Virus record (IMG/VR): IMGVR_UViG_3300029922_002860
Strand: one strand, 5' to 3'
DNA: 23,252 nt
Origin: a virus
Taxonomy: Duplodnaviria; Heunggongvirae; Uroviricota; Caudoviricetes
Shown: one piece after another, positions 1 to 23,252 of the stretch
How the letters are laid out: the number at the start of each line of letters is the position of its first letter
Numbering within the stretch: the first letter of the stretch is position 1
Notes under the pieces: model-generated
The model's input: only the letters and a program-made list of their open reading frames with translations
Databases searched by the model: none
What the model was told of the DNA's origin: nothing
Program-made: the position numbers and the translations under genes

Positions 1-4
1 CTGA

Positions 5-172
5 GTTCTGCCGCCCCTCCAAATACGAGGCCAGCTAGAGCCAAGATTCGCGCGGGGATACGGCTCCTGAGTTCTGCCGCCCCTCCAAATACGAGGCCAG
101 CTAGAGGATACGGCTGCGCGTATCCCGAGAGTGCAAGTTCTGCCGCCCCTCCAAATACGAGGCCAGCTAGAG
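5..172 (-). CRISPR. Mini CRISPR array A (3 repeats, 2 complete spacers; probably continues beyond the window start)
   Basis: Identical 36-nt repeats GTTCTGCCGCCCCTCCAAATACGAGGCCAGCTAGAG at 5-40, 71-106 and 137-172, separated by 30-nt spacers. Strand inferred from anti-repeat G-U pairing and from degenerate trailer repeats in the other modules. Confidence 0.93.
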
Positions 173-302
173 GGCACCGTGCAGACTGTTGCTTGCCAAA
201 GAGTAAGAGGGAAGCAGCCCGGTATAAAACTGTCGCCTTGTGGGCGACCCGGGTAGGCTTGGGGTTGGCCCAAGCGTGAAAGGGATGACTCGAAAAGAAC
301 GA
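173..302 (-). ncRNA. tracrRNA/omegaRNA-like scaffold, copy A
   Basis: ~130-nt element repeated four times. Contains an anti-repeat (189-217) complementary to the adjacent repeat, and stems CCCGG/CCGGG, GTCGCC/GGCGAC and GCTTGGG/CCCAAGC that covary between copies. Confidence 0.82.
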
Positions 303-305
303 GAA

Positions 306-335
306 ACACTATCGGCGAAAAGGGACGGGGTTCAA
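306..335 (-). promoter_or_regulatory. Putative sigma70-like promoter of module A
   Basis: Minus strand TTGAAC-N18-TAGTGT. The predicted start falls at about 299-302, where the segment conserved in all four copies begins. Confidence 0.5.
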
Positions 336-340
336 GTCGG

Positions 341-638
341 CAGTTGCTGTCCGGCTTCAATGGAAGGGACCGAAAGGGGCGGTGGAGTTAGCAGACACGT
401 AGGTCGTTCTGCTGCCCCTCCAAATACGAGGTCAGCAAAAGCAACAGATGCAGTTCCTATGACCATGAAGAGTTCTGCTGTCCCTCCAAATACGAGGCCA
501 GCAAAAGGGCAGGATCATGCATCTGCTCGTGGCCTTGTTCTGCTGCCCCTCCAAATACGAGGCCAGCAAAAGCACTGATGCGAAAACCCGTGTGCAACAT
601 CAGTTCTGCTGTCCCACCAAATACGAGGCCAGCAAAAG
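341..638 (-). CRISPR. Mini CRISPR array B (4 good repeats plus 1 heavily degenerate trailer repeat, 4 spacers)
   Basis: Repeats at 406-441, 472-507, 537-572 and 603-638 (consensus GTTCTGCTGYCCCWCCAAATACGAGGCCAGCAAAAG). A degenerate 36-mer at 341-376 has about 19/36 identity. Spacers are 29, 30, 29 and 30 nt. Confidence 0.92.
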
Positions 639-766
639 GGCACCGTGCGGACTGTTGCTTGCCAAAGAGTAAGAGGGAAGCAGCCTGGTATAAAACTGTC
701 ACCTTACGGTGACCCAGGTGGGCTTGGGGTTGGCCCAAGCGTGAAAGGGATGTGTTGAAAGAACGA
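639..766 (-). ncRNA. tracrRNA/omegaRNA-like scaffold, copy B
   Basis: Near-identical to copy A; anti-repeat at 655-683; stems CCTGG/CCAGG and GTCACC/GGTGAC are compensatory variants of those in copy A. Confidence 0.82.
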
Positions 767-769
767 GAA

Positions 770-799
770 ACACTATCGGCGGAAAGGGACGGGATTCAA
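770..799 (-). promoter_or_regulatory. Putative sigma70-like promoter of module B
   Basis: Minus strand TTGAAT-N18-TAGTGT, same position relative to the scaffold as in copy A. Confidence 0.5.
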
Positions 800-810
800 G
801 GCGGCTCTTG

Positions 811-1242
811 TCGTTGCTGCCCCACCAAATGCGAGGCCAGCAAAAGGTAGCCATCGAATTCGGTGAGATGTTTCATGTTCTGCTGTCCATCCAAATACGA
901 GGTCAGCAAAAGGAGTGGCGAGAAGCTTTCTTCATGGTGGTTGTTCTGCCGCCCCTCCAAATACGAGGCCAGCAAAAGGTTGGTGAGCGCACGGGCCAGC
1001 GCGGCATCGTTCTGCTGTCCCACCAAATACGAGGCCAGCAAAAGCGGCACGGCCGGCGAGAAACGATTGTTTAAGTTCTGCTGTCCCACCAAATACGAGG
1101 CCAGCAAAAGAACGGGCAACGGTCCGGGCAATCAGGCTCCGTTCTGCTGTCCCACCAAATACGAGGCCAGCAAAAGCGCCAAGACCGCCTGCCGCAACCG
1201 TGAGCTGTTCTGCTGTCCCACCAAATACGAGGCCAGCAAAAG
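811..1242 (-). CRISPR. Mini CRISPR array C (7 repeats, 6 spacers)
   Basis: Repeats at 811-846 (degenerate trailer), 877-912, 943-978, 1009-1044, 1075-1110, 1141-1176 and 1207-1242. All spacers are 30 nt and unique. Confidence 0.95.
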
Positions 1243-1371
1243 GGCACCGTGCAGACTATTGCTTGCCAAAGAGTAAGAGGGAAGCAGCCTGGTATAAAAC
1301 TGTCACCTTACGGTGACCCAGGTAGGCTCAGGGTTTACCTGAGCGTGAAAGGGATGACTCGAAAAGAACGG
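1243..1371 (-). ncRNA. tracrRNA/omegaRNA-like scaffold, copy C
   Basis: Third copy; anti-repeat at 1259-1287; stem GCTCAGG/CCTGAGC replaces GCTTGGG/CCCAAGC (compensatory). Confidence 0.82.
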
Positions 1372-1373
1372 GA

Positions 1374-1403
1374 TCACTATCGGCGGAAAGGTGCGGGATT
1401 CAA
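1374..1403 (-). promoter_or_regulatory. Putative promoter of module C
   Basis: Minus strand TTGAAT-N18-TAGTGA; weaker -10 than in copies A and B. Confidence 0.4.
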
Positions 1404-1414
1404 GACGGCTCTTG

Positions 1415-1648
1415 TCGTTACCGTGCCTCCAAATACGAGGCCAGCAAAAGGCCCTTCCCCGATTCGATGAACATTATCGGTTCTGCTGCCCATCCAAATA
1501 CGAGGCCAGCAAAAGGGACATTCAGCCACACGAAAGAGGCCCTAGTGTTCTGCTGCCCCTCCAAATACGAGGCCAGCAAAAGGCAGCCCTGTTCAAGTAC
1601 TTTTCGGTTTTAGTTCTGCTGTCCCACCAAATACGAGGCCAGCAAAAG
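1415..1648 (-). CRISPR. Mini CRISPR array D (4 repeats, 3 spacers)
   Basis: Repeats at 1415-1450 (degenerate trailer), 1480-1515, 1547-1582 and 1613-1648. Spacers are 29, 31 and 30 nt. Confidence 0.93.
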
Positions 1649-1778
1649 GGGCGCCGTGCAGAGTGTTGCTTGCCAAAGAGTAAGAGGGAAGCAGCCCGGT
1701 ATAAAACTGTCGCCTTGTGGGCGACCCGGGTGGGCTCAGGGTTTACCTGAGCGTGAAAGGGATGTGTTGAAAGAACGA
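1649..1778 (-). ncRNA. tracrRNA/omegaRNA-like scaffold, copy D (gene-proximal)
   Basis: Fourth copy, starting 9 nt after the stop codon of the 872-aa gene; anti-repeat at 1666-1694; lacks the upstream promoter segment present in A-C. Confidence 0.82.
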
Positions 1779-1787
1779 ATATCTAAA

Positions 1788-4406
1788 CTACGCGCACTGT
1801 TTGCGCACGGAGATGACTGGAAAGGTAACGGTAGTACGCTCGCCGGCACCGGCAAGTGTCTTCTCAGCGAGATCCTTGAACTTGGCGTCGTACCAGCTCA
1901 GCAGGATGGCCCACGCGGCATTGCTTGCGTAACACGAGGACGCATCGAGCCAATTCTCCCCAGAGGCAACCTTCGCCAGGTCCACGATCTTGTTTTTCTT
2001 CCCGCGCGTAACCGCCGTGTGGATCACGGCATCGCTCTCGGCGACAGTTTCGTCGTGGAACGGCACGCCAAAAGGCAGCGACTCCGAGGACCCGTCTCGC
2101 CACCCTCCGTTCAGGAGCGTCGCTGACTTTGCGGAGATCGAATATGCGCTGACCCCGATCTTCGCCAAAGCCGAGGGCAGGTAGCCTTGGGGCGTCAGCC
2201 TGCCGCCTAACTGGGCTAGCGTATAGAAATCCCGGGCCGGATGGCGGACGCTCCCCTTGCCGAAGATCGGGCCACCGCCGCCTATCACAACATGCCCTAC
2301 CCCGTTCGCCGCGCAGATGTCGGCAATCGACCGGGCAATCTTACGATAAAAACGCTTCCCCTCATTGGTGCGGTAAACGCCGAAATCCTTCATTTGCGCC
2401 CGGTTGACTTCCATGGGGATGAACCCCTTTGAAAGCCTCGACCCGCGCCCCTCGAACTCCTGGTCAAGAGAGTCTGCGTTGAAGTGGACGATCATGTCTT
2501 CGCGGCCGATGGTGTTCTTGAGCACGCGGCGGTTCCCGTTTACCGAAACCTGATTGGGATGCAGCGCCTCCTTGTGGGTTTCGCGAACAACGCGCTGGAA
2601 GGCGTAGGGTTCCCATCCGGTGGGTGCTTCACGATCTACGTTAACCTTCCTGAACATGGTCAAGGTCGCGACGCGGAGCCCGCCTGGGGATGCGTGTACG
2701 ACTGCGAGCAACTCTCCGTTCTGGACCGGCCGGAAACGCCCTGGCTTGAGATCCTGCTTGGCTTCCCGAGCCGCCGCTCTTTGAGCATACAGAGCCTTGC
2801 TCGACTCCAACGAGGCTTCCGCAATCTCGGGCATCACGGTAGCGGAGAAGCATCCAAACACCCGCTTTGCATCCCTGTCTTCTATGGTCAGCCTCAGCGC
2901 CTGAGCCTTGAAGAAAAGTTTGCGGCCTTCGGGGTCTCCCGGCATCGGAAGCGTGGCGTCCGGACGGAACTGCGTGGCCCCGTTTTTAACGTCGATTGCC
3001 TGTGGCAGCCGTGTCGCACGGTTTCCGGGTATGTTGCCACGAATGCGTGCCTCTACGAGGGCGGGGACGCTCATTTGCGCCGGTGCCTCGACTGGACGGT
3101 GCGCAGGGATATAGAGCGACACGTAGATGCAGTTGCTTGGTGCTCCCACCTGCGCCGCTTCCGCCAGCTCCCAACCGTACCGGTTATTGGGAAGCAGCGG
3201 GCTGAGTCCGGACGTGTCGGGAACCGACGGTATCGAGACAGGCCGCATAGCGGCGCAAAAGGCTCTTACCGGGCCAGTCACAAAGTCCTTGATGGCCTTC
3301 AGGGGAATATCCTTTTTGTCGGCTGCAATGATCCTGAGCCACCCCGCATGCTCCTCGGTGTCGCCAGGCTCCAACAGGTCGAGCTGCTCAGGGGGGAGGA
3401 GTCCGAATGCCGCCTGATGGAGGGCGAGAATGCGGCTTAGGACACCGCGGTCTCGCGCCAAGTCTTTCGGCTTGCTGCCTGCCGATGACAGGCGACGGAA
3501 GCGGTCGCTGGGGATGAACGGCGTCGGATCAGACTCAGGAAGGAGCGCGACGAATCGGGCAAGGATCGCAGGGTATTCATCCGCGCTTGCAAGGAACTCG
3601 GGCTCCTTCGGGTCAATTGGTTGCCACGCCGTGATGCCGGGACGAAGAAGAACTGCCCGCCACTGGCATGCGGAGATGACCTTTGAGGGAACCTTCTCGT
3701 CCCGAAGTTCCCGGCGCAGAACCGTGAAATAGCGGCTCGCCGAGTCCTGGGCGGCCTGGGTCATGAAGAATCGCTGGAATGGGTTAAAGAACGCGCCATG
3801 CTCCTTCATTAATCCCTGGACCGTGGCGGCGTGCTCCCTTGCCAGCGCACTTGCGCCCTCCTTGTTGGAAAGAAACGATTTGGCCGCGCCGGCAACTTGA
3901 ACGGACATCGTGCTTAGGATCGTCCCCAGATCAATGGCCCCGAATACAGTCTTGAACCACTCTTCAGTGATGGATGGGGGCTTGATGCCGTAGTGGTCAA
4001 GGACCAGCTTGTACGCGGTGCCGCCGCCAGTCTTCCTTGCTTCAGGGAAGACATAGCCACGCAGCATGATGTAGGCGTTCGATGACTTGAGTATGTCGTC
4101 CCACTTGCGACCGGCAATCCCTCCGTCCCCCGATAGGACGACATCCTTCCAGACCTGGGTATCGAGAATCGCCTGGGGAACCACCGAGGGATTCAGGAGG
4201 AGATAGATTGCCAGCCGGTCATCGCCCTCCACCGTGGCCATTGAGCAAAACGTCTCCAGCAGCGCCTTTGCAGTGGCGCTGAAGGTGCGGATGTAGGAGG
4301 TGAGCGTTCCGTATCCGTCTGGGGAAATCGGCGTCACCCGGCCCTTGAAGGCGGTCGAGTAGATGCGCCCGCAGTTGAGTTGGATTGGGGAAAGTTTATC
4401 GTTCAT
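1788..4406 (-). CDS. TnpB/Cas12-like (type V-like) effector, 872 aa, with apparently inactivated RuvC
   Basis: Long ORF abutting the array modules. N-terminal strand-helix (STAFKGRVTP...LTSYIRTF) resembles the WED/REC start of TnpB/Cas12. The C-terminal third has RuvC-like segments in the expected order: LLAVVHASPG (RuvC-I), RKIARSIADICAANGVGHVVIGGG (RuvC-II), ALAKIGVSAYSISAKSAT, and YASNAAWAILL (RuvC-III). Recognised by eye only. Confidence 0.75.
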   Translation of the reverse strand: MNDKLSPIQLNCGRIYSTAFKGRVTPISPDGYGTLTSYIRTFSATAKALLETFCSMATVEGDDRLAIYLLLNPSVVPQAILDTQVWKDVVLSGDGGIAGRKWDDILKSSNAYIMLRGYVFPEARKTGGGTAYKLVLDHYGIKPPSITEEWFKTVFGAIDLGTILSTMSVQVAGAAKSFLSNKEGASALAREHAATVQGLMKEHGAFFNPFQRFFMTQAAQDSASRYFTVLRRELRDEKVPSKVISACQWRAVLLRPGITAWQPIDPKEPEFLASADEYPAILARFVALLPESDPTPFIPSDRFRRLSSAGSKPKDLARDRGVLSRILALHQAAFGLLPPEQLDLLEPGDTEEHAGWLRIIAADKKDIPLKAIKDFVTGPVRAFCAAMRPVSIPSVPDTSGLSPLLPNNRYGWELAEAAQVGAPSNCIYVSLYIPAHRPVEAPAQMSVPALVEARIRGNIPGNRATRLPQAIDVKNGATQFRPDATLPMPGDPEGRKLFFKAQALRLTIEDRDAKRVFGCFSATVMPEIAEASLESSKALYAQRAAAREAKQDLKPGRFRPVQNGELLAVVHASPGGLRVATLTMFRKVNVDREAPTGWEPYAFQRVVRETHKEALHPNQVSVNGNRRVLKNTIGREDMIVHFNADSLDQEFEGRGSRLSKGFIPMEVNRAQMKDFGVYRTNEGKRFYRKIARSIADICAANGVGHVVIGGGGPIFGKGSVRHPARDFYTLAQLGGRLTPQGYLPSALAKIGVSAYSISAKSATLLNGGWRDGSSESLPFGVPFHDETVAESDAVIHTAVTRGKKNKIVDLAKVASGENWLDASSCYASNAAWAILLSWYDAKFKDLAEKTLAGAGERTTVTFPVISVRKQCA

Positions 4407-4432
4407 TGGATAGTTGAAGATGGGGCAAGGAG

Positions 4433-5245
4433 TCAGGCTGCGACAAAGTGTTGGAGTTCGTTCTCGGCCGTGCGCACGCGTTCAAGCTCTTCGCCTGCAA
4501 GGGCGGCCCTGATGCAACGAAGCCCTGCCTGGAGTAATGCCTCACGCGACCGGCCTTTCTCGGGCTTGGCGAGGTGCTCGAATTTGACCGCCGGATCGTT
4601 AGGCCCCCGGCGCTCAAAGTTCACGAGCCGCGTTGTAAATGCGACCGTGCCGGGGCGGTCCTTGCGGAGGCCCATCGTCAGCGCAAACAGCAGCGGGGCG
4701 CGGAGGCCCATTCGACTAAGCGCCCTGTAATGGCTCGCGAGGTAATCGAGTTCCGGTTGAAGCTCCTTTACGGCTACGACAACATCGTCCATCGAGAACC
4801 GCCTCAGTTTCTTCTCCGGGAACTTGACGTAGACCAGGAAGAGTTTTGCGACAGCCGCCCGCATGTCGCCATGCGTAAAACCATCCGCCTCCAAGAGTGA
4901 GCTGTCGCTCACGCGCGAACGCACGTCCACTGCGATCCTGCTTTCCGGGCTGAGGCCAAAGGCCACCTTCATCGTGACCGTGCGTCCGGCCTTTATGATG
5001 GCCATGAGTCGATGTTGCCCGTCAACGAGGACCCCGCGGCTATCGAACGCGACGCCATCCGCCAAGTTTGCCCAACGCCCTGCAAGGATCTCCTCCGTGA
5101 AGAAAGTGATGTCCGTCTCCTTTGTGTCACGGTTCTGCTTGTTCTGCCTTAGCATGGTGAGCGCCAAGTCCGGGCTCACGGCCAACTCAAATTCCACCAG
5201 AATCTTGCTGTGCAGGTTCTCGGTAAAGACTCGGGTGGCGTTCAT
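4433..5245 (-). CDS. ParB-like N-terminal (DGQHR) domain protein, 270 aa
   Basis: VSPDLALTMLRQNKQNR...GRW...GVAFDSRGVLVDGQHRLMAIIKAGRTV pattern typical of phage ParB-like proteins, with an intact GxxR. ATGA overlap with the upstream paralogue. Confidence 0.8.
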   Translation of the reverse strand: MNATRVFTENLHSKILVEFELAVSPDLALTMLRQNKQNRDTKETDITFFTEEILAGRWANLADGVAFDSRGVLVDGQHRLMAIIKAGRTVTMKVAFGLSPESRIAVDVRSRVSDSSLLEADGFTHGDMRAAVAKLFLVYVKFPEKKLRRFSMDDVVVAVKELQPELDYLASHYRALSRMGLRAPLLFALTMGLRKDRPGTVAFTTRLVNFERRGPNDPAVKFEHLAKPEKGRSREALLQAGLRCIRAALAGEELERVRTAENELQHFVAA

Positions 5246-6033
5246 GTGACGGCCTCCACGGTCTGAAGTTCAATACCTGCGCGAGCTAGCAGGTGCAGGC
5301 GGACGCTCTCCGGCTTATCGGAGTCCTCGATGCCGCAATAGGCGGCGACTACAGAAAGAGCGCTTTCAAAGCGCTCGCGGCCGCTCAGCTTGTGATAGTC
5401 CTCCCCCATGCGCCGGCGATAAGCGAGCACCCTTCGACTCGCCTCGGAGCGATCAAACAACTCGGCCAAAAACTGGCGGACCTTCTCTTTGTAACCATGC
5501 CCAACGAGGGCGAGCACGACGGCGGCCTTTGCGGCATTGCTCCAATAGGGGCCGCTGGCAAGCGTTCCTTTGACGGCCGTCACTTCGTCTACAGCCTCGT
5601 GGAAGATCGCGTGTGCGGCCTCCACGTTGAGAGGGTTCGAGGAGTTCTCGCCTTTGACGTAGAGGATAACTGCATTCAGTACCGGAGCCTCCACCCTCGC
5701 CGTATTGACCCTGCACACGGCACGGAGGACATCCTTCGAGTTGCGAGGCCGCCCGCGGCCGTACTTGTTTAGCGTGTCCGGATCTGCATCGCGGGTGACC
5801 TTCACCTCAACGGTGCTTTGTGATTCGCCGATGGCCGCCAAGAGTTCGCCTCCAGAGATGAGGCGCCCGAGCTTGTCGATGACGACTCCCTGGTGGGTCG
5901 GTTGCCAGCGCCCGTTGCGAATCAAATCGCTATAGTTCTTAATCGAACGCCTGTTGAGTCGCAACCCAGCCGGAAGTTTTGAAAGCAGCTGTTCCGCCGC
6001 TAATGGGTCGATGCTTTGTGTCTTAAGAGCCAT
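5242..6033 (-). CDS. ParB-like paralogue with degenerate motif, 263 aa
   Basis: IDPLAAEQLL...LNRRSIKNYSDLIRNGRWQPTHQGVVIDKLGRLISGGELLAAI aligns with the neighbour, but DGQHRL is replaced by SGGELL. Confidence 0.72.
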   Translation of the reverse strand: MALKTQSIDPLAAEQLLSKLPAGLRLNRRSIKNYSDLIRNGRWQPTHQGVVIDKLGRLISGGELLAAIGESQSTVEVKVTRDADPDTLNKYGRGRPRNSKDVLRAVCRVNTARVEAPVLNAVILYVKGENSSNPLNVEAAHAIFHEAVDEVTAVKGTLASGPYWSNAAKAAVVLALVGHGYKEKVRQFLAELFDRSEASRRVLAYRRRMGEDYHKLSGRERFESALSVVAAYCGIEDSDKPESVRLHLLARAGIELQTVEAVT

Positions 6034-6042
6034 AATATAGAA

Positions 6043-6053
6043 TTTGTATGGGA
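6043..6053 (-). promoter_or_regulatory. CCCATAC-type motif upstream of the ParB-ParB-Cas12-like operon (second copy CCCATAAT at about 6098-6106)
   Basis: Minus strand TCCCATACAAAT about 12 nt before ATG 6033; same motif family as upstream of many other genes. Confidence 0.45.
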
Positions 6054-6199
6054 TAATCGCCTAATAGACCGAAAGTTCAATCAAGAGATTGGTAACAGAT
6101 TATGGGTAAGCGGGATGTAGGTGAAGATAAGCGGAGCAATAATGCCTATTTGTAGGTGTTTGATGCAATTCCACGGTCTGCTCAAGCAGCAATCGCTAC

Positions 6200-7159
6200 T
6201 CAGCGGTAGATGGCGTTCAGGATGTCCGCCAGGCGCATTCCTGCCTCGGCGATCTGGCGGGACATGACCGGCGCCTCGCGCTCTGCATAACCCTCCGGCA
6301 GTCGGATCATGATCTTGTGGAGACGGAGCGCGGGATGCCCCTGCCCCCTTGAAACATCCGCGCGTAAAAACTCTATTCCTTCGTAAGCCTGCGTCCCTAA
6401 GACAACGCTCTCAGAAGCCCAGACTGTTGGCCAATGGTGAAAGTCGCCGCCCGTTTCCATGTGAGCGGCCCCGTATTGGCGCATTGCCGTTGCCGCCAGA
6501 GTCCGGTAATCCGTGCCGCTAGAAATCTTCTTCAGCAGGACGGTGTCGAAATACTCGTGCAACTCCTCTGATTTGGTGAAGAAGAGCGCGTTCCCGCCGG
6601 CGTCACCTGGAGAGACTGCCGTAACTTCGCTTGGCGACAGAAGCCGCGGCCTCTCGGGGTCGCTCAGGTCGAAATACCCTGTGATGCAGTGAAGAGGTTG
6701 CGAAATGTCTCCGACACAGTGAATCAAGACACGGGCCGCCTCAGATTGTGAAAGACCAGTTTGGCGCCCGTCGAGAGTTGCTACTGCAAGCGCGATGGCA
6801 TGCGCCACATCGTTCTTGGACGCGTAGAGTTGCGCGTTCGGGTTGTACGAAGTTTCGCCGACAGGGACGTTAACAAAATGCCACTTCGTCGAGCCGGGAA
6901 AGCGGTGGATAAAATCCTTGGCTTCCGCGTCACCTTTCATTTCGCCGCGGTTCTGGCCTGCTGCGCGCACCTCATCGAGCCATGTGGATGCCGATACCAT
7001 GTCGGTTGTCCCCAGGGCCTTTGTGATGCCCGCGCCAGCCTCCGGAGTCAGGTGCTCCTGTGCGATCAACGCGATGGCCCGATGCCCCTCGGCGCCGAAG
7101 CCGAACGCGTTTACGGTCACTGCTAAGGCGAGAAGGATCGAGGTTACGGAATGTCTCAT
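6200..7159 (-). CDS. S1/P1 nuclease family protein with signal peptide (start revised to ATG 7159, 319 aa)
   Basis: MRHSVTSILLALAVTVNAFG signal-like N-terminus, then FGAEGH, STWLDEVR, WHFVN, IHCVGDISQPLH and LHEYFD zinc-ligand motifs of the S1/P1 family. Confidence 0.88.
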   Translation of the reverse strand: MRHSVTSILLALAVTVNAFGFGAEGHRAIALIAQEHLTPEAGAGITKALGTTDMVSASTWLDEVRAAGQNRGEMKGDAEAKDFIHRFPGSTKWHFVNVPVGETSYNPNAQLYASKNDVAHAIALAVATLDGRQTGLSQSEAARVLIHCVGDISQPLHCITGYFDLSDPERPRLLSPSEVTAVSPGDAGGNALFFTKSEELHEYFDTVLLKKISSGTDYRTLAATAMRQYGAAHMETGGDFHHWPTVWASESVVLGTQAYEGIEFLRADVSRGQGHPALRLHKIMIRLPEGYAEREAPVMSRQIAEAGMRLADILNAIYR

Positions 7160-7172
7160 GGGTTGAAGATGG

Positions 7173-8141
7173 TCACGCGAAGGTAAGCTCCCCCTGCCTT
7201 GGTCGCGGTAGGGGCGGCAGAACTTGGGGGGCAGGAGGCGGAATTTCGGGGGCATGGGCTTCGACCTTGGGTCGCACGACCGCATCACGCCCGAAATCCT
7301 CCGCAAACTGGCTCCATATCGAGGCGGCATCGAGGCAGTTGAGTTGCTCCAGTCGTTCGAGGACCTTGGGAAGATCGTTCCCGGCCTGCGGCTTCAACCC
7401 CGCGATGAGGTTCGGGCGAATCAACCTGAAGTTCAGGGCCATCTCAGTCGCCGCTCGCTCACGGGGCCAATTCTTCTTATTGGCCACGAGGTCCACCAGT
7501 TGCTCGTCATCCGGCTCCCCGGAAAGCAAGCTCACGGCTGTCACTGGGCCGATCCCCTCAATGCCAGGAGTGTTGTCGGTCACATCGCCCACCAACGAGA
7601 GGTAGCGGTCCATCTGGGAAGGAGGCACTCCGAAGTCCTCCTTTACCGTTGCTGCATCGCAGCGCTTCCAGCCCCCTGTTATGGGGATGAGCCACGTGAC
7701 GTTGTCCCCTACGACCTGGGAGTAATCCTTGTCGTGGGTCGCGATCAGCACTTCCACCCCAGCCCGACCCTTTGCGACCGTTGCGAGGCTCATTAGCAAA
7801 TCGTCGCACTCCTGCCCTTCCTGGTGGACGTACTCAGCTCCAGAGTCCCTAATGAAGGACTCCACGACCGGGATCTGCTGGGCAAGCTCGGGGGCTTTGG
7901 GCTTCCTGAGCGCCTTGTACTCGGGGTAGAACCCGCGTCGGAAATCGCTCCCTCCGTCGAGGCCGAAGATTACCCGGTTCGGCTCAGTAAAACGAATGAG
8001 GTTCGCGAGCATCGTGGCGCTCTTGGCCACCGCGTTTGTAGGGAAGCCCGAGCATCGCCGGATCGTCATGCCCTTGAGGGCTGTGACGTGATAGGCGCGG
8101 TGGACTAGGTTGCTCCAATCAACTAAGAGTATGCGGTTCAC
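7173..8141 (-). CDS. 5'-3' exonuclease / flap endonuclease (Pol I N-terminal-like); start revised to GTG 8141, 322 aa
   Basis: LLVDWSNLVHRAYH, FGLDGGSDFRRGFYPEYKALR, ECDDLL, THDKDY, LVGDVTDNTPGIEGIGPVTA (H3TH). GTG follows the conserved upstream motif at 8145-8160. Confidence 0.92.
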   Translation of the reverse strand: MNRILLVDWSNLVHRAYHVTALKGMTIRRCSGFPTNAVAKSATMLANLIRFTEPNRVIFGLDGGSDFRRGFYPEYKALRKPKAPELAQQIPVVESFIRDSGAEYVHQEGQECDDLLMSLATVAKGRAGVEVLIATHDKDYSQVVGDNVTWLIPITGGWKRCDAATVKEDFGVPPSQMDRYLSLVGDVTDNTPGIEGIGPVTAVSLLSGEPDDEQLVDLVANKKNWPRERAATEMALNFRLIRPNLIAGLKPQAGNDLPKVLERLEQLNCLDAASIWSQFAEDFGRDAVVRPKVEAHAPEIPPPAPQVLPPLPRPRQGELTFA

Positions 8142-8144
8142 TTC

Positions 8145-8160
8145 CCTATAAGTATGGGGA
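8145..8160 (-). promoter_or_regulatory. CCCCATACTTATAGG promoter-like motif
   Basis: CATACT hexamer 9 nt upstream of GTG 8141. Confidence 0.6.
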
Positions 8161-8178
8161 GTGCTCGCGCTACGATCT

Positions 8179-8952
8179 TCAGAGTGCCCTGCGGGTTTTC
8201 CACCACCGTTGGAAGTCCGACGACACAAGAAGCATGCCGACCGCCAGGGGCAGGCTCAGGAAGGCCCACCCCCACCGAACCCTCCAGTTCGGGAAATTGA
8301 GCATCACGGGTTCGTTCCGCAGGACAAAACGGGTTCCGACAAGCCCCAATTTTTGACAGGCTGCGAACTGCGCGTCGTTCGCATTGCGGAGGTTGGGTCG
8401 CAGAGGGATAATCCTCTCGCCAGGGACATCGTCCGTGGCATTCATCGAGTATGACTTCCCGTCGATTCGGACGGAGGTCCACACGTGCCCCTCACGGTCC
8501 CCGACCTTCGACCAGAGGTGAGCCTTGACGGAGGCATCGAGTCCGAGAGCCCGCAGTAGCGAGAAAAGCACTATGGTCTGGGCTTTGCAGTCGCCCCTCC
8601 AATAGGGCCAACCCTCCAGCGCGGCTTTCTGGCGCAATTCGTCTATCGTGCGAACTTTGCCAGCCGTGAGCCATGTCTGCTCGTCCAATGCATACTGGAC
8701 ATGCACGAGCATTGTTGTGAATGCGAGGGCCGCACGTTGTTTTGGGTCAACGGTAGCATCTGCGATGGCGGCGGCCCATGCGAGAATGTCTGGGTCCTTT
8801 GGGTCGGCTTTAGCCTCGATGAGTTGTGCCGCAAACTCTGTTGTACCTGGCTTTTCCAGGACCTCCATGTTTGGCGGCGGCCCCATCGCAAGGAAAACGA
8901 GGGCAGGCGCGAGAGCTAACCCCGCGTAAAGGAACACAAATGCCCTCCTCAT
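8179..8952 (-). CDS. Membrane-anchored transglutaminase-like protein (start revised to ATG 8952, 257 aa)
   Basis: Hydrophobic N- and C-terminal segments; RGDCKAQT...LLRALG and GHVWTSV match the Cys/His motifs of transglutaminase-like proteins. ATGA overlap with the kinase stop codon. Confidence 0.7.
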   Translation of the reverse strand: MRRAFVFLYAGLALAPALVFLAMGPPPNMEVLEKPGTTEFAAQLIEAKADPKDPDILAWAAAIADATVDPKQRAALAFTTMLVHVQYALDEQTWLTAGKVRTIDELRQKAALEGWPYWRGDCKAQTIVLFSLLRALGLDASVKAHLWSKVGDREGHVWTSVRIDGKSYSMNATDDVPGERIIPLRPNLRNANDAQFAACQKLGLVGTRFVLRNEPVMLNFPNWRVRWGWAFLSLPLAVGMLLVSSDFQRWWKTRRAL

Positions 8953-11117
8953 TTTTGAGGGACCTGCATCGGCAGGTGGAAACAGAATGACCTGTCCAGC
9001 GGGTCGTAGGTTAACTCGGACCCGATAGCGCTCAGGTGTTCCCGAACGAGATTCAACCCGAGGCCATAACCCGATCCACGGCTCTTCCAGCTCTGGGTCT
9101 GCTTCGTGGACATGATGCGTTTCCCTGAATTCAACGCTTCCACGACCGAAAGGGGAAGGCCAGGGCCGGTATCTCGAACGTGGATCACACAATCGTGAAC
9201 CCGCTCTGAAAAAAGCACCGTGATGAAACCTCCCCCTCCCGACTCTTCTATCGCCTCGGCCGCATTGCGCACAAGATTGGTAAAAACCTGGAGACCAGCA
9301 GCCCGTCCGACATGCAGCATTATTTTCCCAGGCACGTCGTAGACAAGATTTGCCTCCGCCATGCTGAGTTCGGCGCGACAGAGCATTTCTACGTGGCTAA
9401 GCAGTTCAGCAAGTGAGACAGCACTGGAGTTGTCCTGGGTGTCGGTAAATGGGCGGATTGCTTCGAGCGCTTCGTCCACTCTCCTTCGCGATACGCTGTA
9501 GCGGTCTATCTGTCCCATCAACTCTTTGATGTCGTAGGGGTACTTGGCGAGAATGCCGGCAACGGTCTCCGTCTCTGTTCCAAGAGCAATCGCCTCGATC
9601 AAGGCCCGGGACTGGGCGAAATAAATGTCCAAGCCGGATAGAGGAGTGCGAAGCTCGTGGACTAGCTTGGCCGCCAATTGGCCCGTCTGGAGAAGCGATG
9701 TGTCGGACGCTTTTCGCGCCATCGCGCTAACCAGCCTCTCGTTGAACGAAAACTGATAAAGAATGATCTGCGCATTTCCGAGAGCCTTTTCCAGACCCAG
9801 TCTGTTTCGCCCGTTGTTGTTGATGATGGTGAACGCCAACATCACGAGCACACCGTCTTCTACAACAGGAAGTGCCCAGTTCCAATCGGGGGGCATCTCG
9901 TGCCTGCCCCACTTTCTTGCTACCTGGCCTGTGTCGAAAAATGTTCGCTGTTCGACTCCCTCGAACAAGAGCCCGCTTGAGGGCTCCAGCTTTGCCGGGC
10001 AAGATGGGTTTCGCAGGCTGGTCGCAGCCAGAGCGAAGTGCCCATCAAGTCTCGCCGGTCGGTAGAGAATCACCGGACCGTCCAGCAGTTTTGCCAGAGA
10101 ACTGATGATTAGACTCACGTTTCGTTCCCTTGCGGCCGTTGCCACCACATCTGCGGAAGGAGCTTCGATCTCGGTCCAGCCACGGACAAACCGTCGCACA
10201 CCCGGAAGCAATGCGGCGAGGAACAGCGTCAAGGCTAGAGACCCTAAAAAGGCTCGCAGGGTCGCTGTCCCGTCATCGAGACCGCCCAACCCAAAGATTC
10301 CAATCACCATGAGCGGTGTTACGAGGACGGCTATGATTGCCCCGGCAATGTTGTAGGCAAGCGGAGCGCTCGGATAGTCCTCAAAATAAGAACCCAGTCG
10401 TGACGTTTTTTTTGGGGTCTGTATGTACCGCCAAGGTATCACGGGAGGGAGCAGTGATGAATGCGGCCAGAGCAGTTGGGTCATGGCCCAAACTGACACC
10501 GGAGCCATGATATTCGCGTACGGCGGGATGGAGAGGTAGAGGAAGCCCGGGATGTTCGTCACGTACCCCAATACTCCAAGAAGGGCTATGAGCGCGAAAA
10601 CCCTCATTTGCTGAACTTGGACGCCTCGAAGCTTCTCCCTAAAGGAGTGCGCGACCGGTAGCGCAACGGCGATCAATCCTAGGCCGAAAACGATTACAAA
10701 TATCCACCCTCCAGGCCCCGCCACAGGCCAGTAGGGCTCTCCGAATTCGGGTACAAGTCTTTCCACGACCCAATCTGATCCGAGCGCCAAGAAACCGTGC
10801 GCAGTCGCCAGTGCATAGGAAGATATTATCAAGGCCCGTGAATTGATGGCTGGAAACCAAACCCCCATCAACAGCACCAGGCCCGGACCGACGAACCCGC
10901 CAAAGCAGACCATGAACCGACAATACGTAATGGCTGAATCGGGGTCGGAACTGCACTGCCAAAGGAAATAGGATGCGGCCCATCCGATGAACGCAGCGGA
11001 GAAGGCCACGAAAGCCGTGCCCAGATTCCTTCTGCAATGGGCTCGGTGCATGCTTATTAAGCCAAGCAAACCTGTAAGAAAACTGAGCGCTGACGAAATT
11101 TGTAGATATAAACGCAT
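8949..11117 (-). CDS. Multi-TM sensor histidine kinase, 722 aa
   Basis: Many N-terminal hydrophobic helices; H-box LVHELRTPL, N-box QVFTNLVRNAAEAI, G1 VRDTGPGL, G2 GSGYGLGL. Confidence 0.92.
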   Translation of the reverse strand: MRLYLQISSALSFLTGLLGLISMHRAHCRRNLGTAFVAFSAAFIGWAASYFLWQCSSDPDSAITYCRFMVCFGGFVGPGLVLLMGVWFPAINSRALIISSYALATAHGFLALGSDWVVERLVPEFGEPYWPVAGPGGWIFVIVFGLGLIAVALPVAHSFREKLRGVQVQQMRVFALIALLGVLGYVTNIPGFLYLSIPPYANIMAPVSVWAMTQLLWPHSSLLPPVIPWRYIQTPKKTSRLGSYFEDYPSAPLAYNIAGAIIAVLVTPLMVIGIFGLGGLDDGTATLRAFLGSLALTLFLAALLPGVRRFVRGWTEIEAPSADVVATAARERNVSLIISSLAKLLDGPVILYRPARLDGHFALAATSLRNPSCPAKLEPSSGLLFEGVEQRTFFDTGQVARKWGRHEMPPDWNWALPVVEDGVLVMLAFTIINNNGRNRLGLEKALGNAQIILYQFSFNERLVSAMARKASDTSLLQTGQLAAKLVHELRTPLSGLDIYFAQSRALIEAIALGTETETVAGILAKYPYDIKELMGQIDRYSVSRRRVDEALEAIRPFTDTQDNSSAVSLAELLSHVEMLCRAELSMAEANLVYDVPGKIMLHVGRAAGLQVFTNLVRNAAEAIEESGGGGFITVLFSERVHDCVIHVRDTGPGLPLSVVEALNSGKRIMSTKQTQSWKSRGSGYGLGLNLVREHLSAIGSELTYDPLDRSFCFHLPMQVPQK

Positions 11118-11128
11118 GGACCTCCCTG

Positions 11129-11145
11129 CCCTATAATTATGGGGA
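11129..11145 (-). promoter_or_regulatory. CCCCATAATTATAGGG promoter-like motif
   Basis: Upstream of the kinase ATG 11117, followed by GGGAGG (RBS-like). Confidence 0.6.
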
Positions 11146-11222
11146 ACGGCGGCAAGACGGTGAAGAATTTGCCGTAAATCGCTAGCCAGAATGACTTCCG
11201 GCCAAAATATAATAAATACCGC

Positions 11223-11600
11223 TCAGACCCCAAGATGGGGCCGAACCTGTGTTCCGCGCTCGGGCTTCAAGAGCGGGCGAAACGCTGGTTCGGTGCTGCG
11301 CAACGATGCATCTTCGTAATCCCGTATCACCTTCAGTTGGCCGCAAACGTCCGTCGTGGCCTCCTCCGTAAAGATTCCTGACGCTTCAAGTATCCCCCTG
11401 GCGTCCATGCCTGTAGAAATTCCCTTGGCGTGCAATTGCTGTGCGACATGGACAGCGCGCTCGGCCTCGGTCATCCCTGCGAGGTCCTCTTGGCGCAGGT
11501 GCTCGATCAACGTGGGCCATTCGCATTCGGCTCGCTTGGAAGAGCCTGGCATTCCCACGGCTATGACTGTTTCGCCTCGGTCGTTTAAGGTGTGATTCAT
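11223..11600 (-). CDS. Hypothetical protein, 125 aa
   Basis: ORF tiles with co-oriented neighbours; no recognisable motif. Confidence 0.6.
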   Translation of the reverse strand: MNHTLNDRGETVIAVGMPGSSKRAECEWPTLIEHLRQEDLAGMTEAERAVHVAQQLHAKGISTGMDARGILEASGIFTEEATTDVCGQLKVIRDYEDASLRSTEPAFRPLLKPERGTQVRPHLGV

Positions 11601-11622
11601 TGGAAAAGGAGATCGGGTGTGC

Positions 11623-11919
11623 TTAGGCTTGGATGCAACAGATGCTAACGCGTAATCTCACGGCCCGAGATGACCTTCGGCGTGGGGAGGGGACGCAATT
11701 GGGCGCGGGGTTTTCCTCGTCAGCGCCGGCGTTCTCTTGCGCATGGCGTTCCAGGCGATCAAGGGTGTCAGGATCGAGCGATCCTTCGACGGTCCCGAAG
11801 ACGGCCCTCCGAACGTGGGCGACGTTATCCATGATGCCACGCCCCGCTTTCGTCAGGATACCTACCTTTGGAGGTTCGGTGGCCCCTGAACTCGGTGGAT
11901 TCGAATTGCCGGGTGTCAT
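11623..11919 (-). CDS. Hypothetical protein (start revised to ATG 11919, 98 aa)
   Basis: ATG 1 nt after the upstream stop (TGA-C-ATG); fills the gap between neighbours. Confidence 0.45.
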   Translation of the reverse strand: MTPGNSNPPSSGATEPPKVGILTKAGRGIMDNVAHVRRAVFGTVEGSLDPDTLDRLERHAQENAGADEENPAPNCVPSPRRRSSRAVRLRVSICCIQA

Positions 11920-11920
11920 G

Positions 11921-12511
11921 TCAAATTTGGCTTTGGAGTTGCCGCTCTGTGGAGGCCGTCCGTGGCGTTGCCAGCTTGCACCCCGCAGCGGTCCGCAAGC
12001 GCCGGTCGATCTCCGCAAGTTCGAACTCGTCGATGTGGTACTCGATCAGGGGGACCTTGAGTTCCCTGGGCGGATTTAACCCGTCGTTGAGTCGGAAGCT
12101 TTTGTGGGTATCGAACCAGCCGGCTCCTGACCCAAGAGCCATGAGGCCCAAGCTGTGGCCAAAATCGCGAGCATGTGCCAAATGCTGCTCGCAGGTGTGG
12201 CAATCGTCTTCGTGCTCGATGAACTCGCCGCGCGCTGCCGCGCAGACGCCTTCGTGGCGGAGTCCGTCTGCCGCGCACGCATGGGCGTAGATGCTCGCAA
12301 AGGGGAGCTTGTTCGCCCCTTCGATGAGCCCGGTCAAGTAGGCCGCCGTGAGCTTAGCGTGTTCCGGTGTCGGAGGAGCGACCTCGAACAGGTCCTGGCC
12401 GCGGTAGGTGATCCCGGCTTCCTCCTTTGCCGAGCCCCACGCCTGAACAAACACACTCCTCGCTATCGCATCATTGATGATCGTCGTAAGGGGGGAGTCG
12501 ATGTAGCTCAT
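11921..12511 (-). CDS. Hypothetical mobile-element protein, 196 aa
   Basis: ATG 7 nt after CATACT; contains HEDDCHTCEQH and FGHSLGLMALGSGAGWFDTH segments; family not assigned. Confidence 0.7.
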   Translation of the reverse strand: MSYIDSPLTTIINDAIARSVFVQAWGSAKEEAGITYRGQDLFEVAPPTPEHAKLTAAYLTGLIEGANKLPFASIYAHACAADGLRHEGVCAAARGEFIEHEDDCHTCEQHLAHARDFGHSLGLMALGSGAGWFDTHKSFRLNDGLNPPRELKVPLIEYHIDEFELAEIDRRLRTAAGCKLATPRTASTERQLQSQI

Positions 12512-12512
12512 A

Positions 12513-12528
12513 CCCTAAAGTATGGGGT
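12513..12528 (-). promoter_or_regulatory. CCCCATACTTTAGGG promoter-like motif (leaderless spacing)
   Basis: Hexamer ends 7 nt before ATG 12511. Confidence 0.6.
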
Positions 12529-12602
12529 TCACCGCCCAAACGTCCTTCAGGCGCTACCCGCCCAGTGCAAGCGCCTGCGGTCAGGCCCACAGAGCCCGAC
12601 CC

Positions 12603-13235
12603 TTAGATGTCGTCCGAAGTGAACCAGCTCGACTGGTCGGGACCATCGGCGTCGCCCTGGTCTCCAGAGGGGTACCGGCTCTCGATGTCCGGGTCATCAT
12701 TCCGGGCTAGAGATTCGCGGCAATGGTTCACCAAGGCCGCCATAAAGACACGCGCGATCCCCATGAGCGCCGCCCGCCCGTCTTCGGTAAGGGTGTCGGC
12801 AGCGGGATAGAGCATCGTCGCGCCCCAGGGGTATTCCTCTGGGACCGGGGGCAGTGAGGGAGTTGCGGCCCTTCCCGAGCCCACCATGACAGGGATGAAT
12901 TCGCACCCGAGAGTGTACCAAGCGCTTCGTGACAAGATCGGGCTCACCGCGCATGCTCCGTACAGCAACTTGGCCCCGTCTTTGACATCGGCGCTGAAAT
13001 CGTGGGCGGCGGAGATCGTGAAAGTCGCCGACCCTGCTCCGCAAAACTGAAGGTCGGCCTCTGCGCAAAGATTGTCGCTGTAGCGGACGCGGGCCGTGAT
13101 CTCCTGGGAGGCGAGGGCTGCGCTCTTGCAGGCCACTTGCTTGTCAGCGAGGAACTCCAGCGGCACACGTACCCTGGCGCCTGAACTCAAGTCCAGGTGG
13201 ACGAAGTGGGTTGCTGGTGGTACGTGGCGTTCCAT
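12603..13235 (-). CDS. Hypothetical protein, 210 aa
   Basis: Long co-oriented ORF with ATG start and an acidic C-terminus; no family recognised. Confidence 0.65.
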   Translation of the reverse strand: MERHVPPATHFVHLDLSSGARVRVPLEFLADKQVACKSAALASQEITARVRYSDNLCAEADLQFCGAGSATFTISAAHDFSADVKDGAKLLYGACAVSPILSRSAWYTLGCEFIPVMVGSGRAATPSLPPVPEEYPWGATMLYPAADTLTEDGRAALMGIARVFMAALVNHCRESLARNDDPDIESRYPSGDQGDADGPDQSSWFTSDDI

Positions 13236-13318
13236 GGAGAGATTCTGTCCCTACATGGTACTACGCTCGATTCGGCCCAAATCCGCACCTAAAACTGCTT
13301 AAATGTAAAAAATACCCA

Positions 13319-13335
13319 CCCCCCGGGGGGCCTCC
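13319..13335. repeat. CCCCCCGGGGGGCCTCC palindromic motif, copy 1
   Basis: Perfect 12-bp palindrome plus CCTCC, intergenic; identical 17-mer at 18848-18864. Confidence 0.6.
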
Positions 13336-13344
13336 TCGGAAGGG

Positions 13345-13557
13345 CTAAGGAGCGGGGTTTTGCCGGAAAAGCCGCAGCGGCCGCCCACCTTTGGCCTCGA
13401 AAAGGCTCTTTTCCCCCAACGGGGTCACTACCCGCAGCGAGTACCCGGTCTCATTCTCCCGACTGTTTTCGAGGGCCTCGCACCGAACTTTCGTGCCGGA
13501 AACGTCTTCGTAGAACACGTCCCCGGACTTGACCTCTGAAATTCGGATAGGGCGCAT
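13345..13557 (-). CDS. Small hypothetical protein, 70 aa
   Basis: Starts 3 nt after the stop of 13561..14178; beta-rich composition. Confidence 0.6.
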   Translation of the reverse strand: MRPIRISEVKSGDVFYEDVSGTKVRCEALENSRENETGYSLRVVTPLGEKSLFEAKGGRPLRLFRQNPAP

Positions 13558-13560
13558 GGC

Positions 13561-14178
13561 TCAGGTCCCTTGGAGTGGCGCCCCTGCAAACAGGTCCATC
13601 TGGCCCCTGGCTGGCTGACTGGCCAATGGTCGAAACATCTTGAGGGTCCGAAAGTCTCCGGCGTTCATCAGCTCGTTCGAGCCAAACTCGAAGCATCGCT
13701 TGAGGGCCAGAAGAACCCCAGTCCCGGTCGGCGAGGACACCTCCCTGTGCAACGGGATCTCGACCCCTCCCAGGAGGGACCCGGTGTTGGCGTAGAGAGC
13801 CCGAACGTCTTCCCCCTGGGGTCTCACCCAGAACCACGTTTCGCTCTCAGGATTTTGCCCAACATAAAGCCGCTCGCCCGACCCGCTGCTGCGCAATTGC
13901 TCCACAATAAGATGGGTTTCGAGGGCGAAACCATCCGGCTCCAAGAGCAGGCAATGCTCCTCCCCCTTTCGGGTGGCGAGGGAGTAGTAGGTCAGCGCCG
14001 TCCTGAGGTACCCCACCTCTCTTAGCTTCTGTGAGGTTTCCAGGAAGCGGGCGGAATACGGGGACTCCCCTGGCACAGCAGAGTCGATCTTCCTGGTCAG
14101 GGTGAAGACAGCGCTATCAGCAGGCAGGTGCCCATTGGGCTTAATGGGCTTCAGTTTGGAGGCAAACGCTGGGTGCAT
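13561..14178 (-). CDS. Hypothetical protein, 205 aa, with C-terminal QMDLF clamp-binding-like motif
   Basis: ATG 8 nt after CATACT; QMDLF encoded at 13588-13602. Confidence 0.7.
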   Translation of the reverse strand: MHPAFASKLKPIKPNGHLPADSAVFTLTRKIDSAVPGESPYSARFLETSQKLREVGYLRTALTYYSLATRKGEEHCLLLEPDGFALETHLIVEQLRSSGSGERLYVGQNPESETWFWVRPQGEDVRALYANTGSLLGGVEIPLHREVSSPTGTGVLLALKRCFEFGSNELMNAGDFRTLKMFRPLASQPARGQMDLFAGAPLQGT

Positions 14179-14181
14179 CTA

Positions 14182-14197
14182 CCATAAGTATGGGGAG
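14182..14197 (-). promoter_or_regulatory. CCCCATACTTATGG promoter-like motif (one half of a divergent pair)
   Basis: Upstream of ATG 14178. Confidence 0.6.
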
Positions 14198-14250
14198 TTC
14201 CAGCCGGTATGGCCCCAGAACCATGCGTTCTGGAGGAAGACCCGGCCGGT

Positions 14251-14268
14251 CCCCCCATAATTTATACC
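14251..14268 (+). promoter_or_regulatory. CCCCCCATAATTTATACC promoter-like motif (divergent partner)
   Basis: CATAAT hexamer 7 nt before ATG 14269 on the plus strand; motif orientation follows gene orientation. Confidence 0.6.
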
Positions 14269-16422
14269 ATGGCAACCAAGGAAATCGCTGATTTTGGTCA
14301 GAAGATCGGTGGCGCTCGAAAAGACCTCCGCGGCAACGTCCGCCTAGAAGACATCCGGGAAATGACCATGGAGGAGATGCTGGAGCTTGTGACGAAGAAT
14401 GTCGTCTGGCCAACGCCCGACTATGAGGAGATGGTCGCGACCCAAGGTTACACGCAGAAGGCGGCCCTCATGGTGAAATCGTTGAGGGACTGTTTCCCAG
14501 CGGCGCCAAAGTGCAGCGCCACTGCAACCGATGCGGACAGGACCCGCGCCTCGGAAATGTACGCCACCCTCGTGAACGCTGCGAAGGCTGTTGCTGCCCG
14601 TGGCAAAACCGAGGCGGAACTCGCGAAGGCGTTCAACGACGCCCCCGAGGCGAAAGAGTGGCTCGCGGACTTCTCGTCGGCACCGAACCCCTCGACCTAC
14701 CGTGGCTACGGCCGCGACAACTATGTCCCCGCCAAGCGCTACAACGAGGCAATCGAGGCCGCGTTTGGGAGGTCGTGCCTCAGCGATAGTCATTTCATGA
14801 TCGGCAGCTTCCGGACGTTCGCAGCGGGAAGCCTCGATTCCACCTCGAACCGGATTCTTAAGAAGAACCCGCAGTGGCCAGCCGGCACCTCACAGGCCGA
14901 AGCCTTTTTGCGCAGGTCGCAGATCGGGGTGATTCCTATTGGAACCGACGGCTTCCGTATCGGAAGGAGCGGCACGCTACCGGTTCCGCACACCTACTCC
15001 CACCATGAGTTGAGCCGCGTGGGCTTTGATGACGCCACCCTGGCGAAGCTCTTCAAGACCAAGGAAGAGGCCGATGCGGCAATGCTTGTGGTGGCCGAGG
15101 CCCACTACGCAACCAAGCGCTCCGGGGCCAAAGCCAAGCGCGAGGCCCTGCTCCAGAGGGCTAAAGGCGCAGTCGTTGTCGGCGACGGCCTGGTGGACAG
15201 GGTCGGTAAGAATTGGCGTGACGGGGCCGATGTCGAGGGGGAGGATTACCTTCGCGTATTCGGACTTCGCGGGGGCGAGTTCGGCCTCTGGGTCAATCAA
15301 GAGGAGCGCCAGATGGTCCTCAACAAGGGCTTCGACTCGTTCCACGACCTGGCGGACGTGATGGCCTTGGAGCCTTCGCACACCTCGCTCGGAGGCACCC
15401 TCTCGATTGCGTTCGGAGCGCGCGGGAATGGAGGCTGGGCCGCCGCCCATTACGAGCCGGGACGCCGCGTTTTCAACCTCACCAAGCCCTCGGGAGAGGG
15501 ATGTTTCTGCCACGAATGGTTCCATGCGTTGGACCATCACCTCGGTCGTCGGGCAACCGACCTGGGCCTCGTCGAGCGAATCCGCGACCCCGAGCACGCG
15601 CCCTACCTGACGAATGTCACCCTCAAGAAGAAGTCGCCGGAAGCTGTGGAGTCGCCGGAGGCTACCTACTTGCGCGAGGTGCATGACGCAGTGGACTCCA
15701 TTCCGGTCTCGAACGATCCGAAGACCAAGGCGGTCCTGCTGACTGAGGCAAAGAAGCGGTACGAGGAAAACGTGCGCTGGCTGATGATTCAAGTCGCCGC
15801 GGCGGAGAACTTCCTGGACCGGACCACGTGGATTCCCCAAGACAAGCGCGCCGAGCTGTCCGGGCTGATCTCCCGCATGCGCAGCCCAGACCCCGAGCGG
15901 AAGCAGGAAGATTTCCACAGCGCCGTAGGATCTTTGGTCGTAGCCCCCGAGTTGGTCCGGTTCCCGAACAGGCACGTGCTCTCGTACTACCAGACCGAGA
16001 TGCTAAAGGCCGCAGTCAGCGTGCGGGACTCGGAGCAACTGCCCGACGGTTGGACAGGGGAGGCTGTTAAGCGCAAGACCAACTATGCATCAGCGGTCGC
16101 GAAACTCGATAAGCAGCGGTCGTCCCCCTACTACTCGAAGCAACACGAGATGTTCGCGCGCGTAGGCGAGGCTGTCATTGCCGACGAACTCGTCGCTCGC
16201 GGACGCGCAAACTACTTTCTTGTCGCGGGAGCTTCCGGGGAAGCCTACCCGCAGGCGGAAGAGCGTGATGGTTTCCGGACGAAATTCATGCCGCTCCTAA
16301 AGGGCCTCGCCGGACATCTTCCGAAGGTTGTTTCCGAAGTGGGCCGGCGCGAGTGCCCTCCCCTCCCCCAGCCCCGTGCAGCAGCTGTTGCCTTTCAGGG
16401 CGAACAGATGACCCTTATCTAA
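14269..16422 (+). CDS. Large polyvalent protein-associated (LPD1-type) zincin metallopeptidase-like protein (start revised to 14269, 717 aa)
   Basis: DFGQKIGGARKD N-terminus; GGEFGLWVNQEER...LSIAFGARG...AAAHYEP...NLTK...CHEWFHALDH (HExxH); YYSKQHEMFARVGEA, typical of LPD1-containing proteins of phages and conjugative elements; ends in QMTLI. Confidence 0.82.
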   Translation: MATKEIADFGQKIGGARKDLRGNVRLEDIREMTMEEMLELVTKNVVWPTPDYEEMVATQGYTQKAALMVKSLRDCFPAAPKCSATATDADRTRASEMYATLVNAAKAVAARGKTEAELAKAFNDAPEAKEWLADFSSAPNPSTYRGYGRDNYVPAKRYNEAIEAAFGRSCLSDSHFMIGSFRTFAAGSLDSTSNRILKKNPQWPAGTSQAEAFLRRSQIGVIPIGTDGFRIGRSGTLPVPHTYSHHELSRVGFDDATLAKLFKTKEEADAAMLVVAEAHYATKRSGAKAKREALLQRAKGAVVVGDGLVDRVGKNWRDGADVEGEDYLRVFGLRGGEFGLWVNQEERQMVLNKGFDSFHDLADVMALEPSHTSLGGTLSIAFGARGNGGWAAAHYEPGRRVFNLTKPSGEGCFCHEWFHALDHHLGRRATDLGLVERIRDPEHAPYLTNVTLKKKSPEAVESPEATYLREVHDAVDSIPVSNDPKTKAVLLTEAKKRYEENVRWLMIQVAAAENFLDRTTWIPQDKRAELSGLISRMRSPDPERKQEDFHSAVGSLVVAPELVRFPNRHVLSYYQTEMLKAAVSVRDSEQLPDGWTGEAVKRKTNYASAVAKLDKQRSSPYYSKQHEMFARVGEAVIADELVARGRANYFLVAGASGEAYPQAEERDGFRTKFMPLLKGLAGHLPKVVSEVGRRECPPLPQPRAAAVAFQGEQMTLI

Positions 16423-16429
16423 CCCTCCT

Positions 16430-16732
16430 ATGAACCTTCCCGCTGAAACCATGACGCCGACGAAGGCGTTTGCCGAACTCGCCGCGCTTTACCCTGCCGA
16501 GGTTTCCTCGTTGCTCAGGCTGCCGAAGCCCGAAGCGGTCGAACTGCTCCACCTGGCAGGCAAGATCGCTTGCGAAGACCAATCTGACCCTGTTGGCACG
16601 GCCGCAGCCAAGCTACGCGACGCCCTCGGGCTGGATCGTGGAGACACGGAGACGATCACAAAGCCGCTATCCCCTGCTGAAAGCGACCTCTACGACAGCC
16701 TTTGCGCTGAAGTTCTCAGGCTCCTGGCCTGA
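16430..16732 (+). CDS. Hypothetical helical protein, 100 aa
   Basis: Starts 7 nt after the LPD gene stop; co-oriented. Confidence 0.6.
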   Translation: MNLPAETMTPTKAFAELAALYPAEVSSLLRLPKPEAVELLHLAGKIACEDQSDPVGTAAAKLRDALGLDRGDTETITKPLSPAESDLYDSLCAEVLRLLA

Positions 16733-16759
16733 GGCGAGGTAGCAGCTTACTTACACAGC

Positions 16760-17437
16760 GTGTGCGCTTACCCATCCCCTGTTCAGGATACCACGGTAGC
16801 GATTGGCCCACGTCGCTCGGCCTCAACCAAGAAACTTGGATTTCGCCCGACCTTCAGTCCGGCTGAAATTACGGCACAACAGGGTAGCCCTGGGGGAATA
16901 GATCCAGTCTATTTCGCAGCTGCTGCGGCTCGCGGCCATCTCCATCGGTTCTCAATGGAGGCGCTCGAATCGCTGGATTTTCAGGCCCAAAGGTATGTGA
17001 TGCAAATCACCCTGTTGCACACGGCGGCGTTCTTCAGCCGGCTAGACCAAATTCCTGCGTCAAAGCTGACGGAGGAGTCTCTATGCATTGCGAACAAGAA
17101 CGGGTTCACCCCGTTGCATTTTGCCGCGATGAAGGGGTGCCTCTACCAAATCCCTCCAGAACTCATTACGGAGAGGGCACTGTTGCAAGCAACCCTAAGA
17201 GGCCACTCGGTAATCGACTACGCCGAAGCGTATGGCCACCGCGACCAGTTGCCGCCCGAAACCATGCCACTGCCCGCTAAGTCAATTCTCCGCGCGGTCA
17301 AGAAGAAGCCGGAACCTTTATCCCGTAGTACCGCGACCTTCGATTTCTTTGGAGAGCATACTCCGGCAACCCGAGCCATTTTGCGCCCGCTACCGACCCC
17401 TAAACCCGCTCCTGTTCAAGGAGCTTCGATCCGCTGA
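16760..17437 (+). CDS. Ankyrin-repeat-like protein (start uncertain)
   Basis: TLLHTAA, NKNGFTPLHFAAMKG and GHSVIDYAEAYGH ankyrin-like units. Confidence 0.7.
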   Translation: MCAYPSPVQDTTVAIGPRRSASTKKLGFRPTFSPAEITAQQGSPGGIDPVYFAAAAARGHLHRFSMEALESLDFQAQRYVMQITLLHTAAFFSRLDQIPASKLTEESLCIANKNGFTPLHFAAMKGCLYQIPPELITERALLQATLRGHSVIDYAEAYGHRDQLPPETMPLPAKSILRAVKKKPEPLSRSTATFDFFGEHTPATRAILRPLPTPKPAPVQGASIR

Positions 17438-17456
17438 TTTGACGGAAAGCACGCAC

Positions 17457-17696
17457 TTAAGCGGCCACGGCCTGGGCACGTAGTCCCAATTGTACAGCCC
17501 GGACCGTCGCCACCCTGACTCCCGCCCGCCTCGCCTGCTTAGCCTTCCTCCTGGCTAGGAAGAAGTCGCCGCCGCGCTCGATGGCCATCCTGCCGTTGCT
17601 GAAGTCCGACGCGAAAACCGCCTTAACGCTGTCCTGAGGGAAGCGCTTTTGGCCGATCAGGTAAAGCTGGCTTTGAGGCAGCTTGCAGCAGGGCAA
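17457..17696 (-). CDS. Small basic hypothetical protein, 79 aa
   Basis: Follows the 17705..18370 stop closely; start codon uncertain. Confidence 0.4.
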   Translation of the reverse strand: MPCCKLPQSQLYLIGQKRFPQDSVKAVFASDFSNGRMAIERGGDFFLARRKAKQARRAGVRVATVRAVQLGLRAQAVAA

Positions 17697-17704
17697 ATCT
17701 CAGC

Positions 17705-18370
17705 TTACGCTTGTGCCTGCTGCGGCTCTTCGAACAACGTAGCCTGACCATCGCCGGCGGCGGGCTTCGCCTTGCGCCTGAGGTGGCTCGTGTCGATGGC
17801 TCCGAGCGACAAGTCGAAATCGGGTAAGAAATCCGGCACGGCCGAGGTCCCGTCGCTGTGCTTCGAGCTGATGTTTCGATTCACTGGGGCGACGACCAGG
17901 ATTTCCTGGGGGCCGACTACGATGGGTTTCGATGAGATCCGCGAAAGGACGACGCCACGGGGCGTTTGCCTTAGGAGGATGTAGGCGGTGGGTTTCGGAG
18001 CACATTCCCGGCTGATGGCGGCCGGAAGGGCTCCCGTCAGGGCGTAACAAGCGACCTTCCTTCCTGTGATGGTGCAGGCTCTCGTACCGGCCACAACCAG
18101 GGCGCCGCTTCGGACCATTTCGGAGATCCGCGAGCCGTTGGTCATCTTCGGGTACCCGTAGGCTTGGGCCGCAGCGAATATCTCCCGCTGTGTGAGCGTT
18201 GCGCTTGGGGATTTCGCCATCGTCAGGAGCAACTGCTGCACCCGTTCCGAACGCACATTGTCTGTAAACTCTCCCCACTGCGCCAGGACCCTTGCTCGTG
18301 CGTCCCCCTGTCCCTCGATAGTGCTTAGGGGGAAGGGGGTGACTGGGCTGCCTTCGGGTGCAGTGTTCAT
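17705..18370 (-). CDS. Winged helix-turn-helix-like protein, 221 aa, with C-terminal QATLF
   Basis: TLTQREIF...TNGSRISEMVRSGALVVAGTRACTITGRKVACY resembles phage wHTH domains; GGAG upstream of the ATG. Confidence 0.65.
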   Translation of the reverse strand: MNTAPEGSPVTPFPLSTIEGQGDARARVLAQWGEFTDNVRSERVQQLLLTMAKSPSATLTQREIFAAAQAYGYPKMTNGSRISEMVRSGALVVAGTRACTITGRKVACYALTGALPAAISRECAPKPTAYILLRQTPRGVVLSRISSKPIVVGPQEILVVAPVNRNISSKHSDGTSAVPDFLPDFDLSLGAIDTSHLRRKAKPAAGDGQATLFEEPQQAQA

Positions 18371-18403
18371 AGGAGGCTCCGGGCTTCGTGTTTCCTGGGT
18401 TCG

Positions 18404-18472
18404 TTAATTGGCGTCCATGGAAGCGGCAGCGGCCAGTGCTGCTGTTCGTGCTTTGGTTCGATAGACTGCCAT
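18404..18472 (-). CDS. Possible 22-aa leader/small ORF (MAVYRTKARTAALAAAASMDAN)
   Basis: ATG 6 nt after CATACT at 18479-18484; below the ORF-track size cutoff. Confidence 0.35.
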   Translation of the reverse strand: MAVYRTKARTAALAAAASMDAN

Positions 18473-18473
18473 G

Positions 18474-18487
18474 CCTAAAGTATGGGT
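18474..18487 (-). promoter_or_regulatory. CCCATACTTTAGG promoter-like motif
   Basis: Same motif as at 12513 and 21059. Confidence 0.55.
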
Positions 18488-18840
18488 AGGGTTGCCTCAT
18501 GAAGCCTTCAGATGCCTCTCGAAAGGCGTTTCTTTGCCCTAGGAACCACCTATTCGTCCCCGGGCCTTAGGACGGTGGCTCAGAGGGCCTCGCCAGCGGG
18601 GAATTGGCTAAAAACAGGCCGGCAACAATCTTTGGGCCGTGACCTCAACCGGCAGCGATCCCTCCTCCGGCGTTCAAGAATTCTCAGGGCGCGCAACCTA
18701 GGCAAACGGGCCAGGAAGAAATGGCCTGTGGTGGTGGCAAAATCCGGAGGGATGCAAAGTGGTGTTGTGGCAGAGTTTGCGCTTCAGCACACAATTCCCG
18801 TGTCCGTCCCAGGCCGTTTCGAGCGAGTATTTGCCCCTTA

Positions 18841-18864
18841 GGGGGGTCCCCCCGGGGGGCCTCC
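18841..18864. repeat. GGGGGGTCCCCCCGGGGGGCCTCC nested palindromes, copy 2 of the 17-mer
   Basis: G6-T-C6-G6 run in a ~430-nt region with no confident ORF. Confidence 0.6.
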
Positions 18865-18906
18865 CAAGAGTCGAGGCCGAGGGGTATCTCACTGCGAGGC
18901 GCTGGG

Positions 18907-19998
18907 TTAGGATGAATCCACGAGGAAGTTGCGTTCCCGCGAACGGTCTCCGTGTCGCGCATCTCGGAGGCCGGCGAACTCCTTGGCGACAAATTTCCCG
19001 ACGCAAACGGGGAATTCCGCCAGCGCAAACTTGGCAGCTATCCGAGCGACGAACCCCTCCAGCGGGTTTCCGTCCAACTCCCGTCGGTAGATTCCCCGTG
19101 CAAGCTTCTCATCCCACAGTCCCCGATAAAGCACAGGGACAACCGTGAGGCCAAGCAGGCTGCACCATTCCAGGGTCTCGTCCCAGCTCAGGCACTCGTT
19201 CCGATCATTCCAGACCGAGTGAGCGAAGAAATAGGTCGGCAGGCGGTACTTGATGGTGTGCGTCTCGAACATGTTCTCGCCGCAAACCCTCCACCCTTTG
19301 GGGATCTGCCAACCCCACGATGCATGGAAGTTCCGGACCCAGTTCTGAGCGTCGCTGTGTCGGCCGTCTACCGCGCGCGCATGAAGGTAATCCGTGTAAC
19401 AGGTGGTCTGCTCCCCATCGAGCTTCGCCGAGAGGACGATCTGCGCACCACGAAACCGGTCGATATTCGGCATGAATTCATCGTCCTCGGTCGCTCCTTC
19501 GGACCAAGGGAGGTGAGAGGTGCGCGGGTGCTTGACCCAGTCAGTAAATCCCAGGAGGGCGTCGCCGGCGCGGAGCACGGCCTGGACGGATTCGTCCATG
19601 AAGAGCGGCCCCTTTGCTCGCTGGCCGTTGCTTAGGTAAGGGTTCCCCCACTTGTCGTACCGTTGGTCGCTGTAGAGATCCATTGGCAGGGCGATCTCCT
19701 CGATCCCCGCCTTTTCCCGGATCTCCTCGCAGCTGATTAGGGTCGCCTCCGCCTTCAGGTGGCACGACTCCATTGACCCGTTGTCGCACAGTGTCGCGCC
19801 GTTCGAGAGGAAGTAGCCGCCCACTTCCTCTGGGTGGATGAATAGGCGGCGCTCGACGATGTGGTGAGCGTCCAAGCGCCATCCTTCGCCTTCCTTGCGC
19901 CCACAGATCACGCAACAACCGTCGCGCTTAAGCACGCCAGCACGAAACGAGTCCCTGTCGAGCAGGCGCCGGGCGATTGGTTTTCGTGAGGCAGGCAT
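18907..19998 (-). CDS. HNH domain-RNA ligase fusion, 363 aa
   Basis: N-terminal CCVICG...LDAHHI...SNGATLC...CH (HNH-like, Zn-binding); C-terminal KHPRTSHLPWS, KLDGE (nucleotidyltransferase motif I), GENM, EGFV and KFV. Confidence 0.85.
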   Translation of the reverse strand: MPASRKPIARRLLDRDSFRAGVLKRDGCCVICGRKEGEGWRLDAHHIVERRLFIHPEEVGGYFLSNGATLCDNGSMESCHLKAEATLISCEEIREKAGIEEIALPMDLYSDQRYDKWGNPYLSNGQRAKGPLFMDESVQAVLRAGDALLGFTDWVKHPRTSHLPWSEGATEDDEFMPNIDRFRGAQIVLSAKLDGEQTTCYTDYLHARAVDGRHSDAQNWVRNFHASWGWQIPKGWRVCGENMFETHTIKYRLPTYFFAHSVWNDRNECLSWDETLEWCSLLGLTVVPVLYRGLWDEKLARGIYRRELDGNPLEGFVARIAAKFALAEFPVCVGKFVAKEFAGLRDARHGDRSRERNFLVDSS

Positions 19999-20072
19999 GG
20001 GCTCTTCGAGACTAGATGGCTCCCTCGGCGAAAATCATCCGCCGGGCTACCGAGGCAACGTCACGCCAGGCT

Positions 20073-20330
20073 TTATCCCCCCGATGAGACCGCGGTGGCC
20101 GCCAGCGGCCGCTTCGGCTCCCCAGGGGCGCCGTTGATGTACTTCCTGCTGAAGATTAGGCCCTTTTCCGTGAGGCGTTTGACCGCAATCGCGGCAAGCT
20201 CTTCCCCAAGTTCATCGGCCTTGGCAATGAATATCCTCTCCTCCGTCTTCGGAGTCGTCTCGACGTAAATCGCCACCTGCCGGTTTGTCGCCAACTGCGG
20301 GGCCTCTGAATCGCGTCGCATGTTTCGCAT
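20073..20330 (-). CDS. Hypothetical protein, about 85 aa
   Basis: Co-oriented ORF between the macro-domain and ligase genes. Confidence 0.45.
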   Translation of the reverse strand: MRNMRRDSEAPQLATNRQVAIYVETTPKTEERIFIAKADELGEELAAIAVKRLTEKGLIFSRKYINGAPGEPKRPLAATAVSSGG

Positions 20331-20360
20331 ATAGGAATAATCGTCGTTTGCCTGTAAGTT

Positions 20361-20864
20361 TCAACCAGCCCGGCCGACAAATGATGCAAAGGGCTTGAGT
20401 TTCACTATGGTTAACTTCGGAAAAAGCCTGCGCAGGATCGCCTGGCATTGAGCCCAGTCACCCAGGCCGCAATGGTAGCCCATCCGGTACGGCACGTAAA
20501 CCGGTAGCTGTGCCAAGGGGGTGTTTCGGATGGATTTTGCTGCATTATGAATGGCCTCTCCGACTACAGCCATGTTGGCCTCCTCGGTCCCGTATCGCAC
20601 GAAGCAGTGGGCGATGGCAATGTCTCCATTGGCTCCGACCCGGGCCTGGCCAAGCATGCGATCCCAGTTGACGCCAACCTTGCGCAGAGACTCGTCGTGG
20701 ACCTCAAACTGGAGTGGGAATTTCGTCTTCAGTGCCGTCCCGTAGTCTCCGAGCGAGCCCGAGCAACACGTCTGGTGGAAGATCACCCCACGGGTCACTT
20801 CGAAAATGTCTCCTTCGACGACATTCCCTGCATCAGCTTCGGAGATGAAATGAAAGTCGGCCAT
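20361..20864 (-). CDS. Macro-domain-like (Poa1p/TARG1-type) protein, 167 aa
   Basis: VEGDIFEVTRGVIFHQTCCSGSLG...ALKTKFP and VPYRMGYHCGLGDW...IL resemble the macro-domain motifs GDLF...HQxNC and MPxIGCGLxGGDW, with substitutions. Confidence 0.65.
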   Translation of the reverse strand: MADFHFISEADAGNVVEGDIFEVTRGVIFHQTCCSGSLGDYGTALKTKFPLQFEVHDESLRKVGVNWDRMLGQARVGANGDIAIAHCFVRYGTEEANMAVVGEAIHNAAKSIRNTPLAQLPVYVPYRMGYHCGLGDWAQCQAILRRLFPKLTIVKLKPFASFVGRAG

Positions 20865-20870
20865 AGGCTG

Positions 20871-21050
20871 TCACTGCGGCCTGATCTTGAGCGGCCCTAG
20901 ACTGCCCCATCGAGGGCGGTCCACGATGGCCTGGATGGCTGCGTCCTGCCGGTCCCTGGCGAAGATCGACCGTCTTTGTTTTGGCGCATAGAGCGGGTAC
21001 ACGCTGAAGCGTTGGATCAAGGAGGTGCTGTCGGCGGTCGCGGAGGACAT
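20871..21050 (-). CDS. Small hypothetical protein, 59 aa (not in the ORF track)
   Basis: ATG 21050 to TGA 20871, downstream of the CCCCATACT motif; ends 6 nt before the macro-domain ATG. Confidence 0.5.
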   Translation of the reverse strand: MSSATADSTSLIQRFSVYPLYAPKQRRSIFARDRQDAAIQAIVDRPRWGSLGPLKIRPQ

Positions 21051-21058
21051 GGGTTAAC

Positions 21059-21073
21059 CCTTAAAGTATGGGG
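21059..21073 (-). promoter_or_regulatory. CCCCATACTTTAAGG promoter-like motif
   Basis: Upstream of ATG 21050. Confidence 0.55.
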
Positions 21074-21105
21074 TGATTTGGGTAGAAACACCTAGGAAGC
21101 GCATC

Positions 21106-21321
21106 CTAGAAGATCATCCCCTCGACGGTCATGGTGTCGTCTACCCAAAGGCCGCCTCCCACCCCAGGCACAGCCAAGCGGTGCTCGACGTTGCCCTCCC
21201 GGACCCTGCTCGTGATGCGGGCGAACGTCGCCCCTGCGTAGGCCCGGAGCGCATTTGCAGCGTCTTTTCGGATCGTGCGAGTGTCCTTCTGGGGCGGAAC
21301 CGTCGTTGGCGCTGGCATCAT
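21106..21321 (-). CDS. Small hypothetical protein, about 71 aa (start revised to 21321 or 21318)
   Basis: ATGATG directly after a CCCCCATCTT motif (21327-21336), downstream of the RNR terminator. Confidence 0.5.
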   Translation of the reverse strand: MMPAPTTVPPQKDTRTIRKDAANALRAYAGATFARITSRVREGNVEHRLAVPGVGGGLWVDDTMTVEGMIF

Positions 21322-21336
21322 ACCCCAAGATGGGGG

Positions 21337-21374
21337 AAAAGAAACAGGGGCCGAAGACTGCTCTTCGGCCCCTG
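21337..21374 (-). terminator. Rho-independent terminator after the RNR gene
   Basis: Minus strand CAGGGGCCGAAGA-GCAG-TCTTCGGCCCCTG (perfect 13-bp stem) followed by TTTCTTTT. Confidence 0.85.
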
Positions 21375-21412
21375 CCACAACAACTAAACAACGACTAACC
21401 TGACAATTCGTC

Positions 21413-23251
21413 TTAGACCAGCTCGCAGGCTCCGCCCTGACAAGCCATGGCCGCTCCGCGGTGAGCCGAGCCCGCAGTGACATCGCGCTCGTCCGGGATC
21501 TCCTTGTAGGGCACCGGCGTGTAGCGAAGGCGGTTCCAGAGCTTCACATCGTCGTCGGTCGTGAGCGACATGCGGGGTGCCTGCGCGTACACCTTGTCGT
21601 CGCGCTTGAGGAGCGAGATGCCGGTGAACGCGTGCCGATTCTCCCAGATAAAGTCGGCGACCCGGTCCCATTCGTCGTCGCCGACGACCACCGTGTTGGA
21701 CACGTTGTGATGAACGTCGGAGAAGGTGGAGTAAGCGCGACCCGGCATGACCCAATTCTCCTGCACGCGCTTGACGTAGTCGAGGAACGTGAGGGCCGTG
21801 AGGTCGTCGCGGTAGATGCCGTTCGCAGGACCTTCCTGCGGAAAGCGGATGACCGCGGTCGCCTTGTTCGGGTCGTAGACCGAGAGGTCGGTCATGTGCG
21901 GATTGTGCTGCTTGAACCACTTGTACACGCCGTCCGCGGTGTTGGCCTGCACATGGCGGATGTAGCGCCGAGCGTGGTGAGGATGGATGCCGGAGCCGCA
22001 GTTGAGCACCAAGGAGCTTGTCCCTTCGGGCTTCACGCAAGTGGTGCGGGCCGCGCGGTTGATCCCGATGAGTTCGGCGACAATGGCGTTGGTGGCCTTG
22101 ACCACCTCAGCGCCGCGCTTTAGGACCGCAGCGTCGAGAAGGACGTTCGGGTTGTCCAAAATCCCGCAGATCGAAACCCCGATCAGGGCCTCGCGCTCAT
22201 TGAGCACCCGGGTTATCGGCCCCAGGTAGGGCATGTCCGTGTAGTCGGCCTGGAGCGTCCCGATCAGTGAGGCGGCGCGAGCGAGCTTAAAGAAAGCCTC
22301 GGGCGTCTTAGCCGCACTCCCAGCCATGGTTGTCAGGTTGCACATCTGGTACCCCCACAACTTGTCGCCCTCGTTCAGCTCTCCCGTGTACCCGTAGTCA
22401 CGGAGTTTGGCGATCTCCTTGGCAGTGACGATCAGGCACGGGTTTAGCCCGATCTCGACACAGGGATTCGACCCCACGTCCTTGTCGTCGGTGAAGTAGA
22501 ACCCGGGCTCACCAAATTCCTTCTGGGTCTTGTAGAGTGTCTCGAATTGCTCCCGAGTGACCTCGTTGCGAACTAGGATCGCGGAGTTGTTCGATGCCGA
22601 GCGCTGCTCGTTGTCGAGAAACCAGTTGCCGCTCTTCGCGGTCATCATCGCGTCGTCGTCGTGCGAGAAGAGGCAGATGGTGGCCGAGCGCCGGATTCCG
22701 CCTGAGAGGACAGCCTTCGCAGTGTGCATCAGGATGTCGTAGACCTCGATGGGAAGAAGGTGCCTGCCCGTGGCGCGGGCGAGGATTGCCTCGCTCTTGT
22801 CGAGAGCGCGCTTGAGCGGGAGATGCCCAGGGGCTTTGCCCCCGGAGGTCTTCAGCACGGCACCGCGCCGGCGGATCAGGTTGTAGGCGAACTCCACCTT
22901 GTAGCCCTTGACGTAGCTGTCCATTAGCTTGTCGAGGGCATCGGCCCATCCCTCGATGGAGTCGGCGATGGCGTAGTGCTCGACCTCCATCTCGATCTCG
23001 TCCTTGCGGGACGCAAGCGCGGGGAGCTGGGCAACGTGCTGCTTCTGCACCGAGAAACCGACTCCGCACCCGCAGAGGAGCAGGTAGAAGTATTCCTTGA
23101 AGAAAGTCTGGCGGTTGCAGGGGGAGAACGAGCAGTTGAACATGCGGGCGTTCGCCTGCTCGATTGCGATTCCTCCGAACTGGAGCGACCTCATAGACGG
23201 CAGCACGTGCTTGTCGGTGACCTCCTGGAAGGCGCCAAAAATCTCGTCCCG
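21413..23251 (-). CDS. nrdJ: Class II (adenosylcobalamin-dependent) ribonucleotide reductase, 5'-truncated by the window edge
   Basis: PSMRSLQFGG, FNCSF, GCGVGFSV, SGGIRRSA, SNPCVEI (NPCxE), CNLT, TCVKPEGTSS and C-terminal CQGGAC. The frame is open to the window end (RDEIFGAFQEVTDKHVLP). Confidence 0.88.
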   Translation of the reverse strand, partial: RDEIFGAFQEVTDKHVLPSMRSLQFGGIAIEQANARMFNCSFSPCNRQTFFKEYFYLLLCGCGVGFSVQKQHVAQLPALASRKDEIEMEVEHYAIADSIEGWADALDKLMDSYVKGYKVEFAYNLIRRRGAVLKTSGGKAPGHLPLKRALDKSEAILARATGRHLLPIEVYDILMHTAKAVLSGGIRRSATICLFSHDDDAMMTAKSGNWFLDNEQRSASNNSAILVRNEVTREQFETLYKTQKEFGEPGFYFTDDKDVGSNPCVEIGLNPCLIVTAKEIAKLRDYGYTGELNEGDKLWGYQMCNLTTMAGSAAKTPEAFFKLARAASLIGTLQADYTDMPYLGPITRVLNEREALIGVSICGILDNPNVLLDAAVLKRGAEVVKATNAIVAELIGINRAARTTCVKPEGTSSLVLNCGSGIHPHHARRYIRHVQANTADGVYKWFKQHNPHMTDLSVYDPNKATAVIRFPQEGPANGIYRDDLTALTFLDYVKRVQENWVMPGRAYSTFSDVHHNVSNTVVVGDDEWDRVADFIWENRHAFTGISLLKRDDKVYAQAPRMSLTTDDDVKLWNRLRYTPVPYKEIPDERDVTAGSAHRGAAMACQGGACELV

Positions 23252-23252
23252 G

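Follow-up and report, generated by a model that had tools for sequence, protein, structure and literature searches.

Loss of the RuvC catalytic triad is already known in type V-K effectors and in Cas12b3, and nuclease-dead Cas12 and TnpB proteins have been reused for transposition (V-K), for repression (V-M, V-C and TldR) and for transcription activation (dCas12f–sigmaE). In type V systems with an inactive RuvC, interference works through binding only, as shown for V-C and V-M and predicted for V-O, V-P and Cas12b3 (PMC12669027). TIGR-TasA is reported to be a nuclease-free RNA-guided DNA binder of phage and parasitic bacteria that is operonic with a ParB-like gene, TasParB (PMC12045711). To these uses the locus analysed here would add the pairing of an RNA-guided binder with a ParB/Srx-type heterodimer.

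We think it probable that this locus, on a peat-soil mobile element, represents an undescribed lineage of type V-like CRISPR systems, made up of a dead Cas12 binder, guide cassettes and a ParB-like pair. Within the window, by which we mean the whole 23,252-nt stretch of DNA that was analysed, a 263-aa gene, a 270-aa gene, an 872-aa gene and four RNA modules follow one another in the same orientation on the minus strand:

5242..6033, minus strand: degenerate ParB-like paralogue of 263 aa (P0003), the operon's first gene; phrog_5931, E 1.3e-16
4433..5245, minus strand: ParB/Srx-like protein of 270 aa (P0002), with a DGQHR motif at residues 75-79; phrog_5931, E 4e-36
1788..4406, minus strand: Cas12-fold effector of 872 aa (P0001), RuvC positions replaced (H571, G709, A827), without a CxxC zinc finger
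1649..1780, minus strand: module 1 scaffold; covariance-model match 1681-1780, 96 bits
1415..1648, minus strand: module 1 mini-array; four repeats (the last degenerate) and three spacers
1243..1414, minus strand: module 2 5' segment, scaffold and anti-repeat; covariance-model match 1274-1372, 97 bits; repeat families D3-D5
811..1242, minus strand: module 2 mini-array; seven repeats (the last degenerate) and six spacers
639..810, minus strand: module 3 5' segment, scaffold and anti-repeat; covariance-model match 670-768, 93.5 bits
343..638, minus strand: module 3 mini-array; four repeats at 406-638 and a degenerate terminal repeat at ∼343-377 (by eye)
173..342, minus strand: module 4 5' segment, scaffold and anti-repeat; covariance-model match 204-303, 101 bits
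1..172, minus strand: module 4 mini-array; at least three repeats (137-172, 71-106 and 5-40), the array being cut by the window edge

An earlier note on this DNA had described a gene cluster followed by four scaffold/mini-array units, and the ORFs, 18 repeats and the scaffolds (93–101 bits) are indeed present. It had also reported that cas1/2/4 and tns genes are absent; no such domains were found when the window's 17 larger ORFs were scanned, and tnsB, tnsC and tniQ domains were found neither in the window ORFs nor in the related loci L011, L012, L014 and L142. Because adaptation genes are absent, the origin of the spacers is left without explanation, which counts against the explanation that we favour. 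The neighbouring genes in the window encode an S1/P1 nuclease, a 5'-3' exonuclease, an LPD1 polyvalent protein, an RNA ligase and ribonucleotide reductase, and from this context we take the carrier to be a large mobile element. The element occurs in 18 DNA runs. Neither the Rfam scan nor the tRNA scan of the window gave a match.

All significant structure matches of the 872-aa protein (Foldseek) are to Cas12 or TnpB, as the earlier note had supposed, and its fold is bilobed, of the Cas12/TnpB type, with a RuvC-like RNase H domain at the C-terminus. Its description as nuclease-dead also stands. H571, G709 and A827 occupy the RuvC I, II and III positions that are normally D, E and D, the full triad occurs in 0 of 26 aligned homologues, and across these 26 sequences there is no conserved acidic residue in the C-terminal half. 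As all three catalytic residues are lost throughout the family, the effector cannot cut via RuvC, and since the RuvC site is gone, crRNA processing must fall to another enzyme. Direct reading of residues 710-825 revealed no CxxC pair, the zinc-finger insert between RuvC II and III being absent, and the effector has no match to Pfam Cas12f1-like_TNB. We believe that it is a Cas12-fold, RNA-guided DNA-binding protein that would bind DNA without cutting it.

Sequence annotation of the effector gave nothing significant in Pfam, NCBIfam, PHROGs, a PDB phmmer search or a PDB profile search; the single Pfam match, to baeRF, is sub-threshold (E 0.006). No Cas12 sequence match was found among all PDB chains at E ≤ 10, either with phmmer or with the 26-sequence profile, and sequence similarity could be detected to none of the structurally solved type V subtypes (V-A to V-K, V-M, V-O, CasX, CasPhi, Cas12X, Cas12h and others). 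The family is known from metagenomes only, with no homologues in GenBank phages (megablast and tblastn) or PLSDB plasmids (tblastn) and no relative in IMG/VR. A word-indexed protein search returned only one effector homologue and an exhaustive search 38 representatives; the ten homologue cluster records that were looked up are unnamed or labelled ‘hypothetical protein’. The 26-sequence alignment was too divergent to serve as a seed for locus searches.

Downstream of the genes on the minus strand, a 36-nt repeat (CTTTTGCTGGCCTCGTATTTGGTGGGACAGCAGAAC in the minus-strand reading) is present in 18 copies, with a spacing of 65–67 nt, in four blocks with spacers of 29–31 nt. Each block is preceded by a conserved, structured scaffold of ∼130 nt per module, with an anti-repeat, which matches our own covariance model at 93–101 bits. 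The module 1 scaffold begins ∼8 nt past the effector stop codon. Besides hairpin 1 it contains a hairpin 2 enclosed by an outer stem that has a U-rich loop, an anti-repeat in two parts and a linker of 15–17 nt; a single module folded alone takes the same shape. When 10 modules, drawn from two loci, are aligned, pairs form in 94.8% of cells, compared with 31–44% when the partners are slid; eight pairs carry compensatory changes, and none of 500 shuffles attains the observed score. These changes include both anti-repeat:repeat helices (97-106/204-213 and 155-163/184-192 in alignment A3), which are 90–93% paired and have changed on both sides between the window and the L002 locus. Loci L012 and L143 have the same anti-repeat/repeat layout. 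We conclude that the guide is tracrRNA-like, with an anti-repeat complementary to the repeat and kept so by compensatory change. Chance is excluded for the scaffold/array layout because the same layout recurs at other metagenome loci.

Hairpin 2 together with AGUUUUAU is terminator-like in all four modules, so that some transcripts may stop before the anti-repeat, a point against the explanation we favour. The proposal that hairpin 2 is nothing other than an intrinsic terminator between leader and array was rejected as a full explanation, since the outer stem (CCYGG/CCRGG) extends across the U-tract, with compensatory changes between module copies. In each array it is the repeat farthest from the genes that is degenerate, as expected if arrays are transcribed in the direction of the genes. 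No sigma-70 consensus promoter was found in positions 1-6300, an earlier candidate (TTGAAY-N18-TAGTGW) scoring below the threshold of the scan. Metatranscriptome contigs from four peat/permafrost runs cover the scaffolds, the arrays and all three genes at 99–100% identity; these are assembled contigs in which DNA carry-over is possible, and neither the strand nor the ends or processing of an RNA can be read from them.

The operon of pair and effector is conserved in four lineages (the window, L002/L014, L011–L013 and L142) at 40–51% identity. Orthologues of P0002 are 49–51% identical across the four, and those of P0003, at the same position in L002 and L142, are 46–51% identical. Scaffold/mini-array modules also occur in four lineages, in numbers from one to seven and either upstream or downstream of the genes: at least four in the window, seven scaffolds (six with arrays) in L002/L014, one upstream of the operon in L012 and one in convergent orientation in L143. 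The co-occurrence of the ParB-like pair and the modules with the effector, for which the earlier note had proposed a search, was thus found in independent lineages. The repeats of the window, L002/L014, L012 and L143 are homologous yet different, varying with the effector lineage.

A sister lineage (P0006 in L003 and P0008 in L143) is without the ParB-like pair, which is therefore not obligatory for the effector family. There, a sigma-70 family gene that exceeds the Pfam cut-offs in regions 3 and 4 lies 309 nt upstream of the effector. The more distant homologues (24–29% identity) have no arrays nearby; that in L010 (27% identity) is followed, immediately past its stop codon, by a scaffold-like RNA that has no repeats, and another (26% identity) lies on a 349-kb contig, in an island with five or more AcrVA2-like paralogues. 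With the covariance model, no scaffold was detected in L001, L003, L007, L009, L010, L142, L143 or genome G001; the model is too narrow, given that L010 and L143 carry divergent scaffold-like sequences, recognized by eye.

No Pfam match reaches threshold for the pair, and ‘ParB-like’ is a label taken only from fold and motif evidence. Both proteins belong to PHROG family phrog_5931, and P0002 has weak matches to ParB phrog_1033 and to TIGR03187 DGQHR. For the AF2 model of P0002 (pLDDT 89.6), the top 20 PDB fold matches are all ParB, Noc, KorB or pNOB8 ParB-N, ParB-CDP included, with Srx and PadC lower in a list whose E-values are 2.5e-2 and up and whose probabilities are ≤ 0.97; nearly all matches among Swiss-Prot models are ParB, VirB or Spo0J (best E 2.2e-3). 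P0002 is thus predicted to have the ParB N-terminal domain fold of the ParB/Srx superfamily, from a consistent list with weak E-values (2e-3 to 3e-2). Its DGQHR motif (DGQQR in L002), which we read as a DndB/DUF262-type signature, stands where ParB CTPases have GERRxR, and because of this replacement any CTP-clamp behaviour of P0002 would be an analogy rather than a finding. At the same position P0003 has GGELL.

Modelled N-domain binding of P0003 to P0002 scored 0.74, compared with 0.00 for the best of three controls; 51 of 78 solved complexes reached this mark, as did two of 108 mismatched pairs. At least 97% of contacts agree between runs, the partner pLDDT is ≥ 86, and the modelled interface runs N-domain to N-domain around the DGQHR region. 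The model supports, rather than shows, that P0002 and P0003 form a heterodimer; as ParB N-domain dimers have already been solved, the pass may reflect likeness to ParB and not this particular pair.

ParB/Srx-fold domains include nucleases as well as NTPases (the ParBc, DndB and DUF262 families). The dead effector might therefore find the target while the DGQHR ParB/Srx-like protein and its degenerate partner nick or cleave it, which would make the system a cutting defence or an inter-element weapon and not a silencer. SspE and GmrSD/BrxU are indeed among the low-rank fold matches of P0002, effector and pair form a tight operon in four lineages, and there is a precedent in the pairing of non-cutting Cas12m with a separate nuclease, Cas3 (PMC10910872). 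We nevertheless consider this unlikely, since the best fold matches, all of them weak, are CTP-binding ParB, Noc and KorB and not nucleases, and the DGQQR of the L002 orthologue means that the histidine of DGQHR is not conserved.

Protospacers were found for 0 of 24 spacers when the window, all fetched loci, phages and plasmids were searched, which also counts against the explanation we favour. Matches of spacers to phages and plasmids were at chance level (E 0.01 or worse), and three 22-nt spacer seeds gave nothing in IMG/VR. The repeat pattern had no match in 185,579 GTDB species genomes or in IMG/VR, so that no host array was found; a loose hairpin-1 pattern gave chance matches only, and none among the matches listed passed a flanking-motif filter.

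The L002-type array is identical in contigs of three samples and two window spacers, judged by eye, resemble gene starts, as might be expected of a system that serves the element by repressing or activating promoters of the host or the element, in the manner of TldR or dCas12f–sigmaE. Alternatively, it could tether the element to DNA sites for segregation, with the ParB-like pair as a partition-type adaptor. The sigma-70 family gene of the sister lineage mirrors dCas12f–sigmaE systems (PMC13472631), and the ParB family acts in both partition and silencing, KorB, VirB and Noc being among the fold matches of P0002. Such roles in regulation or tethering seem to us distinctly improbable: entire spacers or entire modules differ between the arrays of different samples, neither the 23-kb window nor any fetched locus contains a match to a spacer, and there is no ParA-type ATPase beside the operon.

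Might the dead Cas12 and its many tracr/repeat RNA copies instead be a decoy that disables a host type V system, by soaking up its crRNA/tracrRNA or by shielding DNA? Phage RNA anti-CRISPRs built from repeats and sgRNA mimics have been reported, and an anti-CRISPR role has been suggested for a phage Cas9 whose RuvC is inactive (PMC12669027); the multiplicity of the scaffold and the presence of the 26%-identity homologue in the AcrVA2-like island would also suit such a role. We regard it as very improbable. The arrays hold at least 14 unique spacers and have degenerate terminal repeats as in working arrays; scaffold, repeat and effector co-diverge between lineages; searches of the species genomes and IMG/VR revealed no host array with such a repeat; and the ParB-like pair is left unexplained.

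In the guided-binding mechanism that we favour, each cassette would be transcribed on the minus strand to give a tracrRNA-like scaffold, whose 3' two-part anti-repeat would pair with the next repeat and so form a natural single-guide RNA for the first spacer. As elsewhere in type V, the spacer would lie on the 3' side of its repeat, and later repeat-spacer units would presumably be served by scaffold RNA in trans. At a spacer-matched site the effector–guide complex would recruit or load the ParB-like heterodimer, which would provide the downstream activity, most likely silencing of the target by clamping or spreading under the control of a nucleotide switch, with nicking as the alternative. 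We offer only tentatively the more specific proposal that the dead Cas12 RNP nucleates a heterodimeric, NTP-dependent clamp of the ParB/Srx type at guided sites, and that this clamp spreads and thereby silences or physically handles the target replicon. If true, this would be the first CRISPR-type system with ParB-like DNA clamping as its output, and a sister to a sigma-factor-linked lineage that may activate transcription.

The family also bears on guide-RNA evolution, since one protein family is found with a scaffold without repeats, with a single scaffold and array, and with up to seven tandem scaffold-array cassettes that include a natural single-guide RNA. As a predicted natural DNA binder of 872 aa with its own sgRNA design, the effector could be a chassis for CRISPRi or recruitment.

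On our reading, the locus encodes a novel type V variant that would act together with a ParB-like pair and bind DNA without cleavage, its action after binding being presumably that proposed above. Those refuting conditions of the earlier note that were checked all turned out in favour of its interpretation. The note had not recognized a described subtype here, and we found none with this sequence among the subtypes of solved structure, Pfam and NCBIfam, and none with this architecture in the literature. As regards Cas12b3, V-P, V-Q and unnamed catalogue entries (UAS modules and V-U clades), the indication is indirect: PLSDB plasmids and GenBank phages gave no homologue, and a literature search found no publications on a dead Cas12 with ParB-like genes. 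The closest systems include Cas12b (V-B) and its inactivated variant Cas12b3, which has a mini array (PMC12669027). The locus resembles Cas12k of V-K CAST in its inactive RuvC and in the long tracrRNA between gene and short array, and Cas12k recruits partner proteins to an RNA-guided site, as is proposed here; unlike V-K CAST, the window locus is without linked tnsB, tnsC and tniQ. Its effector would be like Cas12m (V-M) and Cas12c (V-C), type V effectors that protect by DNA binding and not by cleavage (PMC11013384; PMC12669027). Those effectors, in contrast, keep the RuvC site for crRNA processing and need no tracrRNA (in part from PMC12669027), and no sequence similarity to them was found, Cas12m ranking about tenth in Foldseek.

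TldR and dCas12f–sigmaE are, similarly, nuclease-dead TnpB/Cas12 derivatives with a partner or promoter; the sister lineage is sigma-linked, and the repeat-less scaffold-like RNA of L010 resembles a single omega-type guide of their kind. They are, however, as small as TnpB or Cas12f (346 residues in the solved dCas12f chain), with single chimeric guides and mostly without arrays (PMC13472631), whereas here a protein of 872 aa comes with an anti-repeat and with genuine repeat-spacer arrays. Like the system proposed here, TIGR-TasA is reported to be a nuclease-free RNA-guided binder operonic with a ParB-like gene (TasParB), beside tandem guide arrays (PMC12045711). It differs in having a Nop-domain Tas protein rather than a Cas12/RuvC fold, in its guide architecture, and in having one ParB-like gene rather than an active and a degenerate one. 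That the same ParB-like pairing arose with the unrelated TIGR-TasA effector suggests a general and testable functional logic.

The three genes of the system lie together at the low-coordinate end of the window, inside its first 6 kb:

5242–6033, minus strand: P0003, degenerate paralogue of P0002, 263 aa
4433–5245, minus strand: P0002, ParB/Srx-like protein, 270 aa
1788–4406, minus strand: P0001, Cas12-like effector, 872 aa

Four tandem modules, each a conserved scaffold followed by a short CRISPR array, start ∼8 nt past the P0001 stop codon. Their 36-nt repeats are spaced at 65–67 nt, with spacers of 29–31 nt, all unique; in order, the arrays carry 4, 7, 4 and ≥ 3 repeats, with an additional degenerate repeat in the third; the count for the fourth is a lower bound, as that array extends past the window edge. 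In every complete array the gene-distal repeat is degenerate. A degenerate terminal repeat is the usual leader-distal mark of arrays, and its position furthest from the genes points to array transcription co-directional with them. A promoter scan of 1–6300 detected no sigma-70 consensus promoter. The earlier note had reported no cas1/2/4 or tns genes, and this holds: in a domain scan of the 23-kb window, none of the 17 larger ORFs had a Cas1, Cas2, Cas4 or Tns domain.

P0001 has no significant match in Pfam, NCBIfam, PHROGs or PDB sequences. Searching 1.84 billion cluster representatives exhaustively with HMMER recovered 38 relatives; cluster records were checked for ten, and all ten were unnamed or 'hypothetical protein'. 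A confident AlphaFold2 model was obtained from a 26-sequence alignment (pLDDT 87.7, pTM 0.75). All 48 of its Foldseek matches in the PDB at E ≤ 1e-3 were Cas12, led by Cas12b (6.7e-10) and followed by Cas12X2, Cas12g, Cas12m, Cas12h, Cas12i, CasX, Cas12f, Cas12o and Cas12k; its AlphaFold DB cluster matches were TnpB and Cas12f-TNB proteins. The family profile found none of the solved Cas12 sequences. The predicted structure thus agrees with the Cas12/TnpB-like character first proposed for this protein and places P0001 in the Cas12/TnpB superfamily, assignable to no structurally characterised subtype.

The C-terminal half of the model has its strands and helices in RNase H order, with H571 (LLAVVHASPGG), G709 (HVVIGGGG) and A827 (YASNAAW) at RuvC motifs I, II and III, where RuvC has D, E and D respectively. 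At these three positions the 26 aligned sequences have H/Q/C/L with one D (I), G/A/V (II) and A/P/S/T/V/R/L (III); the full triad occurs in 0/26 sequences, and the C-terminal half has no conserved acidic residue. P0001 has no CxxC zinc finger between motifs II and III. The effector had been called nuclease-dead, and these substitutions bear that out. A pseudogene artefact was rejected, since the loss is ancient and family-wide. A nuclease might be supplied in trans, which we consider unlikely; we favour an effector that would bind DNA without cutting it.

Ten modules of the window and the related metagenome locus L002 entered an alignment that runs from scaffold through first repeat. The consensus RNA structure has four elements, namely hairpin 1, hairpin 2 and two anti-repeat:repeat helices, through which a two-part anti-repeat joins both halves, 3′ and 5′, of the next repeat. 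Cells in paired columns could pair in 94.8% of cases, vs 31–44% when partners were slid by 1–3 columns; eight pairs had changes on both sides, and the observed covariation score was reached by 0/500 shuffles. Within the window itself, hairpin 1 varies between GCTCAGG/CCTGAGC and GCTTGGG/CCCAAGC, and the outer stem around hairpin 2 between CCCGG/CCGGG and CCTGG/CCAGG. One module folded alone recovered the consensus shape, leaving the spacer single-stranded at the 3′ end. Each module would thus encode a natural single-guide RNA for its own first spacer; repeats beyond the first would need scaffold RNA in trans. A guide 3′ of the repeat is the type V arrangement, which the window modules match. 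Hairpin 2 with the AGUUUUAU behind it resembles a terminator, and a shorter scaffold species is therefore also possible. That the locus is an anti-CRISPR decoy seems to us very improbable.

Both partners, P0002 and P0003, fall in the functionally uncharacterised family phrog_5931, and BLASTP detects no similarity between them. The P0002 model (pLDDT 89.6) resembles ParB-CDP dimers, Noc, KorB, pNOB8 ParB-N, VirB and sulfiredoxin, in a uniform list with weak E-values (2e-3 to 3e-2). Its DGQHR motif (DGQQR in the L002 orthologue, GGELL in P0003) appears to occupy the place of the ParB CTPase GERRxR box. The modelled P0002–P0003 complex scored 0.74, a value reached by 51/78 solved complexes and 2/108 mismatched pairs, the best of three controls scoring 0.00; runs agreed in ≥ 97% of contacts with partner pLDDT ≥ 86, and contact was N-domain to N-domain around DGQHR. 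ParB N-domain dimers have solved structures, so this pass may mirror ParB likeness. The model supports P0002–P0003 binding rather than showing it.

Pairwise identities define a close clade of six lineages. Pair and modules co-occur with the effector in independent lineages: the pair–effector operon recurs in four lineages (the window, L002/L014/L015, L011/L012/L013 and L142), each protein being 40–51% identical between them, and modules are found in L002/L014, L012 and L143. The sister lineage (effectors P0006 of L003 and P0008 of L143) lacks the pair. L002/L014 has seven scaffolds downstream of the operon, six with arrays, and L012 a single module upstream; L142, which comes from a metagenome-assembled genome at NCBI, is a contig that breaks off inside the effector gene, leaving the array region outside it. 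L143, 64% identical to the sigma-linked L003 lineage, has one module (3067–3480), placed 1 kb downstream of its effector gene and convergent with it on the opposite strand. This module consists of a divergent scaffold, missed by the covariance model, and a 5-repeat mini array whose repeats are homologues of the window repeats. In L003, whose effector is 45% identical to P0001, a sigma-70 family gene (1573–2268; regions 3 and 4 above Pfam cut-offs) takes the place of the pair, upstream of the dead-Cas12 gene at a distance of 309 nt. Immediately upstream of the L002-type operon, L014 (6526–8780) encodes a resolvase and an IS605-type TnpB (548 aa, Cas12f1-like_TNB), placing an active TnpB relative beside the dead Cas12-like system.

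No arrays were found near homologues of 24–29% identity within reach of the fetched loci. Right behind the stop codon of a 27%-identity homologue, L010:5425–5650 encodes a structured RNA (z = −3.8) with the scaffold's GTTCTTT start and hairpin 1 and 2 motifs, without repeats or array; the family may here be in a single-guide, omega-RNA-like state. On a 349-kb contig (L007:4138–22103), a homologue of 26% identity is surrounded by a HipA_C gene and AcrVA2-like (PF26125) paralogues, at least five in number, in what looks like a counter-defence island.

The arrays vary. Those of L013 and L011 have one internal spacer more than L012, and the L002-type array is identical across contigs from three samples. 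A metatranscriptome contig with eight base differences from the window joins 665 to 1275, skipping 609 nt, exactly one module; a strain with one fewer module therefore exists. In 18 DNA runs labelled peat metagenome, 76–88% of the locus's sampled words were present. Six metatranscriptome runs contained parts of the locus, and contigs from four of these spanned arrays, scaffolds and all three genes at 99–100% identity; being contigs (without strand, ends or level), they indicate presence in RNA libraries only. Fourteen window spacers and ten from L014/L012 gave only chance-level matches in the window, fetched loci, GenBank phages and PLSDB plasmids, and three spacer seeds gave none in IMG/VR. 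Two neighbouring spacers at 847–942 resemble gene starts, one opening with ATGAAACATCTCACC and the other including CCACCATGAAGAAAGC; translation-start or promoter regions would fit as targets, but the target searches came back empty. That the system as a whole serves regulation or tethering seems improbable to us, and we retain a type V-like system whose effector would bind without cutting.

The rest of the window encodes, among others, an S1/P1 nuclease, 5′–3′ exonuclease, histidine kinase, ankyrin protein and ribonucleotide reductase. An RNA ligase (18907–19998; phrog_24030, E 4e-103) has weak HNH endonuclease matches in its N-terminal region. A 737-aa protein (14209–16422) carries an LPD1 polyvalent-protein domain and one segment (phrog_616, E 1e-36) that it has in common with phage proteins of very large size, a make-up typical of proteins delivered alongside phage or conjugative DNA. 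By its gene content the carrier appears mobile-element or phage-like, the window holding no structural or conjugation gene to choose between these.

The best-supported interpretation is a type V-like CRISPR system in which a binding, non-cutting effector would take its guides from tracr-type scaffold RNAs to which mini arrays are fused, and work with a heterodimeric ParB/Srx-like accessory. Clamping or spreading, nicking and tethering are the candidate activities of that accessory. Literature and database families yielded no description of the P0001 family, the ParB-like pairing or tandem scaffold-array cassettes. We rate the system as new at subtype level and not categorically, because Cas12b3, V-P and V-Q sequences and unnamed catalogue modules lay outside direct comparison. 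Interference by binding alone is established in V-C and V-M; for V-O, V-P and Cas12b3 it is a prediction (PMC12669027). Recruitment of partners by dead Cas12 is established in V-K and dCas12f-sigmaE (PMC13472631); the sigma gene and dead Cas12 of L003 parallel the latter RNA-guided transcription systems. In TIGR-TasA, a ParB-like gene is reported to be operonic with a nuclease-free RNA-guided binder (PMC12045711), an arrangement like that in the window.

Follow-up and report, generated by a model that had tools for sequence, protein, structure and literature searches.

The window, that is, the whole 23,252-nt stretch of DNA analysed here, starts with a CRISPR-like array at positions 1 to 1790, in which 36-nt repeats are separated by spacers of 29 to 31 nt. 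Four conserved non-repeat modules, each roughly 130 to 170 nt long, break up this array within the window. Read on the minus strand, each module comes first and is followed by a mini-array with three to seven repeats. A repeat scan showed that each mini-array closes with a repeat whose 3′ end is degenerate. The features are given below in minus-strand order.

4433 to 5245, minus strand: gene for a protein of 270 aa that contains a VDGQHR (ParB/Srx-like) motif, immediately upstream of the effector gene; matches phrog_5931 (E = 4e-36)
1788 to 4406, minus strand: gene for the 872-aa effector (P0001); Cas12 fold, RuvC-like motifs without a conserved acidic residue
1666 to 1778, minus strand: scaffold D (covariance model, 191.9 bits) with stem 1, stem 2 and the anti-repeat (1666 to 1694); begins directly after the effector stop codon
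1649 to 1665, minus strand: linker of module D, 17 nt, from the sequence; the hairpin loop in the RNAfold structure
1415 to 1648, minus strand: mini-array D (repeat scan), first repeat 1613 to 1648; four repeats, the last degenerate at its 3′ end
1259 to 1370, minus strand: scaffold C (covariance model, 200.8 bits), anti-repeat 1259 to 1287
1243 to 1258, minus strand: linker of module C, 16 nt
811 to 1242, minus strand: mini-array C (repeat scan), first repeat 1207 to 1242; seven repeats, the last degenerate
655 to 766, minus strand: scaffold B (covariance model, 197 bits), anti-repeat 655 to 683
639 to 654, minus strand: linker of module B, 16 nt
406 to 638, minus strand: mini-array B (repeat scan), first repeat 603 to 638; four repeats
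189 to 301, minus strand: scaffold A (covariance model, 198.7 bits, and RNAfold), anti-repeat 189 to 217
173 to 188, minus strand: linker of module A, 16 nt, from sequence and fold
5 to 172, minus strand: mini-array A, first repeat 137 to 172; runs off the start of the window, and three more modules follow in L004

An earlier note on this DNA had singled out positions 137 to 217, which on the minus strand consist of the first repeat (137 to 172), the linker (173 to 188) and the anti-repeat (189 to 217) of module A. The coordinates it gave for the four anti-repeats (189 to 217, 655 to 683, 1259 to 1287 and 1666 to 1694) are exact, and the linkers measure 16, 16, 16 and 17 nt, within the 16 to 17 nt that it stated. 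All four of its module sites were recovered, but its count of four is too low once DNA outside the window is included. Near-identical DNA (L002 to L004) was obtained by a metagenome pattern scan, and L004, taken from a 103.8-kb peat contig, carries three further modules past the start of the window (L004:1-1469), which brings the total to at least seven. Past the third of these, L004 has about 300 nt of non-coding sequence and then a gene resembling those of CCA-adding/HD-domain enzymes.

Each scaffold is about 110 nt long and is made up of a 5′ UUUCAC segment, two covarying stems, a conserved GUUUUA bulge and, at its 3′ end, the anti-repeat. A search of window positions 1 to 5000 against Rfam matched no family, and scans of IMG/VR and of species genomes with the scaffold pattern returned no match. 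The inner hairpin of stem 2, together with AGUUUUAUA, scored as terminator-like at 232 to 248, 698 to 713, 1302 to 1317 and 1709 to 1725 (minus strand). We rejected a terminator inside the scaffold, as this hairpin is trailed by four U residues only and the GUUU(G/U)A segment occurs family-wide. Conservation of the segment across the whole RNA family suggests that it is probably a protein-recognition or contact element rather than a terminator, and within stem 2 it would probably form a protein-contact bulge.

The P0001 ORF had no sequence match in Pfam, NCBIfam, PHROG or the PDB. An AlphaFold (AF2) model built from 24 family members had a pLDDT of 87.5 and a pTM of 0.74. In a Foldseek search of the PDB, all 50 of the matches listed were Cas12 proteins, the best being Cas12b (E = 1.7e-9), with Cas12X, g, h, i, m, CasX (Cas12e), f and k also among those listed. 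Neighbours of the model in the ESM Atlas were Cas12a/b and TnpB. P0001 therefore has the layout of a type V effector, a single large protein with a bilobed Cas12/TnpB fold and a RuvC-like domain, and the adjacent array has the regular repeats, unique spacers and guide position 3′ of the repeat that characterise type V loci. The non-coding RNA next to it has an anti-repeat complementary to the repeat, as tracrRNAs do. The catalytic triad of type V effectors was not found: the alignment of 24 family members contains AVxHxxPGG, LVAGxG and xNAAWAILL motifs, and no invariant or near-invariant D or E column that would correspond to the RuvC D..E..D triad. The family is most likely nuclease-dead, a reading that comes from the alignment rather than from structural superposition, and P0001 would then be a DNA binder that does not cleave. 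The family is rare: a HMMER search, run exhaustively against 1.84 billion representatives, returned only 38 relatives, and protein-based locus searches found none in IMG/VR or among 185,579 species genomes. The effector family appears to be undescribed by Pfam and NCBIfam.

The 270-aa DGQHR protein encoded directly upstream of the effector has a counterpart in a related locus, where the gene upstream of the effector homologue P0005 (L007:3-746) encodes a protein 49% identical to it. From sequence comparison, this protein is a possible conserved partner of the effector. The next ORF in the window (5242 to 6033) also matches phrog_5931. Further along, positions 6200 to 23252 encode an S1/P1 nuclease, a 5′-3′ exonuclease, a histidine-kinase-like protein, an LPD1-domain polyvalent protein, an ankyrin protein, an RNA ligase and a class II ribonucleotide-reductase-like protein, a gene content that looks like that of a large phage or other mobile element. 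No cas1, cas2, cas4 or other adaptation genes were found in the window.

RNAfold structures of the minus strand showed an outer helix in which CUGCUUCCCUC is paired with the 3′ end of the repeat, and an inner helix in which GGCAAGCAA is paired with UUGCUGGCC at eight of nine positions. An internal loop of about 8x8 nt lies between the helices and the linker forms the hairpin loop. This interrupted two-helix hairpin was recovered in all seven modules, in which the joint fold of anti-repeat and repeat is 3.4 to 8.7 kcal/mol better than that of the halves folded apart. The duplex energy is -26.7 kcal/mol, compared with -15.1 +/- 3.3 kcal/mol for dinucleotide shuffles of the anti-repeat (8 of 2000 shuffles were as good), and among 30-mers taken elsewhere in the window 1.3% do as well. 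The two-helix pairing around an internal loop that the earlier note had described, with its inner helix paired at eight of nine positions, is therefore reproduced by RNAfold and exceeds the shuffled expectation. The helices stand as described; the details differ in that positions 137 to 217 contain two G-U pairs rather than one (the GGCGGCAG repeat variant) and in that the loop is about 8x8 rather than 9x9.

The repeat on its own folds into a 12-bp hairpin (-11.7 to -15.8 kcal/mol), and in two related loci, L001 and L008, the self-folded repeat matches the anti-repeat pairing in stability. In the window, the anti-repeat is similar to the 5′ half and loop of the repeat (p about 0.03). L008 shows a weak similarity of this kind (p about 0.09) and L001 none. 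It has been proposed that anti-repeats derive from repeats (Faure et al., PMC6546382). As the repeats are palindromic and the anti-repeat is like a degenerate half repeat, part of the complementarity comes free, and the pairing and covariation may be partly inherited rather than selected. Repeat variants such as CUCUAG and CUGACC disrupt the inner helix, and the anti-repeat has no matching change. When the scaffold and a crRNA were cofolded in trans, the complex had an energy of -40.6 kcal/mol, compared with -32.4 kcal/mol for the monomers. Trans pairing is thermodynamically favourable by this calculation, yet it would compete with the repeat's own hairpin.

The two stems upstream of the anti-repeat have clean compensatory changes among the paralogous copies, present in four of eight sequences at several pairs. 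In an alignment of ten modules (A4), 93.7% of cells are paired, compared with 87.4% in shuffles, and changes on both sides occur at 14 pairs, compared with 5.2 +/- 1.5 in shuffles, a signal that collapses when the partners are slid; this alignment was fitted to the covariance model, so the pair counts lean towards structure. Compensatory pairs make up 5 of the 11 in the outer helix of A4, and the inner helix has none. The compensatory changes in the outer helix are those of two other lineages.

Several features bear on which strand is transcribed. The A/G variants of the repeat sit opposite U on the minus strand, and the whole structure contains 17 G-U cells and 4 A-C cells, which bears out the claim in the earlier note that the repeat variants fix the orientation. 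Folding of both strands, the check it had proposed, also favoured the minus strand (z-score of -2.2, compared with -0.8 for the plus strand). The degenerate trailer repeats mark the minus-strand 3′ end of the mini-arrays, and the gene-proximal scaffold begins right after the stop codon of the co-oriented 872-aa ORF.

The array contains about 27 unique spacers and one that is duplicated. The two copies of the duplicated spacer (L004:527-556 and 999-1028) are each the last before the degenerate trailer repeat of their module. Duplication of the spacer along with the trailer repeat points to a spread of modules by segmental duplications that took in the trailer, the inter-module region and the scaffold. 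The uniqueness of all other spacers implies that they were acquired at the scaffold-proximal end once the modules had been duplicated. Two neighbouring spacers of module A (42 to 71 and 108 to 137) share the 10-nt string AGCCGTATCC on the minus strand and may come from overlapping or related protospacers. Searches for spacer targets found none in a plasmid collection and a single 39-nt match in a phage collection (87% identity, E = 0.01), which we took to be chance. Neither the remainder of the window nor the fetched loci contained a protospacer with six or fewer mismatches, and no PAM/TAM was found. We also considered the linker as a fixed guide of 16 to 17 nt and rejected this, as the 17-mer occurs nowhere else in the window.

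A sigma-70 consensus scan detected no promoter in positions 1 to 1900 and none in the linker; a TTGAAT...TAGTGT element scores below the threshold of the scan. There was no terminator-like site 3′ of the anti-repeat. A promoter or terminator would not fit into the linker, so the scaffold and array most likely form one transcript, and the transcript of the array would start in or before the scaffold. Parts of the stretch are present in nine peat and permafrost metatranscriptome runs, and the contigs of four of these were mapped and cover scaffolds and arrays. One peat metatranscriptome contig spans 95 to 241, which includes the 3′ part of the scaffold, the linker, repeat 1 and spacer 1, while others bridge a mini-array into the next scaffold. 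These contigs are unstranded, have collapsed repeats and may include DNA carry-over, and are a weak hint of expression.

Related loci with arrays share this layout. In L001, whose effector is 51% identical to P0001, the stop codon is directly followed by a scaffold, an anti-repeat, a linker of ~28 nt, repeats and a second scaffold. In L008 (effector 48% identical), a single scaffold is followed by an anti-repeat, a linker of ~26 nt and five repeats, and this set is located 1.3 kb from the effector gene on the opposite strand. A scaffold right behind the stop codon of a co-oriented gene was found in five loci. At L007, the locus of the close relative P0005, no scaffold match was found and a terminator lies directly behind the gene. 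The close relative P0004 (45% identical) also has no scaffold directly after its stop codon; a PIN-like gene occupies that place, 60 nt downstream. On the P0004 contig, which has genes at 4514 to 5209 and 8240 to 9055, an upstream neighbour has weak matches to Sigma70_r3/r4 in Pfam. This sigma-like neighbour recalls dCas12f-sigmaE systems.

More distant relatives (L006, L010, L011 and L005; 24 to 30% identity) have one scaffold each, starting within about 10 nt of the stop codon, and no repeats were found at these loci. In all four the order is stem 1, stem 2 with a conserved GUUUGA loop, a short terminal hairpin, CUGAAC and then diverging sequence. The guide RNA of these distant relatives thus looks like an omegaRNA. 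Infernal aligned their terminal hairpin to the 5′ strand of the anti-repeat and the 3′ end of the repeat in the window (E = 4e-4 for L006, 6e-3 for L010 and 0.27 for L005), with 68 nt of the window (the remainder of the anti-repeat, the linker and the repeat) treated as an insertion in the hairpin loop. The covariance model did not match L011, whose ending is the same by sequence and by MAFFT alignment. The cis fold in the window places spacer 1 after ...CAGAAC, which is the site of the only guide of the relatives, and spacer 1 would accordingly be presented as a natural single guide. The earlier note had compared the locus to an intermediate between omegaRNA and tracrRNA:crRNA, and this comparison is apt, since the anti-repeat:repeat helix aligns onto the terminal hairpin of the relatives.

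The putative single guides of L005, L006, L010, L011 and L012 had no target in their own loci. The putative guides that follow ...GAAC at L010:5548-5571, L011:5155-5178 and L012:6660-6683 are similar to one another (GCAAGTATGTGTTTCG, GCAAATATGTATTCCG and CCAGTATATGTTCCGC). This similarity suggests that they have a conserved target in the host, as TldR-type repressors do. The effector homologues in these three loci adjoin Gcw_chp (PF09694) genes, and cation-efflux genes are located nearby in L011 and L012. Downstream of the P0016 effector in L012 (6590 to 6665), the 11-nt string TTTGGTTCGAG occurs twice after a scaffold-like region, with starts 50 nt apart. The two copies may form an array of two units whose repeat is very short.

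In a maximum-likelihood tree of the family, a single well-supported clade, out of at least four deep clades, contains every array-bearing locus, and the single-guide loci fall in two others. This distribution mildly favours a fused ancestor, although the tree has no root and re-fusion has been documented elsewhere (PMC10691335). We tentatively put forward a fuller history, which we consider less likely than not. This rare dead-Cas12 family of 800- to 900-aa proteins would keep both ends of the omegaRNA-to-CRISPR transition, with a fused RNA in most clades and, in one clade, the hairpin and guide duplicated into an array. The 5′ strand of the hairpin would have become the anti-repeat via strand swapping between palindromic repeats, and only the cis-linked spacer 1 would be loaded efficiently, hence the seven-fold multiplication of the unit.

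On balance, and with slightly better than even confidence, we read window positions 1 to 1790, together with about 1.5 kb beyond the window start, as the minus-strand guide-RNA locus of a nuclease-dead Cas12-like DNA binder, in which spacer 1 of each module serves as a natural single guide. The inference in the earlier note, that the first spacer is expressed as a fused guide and later crRNAs use the scaffold as tracrRNA, is thus partly supported: the orientation, the pairing, the Cas12 fold and the hairpin of the distant relatives bear it out, whereas a single mature RNA of scaffold and first repeat and the use of the scaffold in trans are proposals. The primary transcript would contain the scaffold, anti-repeat, linker and mini-array in one RNA. 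The anti-repeat and first repeat would fold into a long interrupted hairpin in cis, and this hairpin would offer spacer 1 as a single guide to the non-cutting, DNA-binding Cas12-like protein. The downstream repeat-spacer units would need the scaffold in trans or else be poorly used. Poor use of the internal units would explain why whole modules were multiplied, and the multiplication may reflect the advantage of a cis-linked first, newest spacer.

Alternatively, the locus could be an ordinary dual-RNA type V system, in which the scaffold is a tracrRNA encoded beside the array (as in V-B, V-E, V-F and V-K), a host RNase separates crRNA 1, all spacers act as dual RNAs and the cis linkage has no function. 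Such a system would account for the two-helix anti-repeat:repeat duplex, which resembles those of tracrRNA-dependent Cas12 systems, for the favourable cofold in trans, for the tracrRNA users Cas12b, Cas12g and CasX among the best structural matches, and for mini-arrays that hold three to seven acquired-looking spacers, unique save for one duplicate. A single tracrRNA gene would be enough for it, yet there are seven structurally maintained copies, each with its own mini-array, and the distant relatives use a single fused RNA. The duplex is also interrupted, with 11 and 8 bp around the 8x8 loop, and an interrupted duplex is a poor substrate for RNase III. Taken together, these points make a purely dual-RNA system rather doubtful. 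Plus-strand transcription, or a structure acting at the DNA level that would make the minus-strand pairing irrelevant, seems to us highly improbable. Watson-Crick compensatory changes are strand-symmetric and the RNA contigs have no strand information, so neither speaks against it; the excess of G-U over A-C cells and the folding z-scores do, as do the recurrence in five loci of a scaffold behind the stop codon of a co-oriented gene and the position of the guide 3′ of the repeat handle, which fits type V on the minus strand only.

The self-complementarity of the repeat raises a further alternative. The "anti-repeat" could be a decayed leader-proximal repeat, with the crRNA consisting of a self-folded hairpin and a guide; the linker and anti-repeat would then be an integration junction or nothing at all, and the scaffold would have another role or serve an ancestral fixed guide only. 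The repeat does form its own hairpin, the anti-repeat resembles the 5′ half of the repeat including its loop bases, the two folds are equal in energy in L001 and L008, and the degenerate trailer repeats imply that the scaffold side is the leader side. The proposed origin of anti-repeats from repeats would also agree with it. Against this, the window anti-repeat outpairs the repeat's own 5′ half on the 3′ half of the repeat, and the L001 anti-repeat is unlike the repeat and still pairs with it, with compensatory changes. Compensatory changes maintain the scaffold stems in all copies, so the scaffold is presumably functional and must reach the guides somehow, and the linker has no target in the window. 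We therefore consider a decayed repeat improbable and retain the natural single guide as our preferred reading.

If spacer 1 is indeed presented in cis, then sgRNA-like guides for a large relative of Cas12 have arisen in nature, and the locus shows a fused guide RNA turning into a tracrRNA and CRISPR array, or the reverse. There would also be a functional reason for tandem cassettes of scaffold and mini-array. Single-guide and array states are both found within one protein family, so the steps between them are directly comparable and can be tested at the bench. In practice, the effector family could be of use for RNA-guided binding of DNA with a natural guide that is self-contained.

TnpB/OMEGA systems consist of a protein of about 400 aa in IS200/IS605 or IS607 elements and an omegaRNA that overlaps the 3′ end of its gene, with one guide set by the transposon flank. 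As in TnpB omegaRNA/reRNA and in TranC, the scaffold here starts where the effector gene ends, with the guide at the 3′ end of the RNA. Unlike TnpB, the window protein is twice as large, has arrays of guides and has an apparently dead RuvC domain, and no transposon ends, TnpA or transposase were found among the window ORFs scanned; the locus therefore does not qualify as a TnpB/OMEGA system. The dual guides of V-B/E/F/G/K systems (Cas12b, CasX, Cas12f, Cas12g and Cas12k) also have a structured RNA beside the array, pairing in two segments and a guide-side helix with the 3′ end of the repeat. Those systems have one tracrRNA gene, whose RNA works in trans in maturing crRNAs or in loading the effector, whereas here there are at least seven co-oriented copies, each 16 to 17 nt from its own first repeat, and the window effector apparently lacks the catalytic triad.

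The layout has published precedents in other lineages, namely chimeric single guides with interspersed arrays, omegaRNA arrays and RNA splitting. Dead Cas12f homologues (dCas12f-sigmaE) use chimeric single guides, and at some of their loci full-length guide genes sit alongside discontinuous CRISPR arrays with scaffold-like repeats (Hoffmann et al., Nature 2026, PMC13472631). Sigma-TnpB loci have fusions of a tracrRNA and a half-repeat, and tandem omegaRNA arrays (Altae-Tran et al., PNAS 2023, PMC10691335). Both resemble the window in having a nuclease-dead Cas12 derivative (predicted here), a scaffold and 3′ guide in one molecule and tandemly duplicated guide units. The window has no rpoE or other sigma factor, and so lacks the ECF sigma partner that defines those systems, and its scaffold runs via anti-repeat and linker into a multi-spacer array rather than to a single fixed guide. 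In contrast to dCas12f-sigmaE, the effector is 872 aa long and its best folds are Cas12b/X/g/h, not Cas12f (roughly 400 to 500 aa). RNA splitting has been described in TranC transposon-CRISPR intermediates (Jin et al., Cell 2025, as cited in PMC13565253). TranC effectors are able to use a transposon-derived reRNA as well as a CRISPR RNA. The presence of both single-guide and array-bearing members in our family is what the splitting of an omegaRNA into a tracrRNA and a crRNA would lead one to expect. In type II, the tracr-L of S. pyogenes Cas9 is a natural single guide (Workman et al. 2021, as cited in PMC13472631), a natural RNA folded like an engineered sgRNA. As described there, that tracrRNA is self-folded and directed at the cas promoter, whereas the fold in the window uses the first repeat of the array and no self-target was found. 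What is new here is a large Cas12b/g/h-like effector of no known family, with a scaffold fused to a real multi-spacer array and present in seven copies.

What the first reader, a model, noticed from the sequence alone, without database searches (positions are those of the whole stretch)
4433..6033. Active plus degenerate ParB-like pair in line with the dead effector
Seen: two paralogues with an ATGA overlap, one with DGQHR and one with SGGEL at the same site, ending 26 nt upstream of the effector. Established: ParB/KorB-type N-terminal domains use a GxxR motif to bind CTP and form DNA sliding clamps that act in partitioning and long-range silencing. Inference: the RNA-guided protein could replace parS as a programmable loading or roadblock site, giving RNA-guided spreading, silencing or segregation. 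A separate CCCCATCTT motif at 4417-4425 suggests the effector may also have its own promoter, so the linkage could be incidental.
Basis: partly seen in the sequence, partly recalled or inferred. Interest (0 to 1): 0.72.

Follow-up and report, generated by a model that had tools for sequence, protein, structure and literature searches.

The report
ParB-like pair wired to dead Cas12
Two neighbouring genes for ParB-like proteins, one with an intact and one with a dismantled nucleotide pocket, are a conserved, probably heterodimeric part of a rare CRISPR system whose Cas12-like protein seems unable to cut DNA, so they may supply what this RNA-guided binder does at its targets.

Summary
Two minus-strand genes (5242-6033, 263 aa; 4433-5245, 270 aa) overlap by ATGA, belong to one family (phrog_5931, a mostly phage-borne DGQHR branch of the ParB/Srx fold), carry SGGEL versus DGQHR at the same column, and end 26 nt before the 872-aa Cas12-like gene.

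The linkage is not incidental. The same three-gene cassette recurs in four lineages that are only 39-53% identical, with unrelated flanks. In one lineage the CRISPR array lies upstream of the pair and only 7 nt separate the pair from the effector. Of 80 family loci fetched from a scan of species-representative genomes, only the one carrying the effector has a degenerate partner. More distant effector relatives and one nested lineage lack the pair.

Motif loss is reciprocal: NxxNR and DGQ[HQ]R survive only in one protein, THQG only in the other. A predicted N-domain heterodimer (score 0.76, best control 0.00) places the surviving THQG loop against the surviving DGQHR pocket, which implies one working site.

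Best reading: a heterodimeric nucleotide-switch accessory of a non-cutting RNA-guided binder. A ParB-style sliding clamp is untested, and several canonical ParB features were not found. Closest precedents are TasParB-TasA in TIGR systems and dCas12f-sigmaE. This scan had already flagged the whole locus on this same DNA (e1-5399122).

The parts
5242..6033 (-). Gene for the degenerate ParB/Srx-fold protein (P0001, 263 aa). It keeps the family's THQG loop (5887-5898) and the GxxRxxxDxL part of the fourth motif. It has lost NxxNR and has SGGEL (5842-5856) in place of DGQHR.
   Evidence: Orthologues P0032, P0034 and P0075 carry SG[GAM][ED][LI] and THQG.
4433..5245 (-). Gene for the motif-intact ParB/Srx-fold protein (P0002, 270 aa). 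It has NKQNR (5129-5143) and DGQHR (5009-5023), but the THQG loop is replaced by LADG.
   Evidence: Orthologues P0007, P0008 and P0076 carry DGQ[HQ]R and NxxNR.
5242..5245 (-). ATGA stop/start overlap of the two genes, implying translational coupling. The same 4-nt overlap occurs in L011 (ATGA) and L007 (GTGA).
6046..6052 (-). CCCATAC word 13 nt upstream of the first gene's ATG. The wider word ATTATCCCATA[CT]AAA is shared with lineage L011. It is a candidate element-type promoter of the cassette.
4407..4432 (-). 26-nt spacer between the pair and the effector, holding CCCCATCTT (4417-4425). It is a possible internal promoter, and no terminator-like hairpin lies in it.
   Evidence: RNA-library contig 4210-4540 bridges it.
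1788..4406 (-). 872-aa Cas12/TnpB-like effector (P0003), reported elsewhere in this scan as lacking the RuvC acidic residues.
   Evidence: e1-5399123 (fold not re-tested here)
1..1772 (-). Four scaffold-plus-mini-array modules with 36-nt repeats, a period of about 66 nt and 14 spacers. These are the guide RNA genes of the system.
   Evidence: This region has the highest depth in metatranscriptome X1.

Best explanation
The two genes encode a heterodimeric accessory module of the dead-Cas12-like CRISPR system. Both proteins have a ParB/Srx-fold N-domain of the DGQHR/phrog_5931 family followed by a helical domain. The N-domains pair face to face. P0002 supplies the only intact nucleotide pocket: NxxNR, the counterpart of ParB's NPxQPR, plus DGQHR, the counterpart of GERR. 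P0001 supplies the only intact THQG loop, which reaches into that pocket. The symmetric second site is dismantled on both sides. The module is made together with the effector, through translational coupling and at least partial co-transcription. It is inferred to work with the effector at guide-specified DNA as a nucleotide-gated switch that turns RNA-guided binding into a non-cleaving outcome such as occlusion, silencing or bridging of the target replicon. What is shown: the anatomy, family and fold, the reciprocal motif pattern, the conserved and exclusive gene linkage, and the presence of these stretches in peat RNA libraries. What is predicted: the heterodimer and its composite site. What is inferred: contact with the effector, the nucleotide used and the outcome on DNA.
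For: 1. Conserved linkage. The cassette degenerate-intact-effector occurs in the window, in L007/L008/L017, in L011/L012/L013/L021 and in L020/L024. Its upstream neighbours are unrelated: S1/P1 nuclease, resolvase plus TnpB, PcfJ, and MoxR plus DUF2201.
2. Parallel divergence. All three genes diverge in step, at 39-53% identity, and the degenerate copy is as conserved as the intact one.
3. Effector tree. The close clade is supported at 100, and the cassette-bearing L020 branches first.
4. Position inside the CRISPR locus. In lineage L011 the array lies upstream of the pair, so the pair sits between array and effector, with a 7-nt gap to the effector.
5. Exclusivity. P0002's clade has only cassette members in 5.8 billion proteins. 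P0001 has two hits in all. Of 80 family loci from species genomes, only the effector-bearing one has a degenerate partner. Seventy-six are single copy and three carry two intact copies. Eighty-one of the 82 phage matches were to a record holding a single place.
6. Fold. The P0002 model has pLDDT 92, and residues 19-111 align to ParB-CDP 7bnk at Z 6.5, rmsd 3.0 over 86 residues. The top 24 rows are all ParB/Noc/KorB/PadC/Srx-type. The P0001 model has pLDDT 89, with Srx at Z 6.3, PadC 5.3 and KorB 4.9.
7. Reciprocal motif loss.
8. Heterodimer. The score is 0.76 against a best of 3 controls of 0.00. That mark was reached by 58 of 80 solved complexes and 2 of 110 mismatched pairs. My own alignments were used, so these counts hold only roughly. 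The runs agree in at least 96% of contacts and the partner's pLDDT is at least 87. P0001 T46/H47 touch P0002 A66, V74, D75, K93, A95 and L98, and the mirror contacts also exist.
9. Expression. RNA-library contigs cover P0001 in three studies, and one contig (4210-4540) bridges the pair-effector junction.
10. Precedent. The nuclease-less TasA is operonised with a ParB-like gene (PMC12045711), and dCas12f works through a recruited sigma factor (PMC13472631).
Against: The heterodimer pass may reflect likeness to solved ParB N-domain dimers rather than this pair's own binding. The effector can exist without the pair: the distant clade and the nested P0037/P0039 lineage lack it. The glutamate of ParB's GERR is glutamine here, no ENLQR-like box III is evident, and no nucleotide specificity is known for this family. 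The C-terminal helical domains match nothing clearly, so DNA binding is not shown. No protospacer was found, so the target and therefore the biological outcome remain unknown. A promoter-like word between the pair and the effector (window, L007) allows separate expression. RNA-library contigs can contain DNA and show no strand.
Confidence: 0.45

Rival explanations
1. Locus regulator. The pair is a DNA-binding autoregulator of the CRISPR locus, as the DGQHR protein DndB represses the dnd operon. It would control transcription of the effector and guide modules rather than act at guide targets.
For: Four family members weakly match Pfam DndB (best E 0.0033) and P0002 weakly matches TIGR03187 DGQHR (E 0.014). 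Some phage homologues are annotated as HTH DNA-binding proteins. The pair lies at the 5' end of the cassette, next to promoter-like words. The one nested lineage without the pair has a sigma-factor gene upstream.
Against: A regulator would not obviously need a heterodimer with one preserved nucleotide pocket. The array position moves from downstream to upstream while the pair stays glued to the effector. All matches to DndB/DGQHR models are far below their cut-offs (15.2 against 58.85 bits).
Confidence: 0.18
2. Substitute nuclease or nickase. The ParB-like heterodimer supplies the DNA cleavage or nicking that the dead RuvC can no longer perform, recruited to the R-loop by the effector.
For: The domain was historically named 'ParB-like nuclease', and one phage homologue is annotated that way. 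ParB/Srx-fold DUF262 domains (DGQQR, as in P0007) drive nucleases in GmrSD, BrxU and SspE, which appear among the structural matches at low Z. The effector family has no invariant acidic residue in its C-terminal half.
Against: No nuclease domain (HNH, PD-(D/E)xK, DUF1524) is fused or adjacent. In the well-studied members this fold binds and hydrolyses nucleotides rather than cutting DNA (my knowledge of ParB, Noc, KorB and Srx). Nothing here tests catalysis.
Confidence: 0.12
3. Programmable centromere. The effector-guide complex marks sites on the giant element itself, and the ParB-like pair acts as the centromere-binding partner for the element's orphan ParA.
For: An earlier scan note reports a parA with iterons but no obvious parB elsewhere on the element (e1-1858403, not checked here). 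The guide arrays were identical in every sample looked at.
Against: No spacer matches the 23 kb of the element held here. No parA lies near the cassette in any of the four lineages. No ParA-stimulating N-terminal peptide is evident, and the parA is tens of kb away.
Confidence: 0.07
4. Guide-array maintenance. The pair acts in making, duplicating or processing the scaffold-plus-array modules, as an adaptation or recombination aid, in a locus that has no cas1, cas2 or cas4.
For: No adaptation genes lie in any of the loci. The modules are duplicated and rearranged, and one RNA-library contig joins 665 to 1275.
Against: There is no known precedent for this fold in spacer acquisition or RNA processing. 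Spacer content is the same across samples. The distant clade has no such genes.
Confidence: 0.05
5. Incidental hitch-hiking. The pair is a phage-derived selfish or unrelated gene pair that merely sits next to the effector.
For: The family is mostly phage-borne, and a promoter-like word precedes the effector.
Against: The cassette is retained across four lineages at 39-53% identity with unrelated flanks. It is exclusive in both directions, has a 7-nt gap in one lineage, and sits between array and effector.
Confidence: 0.04

Closest known systems
TasParB-TasA operons of TIGR-Tas systems (Faure et al., Science 2025; PMC12045711)
   Same: A ParB-like gene is conserved in an operon with a nuclease-less RNA-guided DNA-binding protein and its guide arrays, with variable flanks and variable array position. 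Function is unknown there too.
   Different: The RNA-guided protein is different (Nop-domain Tas versus Cas12/TnpB-like), and so is the guide system (TIGR versus CRISPR repeats with scaffold). TasParB is described as a single gene predicted to homodimerise through its C-terminus. Here there are two genes with reciprocal motif loss and a predicted N-domain heterodimer. Sequence relatedness to TasParB was not tested.
dCas12f-sigmaE RNA-guided transcription systems (Hoffmann et al., Nature 2026; PMC13472631)
   Same: A nuclease-dead type V effector has an accessory gene immediately upstream that supplies the output of RNA-guided binding, with chimeric scaffold-guide genes and mini-arrays.
   Different: The accessory there is a sigma factor that recruits RNA polymerase. 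Here it is a ParB/Srx-fold heterodimer, and the effector is about 870 aa rather than a miniature Cas12f. One nested lineage here has a sigma28-like gene upstream, but 308 nt away and behind a hairpin plus T-run.
Canonical ParB/KorB/Noc CTP-gated DNA clamps
   Same: The N-domain fold is shared (Z 5.5-6.5). The GxxR motif is at the same place, an NxxNR motif lies where ParB has NPxQPR, and the predicted N-domain to N-domain engagement resembles the nucleotide-locked ParB dimer.
   Different: The catalytic glutamate of GERR is glutamine. No box III (ENLQR), clear HTH, C-terminal dimerisation domain, parS or ParA was found. The pair is an obligate-looking heterodimer with one dead pocket. No Pfam ParB_N hit was obtained.
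phrog_5931 / phage 'DGQHR domain-containing' proteins of about 270-300 aa (function unknown)
   Same: This is the family to which both proteins belong by HMM (E 4e-36 and 1e-16). Whole-length model similarity is TM 0.74-0.80 over about 255 residues.
   Different: Phage and prophage members are single-copy and keep all motifs (THQG, NxxNR, DGQHR) in one chain. The CRISPR-linked pair has split these motifs between two chains.
Inactivated type V variants that interfere without cleavage (V-C, V-M, Cas12b3; Makarova et al. 2025, PMC12669027)
   Same: These are plasmid-borne, RuvC-inactivated Cas12 proteins with mini-arrays, presumed to act by binding.
   Different: That survey describes no ParB-like accessory ('ParB' occurs 0 times in its text).

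Membership tests
ParB/Srx superfamily (fold level) | N-terminal alpha/beta domain of the ParB/sulfiredoxin fold | tested here: met
   P0002 residues 19-111 align to 7bnk ParB at Z 6.5, rmsd 3.0 over 86 residues. The top 24 rows are all ParB/Noc/KorB/PadC/Srx/SbnI-type, and Foldseek's top hit is 6sdk at probability 0.98. P0001 residues 1-97 match Srx 6ky4 at Z 6.3, PadC at 5.3 and KorB at 4.9. The Z values are moderate, and the case rests on the consistency of the hit list plus the motif position.
ParB/Srx superfamily (fold level) | GxxR phosphate-binding motif after the central strand | tested here: met
   P0002 and its orthologues carry DGQ[HQ]R. This applies to P0002 only. P0001 and its orthologues carry SG[GAM][ED][LI], with the arginine gone, so the feature is not met for P0001.
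Canonical ParB/KorB/Noc CTPase clamps | GERR box II with the catalytic glutamate | tested here: not met
   The position is Q77 in P0002 (DGQHR) and Q in all orthologues. Equivalence to E93 of M. xanthus ParB is inferred from the 16-18 residue offset of the structural alignment.
Canonical ParB/KorB/Noc CTPase clamps | Box III (ENLQR) and the NPxQPR motif lining the CTP pocket | tested here: inconclusive
   An NxxNR motif sits where NPxQPR would be, but no ENLQR-like motif is seen. DVRSRVSD occupies the following helix. No residue-level superposition was available.
Canonical ParB/KorB/Noc CTPase clamps | Central HTH DNA-binding domain and C-terminal dimerisation domain that close a ring | tested here: inconclusive
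   Extended alignments to KorB (170 residues, rmsd 6.8, Z 5.5) and Noc (129 residues, rmsd 6.0) run into the helical region but are poor. The predicted heterodimer interface is almost entirely in the N-domains. The C-terminal domains were not folded alone.
Canonical ParB/KorB/Noc CTPase clamps | Partner ParA/KorA and a parS-type site nearby | tested here: not met
   No ParA-like gene lies within the flanks of any of the four lineages.
Canonical ParB/KorB/Noc CTPase clamps | CTP binding and hydrolysis, DNA entrapment | not testable with these tools
   These are biochemical properties.
Pfam ParB_N (PF02195) / DndB (PF14072) / TIGR03187 DGQHR | Score above the curated cut-off | tested here: not met
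   No Pfam family at E up to 1 matched P0001, P0002, P0007, P0008 or P0034. TIGR03187 scored 15.2 bits against a cut-off of 58.85. DndB was matched only weakly, in 4 of 27 family members.
phrog_5931 (phage DGQHR-type proteins, unknown function) | Whole-length HMM match | tested here: met
   P0002 scores E 4.2e-36 over residues 22-261 and P0001 scores E 1.3e-16 over residues 4-199. Whole-length structural look-alikes occur in phage clusters at TM 0.74-0.80.
CRISPR-associated accessory gene (part of a cas locus) | Adjacency to the effector conserved across diverged loci with unrelated flanks, and specific to those loci | tested here: met
   Four lineages at 39-53% identity carry the cassette. 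In L011/L012/L013 the pair lies between array and effector. Exclusivity was shown.
CRISPR-associated accessory gene (part of a cas locus) | Physical or functional dependence on the effector | not testable with these tools
Heterodimer with one degenerate site (pseudoenzyme pairing) | Stable pairing of the two chains | tested here: inconclusive
   The prediction passes: score 0.76, best of 3 controls 0.00. The mark was reached by 58 of 80 solved complexes and 2 of 110 mismatched pairs. Runs agree in at least 96% of contacts and the partner's pLDDT is at least 87. It is a model, it used my own alignments, and solved ParB N-domain dimers may drive it.

The most novel reading that the evidence does not exclude
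An RNA-programmable ParB. The dead Cas12-like effector with its guide replaces a fixed parS/OB site as the loading or anchoring point for a heterodimeric, single-pocket, nucleotide-gated ParB-like module. That module then clamps, spreads along or bridges the targeted DNA, giving guide-directed long-range silencing or positioning of a replicon. A nuclease-less Tas protein is also operonised with a ParB-like gene (TIGR systems), so this would be a convergent solution in two unrelated RNA-guided systems.
Probability: 0.2. Interest if true: 0.9.

Novelty: new variant of a known kind. Interest (0 to 1): 0.72.

Why it matters
Nuclease-dead CRISPR and TnpB relatives are emerging as natural RNA-guided regulators whose output depends on what they recruit: nothing (a roadblock), a transposase, or a sigma factor. 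A conserved ParB-like heterodimer would add a further output class. It would link RNA guidance to the nucleotide-switch machinery that bacteria use to organise, silence and segregate DNA.

The pair also looks like a clean natural example of subfunctionalisation. A presumably homodimeric phage protein family appears to have become an asymmetric heterodimer that keeps exactly one composite site. This gives precise mutations to test.

If the module acts beyond the bound site, it could inspire compact programmable silencers or DNA-positioning tools. The independent TasParB-TasA association in TIGR systems suggests the pairing is not a one-off.

Tried and rejected
1. Family libraries. Pfam and PADLOC gave nothing for either protein, and NCBIfam gave only sub-threshold DGQHR.
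2. PDB sequence search. With P0002 it returned only designed 'Pizza' beta-propellers (E about 1e-6). I treat this as a low-complexity-like artefact of the GVAFDSRGVLVD stretch, since the model is not a propeller. A profile search of PDB gave nothing significant.
3. Whole genome. It is not held, and the record behind L002 could not be searched. A scan of the full element for protospacers or further ParB/ParA genes was therefore impossible.
4. Spacers. The 14 window spacers and 8 L007 spacers match nothing beyond chance in the window or in any fetched locus. Three 24-nt spacer seeds have no exact match in viral contigs. This says nothing about targets elsewhere.
5. Related-locus scans. The search for related loci with the 17-member effector alignment failed for lack of conserved stretches. 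The close-clade alignment found 3 loci in JGI metagenomes, and none in species genomes or IMG/VR.
6. 'Module swap' reading. I considered that the sigma28-like gene replaces the pair in the same slot. I downgraded this because it lies 308 nt from the effector behind a hairpin plus T-run, and because the sigma gene near L020 is unrelated to it.
7. Tandem duplication. I considered it as the origin of the pair. The tree neither shows nor rejects it.
8. Terminators. The scan found nothing at the gene junctions and only chance-level sites overall.
9. Coverage gaps. Parts of the cassette without cover in the RNA-library contigs (for example 4709-5564) are not interpreted.
10. Docking region on the effector. 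A comparison of ParB-linked and sigma-linked lineages gave only two weak candidates (residues about 26-65 and 758-807). With so few sequences this is not evidence.
Full report
WHAT IS THERE. On the minus strand the window carries, in order:
- a 263-aa gene (5242-6033, P0001);
- a 270-aa gene (4433-5245, P0002), whose ATG overlaps the first gene's TGA (ATGA);
- a 26-nt spacer;
- an 872-aa gene (1788-4406, P0003);
- four scaffold-plus-mini-array CRISPR modules with 36-nt repeats (1-1772).
DGQHR (5009-5023) and SGGEL (5842-5856) fall in the same alignment column.

WHAT THE TWO PROTEINS ARE. Neither reaches any Pfam, PADLOC or NCBIfam threshold. Both match phrog_5931, a phage family of unknown function (E 4e-36 and 1e-16).

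AlphaFold models are confident (pLDDT 92 and 89). The N-terminal ~100 residues of each have the ParB/sulfiredoxin fold:
- P0002 residues 19-111 align to M. xanthus ParB-CDP at Z 6.5, rmsd 3.0 over 86 residues. The top 24 rows are all ParB, Noc, KorB, PadC, Srx and kin.
- P0001 matches Srx at Z 6.3, PadC at 5.3 and KorB at 4.9.
The Z values are moderate. The call rests on the uniform hit list and on GxxR sitting at the right place.

The C-terminal ~160 helical residues match nothing clearly. Whole-length look-alikes (TM 0.74-0.80) are ~270-300-aa proteins of tailed phages, some labelled 'DGQHR domain-containing'. tblastn finds the family in 82 phage records, in 81 of them at a single place, and in 16 plasmids. 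So these are members of the DGQHR branch of the ParB/Srx superfamily, not canonical ParB:
- the GERR glutamate is glutamine;
- there is no evident box III;
- there is no clear HTH or C-terminal dimerisation domain;
- there is no ParA or parS nearby.

RECIPROCAL DEGENERATION. The family consensus has four N-domain motifs: NxxNR, THQG, DGQHR and DxGxxRxxxDxL.
- The P0002 clade keeps NxxNR and DGQ[HQ]R but has [LIV]ADG instead of THQG.
- The P0001 clade keeps THQG but has lost NxxNR and has SG[GAM][ED][LI] instead of DGQHR.
- The fourth motif is split between the two.
This pattern is identical in all four lineages. The 'degenerate' copy is as conserved between lineages as the intact one (39-51% against 45-53%), so it is under selection and not decaying.

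PREDICTED HETERODIMER. The complex test passes. The score is 0.76 against a best of 3 controls of 0.00. That mark was reached by 58 of 80 solved complexes and 2 of 110 mismatched pairs. The runs agree in at least 96% of contacts and the partner's pLDDT is at least 87. My own alignments were used, so the counts hold only roughly.

The interface is N-domain against N-domain with pseudo-two-fold symmetry. P0001 T46/H47 (THQG) touch P0002 A66, V74, D75, K93, A95 and L98, that is, the DGQHR pocket. The mirror contacts join P0002 L61/A62 to P0001 V51, S60, K78, T80 and D83. Together with the motif table, this implies one intact composite site and one site dismantled on both sides.

Two caveats apply. 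This is a model, and solved ParB N-domain dimers may drive the pass by likeness.

IS THE LINK TO THE EFFECTOR REAL? An exhaustive HMMER search found 38 representatives of the effector family: a close clade at 41-52% identity and a distant clade at 23-30%.

The cassette degenerate-intact-effector is present in four close-clade lineages:
- the window's element, with many identical copies in peat samples;
- L007/L008/L017;
- L011/L012/L013/L021;
- L020/L024, a contig of an Opitutaceae MAG.

Upstream neighbours differ in each lineage: S1/P1 nuclease, resolvase plus TnpB, PcfJ, and MoxR plus DUF2201. Gene junctions are conserved. The pair overlaps by 4 nt in three lineages, and the gaps to the effector are 26, 40, 7 and 23 nt.

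In L011/L012/L013 the CRISPR array, with the same repeat family and orientation, lies upstream of the pair. The pair therefore sits inside the locus between array and effector. In L007 the scaffold-array modules are downstream, as in the window.

In the effector tree, cassette-bearing L020 branches first. The one lineage without the pair (P0037/P0039, L018) is nested, so the pair was probably ancestral to the clade and lost there. Four sampled distant-clade contexts have no ParB-family ORF.

The link also holds in the other direction. P0002's clade and P0001's clade are found only in cassettes. Among 80 family loci recovered from 185,579 species genomes, only the effector-bearing one has a degenerate partner. 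Seventy-six are single copy, and three Planctomycetes loci have two fully intact copies.

EXPRESSION. Four peat and permafrost metatranscriptome runs hold error-free contigs from the locus.
- The guide modules have the highest depth.
- P0001 is covered in three studies.
- One contig (4210-4540) bridges the P0002-effector junction.
Contigs show neither strand nor a single transcript, and RNA libraries can contain DNA, so this is supportive only.

The CCCCATCTT word before the effector is real, and a similar word (CCCCATCCTT) precedes the effector in L007. L011, however, leaves no room for a promoter. No terminator-like site lies at either junction.

MECHANISM. My best reading is that the pair is a heterodimeric, single-pocket nucleotide switch that belongs to this non-cutting CRISPR system and acts with the effector at guide-specified DNA. 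My odds for each step are:
- membership of the locus, 0.85;
- heterodimer with one live site, 0.65;
- action with the effector on target DNA, 0.4.
The combined statement is scored at 0.45 as the leading reading.

It lacks support from the features that define such clamps.

The rivals are:
- a DndB-like locus regulator (0.18);
- a substitute nuclease (0.12);
- a programmable centromere for the element's orphan ParA (0.07);
- array maintenance (0.05);
- hitch-hiking (0.04).

No protospacer was found in the DNA available, so the biological target is unknown. The dead state and Cas12 fold of the effector were taken from an earlier follow-up (e1-5399123). Here they are backed only by the lack of invariant acidic residues in the C-terminal half and by Atlas look-alikes.

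COMPARISON WITH THE LITERATURE. The searchable literature holds no description of a ParB-like accessory in a type V locus. 'ParB' is absent from the 2025 CRISPR classification paper and from the dCas12f-sigmaE paper.

The nearest precedent is TasParB, a ParB-like gene conserved in operons with the nuclease-less TasA of TIGR systems, also of unknown function (PMC12045711). dCas12f-sigmaE shows that a dead type V effector can work through the product of the gene just upstream (PMC13472631).

The finding is therefore a new variant of a known kind. It has two new elements: the Cas12-like partner, and the two-gene, reciprocally degenerate heterodimer.

Noticed in passing
L018:1573-2268 (and the JGI contig of P0037): The one close-clade effector lineage without the ParB-like pair has a sigma28/FliA-like gene upstream (P0073, 231 aa; PDB 1rp3 E 5e-14). 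It lies 308 nt from the effector, with an inverted repeat plus T-run in between. This is reminiscent of rpoE-dcas12f operons, but the link is loose.
   Followed up: partly
L012:3994-4225; L013:5-298; L011:20-184: In this lineage the CRISPR array (38-nt repeats ending GCAGAAC, period 62-67) lies upstream of the ParB-like pair instead of downstream of the effector. The number of repeats differs between samples.
   Followed up: partly
L015 and L016 (GCA_900151665.1), around 6001-8580: A distant-clade effector (P0045, 859 aa) sits among four genes that match Pfam AcrVA2-like (PF26125), plus HipA_C and a metallophosphatase. This is an odd concentration of anti-CRISPR-like genes around a dead-Cas12-like gene.
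   Followed up: no
window 665-1275: A metatranscriptome contig (run X2, depth 8.4) joins 665 to 1275, skipping 609 nt with four extra G, and differs at 8 positions from the window. It is probably a variant element with one scaffold-array module fewer, or a recombinant between modules.
   Followed up: no
L021:754-2865: In an element otherwise like L011, the effector is only 703 aa (P0038), against 879 aa in L011. It aligns in two stretches, suggesting an internal deletion variant.
   Followed up: no
window 6200-7330 and upstream: An S1/P1 nuclease gene, a 5'-3' exonuclease gene and an HATPase_c gene precede the cassette in the window's element only. They are not part of the conserved module.
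   Followed up: yes
P0002 residues 50-110 (window 4916-5098): phmmer against PDB gives E about 1e-6 to designed 'Pizza' beta-propeller proteins. This is a spurious match that could mislead automatic annotation.
   Followed up: yes
P0003 residues about 26-65 and 758-807 (window about 4212-4331 and 1986-2135): Positions invariant among the three full-length ParB-linked effectors are mostly changed in the sigma-linked P0037 (4 of 11 and 3 of 11 kept). These are weak candidate docking surfaces for the pair.
   Followed up: partly
L031, L051, L063 (Planctomycetes MAGs): Three loci carry two phrog_5931-family genes 1-2 kb apart, each with an intact DGQ[HQ]R motif. They are possible intermediates or independent duplications of the family.
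   Followed up: no
L020:353-4117: Upstream of the cassette in the Opitutaceae MAG contig lie a sigma-70 family gene (285 aa, unrelated to P0073), a DUF2201 gene and a MoxR-type AAA_5 gene.
   Followed up: partly

Follow-up and report, generated by a model that had tools for sequence, protein, structure and literature searches.

A conserved pair of ParB-like genes, one of them degenerate, in line with a Cas12-like and apparently RuvC-inactive effector gene in a Caudoviricetes sequence

Introduction

What do two ParB-like proteins, one with an intact and one with a degenerate nucleotide-binding motif, contribute to a CRISPR effector that appears unable to cut DNA? The question is raised by a locus of a Caudoviricetes virus (IMG/VR record IMGVR_UViG_3300029922_002860), of which the whole stretch of DNA analysed, 23,252 nucleotides in length, is here called the window. 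The two proteins, A and B, probably serve as helpers that allow RNA-guided binding of DNA to take effect with no cutting.

ParB-CTPase clamps dimerise through their N-domains around the nucleotide (PMC11790492, PMC12704722). KorB with KorA forms a module that silences at a distance once the partner protein locks it (PMC11790492). Neither sequence analysis nor AlphaFold3 predicts the nucleotide specificity of the ParB/Srx fold (PMC12704722). Among Cas12-like effectors with inactive RuvC, type V-K acts via TnsC/TniQ and dCas12f via sigma-E (PMC12669027, PMC13472631), and binding-only interference is reported for the inactivated Cas12 of types V-C and V-M (PMC12669027).

Description of the locus

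All features of the locus are on the minus strand. Gene A (6033..5242, from the ORF and its translation) is first in the operon and encodes a degenerate ParB/Srx-like paralogue of 263 aa. Gene B (5245..4433) encodes 270 aa, with intact motifs, a ParB/Srx fold and a helical C-terminal domain (~residues 112-270). The effector gene (1788..4406) encodes a Cas12-like protein of 872 aa in which RuvC catalytic residues are not recognisable. The stop codon of A and the start codon of B share an ATGA overlap of 4 nt (5242-5245; ...GTC ACA TGA / ATG AAC...), labelled here as putative translational coupling. The spacer between B and the effector gene (4407..4432) is 26 nt long. A preliminary description had given the interval 4433-6033, the overlap, the DGQHR and SGGEL motifs and the 26-nt distance; all hold on reading of the ORFs. 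The operon is flanked in the window by an S1/P1 nuclease gene and an exonuclease gene, and phage-like genes are present in the window.

The sole sizeable non-coding gap 5' of the A, B and effector genes is an AT-rich intergenic region (6034..6199) with a GC content of 0.41, against about 0.60 in the surroundings. It is the likely promoter region of the A-B-effector operon, a candidate by position and composition because a promoter scan of 1600-6400 found no sigma-70 consensus. Terminator-like sites in a scan of 1600-6400 are at chance level only.

The 26-nt spacer contains CCCCATCTT at 4417-4425, minus strand, which had been proposed as a separate promoter of the effector gene. The motif is not enriched: with at most 1 mismatch allowed it occurs 9 times where 6.0 +/- 2.4 are expected, and a count of 9 is attained in 17 of 100 shuffles. 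In other lineages the gap between B and the effector gene is 7, 40 and 23 nt, and its sequence is not conserved across lineages, save for a partial match in L007. The promoter idea is rejected on the chance frequency of the motif and the gap of just 7 nt in one lineage.

CRISPR arrays and effector

The CRISPR region (1..1787, minus strand) is directly downstream of the effector gene, so placed as in a type V system with a single effector beside its array. It holds 18 repeats of 36 nt and 14 unique spacers of 29-31 nt in at least 4 mini-arrays (1648-1415, 1242-811, 638-406 and 172-5, the last running off the window). Each mini-array is preceded by a conserved unit of ~170-230 nt. Spacers are identical in contigs from different samples. 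No self-targets and no targets among related loci are found for the spacers, and phage and plasmid collections give nothing beyond one chance-level match (E 0.01). In L013/L007 the array layout downstream of the effector gene is as in the window. In L001/L002 a 4-repeat array is upstream of A, so that A and B sit between array and effector. Neither cas1 nor cas2 is found in the scanned window ORFs or in any related locus, and no Rfam family is found in the window.

The effector is Cas12-like as judged by fold search. Nearly all best Foldseek matches are Cas12 proteins: Cas12X2 (E 7.6e-6, probability 0.98), then Cas12i2, g, b, m2, h1, k and f, many at E 1e-3 to 1e-1. TM values are just 0.1-0.2, and the AF2 model has a mean pLDDT of 57.5, with the C-terminal half below 50. 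The Atlas places the protein with Cas12a/b by features (0.91) and with TnpB/Cas12f by structure (TM 0.53-0.58, normalised by hit). No Pfam or PDB sequence match is found, the effector profile finds nothing among PDB sequences, and hhalign against the L007 TnpB finds nothing. A baeRF_family10 match (E 0.006, below the cut-off) is dismissed. The effector is rare: about five lineages are known, and no relatives are found in IMG/VR.

The RuvC of the effector is apparently dead. The motif contexts VHxxPGGLRVAT, GHVVxGG and xxNAAWAIL are without D/E/D in five of five lineages; the RuvC positions read (S/C/T/A)-P-G-G, G-G, and A/S/V/P before x-NAA, with no conserved acid. This assignment of positions is the authors' own reading, backed only by the order of secondary structure in the low-confidence C-terminal model. 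The dead effector of the preliminary description is recovered in this motif reading: a Cas12-like protein beside CRISPR arrays, with RuvC acidic residues not recognisable.

Motifs and paralogy of A and B

B carries the family NxxNR motif as NKQNR (5129..5143, residues 35-39), a putative GxxR-type nucleotide-binding motif, on the helix after strand 3, as DGQHR (5009..5023, residues 75-79) and an invariant acid, D107 (4925..4927), after the strand that follows the GxxR helix. By motif order, the position of NKQNR recalls box I of ParB. At the position of the GxxR motif A reads SGGEL (5842..5856, residues 60-64), and the motif is not retained. A has its own conserved element, the RWQPTHQG loop (5887..5910, residues 42-49), which is kept in all A orthologues. 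As noted in the preliminary description, DGQHR and SGGEL occupy the same site; when four orthologues each of A and B are aligned with MAFFT, the two motifs share their columns.

In 27 sequences G76, Q77, R79, R39 and D107 of B are invariant. N35/N38/R39 are retained in 83-100% of canonical modules and D107 in 100%. B retains R39, D75, G76, Q77, H78, R79 and D107, whereas A retains only the glycine in all four orthologues and is without equivalents of R39 and D107. All A orthologues read ISG(G/A/M)(E/D)(L/I)L; the GxxR arginine is gone in all four. The L003/L007 orthologue of B reads DGQQR in place of DGQHR. The reading of the pair as one intact and one degenerate copy is true of all orthologues.

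A and B do not match each other directly by BLASTP (E 32). They are regarded as paralogues because the phrog_5931 profile matches both (A, 1.3e-16, residues 4-199; B, 4.2e-36, residues 22-261), because orthologues link the two groups (L005 A against window B, 2.9e-8) and because A aligns to the family profile.

Fold of B

The N-terminal domain of B is modelled as a ParB/Srx fold (AF2, pLDDT 91.8). In an independent all-against-all search the top seven rows are without exception ParB/Srx folds (Z 4.5-6.3), among them PadC (Z 6.3, rmsd 3.1, 90 aligned), Srx (6.1), pNOB8 ParB-N (6.0), KorB (5.5), SerK (5.1) and Atu1540 (4.5). On re-alignment, ParB-CDP/CTPgS, PadC, KorB and Noc give Z 5.2-6.8 at rmsd ~3 Å over 85-90 residues, with M. 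xanthus ParB at Z 6.8, rmsd 2.8 and 86 aligned. The matches to ParB, PadC, pNOB8 ParB-N, KorB, Noc and Srx cover B residues ~15-111 (Z 5.1-6.8). Z values of up to 6.8 are in the range that the tool calls common; because they are modest, the assignment rests on the uniform list of matches together with the motifs. Superposition of B 19-111 on M. xanthus ParB 37-128 puts D75-R79 at ~ParB 93-97, which are taken to be the E-GERR residues of ParB. Over 145-172 residues KorB, Spo0J and C. crescentus ParB match weakly (rmsd 4.6-6.0, Z 3.7-6.0). Residues 112-270 are helical, with no clear fold match and no nuclease match.

Sequence profiles do not place A or B in a named family. No Pfam family, ParBc/ParB_N (PF02195) included, is found for either at E <=0.1, and NCBIfam and PADLOC give nothing significant for A, B or the effector. 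There is no significant ParB, KorB, DndB or DUF262 profile match. The sole profile hint of ParB is phrog_1033, 'ParB-like partition protein' (E 0.018); ParB_N occurs in 13-14% of members of the neighbouring Atlas clusters. TIGR03187 (DGQHR domain) matches B over 22 residues around the motif with 15.2 bits (E 0.014; cut-off 58.85). The profile of 27 relatives finds no solved ParB among PDB sequences at E <=10; its sole match, RIF1 (E 0.04), is spurious. A PDB sequence search with B yields designed 'Pizza' propeller proteins only, likewise spurious, with no passing stretch. No HTH and no C-terminal dimerisation domain are identified in A or B, and no ParA/AAA_31/CbiA is found in the scanned window ORFs (short ORFs in part) or in the gene tables of related loci. 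The N-terminal domains had been called ParB/KorB-type: this stands for the fold, by AF2 model and PDB matches, and falls for family membership, with no profile match and DGQHR rather than GERR.

Predicted A-B heterodimer

A and B are predicted to form a heterodimer via their N-domains. Modelling of the two as a complex gives ipSAE 0.73 against 0.46 for the best control. Of 80 solved complexes 58 attain that ipSAE mark, as do 2 of 110 mismatched pairs; these counts are only a rough guide for A-B, which was run on the authors' own alignments. Solved ParB N-domain dimers exist, and this likeness may add to the score. Prediction runs agree in at least 95% of contacts, with partner pLDDT of at least 87. 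The predicted contacts are almost all within the N-domains; those of lowest error join A 45-47 with B 62-66, 74-75, 93-98 and 102-106. The RWQPTHQG loop of A is thereby predicted to lie against the nucleotide-site region of B. Because the interface is almost wholly N-domain, a ring-shaped or closed sliding clamp, as the earlier sliding-clamp reading had it, is not supported.

Conservation of the linkage

The order A-B-effector is found in four of the five known effector lineages, with proteins 37-53% identical and with different flanks (a CRISPR array and PcfJ in L002, an IS607-like pair in L007, AAA_5/DUF2201 in L005). Orthologues of A, 38-51% identical, are at the same position in the three other lineages. 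The 4-nt A/B overlap is also present in L001 and L007, and an overlap of 26 nt in L005. Relatives of B above 44% identity, and all relatives of A found, occur only in A-B-effector loci. A-type proteins come up in a word-based search for just two groups, the cluster of the window itself and the L001 lineage.

The fifth lineage (P0006/L014) has no A or B, so the effector can exist without them. Its effector is 44.6% identical to that of the window, as close as the A/B-linked effectors. A 231-aa sigma-70-family protein (Sigma70_r3 2.2e-6, r4_2 5.9e-6) is encoded ~310 nt upstream. Its neighbour, of no assigned function, has 793 aa on the P0006 contig and is cut to 509 aa in L014. These two upstream proteins are rejected as A/B-like: there is no sequence similarity, and hhalign probability is below 1% for both. 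A sigma gene in L005, 3 kb away, is unrelated to that of L014.

Linkage of the ParB-like pair to the effector, which the preliminary description had allowed to be incidental, is not so, because the order recurs in four lineages despite different flanks; effector homologues generally have A and B as neighbours.

Wider family

A and B belong to a very large unnamed family of mobile elements with 32,889 representatives, a size of ~33,000 that counts clusters at 50% identity. The two-module fused architecture is widespread: 103 of the 150 best family representatives have ~560-620 aa and two full modules, and DGQHR is confined to the C-terminal module in 24 of 25 fusions inspected. The canonical module is last in the fusions, which matches the gene order A then B. 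The full-length fold of B is common to the family (Atlas TM 0.74-0.82; phage relatives in BFVD E 2e-12). Among phage relatives of B the annotations 'ParB-like nuclease domain protein' and 'HTH DNA binding protein' occur, and one neighbouring Atlas cluster bears the name 'DGQHR domain-containing protein'. Relatives occur as lone genes in phage early/replication modules and on plasmids, without Cas genes. A family present in phages and plasmids without any Cas12 points to a Cas-independent function. For fused members on Acetobacteraceae plasmids the gene contexts are uninformative.

Comparison with known systems

Two systems come nearest as precedents, TIGR-TasA with tasParB and dCas12f with sigma-E. 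The former (Faure et al., Science 2025, PMC12045711) is a nuclease-free RNA-guided DNA binder in a conserved operon with a ParB-like protein beside a guide array, as here; TasA systems are mostly of phages and parasitic elements. The TasA effector is a Nop-domain Tas protein with TIGR arrays, whereas the present one is Cas12-like with CRISPR repeats. Compared by description only, tasParB is a single gene with a predicted C-terminal homodimer, and the present locus has an intact and a degenerate copy, predicted to pair through N-domains.

Types V-M (Cas12m), V-C and V-K (Cas12k) and dCas12f-sigma-E have RuvC-inactive Cas12-like proteins beside CRISPR arrays, as does the window. The present effector differs in matching by sequence none of the Cas12 profiles and solved structures searched, and its partner is a ParB-like pair. 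The main text of the 2025 classification contains no occurrence of 'ParB', and no published description of an operon of A and B with a dead Cas12-like effector is found in the literature.

B shares with ParB, Noc and KorB the N-domain fold, the GxxR arginine and the order of flanking motifs (PMC11790492, PMC12704722). It differs from them, with A, in the missing ParBc/ParB_N profile match, in DGQHR instead of GERR, and in forming a predicted hetero pair with one dead site and no identified HTH, C-terminal dimerisation domain or ParA. DndB and the DUF262 of GmrSD, BrxU and SspE, modules typical of defence systems and mobile elements, have the DGQHR/DGQQR signature motif on a ParB/Srx fold with a helical region behind it, as B has. 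Profile scores are far under threshold, however, there is no DUF262 match, and BrxU and SspE resemble the fold of B at Z 2.5-4.1 only; no HNH/DUF1524 is fused to A or B, and no dnd or ssp genes are found. Closest by profile (phrog_5931) and full-length fold is the unnamed family itself, whose fused members have a degenerate first and a canonical second module in the same order as A and B. Unlike these, A and B are separate genes tied to a Cas12-like gene, and gene A is more degenerate than the first module of the fusions, which keeps DGxxR.

Proposed mechanism and alternatives

The best explanation of the whole, held tentatively and at somewhat less than even confidence, is one operon in which a dead Cas12-like effector works with an A-B heterodimer acting on flanking DNA. 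A, B and the 872-aa protein would form one operon of a rare CRISPR system, in which the Cas12-like effector would bind its targets via crRNA and be unable to cut. A and B would be its dedicated accessory subunits, joined as a heterodimer by N-terminal domains of ParB/Srx fold. B would supply the sole competent NTP site (NxxNR, DGQHR, D107), and A would be a pseudo-enzyme partner with its conserved RWxPTHQG loop against the nucleotide-site region of B. The target-bound effector-crRNA complex may recruit or load the NTP-gated A-B module, which may then hold, spread on or occlude the flanking DNA. Simple binding would in this way be turned into lasting silencing or exclusion, directed at a competing mobile element or a host locus. 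The contact of A-B with the effector, its nucleotide and its action on DNA are put forward here as proposals.

A more specific form of this mechanism is rather doubtful. In it the crRNA-guided dead Cas12 would replace parS: an NTP-gated ParB-like heterodimer would load or lock at this programmable site and then spread or clamp on DNA nearby, giving RNA-guided long-range silencing, or tethering/segregation, of selected DNA molecules. If true, it would be a third coupling of a dead RNA-guided protein, beside Cas12k transposition and dCas12f-sigma-E transcription, and the sigma-factor lineage would be a natural module swap.

The conserved operon and the motif asymmetry also fit a system in which A-B supplies the missing nuclease: the NTP-activated ParB/Srx domain of B, placed by dead Cas12, would nick or cut the target, as Cas3 or DinG do for other effector complexes. 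Some proteins of ParB/Srx fold, Osa of pSa among them, reportedly have DNase and ATPase activity (Maindola et al. 2014). In GmrSD, BrxU and SspE, to which B has weak fold matches, DGQHR/DGQQR modules act together with nucleases, and some phage relatives of B are annotated as nucleases. Yet these annotations are names and not tests, and GmrSD, BrxU and SspE cut via a separate fused HNH/DUF1524 domain, of which there is none in A or B. The helical C-terminal domain of B has no nuclease match and no PADLOC defence model matches, and cutting by A-B is considered unlikely.

An A-B that regulates its own locus, or genes of a phage or plasmid, and does not act with the effector would follow the model of DndB, the DGQHR regulator of the dnd operon. 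It draws on the weak TIGR03187 match (E 0.014), on the names 'DGQHR domain-containing protein' and 'HTH DNA binding protein' among relatives, on the occurrence of relatives alone in phage early/replication modules and on plasmids without Cas genes, and on the place of A and B first after the AT-rich upstream region. The TIGR03187 score of 15 bits, however, is far under the cut-off of 58.85. A regulator needs neither translational coupling to the effector nor a similar rate of divergence over four differently flanked lineages, and the degenerate A-type partner is found only in effector loci. This explanation is distinctly improbable.

Coupling of the dead effector to the transcription machinery through A-B, for activation or repression at RNA polymerase, has a published parallel in RNA-guided transcription by dCas12f-sigma-E (PMC13472631). 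It has a second in L014/P0006, where a sigma-70-family gene without A or B is upstream of an effector as near to that of the window (44.6%) as the A/B-linked ones. B 112-168 weakly resembles sigma domain 2 (Z 2.4-3.1), but for a three-helix bundle such a resemblance is no more than chance allows. Neither A nor B has sequence similarity to the L014 sigma or its neighbour (hhalign <1%), the L005 sigma gene is 3 kb off and unrelated to that of L014, and a set of 14 unique spacers spread over several arrays is more in keeping with interference than with control of a few promoters; such coupling is very unlikely.

An incidental placing of ordinary phage or plasmid ParB-like genes upstream of the effector is disfavoured and has the slightest probability of all. 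In its favour are the great size of the family (32,889 representatives) and its typical occurrence on mobile elements, the phage-like genes of the window and the effector lineage without the pair. Against it, four lineages with protein identities of 37-53% and unrelated flanks keep gene order, strand and tight spacing, the A/B overlap persists, the L001/L002 array is beyond A and B, and the nearest relatives of A and B are found with the effector only.

Significance

Partners give function to dead RNA-guided proteins: Cas12k relies on transposase machinery and dCas12f on a sigma factor. A ParB-like NTP switch in the role of conserved partner would add another solution and would directly join work on CTP/NTP-gated ParB clamps with work on CRISPR-derived DNA binders, both active fields. 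At 263 + 270 + 872 aa and a 36-nt repeat the system is small, and it is self-contained, which opens the hypothesis to direct testing in a heterologous host. If RNA-guided spreading or silencing is true, the system could serve as a programmable long-range repressor. For the very large unnamed family of phage and plasmid ParB-like proteins, including its common two-module form with one half degenerate, the locus would provide the first functional context.

Gene arrangement

Two ParB-like paralogues, A (6033..5242, 263 aa) and B (5245..4433, 270 aa), precede the Cas12-like effector (4406..1788, 872 aa); the three ORFs are co-directional on the minus strand of the window. The stop of A and the start of B share 4 nt (ATGA, 5242–5245, minus strand), and B is separated from the effector by 26 nt. 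The putative nucleotide-binding motif DGQHR of B (residues 75–79, 5009–5023, minus strand) and SGGEL of A (residues 60–64, 5842–5856, minus strand) fall in the same columns when four orthologues of A are aligned with four of B. The two proteins have diverged too far to match each other by BLASTP. Both match the phage protein family phrog_5931 (A 1.3e-16, B 4.2e-36), and orthologues bridge the two groups, e.g., A of the related locus L005 and B of the window (2.9e-8). The shared columns, family matches and linking orthologues exclude a chance pattern, so the preliminary description of overlapping paralogues with two motif versions at one site, close to the effector, is correct.

Upstream on the same strand lie ORFs of an S1/P1-family nuclease (6200–7330, directly upstream of the operon; Pfam match from residue 78) and a 5'-3' exonuclease/FEN (7173–8228). 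As listed, they share 158 nt, so the true S1/P1 start is probably further downstream. Neither is kept in other lineages. Phage-like gene content spans 14209–23251: a polyvalent-protein fragment with LPD1 (14209–16422), an ankyrin-repeat protein (16760–17437), an RNA ligase with HNH-like N-terminus (18907–19998; phrog_24030, 4e-103) and a class II-like ribonucleotide reductase cut off at the end of the window (21413–23251; phrog_367, 2e-96). This content suggests that the source of the window may be a large phage, plasmid or other mobile element.

Effector and CRISPR arrays

Only six relatives of the effector are present in 5.8 billion clusters, and none were found in IMG/VR. No profile match and no PDB sequence match were obtained. 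The AlphaFold2 model (mean pLDDT 57.5) is good in the N-terminal helical lobe only. Its Foldseek matches are almost all Cas12: Cas12X2 (E 7.6e-6), then Cas12i2, g, b, m2, h1, k, f and CasX; Atlas matches point likewise to Cas12. A five-lineage alignment, with positions assigned by reading, has no conserved D/E/D at the RuvC I–III-like contexts VHxxPGGLRVAT, GHVVxGG and xxNAAWAIL, and this motif reading agrees with strand/helix order in the model. The RuvC of the effector appears dead. A dead RNA-guided effector, as first proposed, is a reasonable reading short of proof, in agreement with the Cas12-like fold matches, the adjoining arrays and the missing RuvC residues. A variant (P0008, L004:754–2865) has an internal deletion of ~180 residues in the helical lobe compared with its near-identical relative in L001.

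The CRISPR region (1–1787, minus strand), downstream of the effector, contains a 36-nt repeat in 18 copies and 14 unique spacers of 29–31 nt, forming at least four mini-arrays of 3–7 repeats, not one array. Each mini-array is preceded by a conserved ~170–230-nt unit with two hairpins, one of them followed by a T-run, and a degenerate repeat at its end. Possible identities of the unit are a tracrRNA-like gene and a leader that carries a promoter and has been duplicated. The same layout of unit and mini-array, in six copies, is located 3' of the effector in L013:8700–11100 and L007:13500–15853. In L001 and L002 an array of four repeats is situated upstream of A, which places A and B inside the CRISPR locus. 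cas1 and cas2 are absent; no spacer targets were found. Spacers of L013 and L007, contigs of different samples and sources (JGI, ENA), are identical and in the same order, which, with cas1 and cas2 absent, argues for static arrays not acquiring spacers.

Fold of A and B

No significant match of A or B was obtained in Pfam, NCBIfam or PADLOC, and PDB sequence searches gave nothing real. AlphaFold2 modelling of B from 27 relatives yields a confident structure (pLDDT 91.8). Top Foldseek rows against PDB are all ParB-type (pNOB8 ParB-N, ParB-CDP, Noc, KorB, PadC, sulfiredoxin; E ≥ 0.03). Independent structural alignment against 48,161 chains is led by seven ParB/Srx-fold proteins over residues 15–111 (Z 4.5–6.3), and re-alignment on M. 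xanthus ParB with CDP or CTPgS gives Z 6.5–6.8 and rmsd 2.8 A over 86 residues; the fold-search Z values are modest. The uniform match list and the occurrence of a GxxR-type motif on the helix where one is expected make the modelled ParB/Srx fold of B residues ~15–111 secure. The C-terminal helical half (112–270) has no assignable fold in these searches. Residues 112–168 (window ~4742–4912) give repeated weak matches to sigma-factor domain 2 and RuvA domain III (Z 2.4–3.4), probably a generic three-helix bundle; the sigma likeness is worth noting beside the sigma swap in locus L014.

Among predicted viral structures, phage proteins match B over the full length (E 2e-12), and ESM Atlas neighbours of A and of B are mostly viral clusters. 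Plasmids of Streptomyces, Bifidobacterium and Acetobacteraceae carry family members, one of which an annotation pipeline names 'ParB/RepB/Spo0J family partition protein'; many phages carry them too, some labelled 'ParB-like nuclease domain protein' and some 'HTH DNA binding protein'. No characterised member was found. Beside an effector with an apparently dead RuvC, A–B might be the missing nuclease; this is unlikely. Remoter viral-structure matches of B include GmrSD-N, ParB/Srx and DndB-like proteins. A and B fail profile tests for ParB/KorB, DndB and DUF262 and are therefore assigned to the ParB/Srx fold and to an unnamed family rather than to ParB or KorB; of the original 'ParB-like' label, the fold of the B N-domain stands and the ParB/KorB membership does not. 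A role of A–B as a DndB-like regulator of the locus is quite improbable.

Intact and degenerate motifs

R39 (NxxNR), G76, Q77 and R79 (DGQHR) and D107 are invariant in the 27 relatives of B; NxxNR, DGQHR and D107 mirror the order of the three nucleotide-binding boxes of ParB. B residues 19–111 superpose on M. xanthus ParB 37–128, placing D75–R79 at ~93–97, presumably the site of its E-GERR motif, to which D75–R79 may be equivalent. All four A orthologues lack R39, D75, Q77, H78, R79 and D107, keep only the glycine, and have gained a conserved RWxPTHQG loop. The pairing of one intact with one degenerate copy, as noted earlier, thus holds, by sequence comparison, as a lasting feature of the pair that is not confined to the window.

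Searched with a profile, 1.84 billion representatives yielded 32,889 family proteins at E ≤ 1e-3 and 18,915 at E ≤ 1e-30 (~33,000 representatives at 50% identity; no Pfam model). Among the best 150 representatives, 103 are proteins of ~560–620 aa with two complete modules. DGQHR was in the C-terminal module only in 24 of the first 25 two-module proteins inspected. In 100 fusions the C-module retains NxxNR, DGQHR and D107, and the N-module retains DGxxR with Q, H and NxxNR lost. Since the order degenerate then canonical is common to fusions and to A–B, the pair looks like the common two-module protein divided into two genes; A of the window is more degenerate than the N-modules of fusions. Most top matches (P0036–P0182) are tandem proteins with a diverged first module, and a few family members are fused to RepB or GAF-histidine-kinase domains.

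Predicted A–B heterodimer

With alignments supplied for both chains, the predicted A–B complex scored ipSAE 0.73 (three runs, 0.72–0.79; best control 0.46). In the tool calibration, solved complexes attain this mark in 58 of 80 cases and mismatched pairs in 2 of 110, counts that are rough with custom alignments. Runs share at least 95% of contacts, with partner pLDDT of at least 87; likeness to already solved ParB N-domain dimers may raise part of the score. The predicted interface is almost wholly N-domain/N-domain, the conserved A loop (residues 42–49) packing on B 62–66, 74–75 and 93–108, around the B nucleotide motifs. In this the predicted heterodimer is similar to ParB dimers, whose N-domains engage around sandwiched nucleotide, except that a single site is competent. 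The prediction has no C-terminal A–B contact and hence gives ring closure no support.

Conservation of the operon

The comparison took in all recovered loci that extend upstream of an effector homologue. The order A–B–effector is common to four lineages: the window; L001, L002 and L004 (A/B overlap 4 nt, B–effector gap 7 nt); L003, L007, L008 and L013 (4 and 40 nt); and L005 and L017, an Opitutaceae MAG (26 and 23 nt). Identity between lineages is 38–51% for A, 44–53% for B and 37–48% for the effector, a similar divergence consistent with joint inheritance. In L007:6526–8780, L003:771–3025 and L013, the opposite strand immediately upstream of A carries an IS607-like pair, a serine resolvase and a 548-aa TnpB with Cas12f1-like_TNB domain; an active-type TnpB thus adjoins the dead Cas12-like operon.

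A fifth lineage (P0006/L014) is without A and B. Its effector is 44.6% identical to that of the window, no remoter than A/B-linked ones. A 231-aa sigma-70-family gene (L014:1573–2268, also on the P0006 contig) lies ~310 nt upstream of the effector; regions 3 and 4 exceed Pfam cut-offs (Sigma70_r3 2.2e-6, r4_2 5.9e-6). Further upstream is an unknown-function protein (793 aa on the P0006 contig, 509 aa, cut, in L014). The sigma gene in place of A and B points to an exchange of partner modules within this effector family, recalls dCas12f–sigma-E, and prompts the very improbable reading that A–B links the effector to RNA polymerase.

A separate effector promoter at CCCCATCTT (4417–4425, minus strand, in the B–effector gap) was rejected: the motif occurs at chance frequency, the L001 gap is too short for a promoter, and the sole AT-rich non-coding stretch (GC 0.41) is upstream of A. 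With no such promoter, and the order kept in four of five lineages whose operon flanks differ in each, the incidental linkage once allowed for is scarcely credible. The outcome named beforehand as refuting the proposal, effector homologues that generally lack A and B, is not what these loci show.

Proposed function

A and B would form an NTP-gated heterodimer with a single live site. A crRNA-guided, non-cutting effector would bring or load it onto target DNA, where it would stabilise, extend or lock DNA occupancy, with durable silencing or exclusion as the outcome. The three-step model is tentative as a whole, its chances a little short of even; effector contact, nucleotide identity and the effect on DNA are all inferred. 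Nucleotide specificity of the ParB-CTPase fold is not yet predictable (PMC12704722).

The nearest precedent is nuclease-free TIGR-TasA in operons with tasParB (PMC12045711). Dead Cas12 works via partners in V-K and dCas12f–sigma-E (PMC13472631), interference is binding-only in V-M and V-C (PMC12669027), and in KorB–KorA a ParB-fold clamp silences at a distance once its partner locks it (PMC11790492). In the 2025 ParB-CTPase fold survey, Cas12, tandem, DGQHR and heterodimer are absent, and 'CRISPR' is in one cited title only (PMC12704722); the 2025 CRISPR classification does not mention ParB in its main text.

A–B is a real, conserved module, apparently undescribed so far and probably accessory to a rare CRISPR system with a dead-Cas12-like effector. 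The crRNA–effector could serve A–B as a programmable replacement of parS, an idea that is directly testable in this system.
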